Source of the DNA: Hydrolagus affinis
Taxonomy: Eukaryota
Length of the DNA stretch: 64,000 bases
Assembly (NCBI GenBank): GCA_012026655.1
Contig: JAAILG010000804.1
Span: 1 to 64,000 of the forward strand
Reading direction: 5' to 3'
Shown here: positions 1 through 64,000 of the stretch, one piece after another
Layout: each line of letters starts with the position of its first letter
How positions within the stretch are numbered: the first letter of the stretch is position 1
The notes under the pieces: model-generated
The model's input: only the letters and a program-made list of their open reading frames with translations
Told to the model about the DNA's origin: nothing
Databases searched by the model: none
Translations under genes and position numbers: made by a program

Positions 1-157
1 TTCACTACAAAAATTCCACCAGCCAAGGGACTGGAGGCTGGAATAATTTGTTTTATTCAGAGATGAGTAAAATAGACGAGTGCTGTGGATGAGGTAAATG
101 AGTGTTATGGATGTAATATGCTTGTGTAAAATTCTCTTGTTTTTGCTATGTTCACAG

Positions 158-355
158 TTTGCTTACGGAGTTCCAGATTTAGCCCTGAAAGACATAGCTT
201 GCAGCCAGATGCTTTTGGATCGTTTCATCATTTTCTCGAATTGGCGAGGTCTGCACACTGTTCTGAATGGAATGTGTGTTCTGTCTCAACAACGGCTTCA
301 GAGAGTAGAGGACAAGTTTTACGACAATGTGGATTTCTTCAAACTTTTCAATATG
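158..355 (+). CDS. ABCA4: ABCA4 exon 6 (198 nt)
   Basis: cacag|TTT..ATG|gtagg; [24 protein letters not shown]. Confidence 0.93.
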
Positions 356-3300
356 GTAGGTCCCATCGCAAAGATCTTTATCCATTTATTATCTCCAAGA
401 GATTTGCCAAGTGATGGTTTGATTAAATGCTTGTGCACACCATTGGTACTGATGACTGCAATTCTTGTCAAGAGTTAGCAAGCACTATGAGTAGCAATGT
501 AATTGGACACTATTCTGCTCTCCCAGTTGGCATTATCTGAACTCTAGGCTGAAGATACTGCATTTGACGCAAGTAATGTTGGTTAGTTTACAATGTACAT
601 GCTATAAGAATGTTTATTTTTTTTAAAAAAAGCTTATGAAAGTCTGCTCCTTGCACAGACAAAGCCTACCCTATTGTGGACTTTAAAGCACTCTGATCTG
701 TTGTCCTACCTGAAGGGCTCAAGTTGTTATTGTGCAATTCCAACTACTAAAGGACAGTTCTGCTCAGAAGTACTCCACAAACCCCAAAGGTAGCCAAGCA
801 AAACTACAGAATACTCTCCCATTCCCGCATGTCCACTATTCAACTCTGGTGTAAAGATAGGTGTAAAGATCCAATGGTGCTTTGCATCCTCTACACTCAC
901 ACAAGTTACCAGGCATCACATGTTAACATTATTAACAGTAATGTGGCAACAAAACGTAGTGTAGGTGGCATTACTGCCGTAGTTACACCACTCACACTGT
1001 ACTGTGTAAATGGGACAACTCCACTAAAATGAAAGGAATTTTGAGAATCATTGCTTGGGTTCAAGTCATCAAACATAGGTTTCAAAAAGCTGTCACGGCA
1101 TTAGTAATGCCATCTACCGTGTGCGTACACAAGCTACAGTGTTGGGATTTGAAACGTGAAATCGGTAGGAGCGAGTCCCAAATTGCTACAATATGAGGTG
1201 TTATCATTACAGCAACTCTCCCTGACACTGTTTCATTCTAGTCTCAGAGTTTCTGCAGATCGGTAAAAGGTACATTTGGTTACAGTTGGGAGATGGATGT
1301 GTCCCAAATACGCCTCTGCGGTTCAGCACTTAGTCCACGCAGACCAGAAAGTGGGCAAACCGGGATCTTGGTCATTGTTAAGCTAGTTAATCACAGATGG
1401 GCAACAGTTGAGGATGTTACAATGACATCAGTGCTCCTGAACTAGAGAAGGCCAAATCAATCAAAGTTCTTGCTCACCATCCACAGACCCTTCCAACAAA
1501 GTATTTGTTTGTAGAGATTTGAGTAAGAACTTGTTCACATGCAATGTCCCCACCCTGACTGCAACCAAATAGATTGCCAGCACCCACTGTGAAAGCTCAC
1601 ACATGAATCATTGGCATCCTTGGAACTTTACTCTACTCTGGTGGAAAGTTGGAGCATGGGGGTGGGAGGGACAAAAGAAACTCAAAATCGCTTCACGAAA
1701 GGAGAGAGAAAAAATTGGCGTCAAAAGGGAACAAGGTCTGATTAGAAAGGGCCAGCAATCCAAATTATGGACAGACGGCAATAGGAGAAAGGATGTCACA
1801 AGAGACTTGCACAATGTGCTTTCATGACTGGACCTGTGTTTGAATCCGGACCAGACCGATGGAATGAAAGGCTCCTCTCTCTCTCACTGGCTGAAAAGGA
1901 CCCATTTGAAGTTAGTTTGGCCAATCTCAATGTACATTCTGCTGGCTGCAAGTCTGCAAAACTGTGCAGAATTCAGCACGAAATTAGAAATTCCATTCAG
2001 ACGGCCCTTCACGGTCTAATTGAAAACAATGGTCAAATTAAAGGGAGAAGCAGCAGCAATATAATTATACAGAGAGAGATGGTGGCAGCAATCAAATGGA
2101 AAAGAGATAGTAATGATCTACTTGAAAGGGCTAGCAGCAATCAAATTAAAGAGAGAGTGAGAGATTTGGACCACTCATCGAATTATAGCGCGAGAGAGAG
2201 AAAGACAGAGAGTGAGATACAGAGACGTGTATTAAATTAGAGAGAGAGAGATAGAGTGAGAGAGAGATGGGGCCAGTGAAGAAATTAAAAAGAGAATGAT
2301 AGAACCAGTAACCAAACTAGAGAGAAGGAAGTTGAAGCCAGTGATTAAATGATAGAGAGTGAGAGCTAGAGCAAGTGATTGAATTAGAAAGTGAACCAAG
2401 GCCAGTGATCAAATAAGAGAGACAGACAGTGAAGTGATGAAATTGAAGGGAAGGAAGTCTGAACCAGTGTTCGAATTAAAGAGAAGTGAGAAACGAGGCC
2501 AGTGGTGAAATCAAAGAGCAGGACAGCAGCAATGATCACATTAAGGAGCAAAGCAGATCGAATGGCAATGATCTTCTTAGAAAGAGAGTTGATCGAGATC
2601 AAACTACAGTGAGGACAGAGGTCATGATCGAATTAATAAGAGAAAAGGAGATAGTGATTTACTGATAGAGATGACAGCATGTACCAGGCACTTTCCAGTA
2701 GTGTAATAGGTCATGGCTGAGATCAATAATAATAACAACTAACATTTATTTTGCGTTCTTCTCACGGGGTAGCGTCCAGGAGCGCTGGAGTTTTTGATAG
2801 AAACCAATGTTGTACAGTTTATCATCAGGTGAAGCAGCAGCTTAAGCTCCAAAACATAGTGTCATCCAACAACTATCTAATTAAAGTGAGAGACCGAGAG
2901 GATTACTATAAATCAAAGGGCAGGACGATATATCACATCTGAAGTTATTGTTCTACTCTTGCCCTCGCTGGCTGCGTGGTATTAAAACATTATTAAAATA
3001 ATAATAAATTGGTCATTTCAATCCACGACTGTTTGTGGGTCACTGCTGTGCACAATTGGCTGTCTCGTTTTGCCCACAAATATACAGTTGATTCACTTTA
3101 ATTGACTTATTCACATAGTATATTCTATGAAGCACTTTAAGACGTCTGGAAGACATAAAAAGCGCTGTATCAATTGCAAGAATTATTATTATATCGCATT
3201 TTAGTGTCTAGTTTCAAATGCATAGAAGCAGAGTAAATGTCCAACAAATAAAAGTTCTTCTTCTGAAGAAGACAAAGTAAAATTCTAAGGATTTAATTAG

Positions 3301-6300
3301 TGTAGGGCAAATGGAATCACTTTCAATATGCAAGTCAATTTGTACATTACATCGTTTTAGCTTCCAAAAGTGCTGGACAGTAGATCATCTGGAATAGACT
3401 TACATTTTTGGATGGAAATTCTGAACAAGGCATCGCCAGTATTACAAGAGGTATGGAAATTAAAACTGACATTAATTTGCTTTTGTTTTGTTCAGTATGC
3501 TGTGAGATTGCTCTCCTGCAACACCATATTGTTTCCAAATGTTTCAGATAAAATCAGACTGTCCTTTAAATTCTGTTCAGTCGTTAGATATTAAGGGTTC
3601 AGGTGACCATGTCATTTTCTGTGTGTGAGTTTTAAATGCATGTGTGCAAAGTTCTGTAATTCGCCACCCATCCTCCCACCCATCCCAAGCACTGCCTGTG
3701 TAAAGGAATTCACCCAAATCATTGTTGTAGCCTCTCTGAATCAGGTTTAGATCTGAGCTCAATTCTGGTTAGTCCTGTGCTATGCACTCCGCAGAATAGA
3801 AATGGGCTAAAACTTTCCAGTTAGGTTTCACTTTACAGTTGTGTGAGAGAGAGAGAGAGAGAGAGGAAATCTTCATTGCCGAGTTCTGAATTAACATTAG
3901 AATGTATGGCAAACATTTTCATATCTATATATGCTGTATATGCATGTATTTTTAACAGTAATTCACTTCATCGCTGTTTGTAGAATATCACCTGCAAGCT
4001 GGCTGTTGTGTTCACCTGCAAATTCAGTCAGTAACTTGACAGATAACCCTTTGAGATGTTTCGATATGATGCGGGCACTGTTACGAAATGCGAGGATTAT
4101 TATTTTGTCATTAAAATATTTATGAATGACTCTCATCTACAGTTTATCAATACGGAGAGTGTTCAGGATCTGATCTCAGTGCTTTACCCACTCTTTCGGG
4201 TTGGTGACCCAAGTACACTCAGTCAACTAACAGACTTAATATCAAATCTAATCTGTGGTTACCCTGAAGGAGGGGGTTCCAGAGTCTTTTCTTTCAACTG
4301 GTACGAAGACAACAACTACAAGGCTTTCCTGGGAATCAATGACACTAAGAAACAGTCAGAGTATACATATGATTACACAACCAGTAAGTGTGTTTCCTTT
4401 TTCCAGCAAATATTTACTTGCGCTCTAGTTGCTGCTAGTAATTAGCGATAGGCGTTTGTGCACAGTTGAAGTTTCAAGGTCCAAAATTTGGAGCGTTTTA
4501 ATTTCTAAGATAGATCTCCTGAAATAGTGGAGCTCCTGTAGCTCAGTGGTTAGAGCACTCGCCTTACAAGCGTGAGACCTGTGTTCAAATCCGGGCAGGT
4601 CAGGGTAAAACCCTGGGCAAGTTTCCTAATAATATTAGGCGTATTATCCACACGCTTAATAATAATCCCTCCAAAAAAAATGCTGAGATCTTCAACTGGA
4701 TGTTCAGAAAAGGTCAACTTTATTGAAACCCAGTGTTAGACTCTGAATGCTAATGTTTTTGTATCACTTCTTGTAGCTCCTTTCTGCAATGCAATTAGTC
4801 AAACTATGGAGTCCAATCCTGCAACCAAGATTGTCTGGAACATGTTGAAACCCCTGCTAATGGGAAAGGTTCTGTTTGCCCCCGATTCCCCTGCAGTGCA
4901 GCAACTGATGAAGAAAGTAAGAACAGGTTCCTTTTGTCTGTGTTTGAAAGATTAGCAGTTTTAGAAATGATCGCCCACAACCTCGTCTACGTCACGTTCT
5001 CACATGTGTGCTTCTTGCTGAACAAAAATAACTTGTTTCTCTGAAGGATCCGCGGGAGCAACAGTTGTGCAATCCACACCGTTTGTTGTGAGAAAGTTCA
5101 TTGCACTGCTTTCAACAGGACAGTCAAAGCAACATTTTAAAATATGTTTTGTGGTTGCATAACAAGCTTTAGATAAAGTAGCAAGTGTATCAGTACCAAT
5201 AGACAGACAGAAGCCTACATTGCACCAAGAAATTGAGGACAAAGAAGACAATTGAAAGATCAGGTCTTACTCCTTAATCATTGCTTCAGCTGCCATTTTT
5301 CTTTTAAAAAAAGCAATAAGCAAACTAGGCAAATCACAAATCAAAATTGGTCAAAGTTGCAGATAAAAATACCAAGCGTAGAATAGCGAGAATGTGTTGA
5401 TGACAGTGACACACAGTACTTTTATTTGCAAAAGCTTTCATTCAACCATTTCAATGATTTGTGGCACAATGGAGTTGAATGCGGTGCCTAAAAACATATT
5501 GTATCGGATGCGGGTCTGTGGAGCGTGAAATTGGCCAGTGGTGATGGACTCTGTGCTGTCATTGATAACACACTGAGCAAGCTTCATACACTGCCACATG
5601 CTTACAGCATCTCACGAGAGTGTTGTTAATCAGGACTGACTGACTGACTGCCCTGAATCATATTTTAAAAATGCAGCAGTGGGTCAGTCCCAAATCTGTG
5701 TCTTTACAACCAGAATCAAAACAAAGGCACCACATGGAAAATCAGGCACCAGTTTCACTACATATCGAAAGACGAGTTTCTCATTTTGACCATTGTTTGA
5801 TCCGTTTTGATTTATTTTGTGGAATCAATTTCAAGTGGAATTAATTCACACAACGAAACACAGGTGTAATTCTGTGCTGTTTGACTAAAGTAAAGGGAGG
5901 TAGCACGTGCCACAGTGACCAGTCAGTTATCCAGTTGGAGGATTTATCCTCCCGTTCGTTCCAGATACCTGGTGATGAATTGGTTAACATGGCATCACAG
6001 CAATGTTGGCTCACAGGATTTTCTTCATAGGCAAATGGCACCTTTGAGGAGCTACACAAACTGAAGCACATCGGAAAGATCTGGCAGGAAATCAGGCCTC
6101 AACTCTGGAAGTTCTTCCAAGATGGTGTACAAATGAACATGATTCGAGTAAGTGACCATACCAAGAGAGGAACAACAGTGTTGGTTCAGCAGTTACAGAT
6201 AACAACAACAACCAAATTACATTTATACAGCGCCTTTCACGTCAGGAGGACGTTCCAAGGCGCTGAGCAGTCAGGGGTCGGGTCCCGAGCACGGGGGAGG

Positions 6301-9300
6301 GGCAGGGTAGGGGGGAGGGGAGGCAGAGAGGTGGGAAGGTGGCAGAAGGACGATCGAAAAGGAGGATCTTGAGACCGGCCTTGAAGGAGGCAAGAGGGGA
6401 AGTGAGGTAAAGGGACTGTGGAATAGAGTTCCAAAGTGTGGGGGCAGAGAGGCTGAAAGCCAGACCACTGGTGGTAAGGCGGGTCGGGCGGGAGATATGG
6501 ATCAGACTGAAGCCCGCTGAACGGAGTGGACGAGCAGGTTGGTAGGTAGACAACATTCAGTTGTGCCTTATTTTAGTCCCTTATGACATTGTCCCTTATT
6601 TGTTAAATTAAATAATTAAGTTGCTGAAATAGACAAAAATGTCTGGATATTTATATTCATTCCTTCAGTGTTTCATCTCTGTAGTTGTTTGATTGCTTGT
6701 TAGTCTTTGTTCATTGCACATCATCATTTTTTAAATGACATTTTCTGTATAATTGCTGGGTAAGAATGGGTCAGGTATGATATTGTGTGATATTTCTGAT
6801 GGATCAAATGGGTTTGATGGGATGGACCAATATTATTGACAGTTGGCAGAAATCGCTGGGAACAACCAGCAGGTCAGGCAGCATCTATGGAGCAAGGAAA
6901 AGTGAGTCAACGTTTTGGGTCCACGACCCTTCGTCAGAATAGTTTTAGTTTTTGTTTCAGATTGTCAGCATCTGCAGTACTGTACTTTGCGTTTTATTGA
7001 CAGTTGGTATTGGAGTGACAGACTATTTTTGACAAATGCATTTCTCAATTCAATAATTCTGTATTCTTTCTTACAGGACTCATTAAAAAACCCCACTGTG
7101 GCATTTTACCTCAACCTTCAGCTGGAGGATATGGCATTGACCACCAGCGACATCATTAACTTCTTGTTCAATGGTCCCTCAGCTAAACGACCAGAAGAAG
7201 AGCCAAATTTCGACTGGCGAAATGTGTTTAATATGACAGACCAGATTGTAACTCTGTTTAATAATTACATGGAGGTAAGAACTTTCAATGACAACAGAGT
7301 TATGTTCCAAGCGTGAGTTTATTTTATGTTTTGTAGAGTCCTCTTGGTCCTACTCATAGTCCAAACAGGTTGTGCGACTAAAGGACTGGCATAGGATTTA
7401 AGATGTGCATAAATATTCAATACCTTTTACCTCAATAGGATTAGCATTAAATAACTATGCTTTGGTTAATACGAGATGAAGTATAGTCAGACTTTCAACA
7501 TACTCTGAATTGAAAGCAGTTTGGGATACAGTATTTTGTTGAAATGCATCTGTTAACAATATAACAAGGTGAAAATTGTGACTTAGTATGTGATATTTAC
7601 CACTGATGATATTTATCAATTCCCCCCATAGCAATGAACCACAGCCTCAAATTATAAAAGAATATAGATGGGCTCTCCCTAGAAACTAATAATGGGCCTT
7701 AACATTAGTCCTGGGTTAACATTTATCAACATTTTACAACTAATTCTGGGCCTTGGAACAATCCTGTTCTAGGCTTTCTCCCTGGCAACTACCTTTTGCG
7801 TTCTACTGAGCACCCAATCAGTAGATAACAAGCAGAGCAACAGTTAAGGCATTTTGACACTATCGCAGCAATTTTGACATGAGAGAATAAAAGCATTAGC
7901 AGGTCTTTGAAGTAAAGCGATTCAGGTTTATTGTCTCCTAATAGCTCACTGACAAGATAAGATTAAAGTGGTTAGCTAACCCGCAATTTATAATGTTTGG
8001 CAAGTAAACCAAATGGCATCCATGTTATTCTGTGCTTTCATACAGATCTTGGCACCGTGATGCATTTGTTTCTCTGCAGTTAAACGTTTGGAAACTGACA
8101 CTGGAGGAACCTGTTCATTTGATAGTTTTCATTTGAAAGTCTAGTAAATAGGTGACTGGTCCAAATGGCGCAGAAAGTTTCGCTCCTTGTTAAGGGTGAT
8201 GTTTAAACCCGAACAATTCCAAGAGGTTTTAAGTGAGATTTTATTCTGCCTTGCTGTTTTTTTCAATTGTTTACTTGGCAGTAATCTAGTTTTACAAGCT
8301 AATGGCGACGTGTGTCTTTATGCCTACGTCCAGTGTCTGTTGTCTATTATTGGTATCTAAGGGATCCCATAAAGTTTATACCACTGCTTTATATTTTAAG
8401 CAAAGCTAGTACGTATTTCCTTTGAAACACAAGAAATTTTTTAGGAGTTATACTGACAACACAAATGAAAATGTTACTTTCTAACTTTGCTACTTACTAA
8501 TCTGCTCCTCTGAAGCCATAACCTTTGATTACTTGGCAGTGTTTGACTCTGGATAAATTTGAAGGTCTCGCAAACGAGGACCAGTTAACCCATCGGGCAC
8601 TTTATCTGCTGGAGGAAAACAAGTTTTGGGCTGGAATTGTGTTCGTGGATATGTATCCCTGGACAAACAAGCTACCGGCACATGTGAAGTATAAGATTCG
8701 AATGGATATTGACGCTGTTGAGCGAACAAATAAAATAAAAGACAGGTTGGTCTTACAAGTGGGAAGTATTAACAAAGACGTGGCCTTTGTGGAGCTCCTG
8801 TAGTTCAGTGGTTAGAGCACTCTCCTTAAAAGCGTGAGACCTGTGTTCAAATCCAGGCAGATCAGGATGAAACCTTGGGGAAGTTTCCTTACTCCATACG
8901 CCTAATAATGATCCATCCAAAAAAACATATACAATAATAAAAATTGGTCATTTCAATCCACGACTGTTTGTGGGACACCGCTGTGTGTAATTTGCTGCCG
9001 CATTTCGCCCGCAAATATAACATATACAGTAATTCATTTAACAGAATATTCTGTGAAGGGCTTTGAGATCTTTAGAAGACGTGAAAAGCCCTATATCGAA
9101 TGCAAGGATCATTATTATTAGTATTAGTATTATTCCTCCCAATGCATTAGCCTTAGTACTAGATGTGAAGGTCATGCAGAAACTGAGCCTCTTGCGAGGC
9201 TGCAGCATGTTGAATTATGTTGGTGGAGCGATAGCATGTGCAAACCTGGCTCTGTAGCTGAATTGGAGTTGGGATGGAGTGATGCATGTACAGTAACGTT

Positions 9301-12300
9301 CTGGTAGGAGAGGCCAAGTATTTGCCCCCAGTGTCCCACACTGGAATTTTCTTTGTCAGTTTGACCTGAGCAATCCTTCTACGTGATTTCAAAACAGTCT
9401 ATCTGACGAGCTGAGAAGTGTTAATCATGACTATGCAAATTGGATACAGTACATAGTTCACAAAGTCAGCGCATTTTCTTCCGGAATTGTAACTTTTATG
9501 TACGCCCTGCTGACCGCTTTCTGGCAATACTGTAACGCAAATTTTTACATACGAGGAAGTTAGACAGACATTCTGCTCGTGCTCTCGTTAAGCTTTTGTG
9601 CAGAGGATATTTGTTCCCCTTAGTAACCTTCGTTTTGTGGTTGCTTTTGTCCCCATGTCCTATTCTGACCCATGATTAATATGCAGTACAAGTTACTCTG
9701 ATGGAAGGAAACGTTCAACGATTTAATGTTCTCTCGTAATGAAATGCGTTACTTCCTCACCCCTGACCTGCACTCGCCAACCAAATGACTTTTTACCCAG
9801 TTTACATTGCCAAGTCCCCGCAGGAATGAATACAGCACAAAATACTCTGGCATAAATCGCACTGACACAGTACAATCTCAGCTCTTTAGGACACGAAAGA
9901 ATTCACCCACCCTTTCCCGGATGAACTCAAACTGTTAGTCAAGAGACACCGTAATGTGATACTGCTGCACATCCTCAGCCAATAATCAGGAATTTGGGGA
10001 GTGCACAAGGTTTGAACCAGAGCTCGCTGGTGACTCTTTCTGTAGGCGCACTATCTGGTCTGATACTGAGCAAAAATGCTCACACAGTTGGCATCATTGC
10101 TCCCTGGGATACTGTCTGTGGATAGGATCACCATTAGAATGTGATGCCCCAAAATGTATTGACACTCACAGTCTGTTCTGTGATAGCAAAAGGATTGCAA
10201 AGTTTATATCCCAACTATCCATAAATGCTGCATAAACCTGTCAACTCCCAACTTTTCGATTGAAGTGTGTCGGGAAGACAAGTGTCTCAGTATGCATAAT
10301 AATAATCCTGGCATTTAAGATCGCGCCTTATTACATCTTCGAGACGTCTCGAAACACTTCACGGGAATACACTATAAAATGAATTGACCGTATATTTGTT
10401 GGGAGAAATGCATGACCTAAAACAATAGCATTGTGCATCTTCAACAGGTTCCCTTCGTTCTGCTTCTCTTACAGATATTGGGACCCAGGTCCAAGAGCTG
10501 ACCCCTTCGAGGACTTGCGCTACATCTGGGGAGGGTTTGCGTATCTGCAAGATATGATTGATCGCGGCATTATCAGGACTCAAACCAACGTTGACGTGCC
10601 ATCAGGAATCTACGTCCAGCAGATGCCGTATCCATGCTTTGTTGATGATCTGTAAGTTCTGAGACACTAACCCGTGGGGAGGGCACTATATAAATGCAAG
10701 TTGTTGTTGTGAGTCAATTCATATTAATAATATAATACAATATATATATATTATTTTAAATTATTTTGAACCCCCAAAATATGTTGATTTCCAATCTTTT
10801 GCTTCATAAACAGTAATTCACGCTGCGTTGTAACTAATCAGAGGTTTTACGGAAACCTATACGGGATCTGGTACACCAAAACATGCTTAAAGCTTGACTC
10901 TTAGGGTCACCCTGGTACTCACAAACGGGTGTGGGAGACTAATTGACAGAATGATATCAATCACCTTTCACATATCCAAATAATTTATATGTGTTACTTA
11001 GGTAATCCCTGAATTTAAGACGGTATCTTAAACTTCATTATCATCCGTGAAGTTTTAGGTTACCTGTTAAATGCTCTTCATTCCATTGTCATCTTAACAT
11101 TTGGAACATACTTTTCTTCCCCCATTTCTGCGTTGTCTTCTGCGACTTGCCCCCCCCACCAACCCCTTTTACCCCCTCCCTATGTTCTTGCTGATTCCCA
11201 CCCCAGCTTCATGCTGACCCTAACCCGCTGCTTCCCCATTTTCATGGTACTGGCCTGGATCTACTCTGTCTCCATGACTGTGAAGAGCATTGTGCTTGAG
11301 AAGGAGTTGAGGCTGAAAGAGACTATGAAAACCATGGGAGTCACTAACTCGGAGCTTTGGGCCACATGCTTCATCGACAACTTCATCGTAATGTCAATCA
11401 GCACCCTGATGTTAACTGTGGTTATTATGGTAAGATTTCCAGTATAACGTGTTGGAGTCCTGCAGCTCAGTGGTTAGAGCACTCGCCTTACAAGCTTGAG
11501 ACCTGTGTTCGAATCTAGGCAGGTCAGGACGAAACCTTGGGCAAGTTTCCTTACTCCACACGCCTATAATAATCCCTAAAAAAAAACCTACAATAATTTT
11601 TAAAAATTGGTCATTTCAATCCACAACTGTTTGTGGGACACTGCTGTGTGCAATTGGCTGCCATGTTTCGCCCATAAATATGGAGTCAATACAGTATATT
11701 CTGTGAAGCATCTAGAAGATGTGAAAAGCGCTATATCAAATGCAAGGAAATTATTATTATTATTAATACGTTTCAAGTATTTCCCTTGCGCGATCATCTC
11801 ATATCCTCTTTGAGGTATTTTCCTGGTGCTATGATTACAGCTGGCGCATGGTGTTAGCGCCAATTGGCTGAATTCTTACATCGCAAATGTTCAATGTCCG
11901 TTCTCTTATTTCCATTCTTGAGTCCGATTAAAAAAAAATTCTGTGGCTATAAATAATGCTATGGTACTTCCACAACATGGACAGCACCAACCAGACAGGG
12001 ACATCCAACCATCCTGGATTAACTATTATGCTGTGGGAGATTTGACTTGTAGATGGATTTCATTTGTGTAAGTCTTACCTAGGTGATTTTTGCATGTACA
12101 AATACACAGTTATTCCTCTTCAAGGCCAAAACTCTGTGAAGCACTTTGAGATACTTCGATGACATGATAAGGCACTAAATCAAATGCAAGCTTTATATGT
12201 TATTTTCTGAGTGTTGTAAGATCAAGGCAACCTTACCGTCATTTGATCTTGTGAAATGCTCATTATGGCATCGGGAATGCCTTTCAAATGGCATTAAAGG

Positions 12301-15300
12301 ACCCAGGAACTTGTAATTAGAAACAGTTAGGCTACACTCATTGCACAACATGCTGTGTGGTCCTGAGTCAAACAGATCACCCAAGACTCAGATTAAGATG
12401 TTGATGTGAATAGAGTTAACTCATCCTAGATGAAGCCGCAGAGGTAGTATCAAAAGTGATTTAAATTCTGGCAAAAACACAATGAGTTTGAAACATGCTC
12501 TCGTATTGTATTTTTTGCTTCAGGTGACCTGAGTTTGCAGCTGATCGCTGGGCTACTGAAAAATTTTGTATTGATTTAAAGGTTGAGAATTGAACTGAAT
12601 ACCTCATCATATCTTTATGGCTTCCATGGGCAGCCCCCATCCCAGTTCAACCACATAATGTAGATAGTTGATCCAAATTTCAGCTCCCAAATATACTTTA
12701 CAATATACTAGTTCATAAGGCTGCCAAATTTCCTTAATTCCATGCAATGTCTTTACACATGCCTGATAATAATCCCTCAAATGAAATAAATTGGTCATCT
12801 CAATGCACAACTGTTTGCGGGACACTGCTGTGTACGTATTTGGCTGCCGCATTTGACCCACAAAATATACAGTCAATTCACTTTACAGTATATTCTGTGA
12901 AGCGCTTTGAGACGTCTAGAAGACGTGAAAAGCGCGATATCAAATGCAAGGATTATTATTATTATTATTATTCATTAATGTCTTTTAATATAAGAGATTT
13001 TTTTCACCAGCTTTTAAGTGATTTGAACAATTTGCTCAATTGTTTTGAATTAATTTATTTGCGGGGGGGAAAAAAAGCTGTGAAATGTGCATTATTGCAA
13101 GGAACTGACTGTATCTTTAGCCAAAGCTCAGAGGGTTTGCTTGTTATGACCTGAATTTTCCCAAAGGTCTCTTGAGATTTGTGTTGCTCGTATGTTAAAC
13201 TCTGTAACCCCCACGAAAAACGTTTAACATGTGTTTTTTTTAATTTCCTTACAGAAGGGAAATGTCCTGCACTACAGCAACCCTGTCATTCTCTTTGGGT
13301 TCCTGTTAGTGTTTACAGTGGCCACCATAATGCAATGTTTCCTGCTAAGTGTATTCTTCTCCAAGGCCAATCTCGCAGCTGCGTGTAGTGGAATCATTTA
13401 CTTTACGCTCTATCTGCCACACATTCTTTGCTTTGCCTGGCAGGACCGTATGACCCGAAAACTGAAATTATTAGCGGTAAGCTGAAAATAGTTGACGAAA
13501 GGTCGCTGGTTTAACCTTTCAAGTAGTTCTTTGCTTGCTTAACCTGACCCGAGCATAAAAGCATTCGAAACGTACACACAACCGGCTCGGATTGTTTAAC
13601 AAGAGCGTAAGACAGTTAACACAAAGGTGACACAAGACGGAGTTACACCCTCCAGTGCTATTGTTGTAGAAACACATGTTACTTTTGTCATTAAAAGTGG
13701 CTACTGTACATGAAATTCAATCTGATGTTGAGGACACACCTTAGCTCTGCTCGTAGGAGTAAGAATATAACAATTTATGTGGAGTCCTATAGCTCAGTGG
13801 TTAGAGCACTTGCCTTACAAACGCAAGACCTGTGTTTCGAATCCAGGCAGGTCCAAATCTTGGGCAAGTTTCCTTACTCCACATGCCTAATAATAATCCC
13901 TCCAAAAAAAACTGTAATGATTTGGTCACTCAATCCAGGACTGTTTGTGGGACACTGCTGTGCGCAATTGGCTGCCACGTTTCACCCACAAATATATATA
14001 CAGTCAATTCATTTTACAGTAAATTCTGTGAAGCGCTTTGAGACGTCCAGAAGATGTGAAAATTGCTATATCAAATGAAAGGATTATTATTTATAGGTGT
14101 ATTGTACCATATGGCACAACAGGTCTGTGACACAGGATTATTTTTGCTGGGATACGGATGCAAAATAAAAACAGCCGATGTACCTGTTATTGTACTAATG
14201 TATATTTCTTGAATGTTGCAGAGTTTGTTATCCCCAGTGGCTTTCGGCTTTGGCACAGAGTATCTGTCTCGTTATGAAGAACAGGGCCTTGGCCTGCAGT
14301 GGGGTAACATCGCAATCAGCCCTGTCGAGGGAGACGGCTATAGCTTTCTGTCCTCCATCATCATGCTGCTGGTTGATGCCTTTATCTATGGCATCCTTGC
14401 GTGTTATTTAGATGCCGTGTTTCCAGGTATGTTGACAACCAATAAAAGAAAAAAAACACACAGATATTATTTTTGTTAAAAATCGTCCCATCCCTGGCCT
14501 CCTTCAAGTCCCGCCTTCAAGACCCTCCTCTTCGATGGTCCCATCAGTTACTCCTAATGCCCCCCTTCCCTCTGCTCAGGTCTGAAATAATGACTGTACA
14601 GCGCCTTGGGACGCCCTCCTGACTTGAAAGGCGCTGTACAAGTGTACTTTTGTTGTTGTTGTTTTCCTGAAGTCAACACAAGCCCAGCATTTTAAACTGA
14701 AAATGATTCGAAAGTAATTATTCTCCACGCCTCTCTCAGTCGTGGCAAATTCTTCACCTAACTACGAGATTGATTTGAATTTAGAAAGGTGTTGCAACAG
14801 CCAGTGTGGAATCTTATTCCAATTGTGAAGGGAGGTGCGATGCATAGCCTGATTGACCTTTTCTTACACCTTTTCTAATGTTTGAAGGAGAGGTGAGCAA
14901 GGGGAGATAGTGACTATGGAACAAAAGGAAGGCCAAATGGGATCAGAAGAAGCAGTTAAGAGCAAGCAAAGCAGAGACAGGGCACAAGAGATGTGAATGA
15001 GCGAGACAAAGAGGGTACAGCATTAAAAAAAAGGAGACAGGAAGGATTTAAACAAGAAAGGTAGAGAAAGAGAGAGAGAGAGATCACAAGAGTTCGAAAA
15101 GAGTGAAATGAGGAAAAATGGTGACAAAGGGGAAGTAAAATGTATAAGAAATTGACAAATTTCCGACTCTGACATCCATTTCACTCCAATTGTGTCTCAC
15201 TCCAGTGACAGATCATAGAGAAGTAGCTGTTAGGTGTATAATTAAGCACACAGAGCACATACAGACAGCAATGCACAATGATGGGCAAACGGTAGATTCG

Positions 15301-18300
15301 TACGTAGGAAATAGAACACGAAGAAAATACTGTTGTTGGAGCGAATGAGCGAACGCATTCGTAAAAAAAAATTAGTGCAATGACTTTTCCAAAGGAAGAT
15401 TCTAAAAAGATTAAACGCTGGGACAAAATTAAGTAAAACAGCAAACTCCTGAAGGCAGTCAAGCAGAACTCCAGGAGTCTTGCACTGACCTCTTACTGAA
15501 CATTCAGAGAAGCCTTATCAGACTGCAGCTAGGCAGGTATTGAAGGTATTTGTGCTTAGCTCTTATTAATAAACTCTTTGGTCATGTGAACCAGTAGTTT
15601 TCCACCCATGGGATTCAACTTTATGCAACTAAACACTACAATGTGAGACAGGATGCAGCGGAAATAGAACATGTACGTGAGTGAGGCAGACAGACTGGTC
15701 AAAGGCAGATTTCAGACGACAATGAATTTGTTGGAAGGTTACACTCATTAATAATCTGGCATTTAGCAAGGCCTGGCCTTGTTACAATATTCATATCTTT
15801 CTTTCTAAATAACTATTGTTTTCATTCAAGTTCCTTCACAAACTCTTAACAAGTGAAGAATTTAAATAAATGTTAAATCTTTGGCACCGTCTGTTTGGAA
15901 TTCTCCTTTCATGAATAAGTCTGGAATGCACTGTTGAATTGCCACTATTTCTGCTATAATGGTACTTGTCTGCTGTTTACAGGCTGTTGATTTTCAGTAA
16001 ACTATGATGTTCAAAAGAACAAATGGTTTTGTTTTTGAATGAATCGTTGTATAGCAGAACATTACAGATTTTTCTAAGTGCAAATGTTGTTCATTCGATT
16101 TCCTCAATAGTTTTAATATGAACAGATATTTCCTGTTGATCGAAGGTGTGCTTTTTACAGTTTAAGTCTAATAATTCTACAATATTTTGAAAGCAATTAT
16201 TTTTGCTTGATATCATCTTGTTCTTGAGCATCGTTTGTTACAGGTAACATGTCTGACACATACTCTTACAATTCACCATGCAGTACAGTATATTCTGTGA
16301 AGCGCTTCATTTGTTACTGCTTCATTTCATTCCATCTTTCCCACGTCTTAGGTGAGTACGGAGTTCCAAGTCCGTGGTACTTTCCTCTGCAATCCTCTTT
16401 CTGGTTTGGTCCTGAAAAGCCACCAGTCGCCACAAAAGGTGCGTTCGTTTACAAATTCCTAAAACTTAGTGAACTGAGCAGACTAACCTCATGTCTGTCC
16501 CAGTGTATATTTGACAAATAGTCTGTATTTGGTAACCGTCCTCAACCTGTTTAGTATCCCTTAACAATTCTGTAGGCTATGTGGAGGGAATTTTTGAAGC
16601 TATGTTGCCGATGCGCATTAAATGCCAAGCGTAACGAACAATAAAATTACATTTATAGAGCGCCTTTCACGTTGGGAGGATGTCCCAAGGCGCTGAAACG
16701 TATTTTCTCCCGTTCAACTGAATAACGTGCCATTCTTTTCATTGATCTATCAAAAAAGAAGTCACAAAAGAAGTCAAGGAAACGGACAAAAAAGACGAAA
16801 AAGCAAAAGAAGAGGAGAAGGCAGACAAACCCGCAGATAAAGAGGGAAGCAAACCAGCAGAGAAAACAGCAGAGAAAACAGCAGAGAAACCTGCAGAGAA
16901 AACAGCAGAGAAACCAGCAGATAAAACAGCAGAGAAACCAGCAGAGAAACCAGCAGACAAAGCCACAGACAAATCTACAGACAAATCCAATGTCAAATTG
17001 GAGGAGAAGCCCGGAGAAAAATCAGGAAAAGAGACTGACGATCAGAAGAAAAAAGAAGAAATGGGAGAAGGCTTGAAGGTGTGTAAACGGAGCGAGAAGA
17101 AGGAGAAACCGAAACCATCGACTGCCACGAATCCAGGTGAATGATTTGTTGAGGGTCATATTGGAACTGTACTATTGCAAGTCACAGTTCTTGATGCATG
17201 TGATAGTTTTTTAAGCCCATGACATGACCGGCCGTTGTATGTCATTTGCAGTAATGGAAGCGATGGCAGGAAACCCTTTCTACGAGACAGAGCCCTCTGG
17301 TCTGACTCTTGGAGTATCTGTTCAGAACCTGGTGAAGGTCTTCCAAGAAGGGCAGAGGCCAGCTGTGGATAAACTGAACATTAACTTCTTCGAAGGGCAG
17401 ATCACTTCCTTCTTGGGGCATAATGGAGCTGGAAAAACCACTACAATGTAAGACTCGCAACTTTCATTGCGATGTAACAAATACCTCAGCGCCTAAAAAT
17501 AGGAACCAGCCTTTATATTAAGTTTGTTTCAAGAGGTTCTGATCTATATGTACAGTATATATATAATATACACACAGGCTATACTGTACTCAAATTGGAG
17601 AAGCACTTAATAATTCAGCTGCAAGTTTATAATGAGCTAAATATTAACAGTTGAACACTGAAAGTAAGCTCTCACATTTGACATAACCAAATGATACTGA
17701 AATAGACTTCATTCAGACTCCGACATCCATGTAGACACCTAGATTTTATTAATGAATAACAAACACAGTTCTCTGTCTCTTGTCTTGTACCTAACTTGCT
17801 TCCCCCGACATGATGTTAATCATTTCAGAGAACTACACAAACTCTGATAGGTCAGAAGGCAATATTTTGAGAAACACAAAATAATGAGCTTAAAATGTAT
17901 TATAATATCTCGAACCCTGTAAACATATACTTTAGGTGAAATTCTCTGGTTGATGCAGAATGTAGAATAATATCATCCAGAAATGTTTCTGTAAATGTTT
18001 GCTCAATTGTTAGTTTTTAATTGCCCCCGCACTTTAGATAATGTAATGTTATTTAATTAACACATATTTTGGAATTGTTCTGCTGTCAAAATAGGATTCT
18101 ACATTTAAGTTATTTATTAATCGACTGTAACGCAAACAAAAGTTGAAACCATGAATTGCTATTGCATGTGCTTAATTCATTGCTCTATCTTTACAATTCA
18201 ATAGGTCAATGCTGACTGGCTTATTCCCACCTACATCTGGTACTGCTTATATTAATGGGAAGGATATTCGCACAGAAATTGATGCAATTCGACAGAACAT

Positions 18301-21300
18301 AGGCATGTGCCCACAGTACAATATCTTGTTTAACGAGTAAGTAAGACATTATATCGTTCAATGATTCTGCCCACATGCAACCTAACTTGCCTTGGTTGTA
18401 ACTAACCGGAAAATTAATGTTGAGGCTTGGAATGTGGCACTCTTGTTTCTTTACCTGCTGTTTTTGTAGCTGTTAACTCAATCATTTTATATGACACGTC
18501 TTCTGTTAGCTGAAATCTGTCAGTAGATTTCAGGAAAGGCCTCCTGGCAATAGGCCTGTCACAAGATCACAAGATAAATTCAGTTGAAGATTTGATCTGT
18601 GTTGCAGTTTTCCCTGGTATTTCTGCTTCATATATTTGCTGCAATCTTGCATGCCTTTGATATTCGATGTATACACAACCCATACAATAGATGCTGTTCA
18701 GTAATGGAATCTATCTACGTGTTCCAACAAGAAGCCAAACAGTGTTGCTTGCACTAAGAAGGGATGAGTAAACACACAGTGTGAATCACAGTTGTATTAA
18801 ACAGAATATTGTGGTGAAATTGTGAATTACTCTCAGCAATATTGTTATTACAAGCTATTGATTCAATTATAGATAAACGCAATTTTACGCCAAAACAAAT
18901 GTACAATGAATCTGACTCATTTGCTTGGGGTAGTCTATAAGTGGGTCTTATCTGTGAAGAGTGAATTTTAGACTTTTACAACTATTTTTGTGAAGTTTGC
19001 AGTAGTAAAATCTCTCTGATTTTCATAATTTCATGGTTTTAAAAAAAAAATCTGTGCAATACTTCTGACAAAACCTGGCAGTTACTGTAGAATGTCTGAG
19101 ATTTCTTTGGAGCCTGGTATTCGTCTCGATAAGTAGTTTGTGTTGCTCTGTGCCTCTCTATGGAATCTATTAGAAAAGTTACATCGGACCAGAGCCTGGA
19201 GCATGAATCTTGTGTAAAATCCGGATCCATCATGATAAGCATATGGCACCTGTCTGGAGTCTGGTAATTCAGGGTAAGCCTTTAAAGCTGACTAGGGAAA
19301 GCCTAGATTGCTGGGGAATGATTGGAATGTTGATCCAGTGAACCTCATCTGTCTTCTCAAGTAAGGTAGAACACAAGGCAGCCTAAAGCTTGAAGCACAT
19401 ACTTATTGGTGGACCGGTGCATGCTAAAGAAGGAGACGTATATCTATGAAAAGGCTACGTATTGTGTGGGTGTACAGCATTCTGTTCTCGTCACGGAGCA
19501 CTATGTTTCTTACTGTGTTAGATTAAAGTTGTCAGGAGTTTGTCGTCCAAATTGTCTGTAAACTCTCCAAGACGTTGCTCTTCACTGAAGGGCATTACAT
19601 AAATACATGTTGTTGTTGTTGTCTGTTAGGTCACTTCAGTTCGTACGTTGGGTCAGTTAAAGCTAATTCAACTGAGCATCTGAAAATGAGTCAATACTTC
19701 TCATTTCCAGATGCCAGTCTCCAGTAAAATACAGTGCATGGATCATTGCCATTTTCAATTTACCTTTACCTCTTCTGCAGTCTAACAGTGGCAGAGCACA
19801 TCTTGTTTTATACTCAACTCAAAGGACAGACATTGGAAGAGGCAGAGAAGCAACTGGAAGTAATGTTGGATGAAATTGGACTGCCACACAAGAAAGATGA
19901 AATAGTCCAAAACTTGTCAGGTACCCAGCGGAAATTATTCTGAATAAATGTGAATCTATTCAGGACTGCCAACATACCTAGATGGGCAGTATTAATATTT
20001 GTACACAATGGAGACGAAATGAGGTGATGTCTAACTGGATTCCTGAGTAAGAAAATGCTGCACGTTGCCCCCAGATTGTTGAACCTTTGATGCAATCTTT
20101 GTTTGGAGTGTAACAATAAGACATGACTGGAAAAAGTCCCATTCCATTTCCTTGCGAAGGAATCATGTTATATATTGCTCTATTGAAAATCCTTGCTGCA
20201 TACATATTACAATACAGCCTTCAAAGTCCTGTAGCTCGGTGTTAAAGCATTCGCCTTACAAGCGTGAGACCTGTGTTCAAATCTAAGCAGGTCAGGGCGA
20301 AACCTTGGGCAAGTTTCCTTACTCCACACGCCTAATAATAATCACTCAAAAAAAACCGCAATAATAAAATTAGTCATTTCAATCCACGACTGATGGTGGG
20401 GACACTGCTGTGTGCAATTGGCTGCCGTGTTTCGCCCTCAAATATACAGTCATTTCACTATACAGTAGATTCTGTGAAGCGCTTTGAGACGTTTAGAAGA
20501 TGTGAAAAGCACTATATCAAATTCAAGGATTATTATTATTCATGTCTGCTGCTTATTTATAATAAGCGCAGAGTGACACTGTGTGTGCATGTGTTTGATG
20601 GTGCAAACATGACAAATGATTTCTGGCTTCCATAGGTGGAATGCAGCGAAAACTGTCTGTAGCCATCGCATTTACTGGAGGAGCTAAAGTGATTGTCTTG
20701 GATGAACCGACCTCTGGAGTAGATCCATATTCCAGGCGATCCATCTGGGACCTCCTGCTGAAATATCGCCCAGGTACAGTCTCTGCCTAAATCTCCTGTT
20801 TTTTTTTAAAAAAAACAACAGAAACTAATATCCAATGAAGCTGACTGGACCGTTTAACATGTAACTTTAGTTTCTTCTGTGCGTGAGTCTTTCCAGAAAT
20901 ATTCTAGCTGGGGCATAAATTAGATTAAGACACTGTCTCAAGACATTATGAAGTCAGGGGATAAAGTGGATTTGCTTTTATTGCGATTGTTGTACGTACG
21001 ACCAATGATTGTGCGCACCAGACTTTGTGTTTAAGCGCTGTCTGCCTGTAACACTGAGCAAAATAGATCGGGAAGATTACTGCTTTAAACCCCAAATTGA
21101 GTTAGCTGATCCCAGCAGGGAAATAGTTCATTCCTACAAGTACCCCCTGAGCCATATAATAAACCTTTGCTGTTTTTGCATGGAGGAATTCTAGATGATG
21201 GAAAATTGGACTCATCCCATAAACAACATTGGGAGGTTTCTGTTTAGCAAAGCCAAGAGAAGATTGTTCTGAAAACTGACTCTGCCCTGTGCTGCTAGCC

Positions 21301-24300
21301 ATAGAGAACATCCTGCACCACAGCAGATATTAACTTTTGCAATTTAGTTTCACATTAATTATTAGGTTAGGTTTTAATTCTACAGCGTTAGCTGTAGACT
21401 GATCCTTTCGATGCTATGACTTAATCTTTTAATTGGGAAATAATTGATCCAAATTATTAAAAAGACAGATTGATTGTGGAATGTATTTGCAAACCGTGTC
21501 CTTCATCAATCGTTCATCACTATACGTTGCCTCTCTTTCCTGTAAACGGGGTGTGATGTGTTTGGGTGGGGGAGTGGGGGGGAATTCCAGCAAACGACTT
21601 TTAATTTCAATTAGTCACCAGTGACCACCAACCTGCTGGCATTTTTCTATTTCAGTAATCGCAGAGTAAGCAGTAGAGGACGTGTACTCCCACACCCTTG
21701 GAGTTCCATCGCTGTGCCTTTTTGACTGAAACAAGATACTATATAAAACAAAGTGTCATTTTGTGCATTCCATGCACTGTGAGGTTTATTAATCTATTGT
21801 CTCAGCTAGCTGATTAATATTCTACATTGTAGAGAGCCAAAGATTTAAAATAGTTTAATGCTCTAAGAGAGAAGAAGCCATCCCATCCACAACTAGTGAG
21901 GTTTAACCTGCACCTTCAAGTTAGGCGGAGGGAGGGGGAGAATTTACCACTGGTTTGTAAACTAGTGATTTTAGTGGCATGCTTCTTGCTCAATTTCAAT
22001 CACGGATTTGATTTTGCCCCTAAAGGAGAAACATTTACTTACACAAAAGGAAAAAAAAATCACTAGTGGGGAGGGGAGGACTTTCAATGTGGTAAACCAC
22101 CTCTCGCATACCGAACTGTCTGTTGGACAAGATTGATTGTTCAATATCTTGTTAGACCAGGATTGTTCCAGATAGGAGATCTTTATATTGTTCCAGGCTC
22201 AATAAAATCTCAAAGGAAGTGGTGTGCAGGGTCTCCCGATCAGAACATATTCCCCTGAGGTAATGTATCTAAGAGGCCCCTTTCCAACAGCTGTTTTTGC
22301 AATGACCTGGGTTCAGTGTCCTCCTGTCTGTGGGTATTAATCTGGCTATGAAATACAATTCAAAGTCCTGACGTTAGCCACAAACTATTCCTGACTTCAA
22401 GCATGTACTGTAGCTGCCATTGGGAGAGATTCAGGAGTGGAGTGCAAGAGGGAGACCTGGAGCTTTGAGATCTGTGGTGGCAATCAATCATCCACAAGCT
22501 ACTCATGGTGTCAGCGAAGACCGTCAAGGGCCTCGACGTTTATATCACAGGGACCTTCCAGGCATCAGTAGGGAAATTCTCAAAAATCAACCAGTTCATT
22601 ACGTGCTGTTGTCTATGGACATGATCACATAAACAACATTTGGCCCGGCCTCTCATTGTTACACAAATCTCGTAGTGTGTGAGACCTGTAGATTCAGGTT
22701 TGGGTCACATTGTAAACTTTTATTATGTGAGAATTTTGTCTTCAAACACAAGACAAGGGGCAGCGGGGAGATTATTGCTGATCATCCGAAAGGCGGGGAC
22801 GTTCTTATTGCTTTTGTCCCCATTGCAGATCTCCCCATTGTCTTTGTGAAGCACTTCAACACCTCTTGGTCTCATCTCTCCTCAGCTTGTTTACCAGCAC
22901 TTTAGCACGACTTCCTTACTGAATCAGCTCTGCGCAGCCATTTTACGCCACAGTGCCACGTGGCACAGCTGGAAATCTGTGGACTTGAGAACATTTCCGG
23001 GGACGAGTGGCTCAATAACGTTTTTCAGAAAGGGAAAGAACTGTGAAAAGTTATTGTGTCGTAACTGGCTGCCAGCCTTTCACTACCACTTACAAATTCC
23101 TATTTTCACAGATCTTGAAAAATACGCTTTGGGCTGTTTTTTTTTATAAACTGAGGAATGTCAGACAGGCCCCAAGATGAGTCACAATGCTTGCATTCCT
23201 GCACACATCTGTTTTGAAGTATTGGCTGGTACAAAGGATCCCTCTAGTGGGCATTTAAAGGTCCATCTGTAAATGACAAATCTGTTTCCTATACTCTTTG
23301 ATATTTAGGGAGAACCATCATCCTTTCCACACATCACATGGACGAAGCGGATCTCCTTGGCGATCGAATTGCCATTATCTCTCAAGGAAAGCTCCAATGC
23401 TGTGGCTCCTCTGTGTTTCTTAAGAACTGCTTTGGTTCTGGATTCCGTCTTACTCTGGTGCGCAGAATGAAGAAAGTCAAGCATAAGAAAGAAGACCAAG
23501 TGGTAAGTTGATGATCTCCCTCTCGTTGGGTTGAAATAACAATAATCCTTGCATTTGATATATCATGTCTTCGAGGCATCTCAAAGAGCTTCCCAGAATC
23601 TCCTGTAAAGTGAATTGACTGTATACTTTGTTGGAGCAACGTGGCAGACAATCACACACAGCCACGTCCCACAAACAATCCTGGATTGAGTGACCAAATT
23701 GTTATTTTTAATTTTTTTTATTTTTGAAGGGATTATTATCCCTGGAAAAGTGATCTTCCAAATGACTAACAACCAGATTCCCTTTTATTGCTAGGTAAAC
23801 AGAGGTGTGTAGGGTAAGAAAACGTATCTAACATTTTGTCCTGTTTGCGAATTGAACCCAGGTCCTCTCACTTGCCAGGTCATTGCTCTAACCTATGAGC
23901 TACAGTACTTCACTTGTGAACTTGTGGGAAATGACCTGTGAGACCAGTTACACAAAAAGGCAAAAGAAAGATGAGTTCTCTGATCAGTAAAATGTTGAGA
24001 ACTTATTGTCATCTTTAAGCTGTGTGTCCATTGAAGTGAGTTCCCCATTTTTTTTGTGGTGGAATAATAACCTGGTATTATTATTTTTTGGGTGGGTGGG
24101 GGGGGGGTGGATGGGAGAGAAATACAGTTATTGTGAAAGAAAACTAATCTGCACACATATAAACTCTAATAAAAGGAATGTTCAGAGGAGATGCAGTTGG
24201 CATAATCCATCTTCCTTCAGGTTTCCAGGTGAAAATAATGAAAGATGAGACATAGCTGCAGATCAAAGGGCTGGAGCTGAGGCAGGTGGCAGGGAGCCTG

Positions 24301-27300
24301 ACTGGCGGGAATCCTGTTGTTTTTTGATGTTGATGATAGTATTCAGCGGTTCTGAAATGTAATTGATGTCCCTCTCTCTCTCCCGTGTTCCTCTCCCAAA
24401 AAATTAACCCAGCGAACATGTACCTGTACTCCAGTCTGCGCTTGCTCTTGCTCCATCTGCAATGATACCATCCCAGAGGAAGAACTAGATGGTGAGTGTT
24501 ACATGCACTTCATTTTCCTGCTCCCCGAGCACTGTACGAGCATTAACAATACATTTGCAGTTATGCAACGAGAGGCACATTAAATCTGGTTGACAATGGT
24601 GAAGAATGATGCAATCAGTGTAAAAGGGTGCAGGAAACAGCAATAAAAAAGGTGCTCTTGTGAACATGCTATCACTATGTATATGTATATATATAATATA
24701 TATATATATATGAATTGCTCTTTTTATGTGCAGCTGATGTGGAAGCTTTAACAGCTCTAATCCAACACCACATTCCTGAGGCAAAACTGGTTGAAAATGT
24801 TGGTCAAGAACTTTACTACGTGCTGCCCAGTAAAGATTTCAAACACAGAGCCTACGCAAGTCTATTCCGAGAAATAGAGGAAACGCTGCAAGATCTGGGC
24901 CTCAGCAGCTTTGGTGTCTCTGACACGTCACTGGAGGAGGTAAGAGTGGCTAACCATCACATACCACAGCAGACATCTCTTTATGTCAAACCTCTTATCA
25001 GCTTGGTACATATCAGCTTCTACCAGAGTTAAAGGAGGGATTGCAACACAACATGAGTTCCACACATAGTGTAATCTTCACAAATAAGCACATACCATGC
25101 TGCACAACATTGGGAAAATATGAAATCGCCTTAACCTCTCTCTTTAGCCGAGCTCCGCTGACAGCGCTGTAATCCGAAGTTCGCACAAAGTCGCAATGCT
25201 CATTTTCCAAAAGTTTAGAACAACATATTGGAAGGTTTGTCGTGTGGGTTTTTAAACCACAACAGCAGAGCGGCATATTGTTCTTCAGAGTAATCTTTAT
25301 ACGCAGCTGTTGTGGTTCTGCCTATGTTTAACCAAGTGGAAATAGGTTTGAGTTGCTCTTGCTATGAAAAAAAACACAATCTGAATTGACATCAATACTC
25401 ACAGGTACATACTCTTCCATGGATTGAGAAGAGGACTTTCTTGTATTTAATATTTCCAATTCTATATTCTCTGGGAGATAACCGAGTCTTGCTGAGGCTA
25501 ACAAAAGTTCTATTTCTATTGTTTTCTTCCAGATTTTCTTAAAGGCCACTGAAGATCTTGGAAACGTCACAGGTAAACCCATACACCAATTACTTTGCAG
25601 CATGCAAAAGCTCTGCTCTCTTATGAAAAATGTGGCAAAAGTCTACTTTATATTAATTTACCCTGCCTTTGAACATCCAACCGTATGTTTGTAGGTCCAC
25701 GCCATAAAACCTTGTATGTTTGACGCTGATATTAAGCATAGTAGCGTAGGTTTCAGTTAATTCTTTTAAGTGTTTCATCACTCAACATGCATAAGAGCAT
25801 AAGAAATACGAACAAGAGAAAGTTATTTGTTCTATCAAACCTGCTTGGCACAGACCATTTCTGTAGCTTACTATTTTTATTCCCCAATTATCTATCAATC
25901 CATCTCTCTTGTGACTTTCTGAATAATTTTTTTCCCATCATTTCTTTCCATTAGACATTTACTCTTATGTCTTTCCATTAGATATGGCCCACGAATTTTA
26001 TTTTTGGAATAGCTGAGATGACTTCAGGCTTCTGCTGTCTGTAGCATTGCTTTTCTTGCAAAATGGCAAAGCTTCCTTAAAATGCATCTAACAAAAATAA
26101 AGGAAAAAGGATTTGGTCTCAATCATCCCAATGCATGAAATGCCCTTGAAATTTCTTTGTTTAATATGCTTTCCAAAGCTTTTAGTTGCTTTAATAGTAC
26201 ATTGTGGAGTTCTATAGCACAGTGGTTAGTACACTTGCCTTGCAAGTGAGAGACCTGGGTTCGATTCCAAGCAGGGCGAAACCTTACTTGTTTCGAGTTT
26301 CCTTACTCCACACGCCTGATGATAATCCCTCAAAAAAATTCTATAATAAATTGGTCAATTCATGACTGTTTGTGGGACACTGCTGTGCGCAATTGGCTGC
26401 CATGTTCACCCACAAATATACAGTCAATTCACTTTACAGTATATTCTGTGAAGCGCTTTGAGACGTCGATAAGATGTGAAAAGTGCTATATCAAATGCAA
26501 GGATTATTATTATTAAAATACATTCTCAGCATGCTTCTGGCATCCTCAATTTATGAACCCTTTATCTCCCTCAGTCTTTTCTTTCTTCTCATAATCTGTA
26601 AGATTTTGAAACCAAGATTGTTACCTATCCATTACCTAGTTTATCTTATCGTCTTGGCTCCTCTTTTCAAAATTGGTGGATTGCCACAGGCCTTTGTCCA
26701 GGTTTCTCAATTGAAACAACTTTACTGAGGCTGAACTGCCCTATAATCATCTCACAGGGCAAAGTAACAACACTCTGTAATCATGGGTGACTTATTATGA
26801 CAACTCGTTCCTTTAATTATGTTCGAAAATAATAATAATTTAAAATGTGTGGTGCAGACGAGGATTTTTAAATGACAGGGAACACAAATGGAAGAAAACA
26901 AGTATTATTAAGTAGTGTGCAGTGTTACATAAAACATTGTTGGCTGGAGGTAAATATGGATTTAGAGATTAGGCAGCCGTAAGGTAAAATGGAAAGAGAG
27001 ACATGTATGCTACTATATATAGTATTTTAAGGCTTGGCAGTGGAGAAGTCTCATTGCGAAACAATCCAACATTGGCTTGTTCTTGTTTTTTCTCATCCAG
27101 TTTTCTTCCCTCCTCCTATCCTGTTTCCTCTCATGCTAATCCGAGTGACCATTATTCATGTGTGAGCTCTGCCAGTGAGGGTCAGCAGCAGACATCTGAA
27201 CTGTGTTGAAAGTGGGGAGTGGGGGGCTCAGGGGAGGATCACAGCTGATCCCAATCCTGTGTCTCGCACGTTTTTTCTTGGAAAGATCACTGCATTGTGT

Positions 27301-30300
27301 CCAGTTGACGCTCCGATTGTGGTACATTAATGACTGTCAATGCACGACTATAATAATAATAATAATACTAATCCTTGCATTTGATATAGTAGAGCTTTTC
27401 ACATGTTATCAATGTCGCAAAGTGCTTCACAGAATATACTGTAAAGTGAATCGACTGTAATGGGGAATTGCCATTAGAAGCTGATATTATCAATGTCACT
27501 ACTTCTAACTAACTGGTCTCCAGCACAGTCTCTTCAGCCTTTGTGGCCAGGTTTGGGATAATCCATAATGCAAAACCAGCAGAATTAGTTCCTTTCGTGT
27601 GGTTAGATATTTCAGAATATAGCCAAGGAGTTTGAACGAACTCCTTAACTCCTGTCTTCAATTGCCAAAGGCCACGTATTGCAGCCTCCCGACGTGAAAG
27701 GCGCTCTATAAGAGTAATTTTGTTGTTGTTTGTTGTTGTATGTGTCAAATGTCCTCAGATAAGGACACATTTTAGAGGTTACTTGCATGATAAGTAAAAT
27801 CCTAATCCCCGAGTGCAAGGAAGTAGGCTCCATAGTGATTTTTTTTTTGTAATTATGCATTGGCAGCATATATGGCAGATATATGCTGGCAAATAATGAC
27901 ATTGTTTGCAGGCATAATGAATACAGTATAGCAAATGCGTTCATTTTAACACCTCTACATTACTGCTTACGATATTTTACGGTTGACAGGTTTAATAATG
28001 ATGCATATTAAAACAGTGCTTCGTCACACAATCGAGACATCTCAACAGACTTTCACAGTATTTACAGTAAAGCGTAGTTGCCTATATGATTATATGCGAA
28101 CGCGGGAGCCAATTTGCACCCGCCAGAAGGCGAGTGACCAATTCTATCTGGGAGATTGTTGGCCAAGGAACCAGGAGAAACTCCCTTCTCTGCTTGCAAA
28201 GATTGGCAACGTAAGAAGGTGTCCAGTGACTTGCACATATTACAAAGAAGTCCTTTCACTTCCAAACTTCTTATGATATCTTTATATTAATTGCTTTAAG
28301 GATCTGCTTTGCTGAATCTGTCACAATCAACACTTTTGTTCAGAGGAAGCAGGGTCCTGACCTTGGATTTTGTTAACCTCTCCCTTCCGTAAATTGATTT
28401 TTGTGTGAAATACAGCTCTATAACAAACAGACACATCCCCTACTTGAGGAACATTCATGTATCCCATTTTACTTGTGTATTTATCAATGACGTATTATTT
28501 GTTTGTGGGGTTAATCACTTCAATTTGTTTCCTCAAGCTCGATCTATTCTAAATATTGCAAAACTTTGTTGTTCTTTGACATCTCTAGCCTCCAGAATGG
28601 TTAAACTCGGCAAAGAAAGGCAGCGTTCATGTCAACTTTCACTTGAAAGATAAATCAATTCTTAAACGAATTTCCAATGTTTTTAGGAAACGAAGCAGTT
28701 TTGCAGTGTGGCCAGGCTGCAGAGAACGGTCAAAACCAGAGAAAACCGTCTTCTGAGGCAAAACCAAACAGTCAGCAAGGGGCAGAGGACCTTCCAGGAC
28801 CTACTGACACCCAGCAACTGGTCTCCAATGAGGGAAAAGGCACCCGGCAGATCACTGGCTCGGAACTCATTCAACAGCATTTTAAAGCGTTGTTTATCAA
28901 GCGATTCAAACGGGCTACTCGCAGTTGGAAGGACTTCTTTGCCCAGGTACATTGCAAGGTTGTGCTGTTCTTGGTTGGCCCTTAGATATAATATGCCACT
29001 GGTTAGCTCTGTGTGTGTGTGTACACAACTAGCGTACATAACTTTGTAACTGATAAAAGTACAGTTGTAGTAACTTCCAGAATATCAGTTCAACGGTCCT
29101 ATTTTGTGTGTGAGCATCTACGGTTGGAAGAGGAATTGCAGCTTAGCCCAATTCTATCACCCAATGTCTACACAGTTGCCCTTTCAATTTAATCCAGAGC
29201 CCTGAGCTCATTGCCAGTTCTCCTACCAACACTGCTGCTGAGATCAGCTAATACAGCACAGGACAGAGATCATAGTTAGGTTCTCTCTGGTCCATATGAC
29301 TCCACATATGAGCAGTATATTTACCAACCGTATTTTATAAAACTCACTTTCTTGTTTTTTAAACTAACCAGTGTTATTGACCTTCATCGTAAATATTTAT
29401 TGTGATATTATATTAATAATAATCCTTGAATTTGATATAGTACTTTTCATGTCTTCTAGACGTCTCAAAGCGCTTCACAGATTATACTGTAAAGTGAATT
29501 GACTGTATTTGTGGGCGAAATACACCGTCATAATAATCACCTCTAAGATTTACACAAATACACAGTCATAATCACCTTTAAGATTTCTGACAGGTTCTAG
29601 TAATCCAAGATGTAACATCTATCGTCCTTTCTTCAAAGGTGGTCCTTCCGGCAAATTTTGTGCTGTTGGCTCTAATCTTCACGCTTATTGTCCCTCCGTT
29701 TGGTGAATATAAAAGTTTAACACTCCACCCGTGGATGTATGGAAAACAATATACCTTCTTCAGGCAAGGATACATTCTGGCATTTTATTTAATTGTGTCT
29801 TCATCTGGGTTTGTTACAAAATTTATACGCATTTATTCAAACAATTTAATTATAGTACAACAACTGCCCCTCAAACTCATGCTTAGTAGAACATTTGAAA
29901 AGCAATTCAAGGTGAAAAATATGATTAGGGTTGTGAGATTGTCCTTGATAAGATCAGATTACTTGCTCCATTTCTCATCCCTTTTGTTAGAGTTTGACTG
30001 CTAACAATTTTTCAAATGAATAATTTTGTTCCATTTAAATTTAGATTTTTATTTCTGATCCAGAAATTAATTTGACACAATCCAAGCTTTTATAAGGATT
30101 TTTATTTATTTTGCAATAAATCTAGCCTGATCTTAGGGAGTCATGGTGTAACTTTGTAAGTATAGGAAGCACGTTTGTTTATTAAATGACATGACTTCCA
30201 TATGATTATTTATTTATGGTGAAGGAAAGCTATGTATCTTCCACCTGCCTTGTATGCATTGTTATACCTCCGACATTGTTATACAATGCATACAATGATG

Positions 30301-33300
30301 AGCAGTGATTTCTAAAGAAATGTCAAATGTAAGGAAACCAAGTCAAATTCCTTTTGATAACTGGAAGTAAGAATGCACGTTATTCAGACTCCCAGAAACT
30401 TAGCTCTAAAAGTAGATTGCCTCAGAATAAAGTTGCGATAAGTTTTGCGGGATGCGCTTAAGTATTCCCTATTAAAGACATTATTATATTAGAAATGGCC
30501 CGATACATACAGTATTAATCTCCAAAAGTTGCTCTTAATTTTTGCAGCAATGAGCGTCCGTACAATAAGAACCTCAATCATCTGATTGACTTGATGGTGA
30601 ATAAACCTGGCTTTGGAACTCGCTGCATGAAACCGAATTCCCTGGAGTAAGGCGATTTTTATTCACATTGTTGCAGGATTAAGTTTGGATTTGCCTTTCT
30701 AGTGCGGGTTATTAATGTTCAAAATTTTATTTCAATGTTCCATGGCTTTGTCCCGGAAAATAATTTGATTTTCATTTGGACAGGAATTATCCCTGCAGTA
30801 ATCAGTCAGCGCAATGGGTGACTCCAGTTCCGCATCCCACTGTTGCCAACGTTCTTCAATCCCCATTCTGGAGCACAAGAAATCCCTCCCCATCCTGTCA
30901 ATGTAGCACATATAAGAAGCTAATTATGCTGCCTGAATGTTCCCCAGGAGCCGGTGGATTACCTCCACCACAGGTATTACAATTTAATAATAATAATAAT
31001 AATCCTTTCATTTGATACCGCGCTTGCATTTCTCACCTCTCTGAGACATCTCAAAGAGCCTCACAGAATGTCCTGTATAGTGCGTTGGCTGTGTATTTTG
31101 TAGGTGAAACACGGCAATCATTTGCGCACAGCAGTGTCCCACAGACACTCGTGGATTGAGTGACTACATTGTCATTTATTTATTTGGGGAGGGTTTATTA
31201 GCCCCAGAAAGCGTTCCACCATTCGACTCACAAGCAGGTTCCTAGTTACTGCTGGGTAAACAGAGGCGTGTGGAGCAAGGAAACTTGTCCAACTGTTCGC
31301 CCTGACTGGAATCGAACCCAGATCCTCTTGATTCCAAAGCAAGCGCTCTAACCACTATGTTACTGGATTCCACAATTTAAGACGTACGAAGCAGACTCTT
31401 TGAATTTTGCCTGTATTTCCAGTGCTGGTTGTGGCTTCTGTATTTAACTGGGACATTTCTTCTGTAAAATAAAAGACTGCAATATAAAACCGAAATTCAG
31501 AGGTCAAGAGACAAAATATTACAGCTACGTGTTTAGCCTTAATTCACCAAAAGTCTTTTATTTTTAACGTGTAATAAAAGTTATGGATCATTTTACACAA
31601 TCAGTTGTTCTCCCATTTCACAGAGAATCCAACCCACCACTGACATCCTTCAGAATCTCACCCAAAGAAACATATCGGACTTCTTAGTGAAAACTTATCC
31701 TAATCTAATCAGGAGCAGGTAAGGATAGTTGTTCATTGCAGCAAATATTCAAGCTCTCAGCCACAGCAGTTTAAACAGATTTTTAAAAAATATCTAAATT
31801 GCATATATCCGCAGATTATTAACTGGTTTGAATCAGTTCATCAGCTCTGGATTTTGTTTTTTTTTTAAAAAAAGGCTTCTGATCACTTTTAAGTATTAAC
31901 TTTCTGTCTGTTATTTTCCTTTTAATTCCAGCATGAAAAGCAAATACTGGGTTAATGAACAAAGGTATTGAATTATTTTCTACCTGCGCTGTAAATCCTG
32001 CTATATTTAGAACCTAAATAAATGGAAGTGTATTATTATTATTCTCTTACACACAAATAAAGGTTATAACTGTCTGTTGCAAATGACAGTATTGTTCAAA
32101 TTCAATTTGAAATGCAAAAAAAGTTAAAACCATTTATTATTATATCACACGTACATTTTTCTCAGCCTTCCCCTCCCATTCTAATTTACTGCTTTAATAT
32201 ATTCAGCAATGTGTAGCTCAGTGACTCCCCTATGAAGTTTCACTTATTTATTAACTTTCAACATTTTTCTGAAGCCAAATTAATTGCTTGCGAATGACAT
32301 ATTTGAGGGATTTCCTACATGTATGTACACATGGTTTGCACAACCTGTAAATTAGACCCACCGTGTGCAAATGGTAGATTTATTGTCTCTAATGTTAACT
32401 TTTCCAATGCCAAAGCTCTGTTTAAAAAAAAGGAAGCGCATTCACTCCCGTTTTCCTGATGATTCAGATACGGTGGGATATCAGTGGGAGGAACGCTTCC
32501 AATTTTGCAAGTGGACACCAAACTGATTGGCGCTATTTTCACTCAAATGGGTCGAATGCTCAACATCACTGGGGTAGGTGACGGACTCTTATTTATTTCT
32601 TTGCCCTCCGCCCCTCCTCCCCCCGCCCTACCACAGTTCAGTTGTTTCATTTGACATATGGAAGTGCTTGTTGCATTGAGTCAAATTGTGAAGGTGCCTG
32701 TGCGAAGGTTAGAGTATTGCTCCCTCTAGTGATTTGCATGGTTTGCTTCTGTGTTTCATTGCTGTTTCAGGGGAACAGGATAGGCCTACCTTTCATTTTA
32801 GCCCCCCAAACCTTTCAGTGATTGACTGTTTCTTTTGTTCCAGGACACTTATACACAGGTAACTTTTCGAGATCTCAACGAGTTCCTGAAGTACATGGAG
32901 ACCGAAGAAAATATTAAGGTGCATTTCTGAACACTAATGTTTTGCATTCATCTATTATATTCATATTTTCACAATATATTAATTTATTAAAAAGTACTGG
33001 GTACAATTTGCTGCGTTTCTTGAGGTATTAATTAACACAAGGAATGCATTATGGAATGCTGTCAAAATAAAATTTAATCCGTATTATTTCCTGTAGTTAT
33101 TTGCGGACCTCGTTATTGCACCTCTGCTCCTCAGAGGATCTGTTTTGAAGCTGAGTGGGATAAAGTTGGTGTCTTGTGAGTGCTCAGGGGTGGGTTAATG
33201 TCACCGCTATGGGTTTCTCCTCTTGGACAAACTGAGATCAACAAGTTATTATTTAGGGAGTCACAGGTGTAGTCTGTGTCTACCACAGTTTGCTTTAATC

Positions 33301-36300
33301 AAGAGGACATGGGTTCAGAGATGTTTTTTTTACCCAGTGAGTAATTAATGACTGGAACAGGTTATCAACAAGGACGATGGACTCATTTGAAAAACAAATT
33401 TTATGCTATAAATATGGTGGGTGTTCTGAAACCATGAGATGAAATGAGATGAAGAGCATTCTTCATCCGTAGCTCTCTTAGTAATCTTGTGTCTCTATAA
33501 AAATGGTGTAATGAAAGGTTAGTGAGATCAGTCTTGCAGCATGAAGCTGCTGTATCCCAAAGTAGATGTTCAGTCAAACTCAGGCACTCATGATTTCAAT
33601 GGTGTTTCCAGCAGTTTGAATCTCTAATTATTAACCTTGACTATGAAACTGACCTGTGATGTGTTGGAACAGTTTGCTCTATTTAAAACACTGATGCAGA
33701 GATCTAATCTGTTCCAGGTGTGGTTCAACAATAAAGGTTGGCATGCCATGGTTTCATTCATGAATACTGCCAACAATGCTATTCTTCGAGCAAACCTACA
33801 ACCCAAGCTTGATCCAGAGGAGTACGGCATAACCATTATAAACCATCCGCTGAACCTCACTAAAGAACAGCTTTCAGAAGTCACTGTGTAAGTTACAACA
33901 ATAATAACTTGCAGTTATATAGTGCTCTTCACCCTGGATGGCATCTCAGAGAGTGTGAACTCAGAGAACTCAGAGTCACTTAGACCACAATAGCCACAAT
34001 TTATAAACACAAAGAGCCTTAATGTTAAAAAAAAATGTCGTTTAAAGTAATAATAATCCTTGCATTTGTTATAGCACTTTTCATGTCTTCTAAATGTCTC
34101 AAAGTAGTGTCCCAGAAAGGGGATTGATTGACCAATTTATTATTGTTTTACTTCTTGAGCGATTATTATCAGGTGTGTGGAGCAAGGAAACTTACCCAAG
34201 GTTTCGCCCTGGTTGGGAATTGAACCCAGGTCTCTCGCTTGCGAGGCGAGTGCTCTCACCACTGAGCTACAGGACTCCACAAATCTCTGGGACACAGCAG
34301 TCTGAGTGACAACTCTTGTGATTTTTCTGAGTCTGTAGCTCTGTCACATTCACTGCATTCTCCCTTTCCCTGAGCTTGTATATTACTGGTCCGTTGAACT
34401 TGTCTTTTTCAGACTCACTACTTCTGTGGATGCAGTGGTTGCAATCTGTGTTATCTTCGCCATGTCGTTTGTCCCGGCGAGTTTTGTGCTCTACCTTATT
34501 CAAGAGAGGGTTTCAAGCTCTAAGCACCTGCAGTTTATCAGTGGAATGAGCCCCACCACTTATTGGGTGGTCAACTTCATTTGGGATATGGTACGTCCCA
34601 ACCAGCACATCACCATCGAGATTGTAGGAGAATTAAACCCAAATAGCTGCTGTAGATGATGATAATAATAATACAGTAAACCTTGCGTTTAATATAGCAA
34701 TATTCACATCATCTAGACGTCTCAAAGAGCTTCAAAGAATATACTGTAAAGTGAATTGATTGTATATTTCTGGGTGAACTGCCTAATGTCCCACAAACAG
34801 TCGTGGATTGAGTGACAAAATTATTTTTGTGTTTTTTTTCTTGAGGGATTATTACCAGGCATGTGGAGTAAGGAAACTTGCCCAAGGTTTCACCCTGCCA
34901 GGGTTTGAACCCAGGTCTCTGGCTTGCAAGGCGAGTGTTCCAACAACTGAGCTACAAGACTACAAGGGCTCTGTACCTGTAGCATTGAATTTCAAACTTA
35001 GTTTGAAGAAGGTGGTTAGTTGTCCCTAACCGTCTCCTTCAAACCAATTGACTGAACCTGAAGGATTCTCTGTGAATGCACAGAACAGCAGCCTCGTGAT
35101 TGTACAAATCCCTTATGACTGTTATAATGATCCCGAGTGAATGTGTTCTGCCGGACTGTCCTAGCAATGCTACCATGTTGGAAGCCATTATTCCTTGCTC
35201 ATCGTAGAGATTGTCGGAAGTGTGGTGTGAATAAGGACTGTAGATATTCCATCGTTAATAATGAGATGCAGCATTTGGAGCATTGCTAACTGGTGACCGA
35301 CGCTTAAACTTGAATGTGTCTTTGTCTCTCAGTGCAACTATTCAGTGACCACATTCTTGGTGGTTCTAATCTTCATCGGTTTCAATAAGAAAGCTTACAC
35401 CTCGCTGACTAACTTGCCCGCTCTCATCACTTTGCTGTTGCTCTATGGGTAAGGCAGGGTTTCTGGACTTCGCACACTTTTCTGTTTCACAGATCTTCTT
35501 GTAGCTTTGATTTGCCACCTACATCAAAACACAAAAAGCGTTTAAAAACTCGTCTCTTTTCTTTCCTCCCCCAGATGGTCTGTAACTCCGATGATGTATC
35601 CCGCGTCCTTTGTGTTCAGTGTTCCCAGCACTGCGTATGTGGTCCTCTCCTGTATTAATCTATTCATTGGGATCAATGGCAGTGCAGCTACCTTTGTTCT
35701 CGAGCTGTTTGAAAATAACAGGGTAGGTTCTTTGGGGTTTTGTATGCGTTTACCAAGTCGATGCTAATTGTTTGGGGGAAAACGAATTGTCTCACCAGAA
35801 CCTGTGACTTCTGGTTACAAAATGACTGGACTAAAATGGCAACTGGCGTCCTATTCATATACTATCCTTTCAAATGCAATGATTGAGTCATTCAGATCAC
35901 AAATCCCTGACTGTCCAGCCACCTTTGGATGTCCTCCCGACGTGAAAGGCACAATACAAGTGTAATTGTGTATTGTATAACAGACCAGATTTGATCATGC
36001 AACTGTGAAGTTCAAAGGAGGGCAATTGATATCAGTGTGCGTGATATTATTCTCATGTTAAGCGCTCTGGGACGCTACCCAGTGTGGAGGGAGCAAGTTG
36101 TCATTGTTGTCTTTGTTGTTGTTGTCTTTGTTGTTGTGGTCTTAAGACTGGAAAGATCAGGGCTCCCACTCCTGGTTACTCTTTGTGGCACTGGTGGAAG
36201 GTTCAAATGTATTGACAATTGGTCAGTTTGGGGGTTTGGGCTCAGCTGATACAGCTCTCCCAACTTCCCAGTTCAATAGTCCACTCAATTGCCGTGCAGG

Positions 36301-38463
36301 TGGGTGATATGCCACAGAGGCATCCAATGTACAGTATTGAAATGGCTGAATAACGAAAGGTTAGCGAGAAGAGAAAAGAAAAATTACGGTCAAGCGAAAA
36401 AGAATGAAAGTTTCCTTGGACTGAAATAAATACAGGCAATTGATACTGGCTTAGAGTTTCAGCAATAAATTGGTTGAGTGGTTCTTGTTGTACTCTAAAT
36501 CAAGAGAGGCGAGCTCTTCGAAAATCAGATTGAATAAAATGCTGCTTCTGTTAAACTCGTTGCCAGATAGATATGGGTGATTGCTTTATTCTTAGATGAG
36601 CCTGAATGTGTATAAAACGACATGGGCAATGTTTCAACAGGGTTTTTTCTGGCAGTGGATGAATAGGGAACATAAGATACATTCAGTAATTTGTGCCTAC
36701 TGGATGTACTATACATTTACATATTAGAATGCACCCCACACGTACAGTAATAACTCTCAAACAACCAGTAACCCGGACTTCAAAGTCATCTGCTAAACGG
36801 AGGCCTTTCCTAAGTAATGTAAACCCTTATTTTAGGAAATTACATTACAGTATACAGTTCAGTACATAATAATAATCCTTGCGTTTGATATAGCACTTTT
36901 TACGTCTTCTAGACATCTCAAAGCGCTTTACAGAATATACTGTAAAGTGAATTGACTGTATATTTGTGGGAAAACTGCATAGTGCGCATATGTGCAAGCA
37001 ACTGCCAGAAAAGGGAACTAGATGGACCTTTGCCTATTTAGGTCTAGCATTTCTTATGTTGCGCGTGTGTTTTTTTTTAACCATTCTCAATTTACTGAAC
37101 TCGTGTAAAGGACTTGAGTCAGTTCTCTCCGCCACTTAGTCACATAGCTCTGCAAAGTCCATCTCCTGCCTGCACAAATGCTCATTCATTTCTCTCTACA
37201 TGTGAAGCATGTTTGCACCTGAAGAGTAATAACATGGTTACAATGCAAATAGGTGACCAATGTCGATGGTATTAATTGTGTTCTCGTTCCAATGTAAGAA
37301 CATTCTGTCACTAGAGCTCCAGCAATTGGTTTTCTTTATGCTAATGTCAAACAGTTTGTATTCTCATTCCACTCAGCACACAGTGTGCTTTATGAACTGA
37401 TTAAGGCTGAGACACTGTAGTGTGTTTCATCTTCTTCAAAATAGAGAATAAAATCTATCCCATTGTTAATTCAGGCCCGTTACTAATTCATCTCTTCACG
37501 CCCTGGCAGCACCCCCTCTCCCCCCCCCCCCCCCCCGCACCCCACCACCTTCTGTGACCTCCTCACTCCCCAATCCACCGCTCGACTGGCACCGGCCTCC
37601 TGCTTGTCCCTCGCACCCTCCGCCCCGCCATCAGAGGTCGCGCTTTCAGCCACTACATCCCGAAACTCTGGAACACTCTCCCTCAATCCCTCCGCCTCGC
37701 CCTTCTCTCCACTTTTTCAAATCCGGCCTGAAAATCTACCTCTTCGACCGTGCTTACAGCCACTTCTTACCAACCCCAGCTCGGTGTCAGCCTCCACTAC
37801 TGTTAAGTGCTTTGAGATGTCACTCTGCATGGAGACATCATATAAGTTGTTGTCATATATAAGTCCAAGTTGTTGTACTAAAAATATAAGTGATTGCAGT
37901 TGAATTCTTTTGAGGCTTTTCCATGCATTAATGCCAGTCTCTAGTATAGTACTGTAAAGTATTATTCAATATGCAAGTGGAATCACCGCATTTAACTTTA
38001 GAATTACAGTTGAAGATACTTGGATCTGTCTAAACCAGCCATCATTCACTATTGAATGTATCAACAGATTTTGAGAATACAGTACATATCACATACAAGA
38101 ATTTATCTCTTTCGGTTATTTATATTGTACGTGTTTTTATACTGAATAATAGTCTTTAGTAGTTTCTCTGTATCTGTAACAAAACAGGAGTGGTACTAAT
38201 GCTGTTCTTGTCGTTTCAGACTTTGCAAAAGGTCAACGCAATGTTGAAAAATATTCTGATAATATTTCCACATTTCTGCCTGGGAAGAGGTTTAATTGAT
38301 ATGGCTATGAATCAAGCTGTGACCGATGTATATGCTAGATTTGGTAAGTCTTATATTACGGGCGGAAGTGATTATGTTTTATGATCTAGAATTCAGCGGT
38401 GTCAAAAGTTTTAGAGTAAATTAGAAATTCAGAATATTTCAACTAACAAGCTCAGAGCTTCTG

Positions 38464-38519
<56 letters not shown>

Positions 38520-41500
38520 TATGTATAATGTGAAATTTTTAACTCAAATACTAACGATATTGGCTGTAGCATTGACCAGAGCTGAGGAAAGTCATCTGGA
38601 GGTAATCTATACTGCATCCTCATTTCCCGTGGAAGATAGGAATCTATTACCATGTGTTAAGATTACAGAAATGTTCTTATTCACTTAGAAACACCCCTGA
38701 GATTATGTGTTTGTTAATGTACTGAATCAAACCCTTCCAGGTGAAGACTTTTATTTCAATCCTTTCCATTGGGACTTCCTTGGTAAGAACATGGCTGCCA
38801 TGGCAATTGAGGGAGTTGTGTACTTTGCGCTCAATCTTCTTTTCCAACACCGGTTCTTCCTCTCCTACTGGTAAGTTTTGAGATTTCTCGAAAGTAATGC
38901 TAACTTGTGAATCTTTTCTTCTGATTGAATGACTACAGTGAAGCCTTATAATGATCCTTATAACCCTTGCATTTGATACAGCGCTTTGTCACGTCTTCGA
39001 GATGTCTCAAAGCGCTTTCCAGAATCTACTATCAAGTGAATTGACTGTATATTTTGTGGGCAAAACACAGCAGCCAAAATGCAGTGTCCCACAAACAATC
39101 GTGGATTGAGTGACTGTATTAATATTATTTATTTATTATTAATAGCCTTCACTATTGTGATAAATTAGGATAAACTAGAAAGAACAATATTCTCCTCTTC
39201 AATTTTCCATCCAGCCTCAAATTCTTCATCACCACTTAACTACAACTGATTACAGATCAGTTCTGTACAGATCTCTACAGATAAACTGCTATGTGTTGCT
39301 CTTCAAATGATGTCTTCTTGTTTGATGTAGGTCGTCCATGCCAACCACCCTACCTGTTATTGAAGAAGATGAGGATGTAGCTCTTGAGAGGGAGCGAATT
39401 ACTAAGGGCATCAGTAAGAATGACATTCTAAAAATAAAGGAACTCAGCAAGGTGAGGGCAAAATGAATGTTCCAATTTCAGGATGTAGATGTTTTGCACT
39501 TATGAAATCGAGGTGTTTCTGGCGCTAAATTTGGACCTTGTTTCTTACAGTATTACATGGGCAAAACAAAACCAGCTGTGGACAGACTCTGTATGGGTGT
39601 TCGACCAGGAGAGGTAAGTGTGTGTAACCTATGGAAATATATGTTAGCCTCAAATTATACATCAATGTGTCATAAAAGCTGCAGTCACAGGGAAGGCCCT
39701 TTATCTTAACCACTCACAGACTCATTATCTTAAACACTCATTTTCTTCTGTGCTTAGTGCTTTGGACTATTGGGTGTCAACGGTGCTGGAAAGACAACTA
39801 CCTTCAAAATGCTGACTGGTGACACAGATCCCTCTTCAGGAGATGCCTCGATTGCTGGCTATAGGTACACACACGCACGCGCACACACACGTGCACACAC
39901 AATAAATAGCAAGAACCATTGCCACAAGCTTATAGACAGAACCCAACGATATGCCCTTCAAAATATCCTATTAGTTCAGTTGAAATCCATCATAAAACAC
40001 GTCGATTGCTTTCTAGTTCAGTACAAGCATAATAGTTGACAAACGGGTGCGTAACTAACAGCTGTGTTTTGTGTTAAACAGTGTTGTTTTCACTGGGATG
40101 TTCTCATACTGTGTGATTCCACCCTCCCCCCAGCATTCACACCAATATACACGAAGTGCACCAGAACACGGGCTACTGTCCGCAGTTTGATGCCATCGAT
40201 GAGCTGCTCACAGGCCGGGAACATCTGTTTCTCTACGCACGTCTGCGAGGTGTCCCAGAAGATGAGATTGAAAGGGTAATTCTGCTCATGTTTAGCATTG
40301 CTTATGATCTTGGGAACCTGCAGTACATTCATGAGCCAGGAAGACAAGCAAACAATGGGCAGCAAGGACTTTGACGTAATCGTTCCTTGTCCAACAACTT
40401 GCATTTCCATAGCACATTTCACACATGGTAATGTCTGAAAGTGTTTGATTGAGTTGGAGCAGGGAAGGTTAAAGGGAAGAGCTGAGGGAAGCGACGCAGT
40501 AGAAGAGGATTTACGAACACACACAGTCACTACGCTTCGCACTAAATCCTGTGCCGAGCTTTGAAATCCTCTTGAAAATTCCTGTGCATAATAAATGGAA
40601 AGAGAGGGCCTCAGCAATGCTATTTCAGACTTTAAAAGTGTTAAATTACATCCCTTACAGTAACCTCAAGGCAAATTCTTAAATTAAGTGTTGACATATA
40701 ATGTGCGCCTGGTTAAAATGTGAGTGCTTAAAGGTTTCAAATTCTGAACAATAATTTGCCTTTACAAAACGTCCTTCACACGAGAAGTGATTTGGAGTGT
40801 TTAATCATATATTCCCAAAATTGTGCAACATGATGTTATGCTGATAATGGCTCAAATTGAATCTCATTGTCTTGGTTCAATCGACGTATCCTCAGGAACT
40901 CGCTAGTCATTCCAAAACCAGGAACAATGTGTGTTTCAATCCAGCAAGGCAGGGCGAACCCTTAGGCAAGTTTCCTTACTCCACACACCTAATAATAATC
41001 CCTCAAATAATAATCTGTTATTTCAATCCACGACTGTTTGTGGGACGCTGCTGTGCGCAATTGCCTGCCGCATTTCGCCCACAAATATACAGTCAATTCA
41101 CTTAATAGCATATTCTGTGAAACGCTTTGAGATGTCTAGAAGACATGAAAAGCGCTATACCAAATGCAAGGATTATTTTTATTAGTGTTGTCTTGGCAAC
41201 AATTTTAAGATGTTCAGGATTTGGAGTTATCATCTTTGAATGTTACAAAAGAGTTTGCACAACTTATTTAGCTGTCACATTATTTTCAAAAGGACCGTGT
41301 GAATTATTGCTTCCATTTTTCCTGGAAATGGCCTAATTTCACACTTGAAACCGATCACCACAGCATGAAACTATGTCTTATTTCTGTTCCAATATGCTGA
41401 CTAAGAAATGCTCTGTGTAAAAACAATGACCCTCTTTTATGTTTGAACACACTGACTAAGAAATGAACTGTGATTCAATTCAATCAATTTCCTGCCACCT

Positions 41501-43066
41501 TTGTATTCACAGCGTTAAGACATCAGTTTTTGTTTTCCAAATGAAACTCAGCAGCCACATTGCGCAAGGCCACACAAATAAAACCGTCACTGTTTCTCTA
41601 ACATATCCTAAATGCCTAACTGTTTAGCGGGTTAAGTAAGCTTCCTCGTAAACACAATCAGTCAGAAGTTGCTTATGTATCAATCGAGTCGTCGGACAGG
41701 ATGTGGGTAAAAGTCACAAGAGCATAAAGACCTCGTAGCCTCGAATCCTCCCCCTCCCCCCCTTCCCCACCCCACCCCCTGCCCCCCCACCCCCAAAAGA
41801 AAATGCTAAAACTAATGACATTCCCCTCGCAAACATCCAGAGAATAATACGCTGACTGTGACCCCGAGATGTGACGGATGGATTTTCATCTTGTTTGCAG
41901 GTTGCCGAGTGGGGACTTGAAAAGCTGGGTCTCACTGCGTATGCTGATCAGATAGCTGGCACCTTCAGTGGGGGAAACAAGCGGAAACTCTCCACAGCCA
42001 TCGCGCTCATTGGCTCCCCTCCAGTCGTACTGCTGGTAGGTGGCGCTCCTGTATACAGTATTGCAATCCTGATGCACACAGTTCAGTTGGCCTCACATTA
42101 CTGTAAAATAGACTGATCACTTTACATCATTGCATCAAACATTCGTCTTGTGCCGGTAATGTGCCTCGAGGAAACGGTGAGATACTAAGATAGGGTTGTT
42201 CTTGGTTTATTCATACTTTTGGCAAGCTTTAGTTTGGCATCAATACCTCAATGCATTCTTTAATGGAAAAGCAAGACGTCAGTTGGGTTTAGATTAAATC
42301 TATCATTTGAAGTGCAGTATGTCAAAAGGAAAATCGTAGACTCAACAATAACAGGGAAATCCTGTGTTTAGTTTCACCCACAAAATACACAGTCAATCCA
42401 CTTTACTGTACATCCTGTGAAGCGCTTTGAAACGTCTCGACGATGTGATAATATTATGTATAACAAAGGCAAGGATTATTATTATATTTGTAATAATTGG
42501 TTAATAATTAAACAATAACAACGTATGCTGACAGTATCTTATCACACTGAATGTTGTCTCCATATGTTTTACAGAGGAGCCTGAGATGGGAGGGAGGGAG
42601 GTGACCAATTTTTTTTTTTTTAAATGTGTCCTCTGTTAATTTTAGAATGATTTATATGGTAAGTTGAGAAGTCCACTTATGTTTGCAATATGTTAATGCT
42701 GTACTTTGCTTTAGGATGAACCGACTACAGGAATGGATCCCCAATCACGTCGATTCCTCTGGAACTGTCTTCTCGGTATTATCCGAGAAGGCAGAGCTGT
42801 GGTATTGACCTCACACAGGTAAGAAGTTGTCTCTTTAACGCTTTGTGAGACCAAAACGATTTTCCTTTGTTAAAACAGTCAAACCTGATGGGGACTTTTG
42901 TTGTGTTTGCAGCATGGAAGAATGTGAAGCTCTTTGCACACGCTTAGCCATAATGGTGAATGGACAATTCAAGTGTCTGGGAACCATCCAACATCTGAAA
43001 TACAAGTACGTCAGCGCTCTTTGTCTACTTACCCAAGTGTTTCTGTATTTCACACACACACACACA

Positions 43067-43100
<34 letters not shown>

Positions 43101-44411
43101 ATGTTATGACCTCCTTCATCAATGATAGTAACATTTCCCATATATTTAGATTCTCTTATTTTATTACATGTCTTGGTTCAAAAGGTGATTGATTGGTGTT
43201 ACAGTATTATAGGCTTGTGCTGATGCATATTAGATCGTTTAAGTTGGAGCTGGAGGCTTTTTATGCTTTTTAATTTTCATAAGTATTCAGTTACAGCATT
43301 ATTAGAAGTATCCATTCTTTAATGATTTCATTTCACGTTAAAACTCTGACATTCTTTTGACTGTAAAGTCAGTTTTTGTCATGTTGTGTTTCATGAACTG
43401 CTGGTTCACGTTGCCCCGATCAGGTTTGGTGATGGATATGTCGTCACAGTGAAGACTAAAGAGGTTAAGGCTGGAATCGGACCAGACCTGAATCCAGTGC
43501 AAGCATTCATTGAGACCAACTTCCCCGACAGTTTGCAAATAGAGAAGCATCACAACACCATACAGTATCAGATACCGTCATCATCACTAGCCAAAATCTT
43601 CCACTTACTGATCTCCAACAAAGACCAGCTGAACATAGATGAATATACAGTCTCACAAACAACTTTGGACCAGGTATAAAATTTGCTTTACTAGAACTAG
43701 AAGACGTGAAAAGCGCTATATCAAATGCAAGGATTGTTGTTGTTGTTGCTTTTATCCTCTTGAACCCTCTCCATACCAAACGCCCTCCTATTCCTTGACA
43801 ATTTTCAAGAAGTGTTTTGCCTAATCCAGCTCGGTCCAGTATGTTGACTTGCTAATGTACTGGGTTCTAATTTCAGCGCCTTGGGATGTCCTCCCGACGT
43901 GAAGGGCGCTCTATAAATGTAATTTTGTTGTTGTTGTTGTAATGGCTACCAGTTCATTTCGCAATCAGTATTTAAATCGAAAGTAACGGCACAGTTCAGT
44001 CAGCTGTCAACAAGTGACTGATACATGATGTTTTCTGTTTGTATCCAAATAACACTTGGATTGAAAATCCATCGCGAGAAATGTTTTTGCTTTCCCCCCC
44101 TCCCCCTCCTTTCCATTCCTTTCCTGCCTTGCTTCAGCCGAGCTGTGCTTTTAGCGGTAAGTTAAAAGTCACTGTGCTATTTTTGGCAAAGACGTTGTTA
44201 TTGTACAACTGAGTACGATGGTCTTGACTTTGTTCAGGTGTTCGTGAACTTTGCCAAACAACAAACACCTGAGGACGAAAACTTATCTCTGCATCCGCGA
44301 GCTGCTGGGGCCAGACGAGAAATAAAGATAAGCCCAGCTCCGGCAGAAGCTGCCCAGCAAATCAGCGCCAACCCTCCCACCGGAGAGGCAAACAAGGAGA
44401 AAAAGTCTTGA
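158..44411 (+). CDS. ABCA4: ABCA4 retinal-specific ABC transporter (N-retinylidene-PE flippase); 44 coding exons (= human exons 6-49), 5' end outside window
   Basis: All exons have AG..GT boundaries (one GC donor) with compatible phases; total 6645 nt = 2214 aa + stop. Two NBDs ([23 protein letters not shown] and [23 protein letters not shown]), C-terminal VFVNFA, and ABCA4-type motifs ([51 protein letters not shown]). Most exon lengths equal the human ABCA4 exon lengths. Confidence 0.96.
2025..2670 (+). repeat. Degenerate purine-rich minisatellite, ~30-33 bp period
   Basis: Recurring ccagtgat(c)gaattaaagaga-like motif at ~2272, 2305, 2337, 2371, 2401, 2430, 2463, 2497, 2529, 2565, 2593, 2622. 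Confidence 0.65.
2990..3190 (+). mobile_element. tRNA/L2-tail SINE, 3' half
   Basis: aatccacgactgtttgtgg..ctgtgcacaattggctg..aaagcgctgtatc..gcaagaattattatt. Confidence 0.85.
3361..3450 (+). CDS. ABCA4: ABCA4 exon 7 (90 nt)
   Basis: tttag|CTT..GAG|gtatg; [20 protein letters not shown]. Confidence 0.92.
3845..3865. repeat. (GA)n microsatellite
   Basis: Direct reading. Confidence 0.9.
4143..4383 (+). CDS. ABCA4: ABCA4 exon 8 (241 nt)
   Basis: tacag|TTT..CCA|gtaag; [29 protein letters not shown]. Confidence 0.95.
4529..4680 (+). mobile_element. tRNA/L2-tail SINE, 5' head only
   Basis: A box TAGCTCAGTGG, B box GTTCAAATC. Confidence 0.85.
4777..4916 (+). CDS. ABCA4: ABCA4 exon 9 (140 nt)
   Basis: tgtag|CT..AAA|gtaag; [38 protein letters not shown]. 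Confidence 0.94.
6031..6147 (+). CDS. ABCA4: ABCA4 exon 10 (117 nt)
   Basis: catag|GCA..CGA|gtaag; [14 protein letters not shown]. Confidence 0.94.
6200..6556 (-). mobile_element. L2 LINE 3' end (ORF2 C-terminus, 3' UTR, (TTG)n tail)
   Basis: [36 protein letters not shown] is the typical L2 ORF2 terminus; tail cgtgaaaggcgctgtataaatg. Confidence 0.85.
6847..6995 (-). mobile_element. Same hammerhead-bearing repeat, decayed copy (GAAA>AAAA) with a remnant inverted arm
   Basis: Reverse complement reads CTGACGAAGGGTCGTGGACCCAAAACGTTGACTCA, one mismatch to the 62700 copy. Confidence 0.65.
7077..7274 (+). CDS. ABCA4: ABCA4 exon 11 (198 nt)
   Basis: tacag|GAC..GAG|gtaag; [22 protein letters not shown]. 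Confidence 0.94.
8540..8745 (+). CDS. ABCA4: ABCA4 exon 12 (206 nt)
   Basis: ggcag|TGT..AG|gttgg; [31 protein letters not shown]. Confidence 0.95.
8791..9120 (+). mobile_element. tRNA-derived SINE with Deu-like core and L2 tail, full length
   Basis: ggagctcctgtagttcagtggttagagc head; gctgtgtgtaatttgctgccgcatttc core; cgtgaaaagc..tatatc..tgcaagg(att)n tail. Confidence 0.9.
10475..10651 (+). CDS. ABCA4: ABCA4 exon 13 (177 nt)
   Basis: tacag|A..CT|gtaag; [37 protein letters not shown]. Confidence 0.95.
11207..11429 (+). CDS. ABCA4: ABCA4 exon 14 (223 nt)
   Basis: cccag|C..ATG|gtaag; [32 protein letters not shown]. Confidence 0.95.
11454..11764 (+). mobile_element. tRNA/L2-tail SINE, full length
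   Basis: A box and perfect B box GTTCGAATC (11507-11515); (TTA)n tail. Confidence 0.9.
12755..12971 (+). mobile_element. tRNA/L2-tail SINE, 5'-truncated
   Basis: Core and tail match the other copies. Confidence 0.88.
13255..13476 (+). CDS. ABCA4: ABCA4 exon 15 (222 nt)
   Basis: tacag|AAG..GCG|gtaag; [32 protein letters not shown]. Confidence 0.95.
13781..14090 (+). mobile_element. tRNA/L2-tail SINE, full length
   Basis: Head, core and tail all present. Confidence 0.9.
14222..14426 (+). CDS. ABCA4: ABCA4 exon 16 (205 nt)
   Basis: tgcag|AGT..CAG|gtatg; [23 protein letters not shown]. Confidence 0.95.
14482..14665 (+). mobile_element. L2 LINE 3' fragment
   Basis: gcctccttcaagtcc..ctcctcttcga..cagcgccttgggacg..gaaaggcgctgtaca..(ttg)n. 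Confidence 0.8.
16352..16438 (+). CDS. ABCA4: ABCA4 exon 17 (87 nt)
   Basis: cttag|GT..AAG|gtgcg; [28 protein letters not shown]. Confidence 0.88.
16759..17136 (+). CDS. ABCA4: ABCA4 exon 18, expanded Lys/Glu-rich linker exon (378 nt)
   Basis: Stop-free phase 1-1 frame [12 protein letters not shown]..(AEKT/AEKP)n..TATNP between exons 17 and 19; donor CAG|gtgaa; weak A-rich acceptor (an in-frame alternative AG lies 12 nt downstream). Confidence 0.78.
16821..16988 (+). repeat. Coding minisatellite, 14 x 12 bp (consensus GCAGAGAAAMCA) inside ABCA4 exon 18
   Basis: Tandem units read directly, encoding A-E/D-K-T/P. Confidence 0.92.
17252..17447 (+). CDS. ABCA4: ABCA4 exon 19 (NBD1 Walker A)
   Basis: tgcag|TA..AT|gtaag; ..[29 protein letters not shown]; alternative in-frame acceptor gives start 17270. 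Confidence 0.9.
18205..18336 (+). CDS. ABCA4: ABCA4 exon 20 (132 nt)
   Basis: aatag|G..GA|gtaag; [31 protein letters not shown]. Confidence 0.95.
19781..19920 (+). CDS. ABCA4: ABCA4 exon 21 (140 nt)
   Basis: tgcag|T..CAG|gtacc; [20 protein letters not shown]. Confidence 0.95.
20224..20540 (+). mobile_element. tRNA/L2-tail SINE, full length
   Basis: Head, core and tail all present. Confidence 0.9.
20636..20773 (+). CDS. ABCA4: ABCA4 exon 22 (138 nt; NBD1 signature/Walker B)
   Basis: catag|GT..CAG|gtaca; [39 protein letters not shown]. Confidence 0.96.
23309..23502 (+). CDS. ABCA4: ABCA4 exon 23 (194 nt; H-loop)
   Basis: tttag|GG..GTG|gtaag; [33 protein letters not shown]. Confidence 0.95.
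23535..23910 (-). mobile_element. tRNA/L2-tail SINE, long subfamily
   Basis: Reverse-complement match with an extra ~70-nt segment (cctctgtttacctagca..). Confidence 0.85.
24413..24491 (+). CDS. ABCA4: ABCA4 exon 24 (79 nt; Cys-rich)
   Basis: cccag|CGA..ATG|gtgag; [26 protein letters not shown]; phase 0-1 bridges exons 23 and 25. Confidence 0.87.
24734..24939 (+). CDS. ABCA4: ABCA4 exon 25 (206 nt)
   Basis: tgcag|CT..GAG|gtaag; [34 protein letters not shown]. Confidence 0.95.
25533..25572 (+). CDS. ABCA4: ABCA4 exon 26 (40 nt)
   Basis: tccag|ATT..CAG|gtaaa; [13 protein letters not shown]. Confidence 0.9.
26206..26513 (+). mobile_element. tRNA/L2-tail SINE, full length
   Basis: B box GGTTCGATTCC; core and tail intact. 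Confidence 0.9.
28687..28946 (+). CDS. ABCA4: ABCA4 exon 27 (260 nt)
   Basis: tttag|GA..CAG|gtaca; ..[25 protein letters not shown]; 5' boundary less certain. Confidence 0.85.
29639..29763 (+). CDS. ABCA4: ABCA4 exon 28 (125 nt; GC donor)
   Basis: caaag|GTG..TTCAG|gcaagg; [28 protein letters not shown]. Confidence 0.92.
30548..30646 (+). CDS. ABCA4: ABCA4 exon 29 (99 nt)
   Basis: tgcag|C..GA|gtaag; [19 protein letters not shown]. Confidence 0.93.
30784..30973 (+). CDS. ABCA4: ABCA4 exon 30 (190 nt)
   Basis: gacag|G..CAG|gtatt; [29 protein letters not shown]. Confidence 0.95.
30986..31371 (-). mobile_element. tRNA/L2-tail SINE, long subfamily
   Basis: Full head-core-tail plus the extra segment gcctctgtttacccagcagtaactaggaacc. 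Confidence 0.87.
31624..31718 (+). CDS. ABCA4: ABCA4 exon 31 (95 nt)
   Basis: cacag|AGA..AG|gtaag; [31 protein letters not shown]. Confidence 0.94.
31932..31964 (+). CDS. ABCA4: ABCA4 exon 32 (33 nt)
   Basis: tccag|C..AG|gtatt; [11 protein letters not shown]. Confidence 0.93.
32468..32573 (+). CDS. ABCA4: ABCA4 exon 33 (106 nt)
   Basis: ttcag|A..GGG|gtagg; [19 protein letters not shown]. Confidence 0.93.
32844..32918 (+). CDS. ABCA4: ABCA4 exon 34 (75 nt)
   Basis: tccag|GAC..AAG|gtgca; [25 protein letters not shown]. Confidence 0.92.
33290..33492 (+). mobile_element. Decayed CR1-like LINE 3' end
   Basis: agaggacatg..ttttacccagtgagtaattaatgactggaacaggtta..gactcattt resembles the CR1 ORF2 terminus. 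Confidence 0.55.
33718..33887 (+). CDS. ABCA4: ABCA4 exon 35 (170 nt)
   Basis: tccag|GTG..GT|gtaag; [28 protein letters not shown]. Confidence 0.95.
34048..34278 (-). mobile_element. tRNA/L2-tail SINE with internal deletion
   Basis: Head and tail present, core largely deleted. Confidence 0.85.
34413..34590 (+). CDS. ABCA4: ABCA4 exon 36 (178 nt)
   Basis: ttcag|A..ATG|gtacg; [33 protein letters not shown]. Confidence 0.95.
34663..34960 (-). mobile_element. tRNA/L2-tail SINE, near full length
   Basis: Reverse-complement match to the + copies. Confidence 0.87.
35333..35448 (+). CDS. ABCA4: ABCA4 exon 37 (116 nt)
   Basis: ctcag|TGC..GG|gtaag; [24 protein letters not shown]. Confidence 0.94.
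35575..35722 (+). CDS. ABCA4: ABCA4 exon 38 (148 nt)
   Basis: cccag|A..AGG|gtagg; [26 protein letters not shown]. Confidence 0.95.
37545..37856 (+). mobile_element. L2 LINE 3' fragment
   Basis: ggtcgcgctttcagc..ctctggaacactctccc..[15 protein letters not shown]. Confidence 0.8.
38220..38343 (+). CDS. ABCA4: ABCA4 exon 39 (124 nt)
   Basis: ttcag|ACT..TTG|gtaag; [27 protein letters not shown]. Confidence 0.95.
38464..38525. repeat. (TA)n microsatellite
   Basis: Direct reading. Confidence 0.95.
38741..38870 (+). CDS. ABCA4: ABCA4 exon 40 (130 nt)
   Basis: tccag|GT..TG|gtaag; [23 protein letters not shown]. Confidence 0.94.
38958..39115 (-). mobile_element. tRNA/L2-tail SINE, 3' half
   Basis: Tail and core match. 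Confidence 0.8.
39331..39451 (+). CDS. ABCA4: ABCA4 exon 41 (121 nt)
   Basis: tgtag|G..AAG|gtgag; [23 protein letters not shown]. Confidence 0.94.
39551..39613 (+). CDS. ABCA4: ABCA4 exon 42 (63 nt)
   Basis: tacag|TAT..GAG|gtaag; [21 protein letters not shown]. Confidence 0.95.
39758..39864 (+). CDS. ABCA4: ABCA4 exon 43 (107 nt; NBD2 Walker A)
   Basis: cttag|TGC..AG|gtaca; [22 protein letters not shown]. Confidence 0.96.
40134..40275 (+). CDS. ABCA4: ABCA4 exon 44 (142 nt)
   Basis: cccag|C..AGG|gtaat; [29 protein letters not shown]. Confidence 0.96.
40930..41180 (+). mobile_element. tRNA/L2-tail SINE, 5'-truncated
   Basis: Runs from the B-box region to the tail. Confidence 0.87.
41901..42035 (+). 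CDS. ABCA4: ABCA4 exon 45 (135 nt; NBD2 signature)
   Basis: tgcag|GTT..CTG|gtagg; [20 protein letters not shown]. Confidence 0.96.
42715..42818 (+). CDS. ABCA4: ABCA4 exon 46 (104 nt)
   Basis: tttag|GAT..AG|gtaag; [27 protein letters not shown]. Confidence 0.96.
42913..43005 (+). CDS. ABCA4: ABCA4 exon 47 (93 nt)
   Basis: tgcag|C..AA|gtacg; [29 protein letters not shown]. Confidence 0.96.
43051..43098. repeat. (CA)n microsatellite
   Basis: Direct reading. Confidence 0.95.
43424..43673 (+). CDS. ABCA4: ABCA4 exon 48 (250 nt)
   Basis: atcag|G..CAG|gtata; [29 protein letters not shown]. Confidence 0.95.
44238..44411 (+). CDS. ABCA4: ABCA4 terminal coding exon (exon 49; stop TGA 44409-44411)
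   Basis: ttcag|GTG; [36 protein letters not shown]. Confidence 0.9.
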   Translation: MFVNFAKQQTPEDENLSLHPRAAGARREIKISPAPAEAAQQISANPPTGEANKEKKS

Positions 44412-44962
44412 GGAGGAAGTACCAACGATACAGTACTAACAAATTGCACTGCGCAGACTGAACTGCGAATACCGTGACTGTAGTATCATTCCCCCTTCTG
44501 TAACAGAAGGTTTCAGTAACAGAAACCTCAAAACGTGACAACTCTACAGTATTTGACTTCACAGCAAATAACAGCGTCAGCACACTGTGTAGCACAAGAG
44601 TTGCTATGATTCCAATCAGTAAACAGAAATTGTCGTGCAGCCAATCTGAGGATAATGCATGTTTATCGCTACTGTCGCAGACTAAAATAGCTAATACATT
44701 ATGCATGGCTGTGGCCTTTTCTCACAGCCATAAGATAGAGACCCGAAAGAGGCATTTATTACATTGCTGTGCATTTCCCCCTAACCGACATCATGCATAT
44801 ACGTGTAGTAATTAATCCTTCCAATACTGAATGCTCTTTGCCTATGTACATTTTCTTAAAACGTCCTCAGATGTGGTTTCCTGTACGTGAATTAATGTTA
44901 CATCCTATGAAATAGATTTAAAGAACTACGTCAATCTAGTCCCTCATTTGCAGTGTTTTCTG

Positions 44963-45518
44963 AATAAAAGAGGCTCTAATTTGGGGGGGTTTCAGTAAAC
45001 CGTTACAAATGGGTTCCTATCATGTATAATCTAATAATTGCAATAGTATCAGTCACACATAACAGCATTAACACTAATACACTTTGCTGCACACATACCC
45101 TGTGGACTATAAATAAGACTATACTTAACACTGACCTGTCCTCAGCCATGCAAACACAGACTAATCTGAGATCCACATGACGTAACAACCTGTTTCAAGG
45201 TGAAGCCAGATAACCCGATTAGATCTGCTAAATTAAGTATATTTTAGTGGGTATTTATCATTTTGCACAAATATCTTAGGTTCAAAAAAGAAACTGTTCA
45301 ATAAAGTTTTATTTCAACAAAAGATTTGCTTCGAGTGAAGGATGTGGTTACCTTCAATAAAAGTAATGTTCTCTCTTCTTGTGAATATTCAAATTAATAC
45401 TCTTAATCCCCGCTGGTATGCGTACATGCACACACGTACACACACTTTTTATAAATTGAGTGAATAAAATATCTTTCACTTGAAAATTACTTTGTGAGAG
45501 ACTATGTGAAACAATAAA
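44963..45518 (+). terminator. Cluster of AATAAA polyadenylation signals, candidate ABCA4 3' ends
   Basis: AATAAA at 44963, 45300, 45356, 45463 and 45513, 0.55-1.1 kb past the stop; which one is used is unknown. Confidence 0.5.
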
Positions 45519-45781
45519 AGCTGAGCTTACTGCATAAAATACAGTGTGCTTTTCTGCTGAGAATTGACTCTAGAATTTTGCTACTAACGTAGCTTTGGCC
45601 AAACAAAAGACAAGAACAAATGTATTGCACGTAAAAAGAAAGGAAAAGGAACAGCTACTATATACAGTACCTGACAACATACAGTAATTTGCGCATGACT
45701 GTTGTGGATGAGTTACTGAGTTAACCTCATGTTGGAATAGAAATGGGATTTTTTCATCATCTCATTATGCATCTCATTATT

Positions 45782-46180
45782 GGAGTCATGTAGCTTCGTG
45801 ATTAGAGCACTCGCCCCCAAGCGAGAGGATCCGGGTTTGATTCCCGGCAGGCCAACTCAATGGGAAAGTTTCCTTACTCCATATGCCTCTGTTTGCCAAC
45901 AACAACAACAAAATTACATTTACAGTATAGAGAGCCTTTCACGTCGGGAGGACGTCCCAAGGCACTGATCTTACCTAGCAGTGGGGGTAATAATTCTTTC
46001 AAAGTAGATAAAAAATAATTTGGTCACTCATTCCACAATTGTTTGTGGGACACAATTGCTGTGCGCAATTGGCTAGGCCACTATGCTCACAAAGTATTAG
46101 GTCAATTCGCTTTACAGTATATTCTGTGAAACATCTCGACAACGTGATAAGGCACTATATCAAATGCAAGGATTACTATT
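45782..46180 (+). mobile_element. tRNA/L2-tail SINE (long subfamily) with a nested antisense L2 tail at ~45897-45966
   Basis: SINE head and core interrupted by (aac)n..gcctttcacgtcgggaggacgtcccaaggcactg. Confidence 0.8.
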
Positions 46181-46509
46181 GTCCTATTATAATAACTAAT
46201 TTTGAGATTCTTCTCCCATTTCACATCCTGGAAGCATTTAGGTCAATTGCATTACATTTTTGGGGTAAGGTAACCAACAAATAGGTTCAATCGTGGACAT
46301 TAATGACCGACCACAGTGGGTGGGGCTTTTATCCACAGATCTACTGGAATCAAGAACCGCAGTAGCGAGTGTGAATTTGTCTTGAACATCACAAACGTTT
46401 ACTGAAACCAAGTGACAACTTCATTAAAAAAAAACAAGAGGCACCTCGGCAATGGAGGAGAGCACTCTGCATGGAATTCAGAATACCGAGTTCATTCGGA
46501 GAGAAAAAG

Positions 46510-46515
46510 TTTATT
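46510..46515 (-). terminator. Candidate polyadenylation signal for the TECR-like gene
   Basis: AATAAA on the - strand ~910 nt past the stop; further - strand signals at 45308 and 44755. Confidence 0.4.
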
Positions 46516-47424
46516 TGACTGGCAAAATGACACAACACAGGAGCCACTCCAAACCCTTTCTGGAAGACAGGATTCAAGGTTAAGAAGACTACTGATTATC
46601 TAGCAAGAAATTAGTAGCTTAGTTTTCAATAATCCGAAATAGGCACATGTTGCACATAAGAAGATAAGGGCTTATACGATGTAGGCCATGGTCAGAGTGC
46701 TCTAAACAGCTGACGTTTTGCCTCCACAAACTTGAAATTGATGAACACATAAAACACATTTTCGTTTCAACACTCAAACCTTGATGCATTACAAAAAGAT
46801 GACCTGGACACCTGTAAGTTGAGAACTCTGTCTGCATATTGATTGAATGGTCATATTACAGTGCAAGGAAAAGACTAAAAAAAAAACTTCCTCCTTTATA
46901 ATTAACAATTTTTAGAAGAAAATTTGCACCAGATATTTTCCAAAGACAAACTCGGTGAAGGTACTCCAAAGTAAGCGGTTTTGTGCTGCACTTTGTTTTG
47001 TGTTTTCCTTTAAAACAAAGGTTTAAATGTTTACCCAGATGATGTTAAACATGCTTAACCAACAGTAAAGTGCTTAAAGCGATGATTTCTACAGCGTGGG
47101 AGATGCTTAAAATTCTGAACAGTGCAATAAAACAGCTAGGGGATTATACGGGTCATTAAAATGGGGGCAGGTTTGTGACGAAACAATGAAGAATGAGTCC
47201 AACAAATAATCAGCGAACATTGTTTTTGTTTCCCACGTTGGGAGAGAGTGTCTTCCGACAGGAATTGTGGGTCAATAAAACCAAAAAGACAAAAAGACTT
47301 GGCTTTCAATCCCATGTTGGAGATTTGCATGCAGGTACAGTAGATTGATGAAATGAGATTTTTACTGAAGACTCCTTGTTCCTTTGATTTGTATGGCACT
47401 GAATATTATTCACCTTGTGTTGCC

Positions 47425-47552
47425 TTATAGCAAGAAAGGAATGATCGGCATCCGCAGAGTTGGGTAATCCTTAAACTCCTTCAAGTAAGAGTAGTGCTTG
47501 CCTTTAGCCCAGACAGTCATCTGGATGAAACCCATCAGAGTAAACAAACCGA
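47425..47552 (-). CDS. TECR: TECR-like terminal coding exon (128 nt incl. TAA)
   Basis: [41 protein letters not shown]. Confidence 0.95.
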
Positions 47553-50500
47553 CTAAAAAAAAAAGTAAAGTGAAAAATTTTAAATGAAGAAATGCATCTC
47601 TAAACTTTGACTTGAACATTTTCACCAAATTACTGTCTTATATTGTACTACCTGGTAGGCACTGCGTCATTATGGTGAAACCAATCCAGGCTCCCACCTA
47701 TGGGATATGAAAACACACAACATTTACCACACTTGGACTCAAGGCTGATTAACTATAATAACTCAATCACAGTGCAACCAATGTACCAGTTATGAAGCTA
47801 TTTTCCTGGAAGTGCAAATTGCATTGCATATTGGATGAAACCACATGACTAACTTATTCCCTCCTTGTTTCAGATACATTAAATAGAGAATCATTGGCTA
47901 AAAAGTGAGAGGTTTATCATTGATGTATGTAATCAAGGAGGAAGGAATTTAGATGAAGACCTAAATATTATCATTACTTCTTTATTCCAGTAATAACGAA
48001 TAACTAACTCCACTAACCGAACATGCCATGCCCTACCCGAGTCTGGGCAGGCAACCACTCTCCAAACTTTTCTCAATGTTTCTCTGGCAATAGGCTTCAG
48101 GCGTTGTATAAGACTAACCCGAGTTGCCTTTCCTTCTTATGCAAATCACCGAGCTATCTCATGAGCTAAGAACAAAGCATATATAATCTATATAAGCATA
48201 TATGAGGTACAACAGCCAACTGGACTGTAACTTAGTTGATCGAGCACTGGATTGGAACCTCGAAGGTTGAGAATACAAATCTCAGTCAGTCCATGCGTTT
48301 GAGGACACGAACATTAGTGCCATGTTTCCTGACCTGAAGCTGAACCTGAACAAGCTCCAAGAAGACATCCATAGTAACTGGCTCTCTGAGAGATATAGAC
48401 ATAACAACAACAACAACAACAAACTGCTATTGTATAGCACCTTTTAGTTGTATAGTGTCTTTCAAGTCAGGAGGATATCCTAAGGTGCTCCGACCTGCAA
48501 TCTAAATACCCCCAACATTTAGGGCAGTCCTAGCTGGTGTAGTACCATGCTGGACATATGCAATATGTTCCATTTATAGATTATAAATAATAGCTCTGGG
48601 CAAATAATCATACCTCGTATGTGTAATTGGGGCACGACACTAAGAAGAAGAGCCAGGTGAAGGGATTCTTGGTCGGGTGAGGAATCTTGCGGCTTTTGGA
48701 TCCTGGAAAGCGGTAAGAAACACACTGCTGACCAGTACAGATCATTTCCAAATTGAGTTATTTATTGATTAGGTTGTAGAGCTTACCTTCTGAGCGCAGG
48801 TTCCTTAGTGCTATATGGATTGAGAAATTCCCAACTTCACATACCTGGAACAATTCAATGATTATAATAAATGTACTGTCTCCTTTATCTACTGTTTATC
48901 GACAACTGTTTACTCTTATGTACCGGCCACACAGTCTTACTGCCTCATAGTTTTGCTTTTAATTTTAATCATCGAATGCAGTTAGTTGGCTATTGCAGAT
49001 GCAAACCGAGTAAAAGCAAATCTATAGAAATACATAGGATTTCATGATCTGGCAAATCGAGATTGTGAGAGCAGTTTTACCTTTATTATTTAAGGCAAGG
49101 ACTCCGTCCAATCTAAAGTTCAGAAGTGGCAGTTGATTAATTTATTTTGCTATTAGTAACCTTGTCAGTACAATTACTGTATTCAATTGCTGACAACAAC
49201 TCATCCGTAGATTGTGAAAACCAATCATTGCACGTCCATTCATTCAATTATTATCACTTTAAGTTTTAAAATTTCACATGCTCCGAATGTAAGCAGTGGC
49301 AATGTTTGAGTTGAGTATTTTAACGTGACATACCAGGAAAGTATATAGCGCTAGATCAACTTGTTTGTCTCCATATACTGTAAAAAAAATGATGAACAGT
49401 GTAACGCAGAGACTTTTAGCAGAGTTTCAGCACCACTAAAATGCAACTGTTTACAAATCCCATTACTTACAAGGTGTTGTGTACAGTGGGTGGTTGATGT
49501 AAAAAGCCAGCCAGGCTGTGAAACCCCAGTAATAGAAACAGTTCTGTGTAGACATAAGTCAATATATTTAGATCAATAATATACACTATGTTTATTGAAC
49601 AGTCGCCGCTCTTCTATTCTATTGTTATCACTGATTTAATCATTGTCTGTCAGTCCAGCAAATGTAACATTTGACATTGCAGAAATAAATATAGCTCTGC
49701 AGAAGGAATCCGTTGATAAGATTTTAAAATTACATGAACTTGTTGTTAACTAGAGTAAACAGTAAGAGCATATGACCAACTGGTCTTGTTTCCTACACAT
49801 TTCAACCTTGGTTTACGGCCCCCCAATGTATTTTGCCTCTACCTAGATTCTCAACAGAATGGAAAAAACAACTTTTCAATTACATATATGCATTACGTAA
49901 GTTCTCCAGCTGCAGATTTACCCTTTCAGTCACCTTGTCACCTCTAAGTAAGAAAGTGTAAAAGTGTTTATTCTAGATTTTGTAACCAGTGTTTTGTTCC
50001 AGATAGTTCCCTGCCTCAGGTATAATGTCCAGCTTGACAAAAACACCAAACTGTATATGTCAGTAATTCACATACTCCCAAGTCCTTCCAAATTCCCACG
50101 TAAAAGCATGTTTTACCAGCTCTGTGATATTTACCTTAACAGTGTTACGGAGGGGCATTGTGCCATGAGAGAACCGATGCACGAATAATGTCTCGATCAA
50201 TCTTTTGACGTAGTGGAAAGAATGACAAATGCATGACATGCTGAGGGGAAAAAAGCACACAGAAACAGGCTGCAGGATTACCAAAAGAAAAGTCAGAAAG
50301 TGACAGCTAGCAAATCAATGCGTTGACCAATGCAATCAAGTAAACAGCTTATTTATCGGGTGCCTCTTGTCCCCATTCCTTTCATTTGCTGAGGACATAG
50401 AATGCTACAGGTTTCACATCAAAATCAGCAATGCCTTACACTAGCTAAGTATCTTAAAGTCTAACAATCAGAATTGAAGTTAATCGGTAGAACATGGTGT

Positions 50501-53500
50501 GAAGTGGATTTTATTGATAAAATTACATTACAGTTTGATTCCCATATTTACCAAGTGGCATAAAATTCCCGCCCACCAAAATCGGAAAGGAGAGTGATTA
50601 GACTCCTGTTTAGTTTTCTCTTGTACATCAGGATCATTTCATTAAATGTGAAACATGTGAAATGACCTGTACGTCATTTTCTACCTGAATGTGAAACAGC
50701 AGAAATAAACCCGTGAGAGACCTGTGAGTTAAATTCATCCTGAAGCTAAAATGATCGGGATAGATCAGGATTTTGAAAGTAAATTAATGGAAGCGAGTAT
50801 GTTGGTTACTCACCATACTCAGGTACCCGCCTAAAACCTGTTACTTACTGCACCACAGTGTGCTCACTGGAAGTAAATTCATCCTCTTCATCGTAGATAA
50901 AAGGCAGGCGGAAGTAGAATAACAGATAGATAAAGAGTGGGCCAGCATACTCCGTAAGAAAGACCTATGAGCAAAGCACAATGAACAAACAAGTGTATGG
51001 ACAGCAAAGTTTAATTTAGGAAAATGCTAAATATATATGTACTGTGCTTGAATACAATTTGAGGCAATGTTTATTTAGAAACAATAGGCCCCAAATTCTA
51101 CTCAATTGTGCAGAATTGTTTGAAAATTCTTACACTCAATCTTATTTTGGCAGCCATTTTCTTCCATAGTTCTGAAAAGATCCAGCTTTTAAAAAATGAA
51201 TTTAAGAATTGGCTGTAGTTCTGTGCAATCTAACCTTTAATGAAAATATTTACAAAATGTTGTTAGAGGGTGAGACTAGGTGGAATTCCAGCCCTACTTT
51301 TAAACATCTTCCACCCTACCCCTTAATCACACTCCTTAAAGAGGTGACTCAAACACTCTTGCAATGATATCCCTCTTTAAACTGTATTTTCTGACTTTTT
51401 CAAACAAAGTCTGTTTAAGAGAAAGGTGGGTGGTGGGGAGATATATTTCTCGTTTTCTGACTGCCGAAAGAGAAAGGATACTGTACTGTACTTCAGCAGA
51501 GAGTTGGAGCTTGTTGGTACCAGATCAGATCCAATATACATTATTACGATAAGGTTACTGGAGTCATTGTGAATAATCAACATTCTCATTATTGAGCAAA
51601 AGAATTGTCTCTTTCTGTTCGGTGTCACAGGATTTTTAACGTCAATCTAGACAAACAAACGTGAATTTAACGGGTCATCCAAAAGAAGGCATCTTTGACA
51701 ATATAACGCCCCCCCCATTAGAAAGTTTTGAGGTTTGTCTATATCAGGCTGAGTCTCAGGGTTACAGGGTATCAGGTACCGATGTGTTGCATCGCTGAGT
51801 GAATCAGTACTCACTGTAGTCCAGCCTACTTGGGAACCCAAATCTCTGAAGTAGAAGGTAGCGGTGGTGCCCACTGGAAGACTCTGCAAGATTTCGTCAT
51901 CTCTTAGACTTTTGCCCTCTGTGGATTGAATCAATATCGGAAAAGCGATTTATTTTTAGTCACTTTTAAACGGTATTATTCTTTTCTATTAACATCACTG
52001 CTGTGAATTCAACAACAAAAAACAATGTGCACCCAGACTGCCTTTATCACAAGCTGTAAAAAATATATTTTTTAAGTTTTGAGACGTTCTCAAAGCTCAG
52101 TGAGACGTCTCAAAGACGTGATAAAGTGCTATATCTAATGCAAGGATTACTATTATTAGTACATATTGTTAAATACCGATTGTCTATTGACAAGCTGAGG
52201 GCAAACTGGATAATAGATTGTCTTGACCTTTGGCAAAACGGTACAAGCAGCAATAGCAACAACAACCTTCAATTACACAACTGCACCTTTCACATTTCAA
52301 AGCACTTTACAGAGATGAAGTGGCTCTTTGCTAGAGCTGGTAAGCATGCCCTTGAACTACACACTGGGAAATCAACAGTGAAAGGCTGCGATCCCAATTT
52401 ACAATCACTTTCCAATGTGGTTTTGCACCTTAAATTGAGCATTGGGTCAGGCAGACTTTCTGCTGTTGTGAAGTGCGCTGTACTATATACAATGTATATG
52501 ATCCTACAAAGTGCTCAGTTGATTTGGGCTGTAACTCAATCTGTATTCCTTTCAGTTCACTGATCAGACCCTCCCTGTCACATCCACTTGACATCAAACG
52601 TACTCGAGCGAAAGTTTTTTTTTAGCAGTAAACATTCCTGAAATTCCAGGGCTGTGGAGGTAAATACACAGTGTTTGTTGTTTGTCAGTCATCGTACACC
52701 ATGTTTAATCCTTTCTCTTTCTCTCTGAGAATGGATTGAAAATCAAAGGGTTCACCCAGTTGAGCGGAGTGACCTTGGTACCACGGAATGACAGGGTCAT
52801 GTTGAGGGGAAGCTATGTGCAGCTCACATTAAAGCGGCTAAATTAATCCTCTGGCACAGTGCAAGGCACAACTGTCCCAGTGGCGGCTTCCAGTTACATC
52901 CCACCACTGCTGCACTGCGTTCTCTGAATGTTCCAAGAAACTCAACTAAATGACAATATTACTTACAGTGTCAGTTATTCCTCCTCATCCCTCCCTCCCT
53001 CCCTCCTATTTGGCCCCCTCTCCACCCCCACAAACAAAAACACCCACACCCTCCGTAGATCTCCCTACTCAGCTCAAGCTCCAAGGCAGCTGTATGAAGC
53101 ACTTTGAGATGTCCTCCCAACATGAAACCCGCTATATAAATGTAAATTGGTTTTGATTGAACTGCTAAGATACACTCACCCAGACTAATAAAAGAACACA
53201 ATAGCAACTGGCATTTATAGCACCTCCCCCACCCCTCCCCCACATATGTCATATAGATTGGTCCAAAACACTGGGACATCGTGTCAACTTGAAAGACGTT
53301 ATACAAACATAATTCTGTTGGATTGGACACTCAGCAAACAGCAGGAGAATTGCTTGAGCTTTTCTGAACATGTTATTGATTTTTTAGACGGCATATTTCG
53401 AAGAATTCCTCCACGCAGCTTTAAATTTGTTCTCAGAATTTGGACAAGTTTAAGAACGGTCCCAAGTTTACACCTCGTCTAAAATATGTTGGGAAAAGCA

Positions 53501-56500
53501 TGAATCTAGAGACCCAGGTGGAATTCTCCCACCTCCCCAACCCCCACTCACACAGCTCTTGTTTCTGACTATATATAACACAGCTGTGAGAACAGGAGAT
53601 TTAAAGTAGCCCATAAATCGGCTCCATTGGAAATTCCTCTTTGATTCCACTTTCCTGTCACTGTGAGTTATGAGAAGCAAAGTTAGCAGCAGCCAAAACA
53701 CATGGGGGTGACTTCCAGACCTAACTCCTCCCCTCCTGCCTCAGAACTCTCTCTCTTCTGTTGTACAGTACTTTCAAAGAAAATTTGCTTTGCTTGTGGG
53801 TAGCCTTGAAGGGAAGCAAAGCAAGAGAGGGTTTGAGGCAGGCAGGTAGGCTGACAGAAGGTGCAATTCTTAGCTGCTACTTTCTCTAGTTTCACCCAGA
53901 AGGTGAAACTAACCCATGTTAGAATTGGGCCATTTTCAAGGGAAGTGCACAGAACAACAATGCTTTGTCTTTTTCACCCGCAAAACATACAGTCGGTCGA
54001 CTTTATAGTCTCGAAGATGTGATAAGACGTCGTATCAAATGCAAGGATTGTTACTCTCGTGATTACGTTTTTTTTCTTGCCCAAGTCTCTGCTTTTCTCA
54101 AGGAAGAGTTTCTTTCAGTTACTTCTGGGGCAAGATTCTACAGATGCCTGAGTCTGAGTGGGGCTTATAAAGTGATGGGGCAGGAGTGACAGAAATCCAT
54201 GCAGCGCTGGACTAATCGGTGTAAGTCACGCTACCCGAGCAGCTGCCCTAGGAGGAGTGGAACAGGCCAACGGGATCAATGGTTTGTGGAAATAGAGAAT
54301 GAAGGGATTAGATGTTCTGAACATAGAAAATTCAGAAAGCCAAAGGTAAATCCACAGAATGTATCCATGGCCAGAGGATGGCACTTCTGGCATTTCTGCA
54401 GAATGACAGCGAACACATTTTCATCACCATCTTAAAATCAATGAAGTACAGAGTACAACTCGTTTTCACTTTTCCTCTTTAGTGCCCCTGAATGGTGAGA
54501 AATGTTGCAGCTTCAAACAGGTTACAAGACGGTATAGATGTGTTTGTGGTGTCTTTTTAAATCTGTCTACTTAATACTTTAAAAAAGACGTTCTGTGATT
54601 GGCTGCCACGTTTGCACCCAGAAAATATACAGTCATTTCACTTTACAGTGTAAAATCAGGAGTCGCTAGGAACACTCAGCAGATCAGGCAGCATCTATAG
54701 AGAGAGGAAAGTTTCAGGTCAAGGACCTTCCATCAGAAAGCGACATCGATCTGAAACATTGACTCACTTTCCTCGCTCCACAGATGCTGCCAGTCTATAA
54801 TATAATAATAATACAATAATCTTTTAATTTGATATAGCGCTTTTCACGTCTTCTAGACATCTCAAAGTGCTTCACAGAATATACTGTAAAGTGAATTGAC
54901 TGTATATTTGCGGGAGAAACTCGGCAGCCAATTGCACACAGCAGTGTCCCACAAACAGTCGTGGATTGAAATGACCAATTTTATTATTGTGCTTTTTTTG
55001 TTGGAGGGATTATGTTTTGGAAGCACGCTGTACCTAGTGGCAGTGATACATTTGACTGTAGAAATATAAGACGTGCTTGGAGAATTCCCCCTGATGTGAA
55101 AGGCGTCATATAAGTTGCCTTGTATAAAAGGGTAGGGGGAACAGATAGGAGAGTGGACAAAACAGAAAGACAGCAAAGATAAAATGAATCATCAGACGGC
55201 TTCCTTCCATGTGGCAAATTTCTATTGTTCTACAGCAGACACACAATCACCCGTTCTCTTACTTTTGTTCGGGGGAAGATTGTGGGAAAAAAAATTATTC
55301 GTCCAAATTCGGCGCCGGTTAATCCAAGCATTTTGGTTTATGAGTTGCCTGCAGAGGCAAACTTGGAGCCGCACACAGTCTCGCAATATAAAGGCAGCAT
55401 GAGTTGAACAAGAATTTCACACTTAGCATGTGAAATCTTCACTTAATTGTTCTGACATTGGACCACTGATGTTAGCTCTGTAATAAACACTATCATGTTG
55501 TTGCCTGCTCACGAGAGGATCTAGTTAACTGGATCCAATCAAGCCCACATTGTAAGTGATTGTAAAGGAATTAAATATAATGCGGTACTTACTTGGATCT
55601 AACCTGATGGACTGTCTTGCTGGATACCACTGAGGGTCTGAAAGAGAATTGAATGAACGTGCTTTAGCTGGCTATTCCAGAGACATAATGATAGAAACAA
55701 TAATCCTTCCATTTGGGGTAACAGCTTATCATGTCGTTGAGACATGTCAAAGTGTCAAATCCCCTTGCAAGCCTCATTCCTTCATATATCTGGCTATACG
55801 ACTTCCCCCTTAAAACCCACAATGGATACTGTCTCTACTAGTTTAAATAATAATCTATGCTTTTTGAGGAGACATTGTAATAATAACAGCAACAATAATT
55901 TAATAATAATAATCCTTGCATTTGATATAGCGCTTTTCATGTCTTCTATACGTCTCAAAGCGCTTCACCGATTATTCTGTAAAATCAATTGACTGTGTAC
56001 TTGTGGGCGAAGCATGGCAGTCAATTGCGCACAGCAGTGTCCCACAAACACTCGTGGATTGAGATGACCAATTTATTTTTGTTTTTTATTTGAGGGATCG
56101 TTATCAAGCATGTGGAATAAGGAAACTTGCCCAGGGTTTCTCCCTGCCTGGAATCGAACCCAGGTCTTTCGCTTGCAAGGTGAGTGCTCTAACCACTGTG
56201 CGACAGGACTCCCAAATGGCAGTGCACTGCAGATCCTAGCAACTCTATGAATGGGGAAAACATTTTTTCCCAAGCTCTCCTTCCCCTCTTCTCATGACTA
56301 TCTTACACCTATCTCTAGTGTCACTGCCTCCCCTGCTTGTAAAATTAATTCCCTTGTCTTTGTCATACAGGTACCACGTTTGCTCTGCTCATCGAGATGC
56401 CAGCATATTCATTGTTGCATTTAAATCTCAGGCAGCTGGTGGTGGAATGAATGAACTCATCACTTCCAAGAAAATTGGTGACATTTGATTTACAATCTGC

Positions 56501-57925
56501 TAAACTGAACAAGGCTTTCTTCTAGTGCTAGTGCAATAAGGAAAGCAAAATGTCAGTACTAAAAACAAAGTGCGATGTTCCAGGAACCAGTAGTTGAGGC
56601 TTAACGTTAAAGATGTAAGAGACAAAACCCTTCTGGATTCCTGCAGCATTAGCCTCGCACATGATAGAATCTGAGTTTGATTCTCAGGCAAGGTGAAACC
56701 TTGGGCAAGTTTCCTCACTCCACACACCTTTGTTTAGCAGTTAGAAGCAACCCGGTTGTTAGTCGATTGGTGGAAGATCTCTTTTCAAGGGGGTAATAAT
56801 CCTTCCCACCCTCCCACCCCCCAAAAAAATGTGTTCACTCAATCCACGACTGTTTGTGGGGCACTGTTTCTGTGCACAATTGGCTGCCGCATTTCACCCA
56901 CAAAATAATCAGTCAATCCACTTCACGGTAAATTCTGTGAAGCGCTTTGAGACGTCTCAATGACATGATGAGGCGCTATATCAAATGCAACGGTTAATGT
57001 CATTATTAATTAGCTTTACGAGAGAGAATAGTTGAATTAAATACCCCTCAAAACAAGGAGACTAGTTCAGATTCATCAGCTCTACAAAATACAGTGATTA
57101 CATTTTACAATAATTCCCGAGAAGTGCTTTGAGATGGCCTCTTGATACGAAAGGCACTGTACCAAATACTGTCTAAGGATTATGAAACCTATCCTCAAAT
57201 GCCTTTACTTACATGTCTTTTGGAACATAGATTTGATTTCTCCAATTGTGGCATTTGGTTCCACCTGAATAAGATAGAAGTACATCAAAAGAACATCAAT
57301 AACACTGCATTCTGAAATTTCTAAGCACTGTATCTGTGAAGACTTCTAACACACTGTGTAACATTGTCGATGCAGGTTTCCTTCACGAATAATAACGATC
57401 ATTCCTGGTTGCCTGGGTCGTATCAATGCAAAGACAACAAACCCCCAACATATTCAGCTCGCAAGACCTGGGTAACCACAGCAAAGTAGGAAATGTCCCA
57501 TATCTAGGATAGTTACATTGTTACAAAATTTATTCCGCATTAATTAAATCACTTCCTTCAATTAAACACTTTTTAAAAAATCGATTGACTAAAAATGGAT
57601 GAAAATCTGATAATTAACCTACTGAAGAATTGCCTGAATAACCGAGGAACTCCCCATCCATAAAAAAAAACAACTTGATAAAAACATCTTCAATTAAAAA
57701 AAAATACCTCGGGCATATTTCGAGTAACATTTAGTTTCTCACCTTATCGAGGAAACACAGCTGCTCCTTGGTCTTGACATCAAGAATTTCCACCTCAAAG
57801 AAAACAAAGGATTTTGCCTTTTTAGTTACAGTTTCTTTTGGCTGCTGAACCATGTGATTAATCACCGCTTTCTTTTTTGCGTTAGCAAATATATTCGCCA
57901 AGTCTATCCCTTGTCCGTTTGCCAT
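47425..57925 (-). CDS. TECR: Very-long-chain enoyl-CoA reductase, TECR family (probably the tecrl2-type paralogue); 12 coding exons, 347 aa
   Basis: Exons splice GT-AG into a 1044-nt ORF: [84 protein letters not shown]. Exon sizes 52/45/104/116/106/73/44/58/89/46/128 match human TECR exons 3-13. Confidence 0.93.
47652..47697 (-). CDS. TECR: TECR-like coding exon 11 (46 nt)
   Basis: [15 protein letters not shown]. Confidence 0.94.
48614..48702 (-). CDS. TECR: TECR-like coding exon 10 (89 nt)
   Basis: [29 protein letters not shown]. Confidence 0.95.
48787..48844 (-). CDS. TECR: TECR-like coding exon 9 (58 nt)
   Basis: [19 protein letters not shown]. Confidence 0.93.
49334..49377 (-). CDS. 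TECR: TECR-like coding exon 8 (44 nt)
   Basis: [14 protein letters not shown]. Confidence 0.9.
49471..49543 (-). CDS. TECR: TECR-like coding exon 7 (73 nt)
   Basis: [24 protein letters not shown]. Confidence 0.94.
50135..50240 (-). CDS. TECR: TECR-like coding exon 6 (106 nt)
   Basis: [35 protein letters not shown]. Confidence 0.95.
50849..50964 (-). CDS. TECR: TECR-like coding exon 5 (116 nt)
   Basis: [34 protein letters not shown]. Confidence 0.95.
51815..51918 (-). CDS. TECR: TECR-like coding exon 4 (104 nt)
   Basis: [34 protein letters not shown]. Confidence 0.94.
54655..54792. mobile_element. Same repeat, fold-back copy with two decayed hammerhead remnants
   Basis: Inverted arms ggcagcatctatagagagaggaaag / ctttcctcgctccacagatgctgcc; - strand CTGATGGaaggtccttgacctGAAAc. 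Confidence 0.55.
54800..55012 (-). mobile_element. tRNA/L2-tail SINE, 3' two-thirds
   Basis: Core and tail match. Confidence 0.87.
55593..55637 (-). CDS. TECR: TECR-like coding exon 3 (45 nt)
   Basis: [15 protein letters not shown]; ag/gt bounded. Confidence 0.93.
55902..56212 (-). mobile_element. tRNA/L2-tail SINE, full length
   Basis: Head with B box GGTTCGATTCC, core and tail. Confidence 0.9.
56635..57008 (+). mobile_element. tRNA/L2-tail SINE, long subfamily
   Basis: Diverged head, extra segment, core and tail. Confidence 0.83.
57213..57264 (-). CDS. TECR: TECR-like coding exon 2 (52 nt)
   Basis: [17 protein letters not shown]; ag/gt bounded. Confidence 0.92.
57743..57925 (-). CDS. 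TECR: TECR-like first coding exon
   Basis: Kozak-like aaaataATGG with in-frame TAG upstream; [33 protein letters not shown]|gtgag. Confidence 0.8.
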
Positions 57926-58341
57926 TATTTTCAGTGCTACAGGGTAATGTTGGTACTACAGACAGAATTCCGCAGGCACCTACTTGTCCCACACAGTCAG
58001 AAGCTAGTGGCAAATGTGGAGGACTCTGGCTTACCCAGACTGCAGCAAATGTAAAGAGTACAACCCGACAGATGGAAGAGTCCATGAAATATGATATTAT
58101 GAAACGAGTCACAGGCTCTCAGCGACAGTTATAGTTAAGATCACTTTCCAATCCAGTTGTCCCATTGCCTGCAAACCCATCCTTTCAAACGTCAAAGTAG
58201 CCTCGCCACAAAAATGTAATGAACTGCCACGACACTTTGACTGTACAGTAGTGCGCGTCTGAAGAAAACGAGACAGCTTCGAATGAAACACTTCAAAACG
58301 TCTCGTGTTACAGGTAAATCAGTCTTCTTTCACTCTGAATT

Positions 58342-58890
58342 TATAATAATCCTTGCATTTGATGTAGCGCGCCTTCAAGACGCCTCAAAGCGATTCTCAG
58401 TATGTACTGTTAAGCGAATTGACTGTATCTGTGCGCAACCTAGGCGTCAGGTTCGACCCCCAACCATCCTTCCTCCCTCACATCCGGTCCCTCACCAGCA
58501 CCGCCTTCTTCCACCTCCTGCGGATCGCCCGTCTCCGGCAATACCTCACCCCAAAAGCCGCTGAAACCCTGGTGCAAGTCTTCGTCACCTCACGGCTGAA
58601 CTATTCGAATGCCCTCCTCGCCGGTCTCCCCTTCACCACAATCCATAAAATCCAACAGCAATCATGAATTCTTTTTATTTATTTATTTTGAAGGAATTAT
58701 TCCCCCATCCTAGAAAAAGCGACCCTCCGATTAGCAATTGTCGATTAACAACTGGTTAATCGACACCAATTAACTACTTACCGCTTGCTAAACAAAGCCA
58801 TGTGGAGTAAGGAAACTAACTTGTTTTGCCCTGCTGGGAATCAAACTCTCTTGCAAGACGAGTGCTCTAACCACTAAGCTACAGCACTCC
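58342..58890 (-). mobile_element. SINE (long subfamily) whose core is replaced by an L2 ORF2 fragment
   Basis: Tail at 58342-58428 and head at ~58670-58890 flank a + strand L2 fragment. Confidence 0.72.
58429..58662 (+). mobile_element. L2 LINE ORF2 internal fragment
   Basis: VRNLGVRFDPQPSFLPHI..AFFHLLRIARLR..AETLVQVFVTSRLNYSNALLAGLP, the L2-clade post-RT motif. Confidence 0.88.
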
Positions 58891-59544
58891 ACCTTTTAGC
58901 ATCACACCAAACATTTGGCAATGGAAATTATTTCTCTCTCAGAATTGTAAAGGTCTGTATCAGATAATGCAGGGGATCTAGGCTGGGTGTTCTGGAACGA
59001 TCGGATTGATCGAAGCTCCTTCTTAAACAAGCCAAGCTTGTGAGGTCTCCTCTCAGATTTCTTTTTGTTATACTTAAGAGACTCCCTTGTATGAAGTTGC
59101 CTCTTGCATCGATATGTCAATTGGTAGATGTATCGCAGCATTTTAAGGCCATTATTCTTGAGACACAGTTAGTCAGGCTCAAGTGATGGGTCAATTAAAA
59201 TCAGCTATGCAAACGCTTGAAATAACCTAGTACATTCTCAGGATTCACTGGGGAGCCAGCCTGCTCTGAGATCATTGCCAGAGGCAATAATCAATCATTT
59301 GGTAATGTCTGCTATTAATTTGAGCGAGAAAGAAAGGAGGAGATAATGCGGAAATAAAAATAACAAGACCAATATAAAATGGGAGATATTTCAAGAAGTC
59401 ATTCTATTCAACAGAACACAGGAGAGCAAGGAATGGAAGTGAGAGGTAGAGGTGTGTGTTCTGAAGAATTCTCTAAACTCAAGAGTCTAAAATAATGGAT
59501 TATTCATTTTCCTATATTTTCTATATTTCCTATACTCTGCCCCT

Positions 59545-59772
59545 ACCCTCTGGAACTCCGTCCCGCAGTCCCTCTGCCTCACCCCCTCCCTTGCCTTGTT
59601 CAAGAGCCATCTCCAGACCCTCCACTTCGACCATAATTTTAATCACCCTCCTTCTGCCTTGCCCTCCACCGTTCCCAATCCCAAGCCTGGGTCCGAACCA
59701 GTGACTGCCCATCGCTTTGGGACCTCCTCCCGACGTGAAAGGCGCTATACAAATGTATTTTTGTTGTTGTCT
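59545..59772 (+). mobile_element. L2 LINE 3' fragment
   Basis: ctctggaactcc..ttcaagagccatctc..cccgacgtgaaaggcgctatacaaatg(ttg)n. Confidence 0.82.
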
Positions 59773-59957
59773 TTATTTTTGTAGCTATAATAATAATCCT
59801 CACAATCCTTGCATTTACTATAGTGCCTTATGAGGTCATCAAGATGCTTTAAAGAGCTCAAGATTTTAATGTGAAGCGTATTGACTGTATTTACTACTAT
59901 TGAATAGTGTGTTCTTTGAGGCAGTGTGTTGAGTGGAAATGACTCTCCCGTACAGTT

Positions 59958-60279
59958 AATAATAATAATAATCCTTCCATTTGATATAGCTTTTCACGTC
60001 TTCTGGACATCTCAAAGCGTTTCCAGAATATAGTGTAAAGTGAATTGACTGTGTATATATATGTGAGAGAAATGCAGCAGCCAATTGATCTCAACAGTGT
60101 CCCACAAACAGTCATGGATGAAATGACCAATTTATTATTGTATTGTTTTGGTCTTTTTGAGGGATTATTATTAGGTATGTGGTGTAAGGAAACTTGCCCA
60201 AGGTTTCGCCCTGCCTGGAATTGAACCCAGATCTCTCGCTTGTAAGGCGAGTGCTCTAACTACTGAGCAATTGGACTCC
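59958..60279 (-). mobile_element. tRNA/L2-tail SINE, full length
   Basis: Head, core and tail. Confidence 0.9.
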
Positions 60280-61119
60280 ATAATATACTGTATACAGTAC
60301 CGTTGTATACATGTAGCCTTACGAATGGGGAAGAAGACTTTTATAAATTAATTAATAAATAACTTCTCACTAAGTTCAAATAATTCCATCAAATTATTAT
60401 TAGTTAAAATAATTCCATTAAATTCCTGACAAGAGCACATTGAAGCAACACTGTCAAATAACTAACACCTTTCCAACAATTGTAACACAAGCTCCCTGAT
60501 AGATTGCACTGATAGATGGAAAAGGGCGGTAGCCTTACTTTAGGTGATAAACCATGAAAGTGCAGGCGTTACGTCAATGTTTGTAGCAGTGTAGTAACTG
60601 TGGCGAAACGTAAATATTCCTTTGTTAAATATTTTGTAAAAACTGAGTGTGAAAATAATAGTGAAGTAGTTCTCGCTTTAAATTTAATTTCCTGGCAGCA
60701 TGTGGAAGGAAGTTAGGCAAACATGCCCTCTGCTGGCACCTGTGATTGTTACTACAGCCTTAAATTGATGAGTGAAGTGAAGTACAGTACTGCATCCAGG
60801 AAGGGGACTCAAGGGCATCTAGTCTTACCTTGGAATAACTTTTTTTGATATTTAATACTAACACTTAATGGACTGGTTAGGTCACTGGCATTTGGAGTTA
60901 TTTCGCAATCCTCCTACGCAAGGGTTCTGTATTTGTTGCTGCACTGCAGAGGGCTGCCATCGTACAACCCGCTCATTCCTAATCAGAACCAGCACTCTTC
61001 CAGTGAACATAACTAGCCCTATCTATGTCTGACTGTATGTAATACTGTCATAGATATGCACCTCATATTGCAAAGTATTCATTTATCAATCGTAAAGTGA
61101 CTGTTGCAGTGCTGGCAGC

Positions 61120-61365
61120 GCGAAACCTTGGTCACGTTTCCTTACTCCACACACCTAATAATAATCCCTCAAGAAGAAAAAAAATAATAAATTAATCACT
61201 TCAATCCACGACTGTTTTGGGTCACTGCTGTATGCAATTGGCTGCCGCATTTCACCCACAAATATAGTTAATTCACTTTATGGTACAGTATACTCTGGGA
61301 AGCGATTTGAGACATTTAGAAGATGTAAAAAGCGCTGTATCAAATGCAAGGATTATTATTATTAT
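61120..61365 (+). mobile_element. tRNA/L2-tail SINE, 5'-truncated
   Basis: gcgaaaccttgg..core..tail. Confidence 0.87.
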
Positions 61366-61565
61366 TCTTGTGCTGCCAGTGCAACAAATTGATTTTGAGT
61401 TGTCAATGTTCCGCTCTTTAAAAAAAAACACTTTAAAAACTTATGAAAGATGAATTAGAAGTGTGATGAACTTTCGTGATGTGCTTCCTATTTTTGAGCA
61501 TATCCTTCTCAACAGGTTATGCTTGTTACAGAGAAACCAAGGCGCAGGCTGGATAAACCCTAACA

Positions 61566-61854
61566 CAGTGGTTCCCAACCTCGTGTTCCGATCCAAATCA
61601 GGGTTGCGGGGGTCCTCAGTAAGGTCGCGAAGGGTCACCACAGAAGAAAAAAAATTCTCATTTTAATGCTGAAAAGTGCCCGAGGCGACACCGCCAACCA
61701 ATTTGTATGAAAGACCGTCCTAGCGAGTTGCGCTGAGTCCACAAAAGAGAAGGAGATATCGTCTTGGCTGAGCTTCGCTTCAGTCGCGCAGTCACCCCCC
61801 CCTAAGGGTCGGTGGCCAATTTAGGGTCACAGCACAAAAAAGGTTAGGAACCAC
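61566..61854. mobile_element. hAT-Charlie-type MITE
   Basis: TIRs CAGTGGTTCCCAACCT ... AGGTTAGGAACCAC (terminal TG missing); 8-bp TSD CCCTAACA/CCCTAACG with central TA; no ORF. Confidence 0.75.
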
Positions 61855-61959
61855 CCCTAACGAGAGGGACAGGAGAGATCAGCCAGGATTCCTGTTGCCA
61901 ATTGCTATTATTTGTTAGAAAGTGAATAGCAAAGATATCAGCTGAGGGCAGGCCCAGGC

Positions 61960-62020
61960 TTTCTCCTCAGATGCTGCCTGACCAGCTGAGTGTTCCCAGC
62001 GATTTCTGTTTTTGTTGCAG
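61960..62020 (+). mobile_element. Fragment of the same repeat (no ribozyme core)
   Basis: cagatgctgcctgaccagctgagtgttcccagcgatttctgtttttg. Confidence 0.55.
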
Positions 62021-62693
62021 CATTGGGCTTGCGTGGGATCCCCTCCATTGGATACTAGCTTGCTGATGCTCGCTGTCTTGGGTCAACTCATTAAAAATGG
62101 CCACTTGGCTCTAATAAATCCCTCTCGTTATTCCAATGTTATTTGGACAGACATCGCAAACTGTCTTCTGGCAAAACCAAAGGTTACATCCCTGGCGCTC
62201 TAAACCAGTTGCCTGTTTGATGAGATTCCTATACGACATTTCATCTTCTGGTTTTGGTAACTTTTTTTTTCCCTCCAAAATTGAGCATTTCTTGTTGTCC
62301 ATCAACACATCAGCCTCTGTTCTCTTCTCCTTTCGAGACGCGCCCTCTGGCTCCTATCCAAACCCCTGTACATACAGTGCTCTCCTGAACCCTAGCTGCA
62401 GGCATTTGTTTTGTTTAATTCTTCCTGTGATTGTATCCGTCTTTGTTGACTCCGAGATCATTTCATTTATGTGTGCCAGAGGCCATGATTCCTTCTGAGG
62501 TGCCCAGCTGTTGGGACGAACCCATAACTGCTTGTGAGGCAGATAGTTGTCTCCTGTTCACAAGGTGAGATTCATTTGATATCCCACCCACCAACCCAGC
62601 TGAGGACTGGCCCAAGCACCTAACATATGTATCGCACACTGCATGTAAATGTATACAAATCAATAAAATATAATCTAATCTACAAACATTTAA

Positions 62694-62734
62694 TGAGTTC
62701 TGACGAAGGGTCGTGGACCCGAAACGTTGACTCA
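62694..62734 (+). ncRNA. Minimal type-I hammerhead ribozyme motif (Penelope-like-element type)
   Basis: TGAGTT-CTGACGA-A-GGGTC-GTG-GACCC-GAAA-CG-TT-GACTCA: conserved CUGANGA and GAAA boxes, 5-bp helix II, 6-bp helix I, palindromic AACGUU in place of helix III. Confidence 0.65.
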
Positions 62735-62826
62735 ACTTTTCCTTTCGGCAAAGATACTGCCTGACCTGCTGAGTGTTCCCAGCCATTTCTGTTTGGGTTT
62801 CAGCGTCTGCAGTATTTTGCCTTTTT
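62694..62826 (+). mobile_element. Hammerhead-bearing short interspersed repeat (Penelope-derived, non-autonomous), one arm
   Basis: Shares sequence with 6847-6995, 54655-54792 and 61960-62020 (cagatgctgcctgacctgctgagtgttcccagc..ttctgttt). Confidence 0.6.
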
Positions 62827-63051
62827 CTAATCCAATCTACCTTTGGCCATTAAACTACTGATTCACCGTATTCAACTACAGTACTAAAGCAACAACTCTT
62901 AGAGATTTAACATCTTAAACCCACTTTGTCTGCCTATCTCAGCAACCTCTGTAAATCACATGACTGTGATGAAAAATGGCCTCAATCTTCTCAAAAGGTT
63001 TGGCAGCGGCTTTGAAATATTCTAGCTTCCCGCAAAGCAGGAAAAGGATAA

Positions 63052-63364
63052 TATTAATAATCCTTGCATTTCATATAGCACTTTTCACATCTCCTAGACA
63101 CCTCAAAGCGCTTCGCAGAATAGACCGTAAAGCGAATTGACTGTATATTTGTGGGAGGAACGCGGCAGCCAATTGCGTTACAGCAGTGTCCTGCAAACAG
63201 TTGTGGATTGAAGTGACCAATTTATCATGGAGGGTTTTTTCCAAGGGATTATTTATGAGGCGTGTGGAGTGAGGAAACTTGCCCAAGGTTTCGCCCTGCC
63301 GGGAATCCAACACAGGTCTCTTGCTTGTAAGGCGAGTGCACTAACCATTGAGCTACAGGACTCC
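63052..63364 (-). mobile_element. tRNA/L2-tail SINE, full length
   Basis: Head, core and tail. Confidence 0.9.
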
Positions 63365-64000
63365 ATGGATGAAAGGATGCAAGGGTGCAAAACAACAGAG
63401 GAGAGTACACATTCAGCAGCTGAGTAAACAGGATTAACAAAAAGAGCAATAATTCATTGCTCAAAACGCTCCTTACTCTACTGTATTTTTGCTGAAGAGA
63501 GCTTTTCTAAAGCAATTTCCCGTTAACTACACATTTCTACCATAAAAGTGGAATTTGCTCGAAAATTACTAGCTCTCCCTAAAAGCAAGGCCTTTATCTA
63601 GTTGGTTGGTAGCATTGTTTTCATTTAGTTGGTGGTCTTATATCTTGACTTTGCCTTTGACAGACAGTGTTTACTTTCTCACACTTCATGTGAAGAGTGG
63701 TTTACAGCACCTGTGAGAGTAACATTTGGGTTTAAATGGAAGCACAATGTATTAAAAGCAAAATGAGCAGCACAAAAAAAAACGGAATCATTGAGCTCAA
63801 CAATTATAACACGAGGTTTGAGAGATAAACCTTTAAAACACACTAAAGCTGCAGACTTCTGCAAGTGGCACTACGTGGCGCTCTGTTGAGTTTACGGAGA
63901 CATGTTTGCTGTGTGGTGGGAATGGTAAATATTTTTCTCTGCGTTCTCCAAGCACTAGCAAGTCTTCCAGTTGAAAAATTGCGGTATGCAAGTCACACGA

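Follow-up and report, generated by a model that had tools for sequence, protein, structure and literature searches.

The 41 nucleotides at 62694-62734 on the forward strand of the window (the whole 64-kb stretch of DNA that was analysed) are a real and complete minimal type-I hammerhead motif, beyond what chance would produce. This motif forms the head of a repeat of ~130 nt (62696-62827), and we consider it fairly probable (roughly 0.65) that the repeat remains from the insertion of a 5′-truncated Penelope-like retrotransposon (PLE), as its 3′ terminal repeat (pLTR); as a lone copy it is predicted to be inert. Judged by its sequence, the motif is a PLE minimal hammerhead (min-HHR), a class known since 2014 and expected in fishes; the repeat extends that class by one holocephalan family and leaves the general picture unchanged. 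The features on which this description is based are collected in Table 1.

Table 1. Positions of the hammerhead, the repeat that carries it and neighbouring features in the window.
Feature	Position	Strand	Remarks
Left target-site duplication (probable)	62671..62683	+	13 bp, one mismatch relative to the right copy
5′ piece between left duplication and family-shared start	62684..62695	+	12 nt; origin unexplained
Helix I, 5′ strand	62694..62699	+	62696-62699 shared by the family
CUGACGA box (C3-A9) and extra unpaired A between A9 and G10.1	62700..62707	+	Box 62700-62706, extra base A62707; from the sequence and the consensus in PMC4209133
Helix II, 5 bp, with 3-nt loop	62708..62720	+	Strands 62708-62712/62716-62720; pair probabilities 0.98-1.0
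GAAA box (G12-A15.1), palindromic minimal helix III AACGUU and GUU triplet	62721..62728	+	Box 62721-62724, palindrome 62723-62728; from the sequence
Helix I, 3′ strand	62729..62734	+	From the sequence and predicted fold; one G-U pair
Non-coding tail of the repeat	62735..62827	+	
Right target-site duplication (probable)	62828..62840	+	Abuts the 3′ end of the family
Second copy, inside the ABCA4-like gene	6847..6993	-	Inverted 3′-end piece, hammerhead, tail
Third copy, in a TECR-like intron, sense to the gene	54652..54791	-	Inverted piece, broken hammerhead, tail
Fourth copy	61955..62021	+	Tail only, without hammerhead
TECR-like (very-long-chain enoyl-CoA reductase-like) coding exons	47428..57925	-	tblastn; ATG at 57925

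Architecture of the motif

The letters assigned to a hammerhead by the sequence-only reading were found exactly as it had given them, and both invariant boxes (each intact), the 5-bp helix II, the palindrome and the GUU triplet occupy the positions it had claimed. An extra unpaired base between A9 and 10.1, a trait typical of PLE min-HHRs, is present as A62707 (offset 1 in the descriptor), helix II is opened by the pair G10.1-C11.1 (G62708-C62720), and from the sequence the cut is predicted at GUU, after 62728. The proposed 6-bp helix I held only in part: six pairs can form at this copy, but only four of the six lie inside the part shared by the family. Because family similarity starts at 62696-62698, where the loose ends of contigs pile up, the outer two pairs use letters outside it, supplied by the last two letters of the 12-nt 5′ piece. 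The topology is thus type I with a short helix I, of 6 bp here and 4 bp within the family-shared part. The numbering of hammerhead positions and the role of G12 follow the hammerhead literature and general knowledge of this ribozyme.

A min-HHR descriptor that we built for this purpose and scanned over both strands of the 64 kb matched once, at the motif itself. Among 500 dinucleotide shuffles, three had at least one match when helix I was set to at least 3 bp and helix II to at least 4 bp, and one did when these values were at least 4 and 5 bp. A chance resemblance to a hammerhead would be in keeping with the covariance-model search that the sequence-only reading had proposed, since Rfam returned no hammerhead family for the whole 64-kb window or for a 201-nt stretch at E≤10, and with a fold z-score of only −2.0, 7 of 200 shuffles being equally stable. 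However, shuffled sequences give a match in just 1-3 of 500 cases, the extra A, the G10.1-C11.1 pair and the palindrome, all of them outside the boxes, also agree with the consensus, and the motif is the head of a high-copy family. We therefore assign a negligible probability to chance, which the multi-copy family and the shuffle counts rule out.

A dispersed repeat family and its edges

Of 16 listed sequencing runs, four, from two related species (organisms A and B), were aligned to 62400-63030 at 80% likeness. Contigs matching the repeat numbered 8,508 in organism A and 9,011 in organism B, nearly all of them within about 62690-62830, and the depth over the core was ~19,000-24,000 times that of the flank, a rough ratio that gives no true copy number; from it we estimate a family of roughly 20,000 copies. 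At the locus itself, 3000 random pairs of window segments with the geometry of the 13-bp flanking repeats yielded 6 matches of this quality, and from the flanking repeats the inserted segment is probably 62684-62827. The copy is solo and not tandem, and no same-strand partner hammerhead was found in the 64-kb window, of which only 1.3 kb lies downstream. In its first six letters the 12-nt piece agrees with a part of the consensus that other copies show in their upstream loose ends. One contig of organism A joins the unique flank to the repeat as far as 62722 (10 differing letters in 323), which places the insertion before the split from that species; the contigs of organism B stop short of the insertion junctions.

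Three further family loci lie in the window. The second copy is bounded by a perfect 14-bp duplication (6994-7007 and 6833-6846), and the G12 of its hammerhead has been changed to A; this copy shows a PLE-type inversion in clean form. In the third, A9 is changed, the cleavage site is lost, and helix II is opened by A-U instead of G-C, the one compensatory-type change seen among the window copies, next to a CpG. The best matches for a target duplication at the 54.7-kb and 61.96-kb copies were only 8 and 6 nt long. The tail-only copy appears to be nested in another repeat-like stretch (61860-62110), of which no second copy was found in the window. The hammerhead is intact in one of the three window copies that bear it; in all three the sense part starts at most a few bases away from the CUGA box, and two carry inverted 5′ pieces, the 62694 copy being the one without.

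The 5′ edge of the family bears on a different reading, namely that the repeat is a short, protein-free retroelement of ~130 nt, dispersed and monomeric, whose RNA would begin at the hammerhead and would be copied in trans by the reverse transcriptase (RT) and endonuclease of a PLE. We regard this possibility as rather unlikely, though second in rank to a truncated PLE. The edge at 62696-62698 is sharp, and upstream loose ends agree poorly (0.35-0.58) compared with the continuation behind 62803 (0.63-0.78). Ten of the 13 listed joints are to the opposite strand, eight of these ten starting at 62696-62702; complete short insertions with 13-14-bp duplications are found at two of the four window loci, and non-autonomous PLE derivatives and dispersed monomers have been described (bioRxiv 10.64898/2026.07.22.740005; PMC8557442). 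However, the sharpness is partly built in, since the aligned stretch has nothing in common with the family upstream of 62696, so that joints further upstream are invisible. In addition, the loose ends before 62696 have a common ending in all four runs (agreement 0.37-0.58), and therefore some copies continue into a common upstream sequence. No promoter was identified, a bacterial promoter scan being inapplicable to a vertebrate, and solo motifs are taken in PMC4209133 as probably truncated PLEs.

A more specific proposal, which we consider less likely still, is that the hammerhead itself sets the 5′ boundary of a dispersed, protein-free chimaera retroelement of ~20,000 copies: the monomer would be shut as a rod, reverse transcription would end or turn there, and cleavage would occur only when the motif is paired with a second copy. 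If true, PLEs would have a SINE-like parasite headed by a hammerhead, in which the formation of PLE inversions could be studied in a natural setting. The sequence-only reading had also favoured a protein-free mobile element; the repeat is explained at least equally well as what a protein-coding PLE leaves after 5′ truncation.

Differences from the family were tabulated as depth-weighted counts (40 of 105 rows listed), which fall short of a proper covariation test. In two DNA runs, C>T changes were frequent at CpG positions, reaching 38% and 37% at 62712, 11% and 9% at 62720, and 10% and 10% at 62725, and G>A in loop II reached 31% and 29%. The listed changes at A6, U16.1, 62710 and 62729 remained below 0.5%, several tail positions varied by 7-50% among copies, and G12A was seen in the loose-end consensus lines of runs X9 and X13. 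This pattern fits a core that would be kept constant in the replicating element and would decay at CpG after insertion. In run X13, about one quarter of the first-mate-plus reads over 62703-62729 have several changes in common, A6>U among them, pointing to what may be one well-expressed, decayed copy in organism B.

The 62694 copy equals the family majority throughout its hammerhead, while its tail differs from that majority by 8 listed substitutions in 93 nt, one extra base and a loss of ~8 nt. An intact hammerhead beside 8 tail changes would have a probability of about 0.03 if changes were uniform, a figure weakened by the fact that the copy was picked for its intactness. The disparity, together with the extension of helix I to 6 bp and the presence of the insertion at the same site in organism A, could be read as selection on this copy for a role in cis, either cleaving or regulating a TECR-like transcript that is antisense or upstream. 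We find this improbable, given that intactness was the selection criterion and is seen in one of three window copies, that the motif is opposite in sense to the gene, that a rod fold is predicted for it, and that RNA reads over the flanks reach a depth of 0 in one run and 3 at most in the other, both from a related species whose contigs do not cover the insertion junctions.

Predicted fold, RNA reads and gene neighbourhood

Helices I and II form in the predicted fold, in which G5-A6-C7-G8 pairs with C15.2-G16.2-U16.1-U17 with a probability of 0.87-0.99; the open core accounts for 0.5-0.7% of the ensemble in four sequence contexts. The calculated energy of the double hammerhead was −23.5 kcal/mol, compared with −30.6 for two monomer rods and −37.3 for the best dimer, these being nearest-neighbour energies that leave out Mg2+, tertiary contacts and chaperones or other proteins. 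The lone copy is thus predicted to be inert, with its core mispaired as an inactive rod. In the published assays, a single min-HHR did not cleave and dimers showed low cleavage (PMC4209133), and one of the nine dimers tested in a 2026 preprint was cleaved (bioRxiv 10.64898/2026.07.22.740005).

RNA reads came from a single sample of organism B, a related species, sequenced in two single-cell polyA runs. The reads matching the repeat numbered 4,489 and 3,662, with both strands in similar numbers, and 86-90% of them run on into other sequence. The unique flanks had no reads in one run and a depth of at most 3 in the other. No pile of read starts or ends was observed in the two polyA runs, whose reads stem from other copies and cannot show cleavage. 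These data show passive transcription of many copies.

The motif lies upstream of and antisense to the TECR-like gene, as had been claimed, at 4.8 kb from its ATG and in the opposite sense. One exon of this gene (51.8-51.9 kb) has its nearest match in a Callorhinchus milii protein annotated as 'very-long-chain enoyl-CoA reductase-like' (92%), which makes a holocephalan the likely host. The motif could sit in a 5′ intron of the gene, whose transcription start is unmapped, and its position gives no sign of a role for the gene. An ABCA4-like gene occupies the plus strand to about 43.7 kb; within it, 16799-17014 is an array of 12-nt units in an open plus-strand frame (16746-17144) rich in K, E, A, P and T, and this array may be a coding repeat. 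The window also holds 13 tRNA-like matches (E≤10), for example at 4535-4599, 34205-34275, 60206-60277 and 63291-63362; with the common body of ~100-200 nt ending in (ATT)n, they point to an abundant tRNA-derived SINE.

Relation to Penelope-like elements and retrozymes

The min-HHR was defined in the pLTRs of metazoan PLEs by Cervera and de la Pena (2014; PMC4209133), whose consensus includes the extra base, the G10.1-C11.1 pair and the palindrome, and who found, in coelacanth and Xenopus, copies by the thousand, most of them solo. All sequence features of that consensus are found at 62694-62734. The claim that a PLE-type minimal type-I hammerhead is carried here by a mobile repeat is borne out by this fit, the probable target duplication, the thousands of copies and the inverted 5′ pieces. 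PLEs are described in PMC8557442 as showing 5′ truncation and inverted 5′ copies, and the latter trait is present at the family level (the 6.9-kb and 54.7-kb copies and the 10 opposite-strand joints).

Under the truncated-PLE reading, the course of events would be as follows. The motif contains the core, the helices, the palindrome and the GUU triplet, and the unit exists as thousands of scattered copies, with a near-perfect 13-bp direct repeat flanking this one. By inference from the PLE literature, two motifs in the RNA of the parent element would form a double hammerhead by pairing their ACGU palindromes; it would cut after GUU and so process the transposon RNA. Target-primed reverse transcription would start at the end of the tail and copy back through an uncleaved hammerhead; it would stop or turn near the 5′ edge of the hammerhead, giving solo copies and copies with an inverted 5′ piece. 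The lone RNA of the 62694 locus is expected to fold into the inactive rod described above, and inserted copies would then decay, mostly at CpG, as the run data partly show.

Some observations speak against a truncated PLE. The edge at the CUGA box is sharper than random truncation suggests, the majority-identical hammerhead stands beside a substituted tail, and neither a protein remnant in the window nor a PLE ORF linked to the family was found. Searches for RT or GIY-YIG remnants in the window were negative (best E 0.11 in tblastn with 31 PLE proteins and 0.15 with profiles), and the missing RT and GIY-YIG ORF at the locus is expected of a truncated copy. No PLE ORF linked to the chimaera family emerged from collection or protein searches (JGI metagenomes, GTDB, IMG/VR), and no proteins running into the repeat were found through its translation, with 43-aa queries that make this a weak search.

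The strict motif pattern had no matches in the JGI metagenomes, and a relaxed pattern matched five loci (L001-L005), none of the chimaera family. Two of them, L001 and L002, look like bacterial coding DNA and were rejected. At L003:120-145 (minus strand) there is a min-HHR-like motif with the same helix II and core as the 62694 motif and an imperfect helix I; ~165 nt separate it from the stop codon of a preceding GIY-YIG ORF (309-1148, minus strand) whose relatives carry RT. By analogy only, this may be a PLE end and a parallel for the 62694 repeat from another organism. L004:909-940 and L005:941-972 (plus strand) represent one hammerhead-like site ending in GUC, on AT-rich metagenome contigs, and no RT- or endonuclease-like ORF was seen nearby by eye. 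GTDB had no motif match, a 19-mer giving 38 matches, all in prokaryote records and taken as chance, and IMG/VR had none. Our literature search found no paper joining Penelope-like, Callorhinchus and hammerhead ribozyme; the main text of PMC12952989 contains no mention of Penelope or ribozyme, and PMC6155905 was discarded, the 'shark' in the text retrieved being the name of a ribozyme and not an organism.

Should the sharp 5′ edge hold throughout the genome, the finding would gain weight. The family combines an estimated ~20,000 copies with clear target duplications and with inversions whose joints lie at the hammerhead, and it would then make the PLE transposition cycle, still undefined according to PMC8557442, easier to work out from sequences alone.

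The repeat might also belong, as a single unit, to a tandem non-LTR retrozyme whose expression product is a circular RNA. Such elements are reported in the one chondrichthyan sampled in the 2026 preprint (bioRxiv 10.64898/2026.07.22.740005), which derives retrozymes from pLTRs and whose supplements may list the chimaera family. However, 60000-64000 holds no tandem array, just two tiny microsatellites, a single weak 'goes back' joint appears among those listed, and the motif is minimal and not a canonical type I. The probability of this reading is very low, and a tandem retrozyme at the locus is rejected, there being no array of hammerhead units. The repeat resembles the animal non-LTR retrozymes (PMC7229834; bioRxiv 10.64898/2026.07.22.740005) in being a protein-free unit with a type-I hammerhead, akin to PLE pLTRs, in that dispersed monomers exist, and in that their target duplications, when present, exceed 4 bp. 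In contrast, it is shorter than the ~170-400-nt RNAs of PMC7229834, lacks a canonical helix III and is not tandem.

With the insertions of endonuclease-bearing (EN+) PLEs described in PMC8557442, the family shares short 3′-end pieces, inverted 5′ pieces and a hammerhead in the terminal repeat; it differs in that the 62694 locus has neither an ORF nor a partial tandem. The likeness to the min-HHR of PMC4209133 extends to CUGANGA with the extra base, G10.1-C11.1, a short helix I, a NUH triplet, the palindrome as the sole helix III, and the thousands of mostly solo copies. By our own count of the 56 rows in the published alignment, none is from a cartilaginous fish, and 15 have the C-G-U-U ending of the 62694 motif; those most alike by eye are Xenopus tropicalis(2) and Crassostrea gigas.
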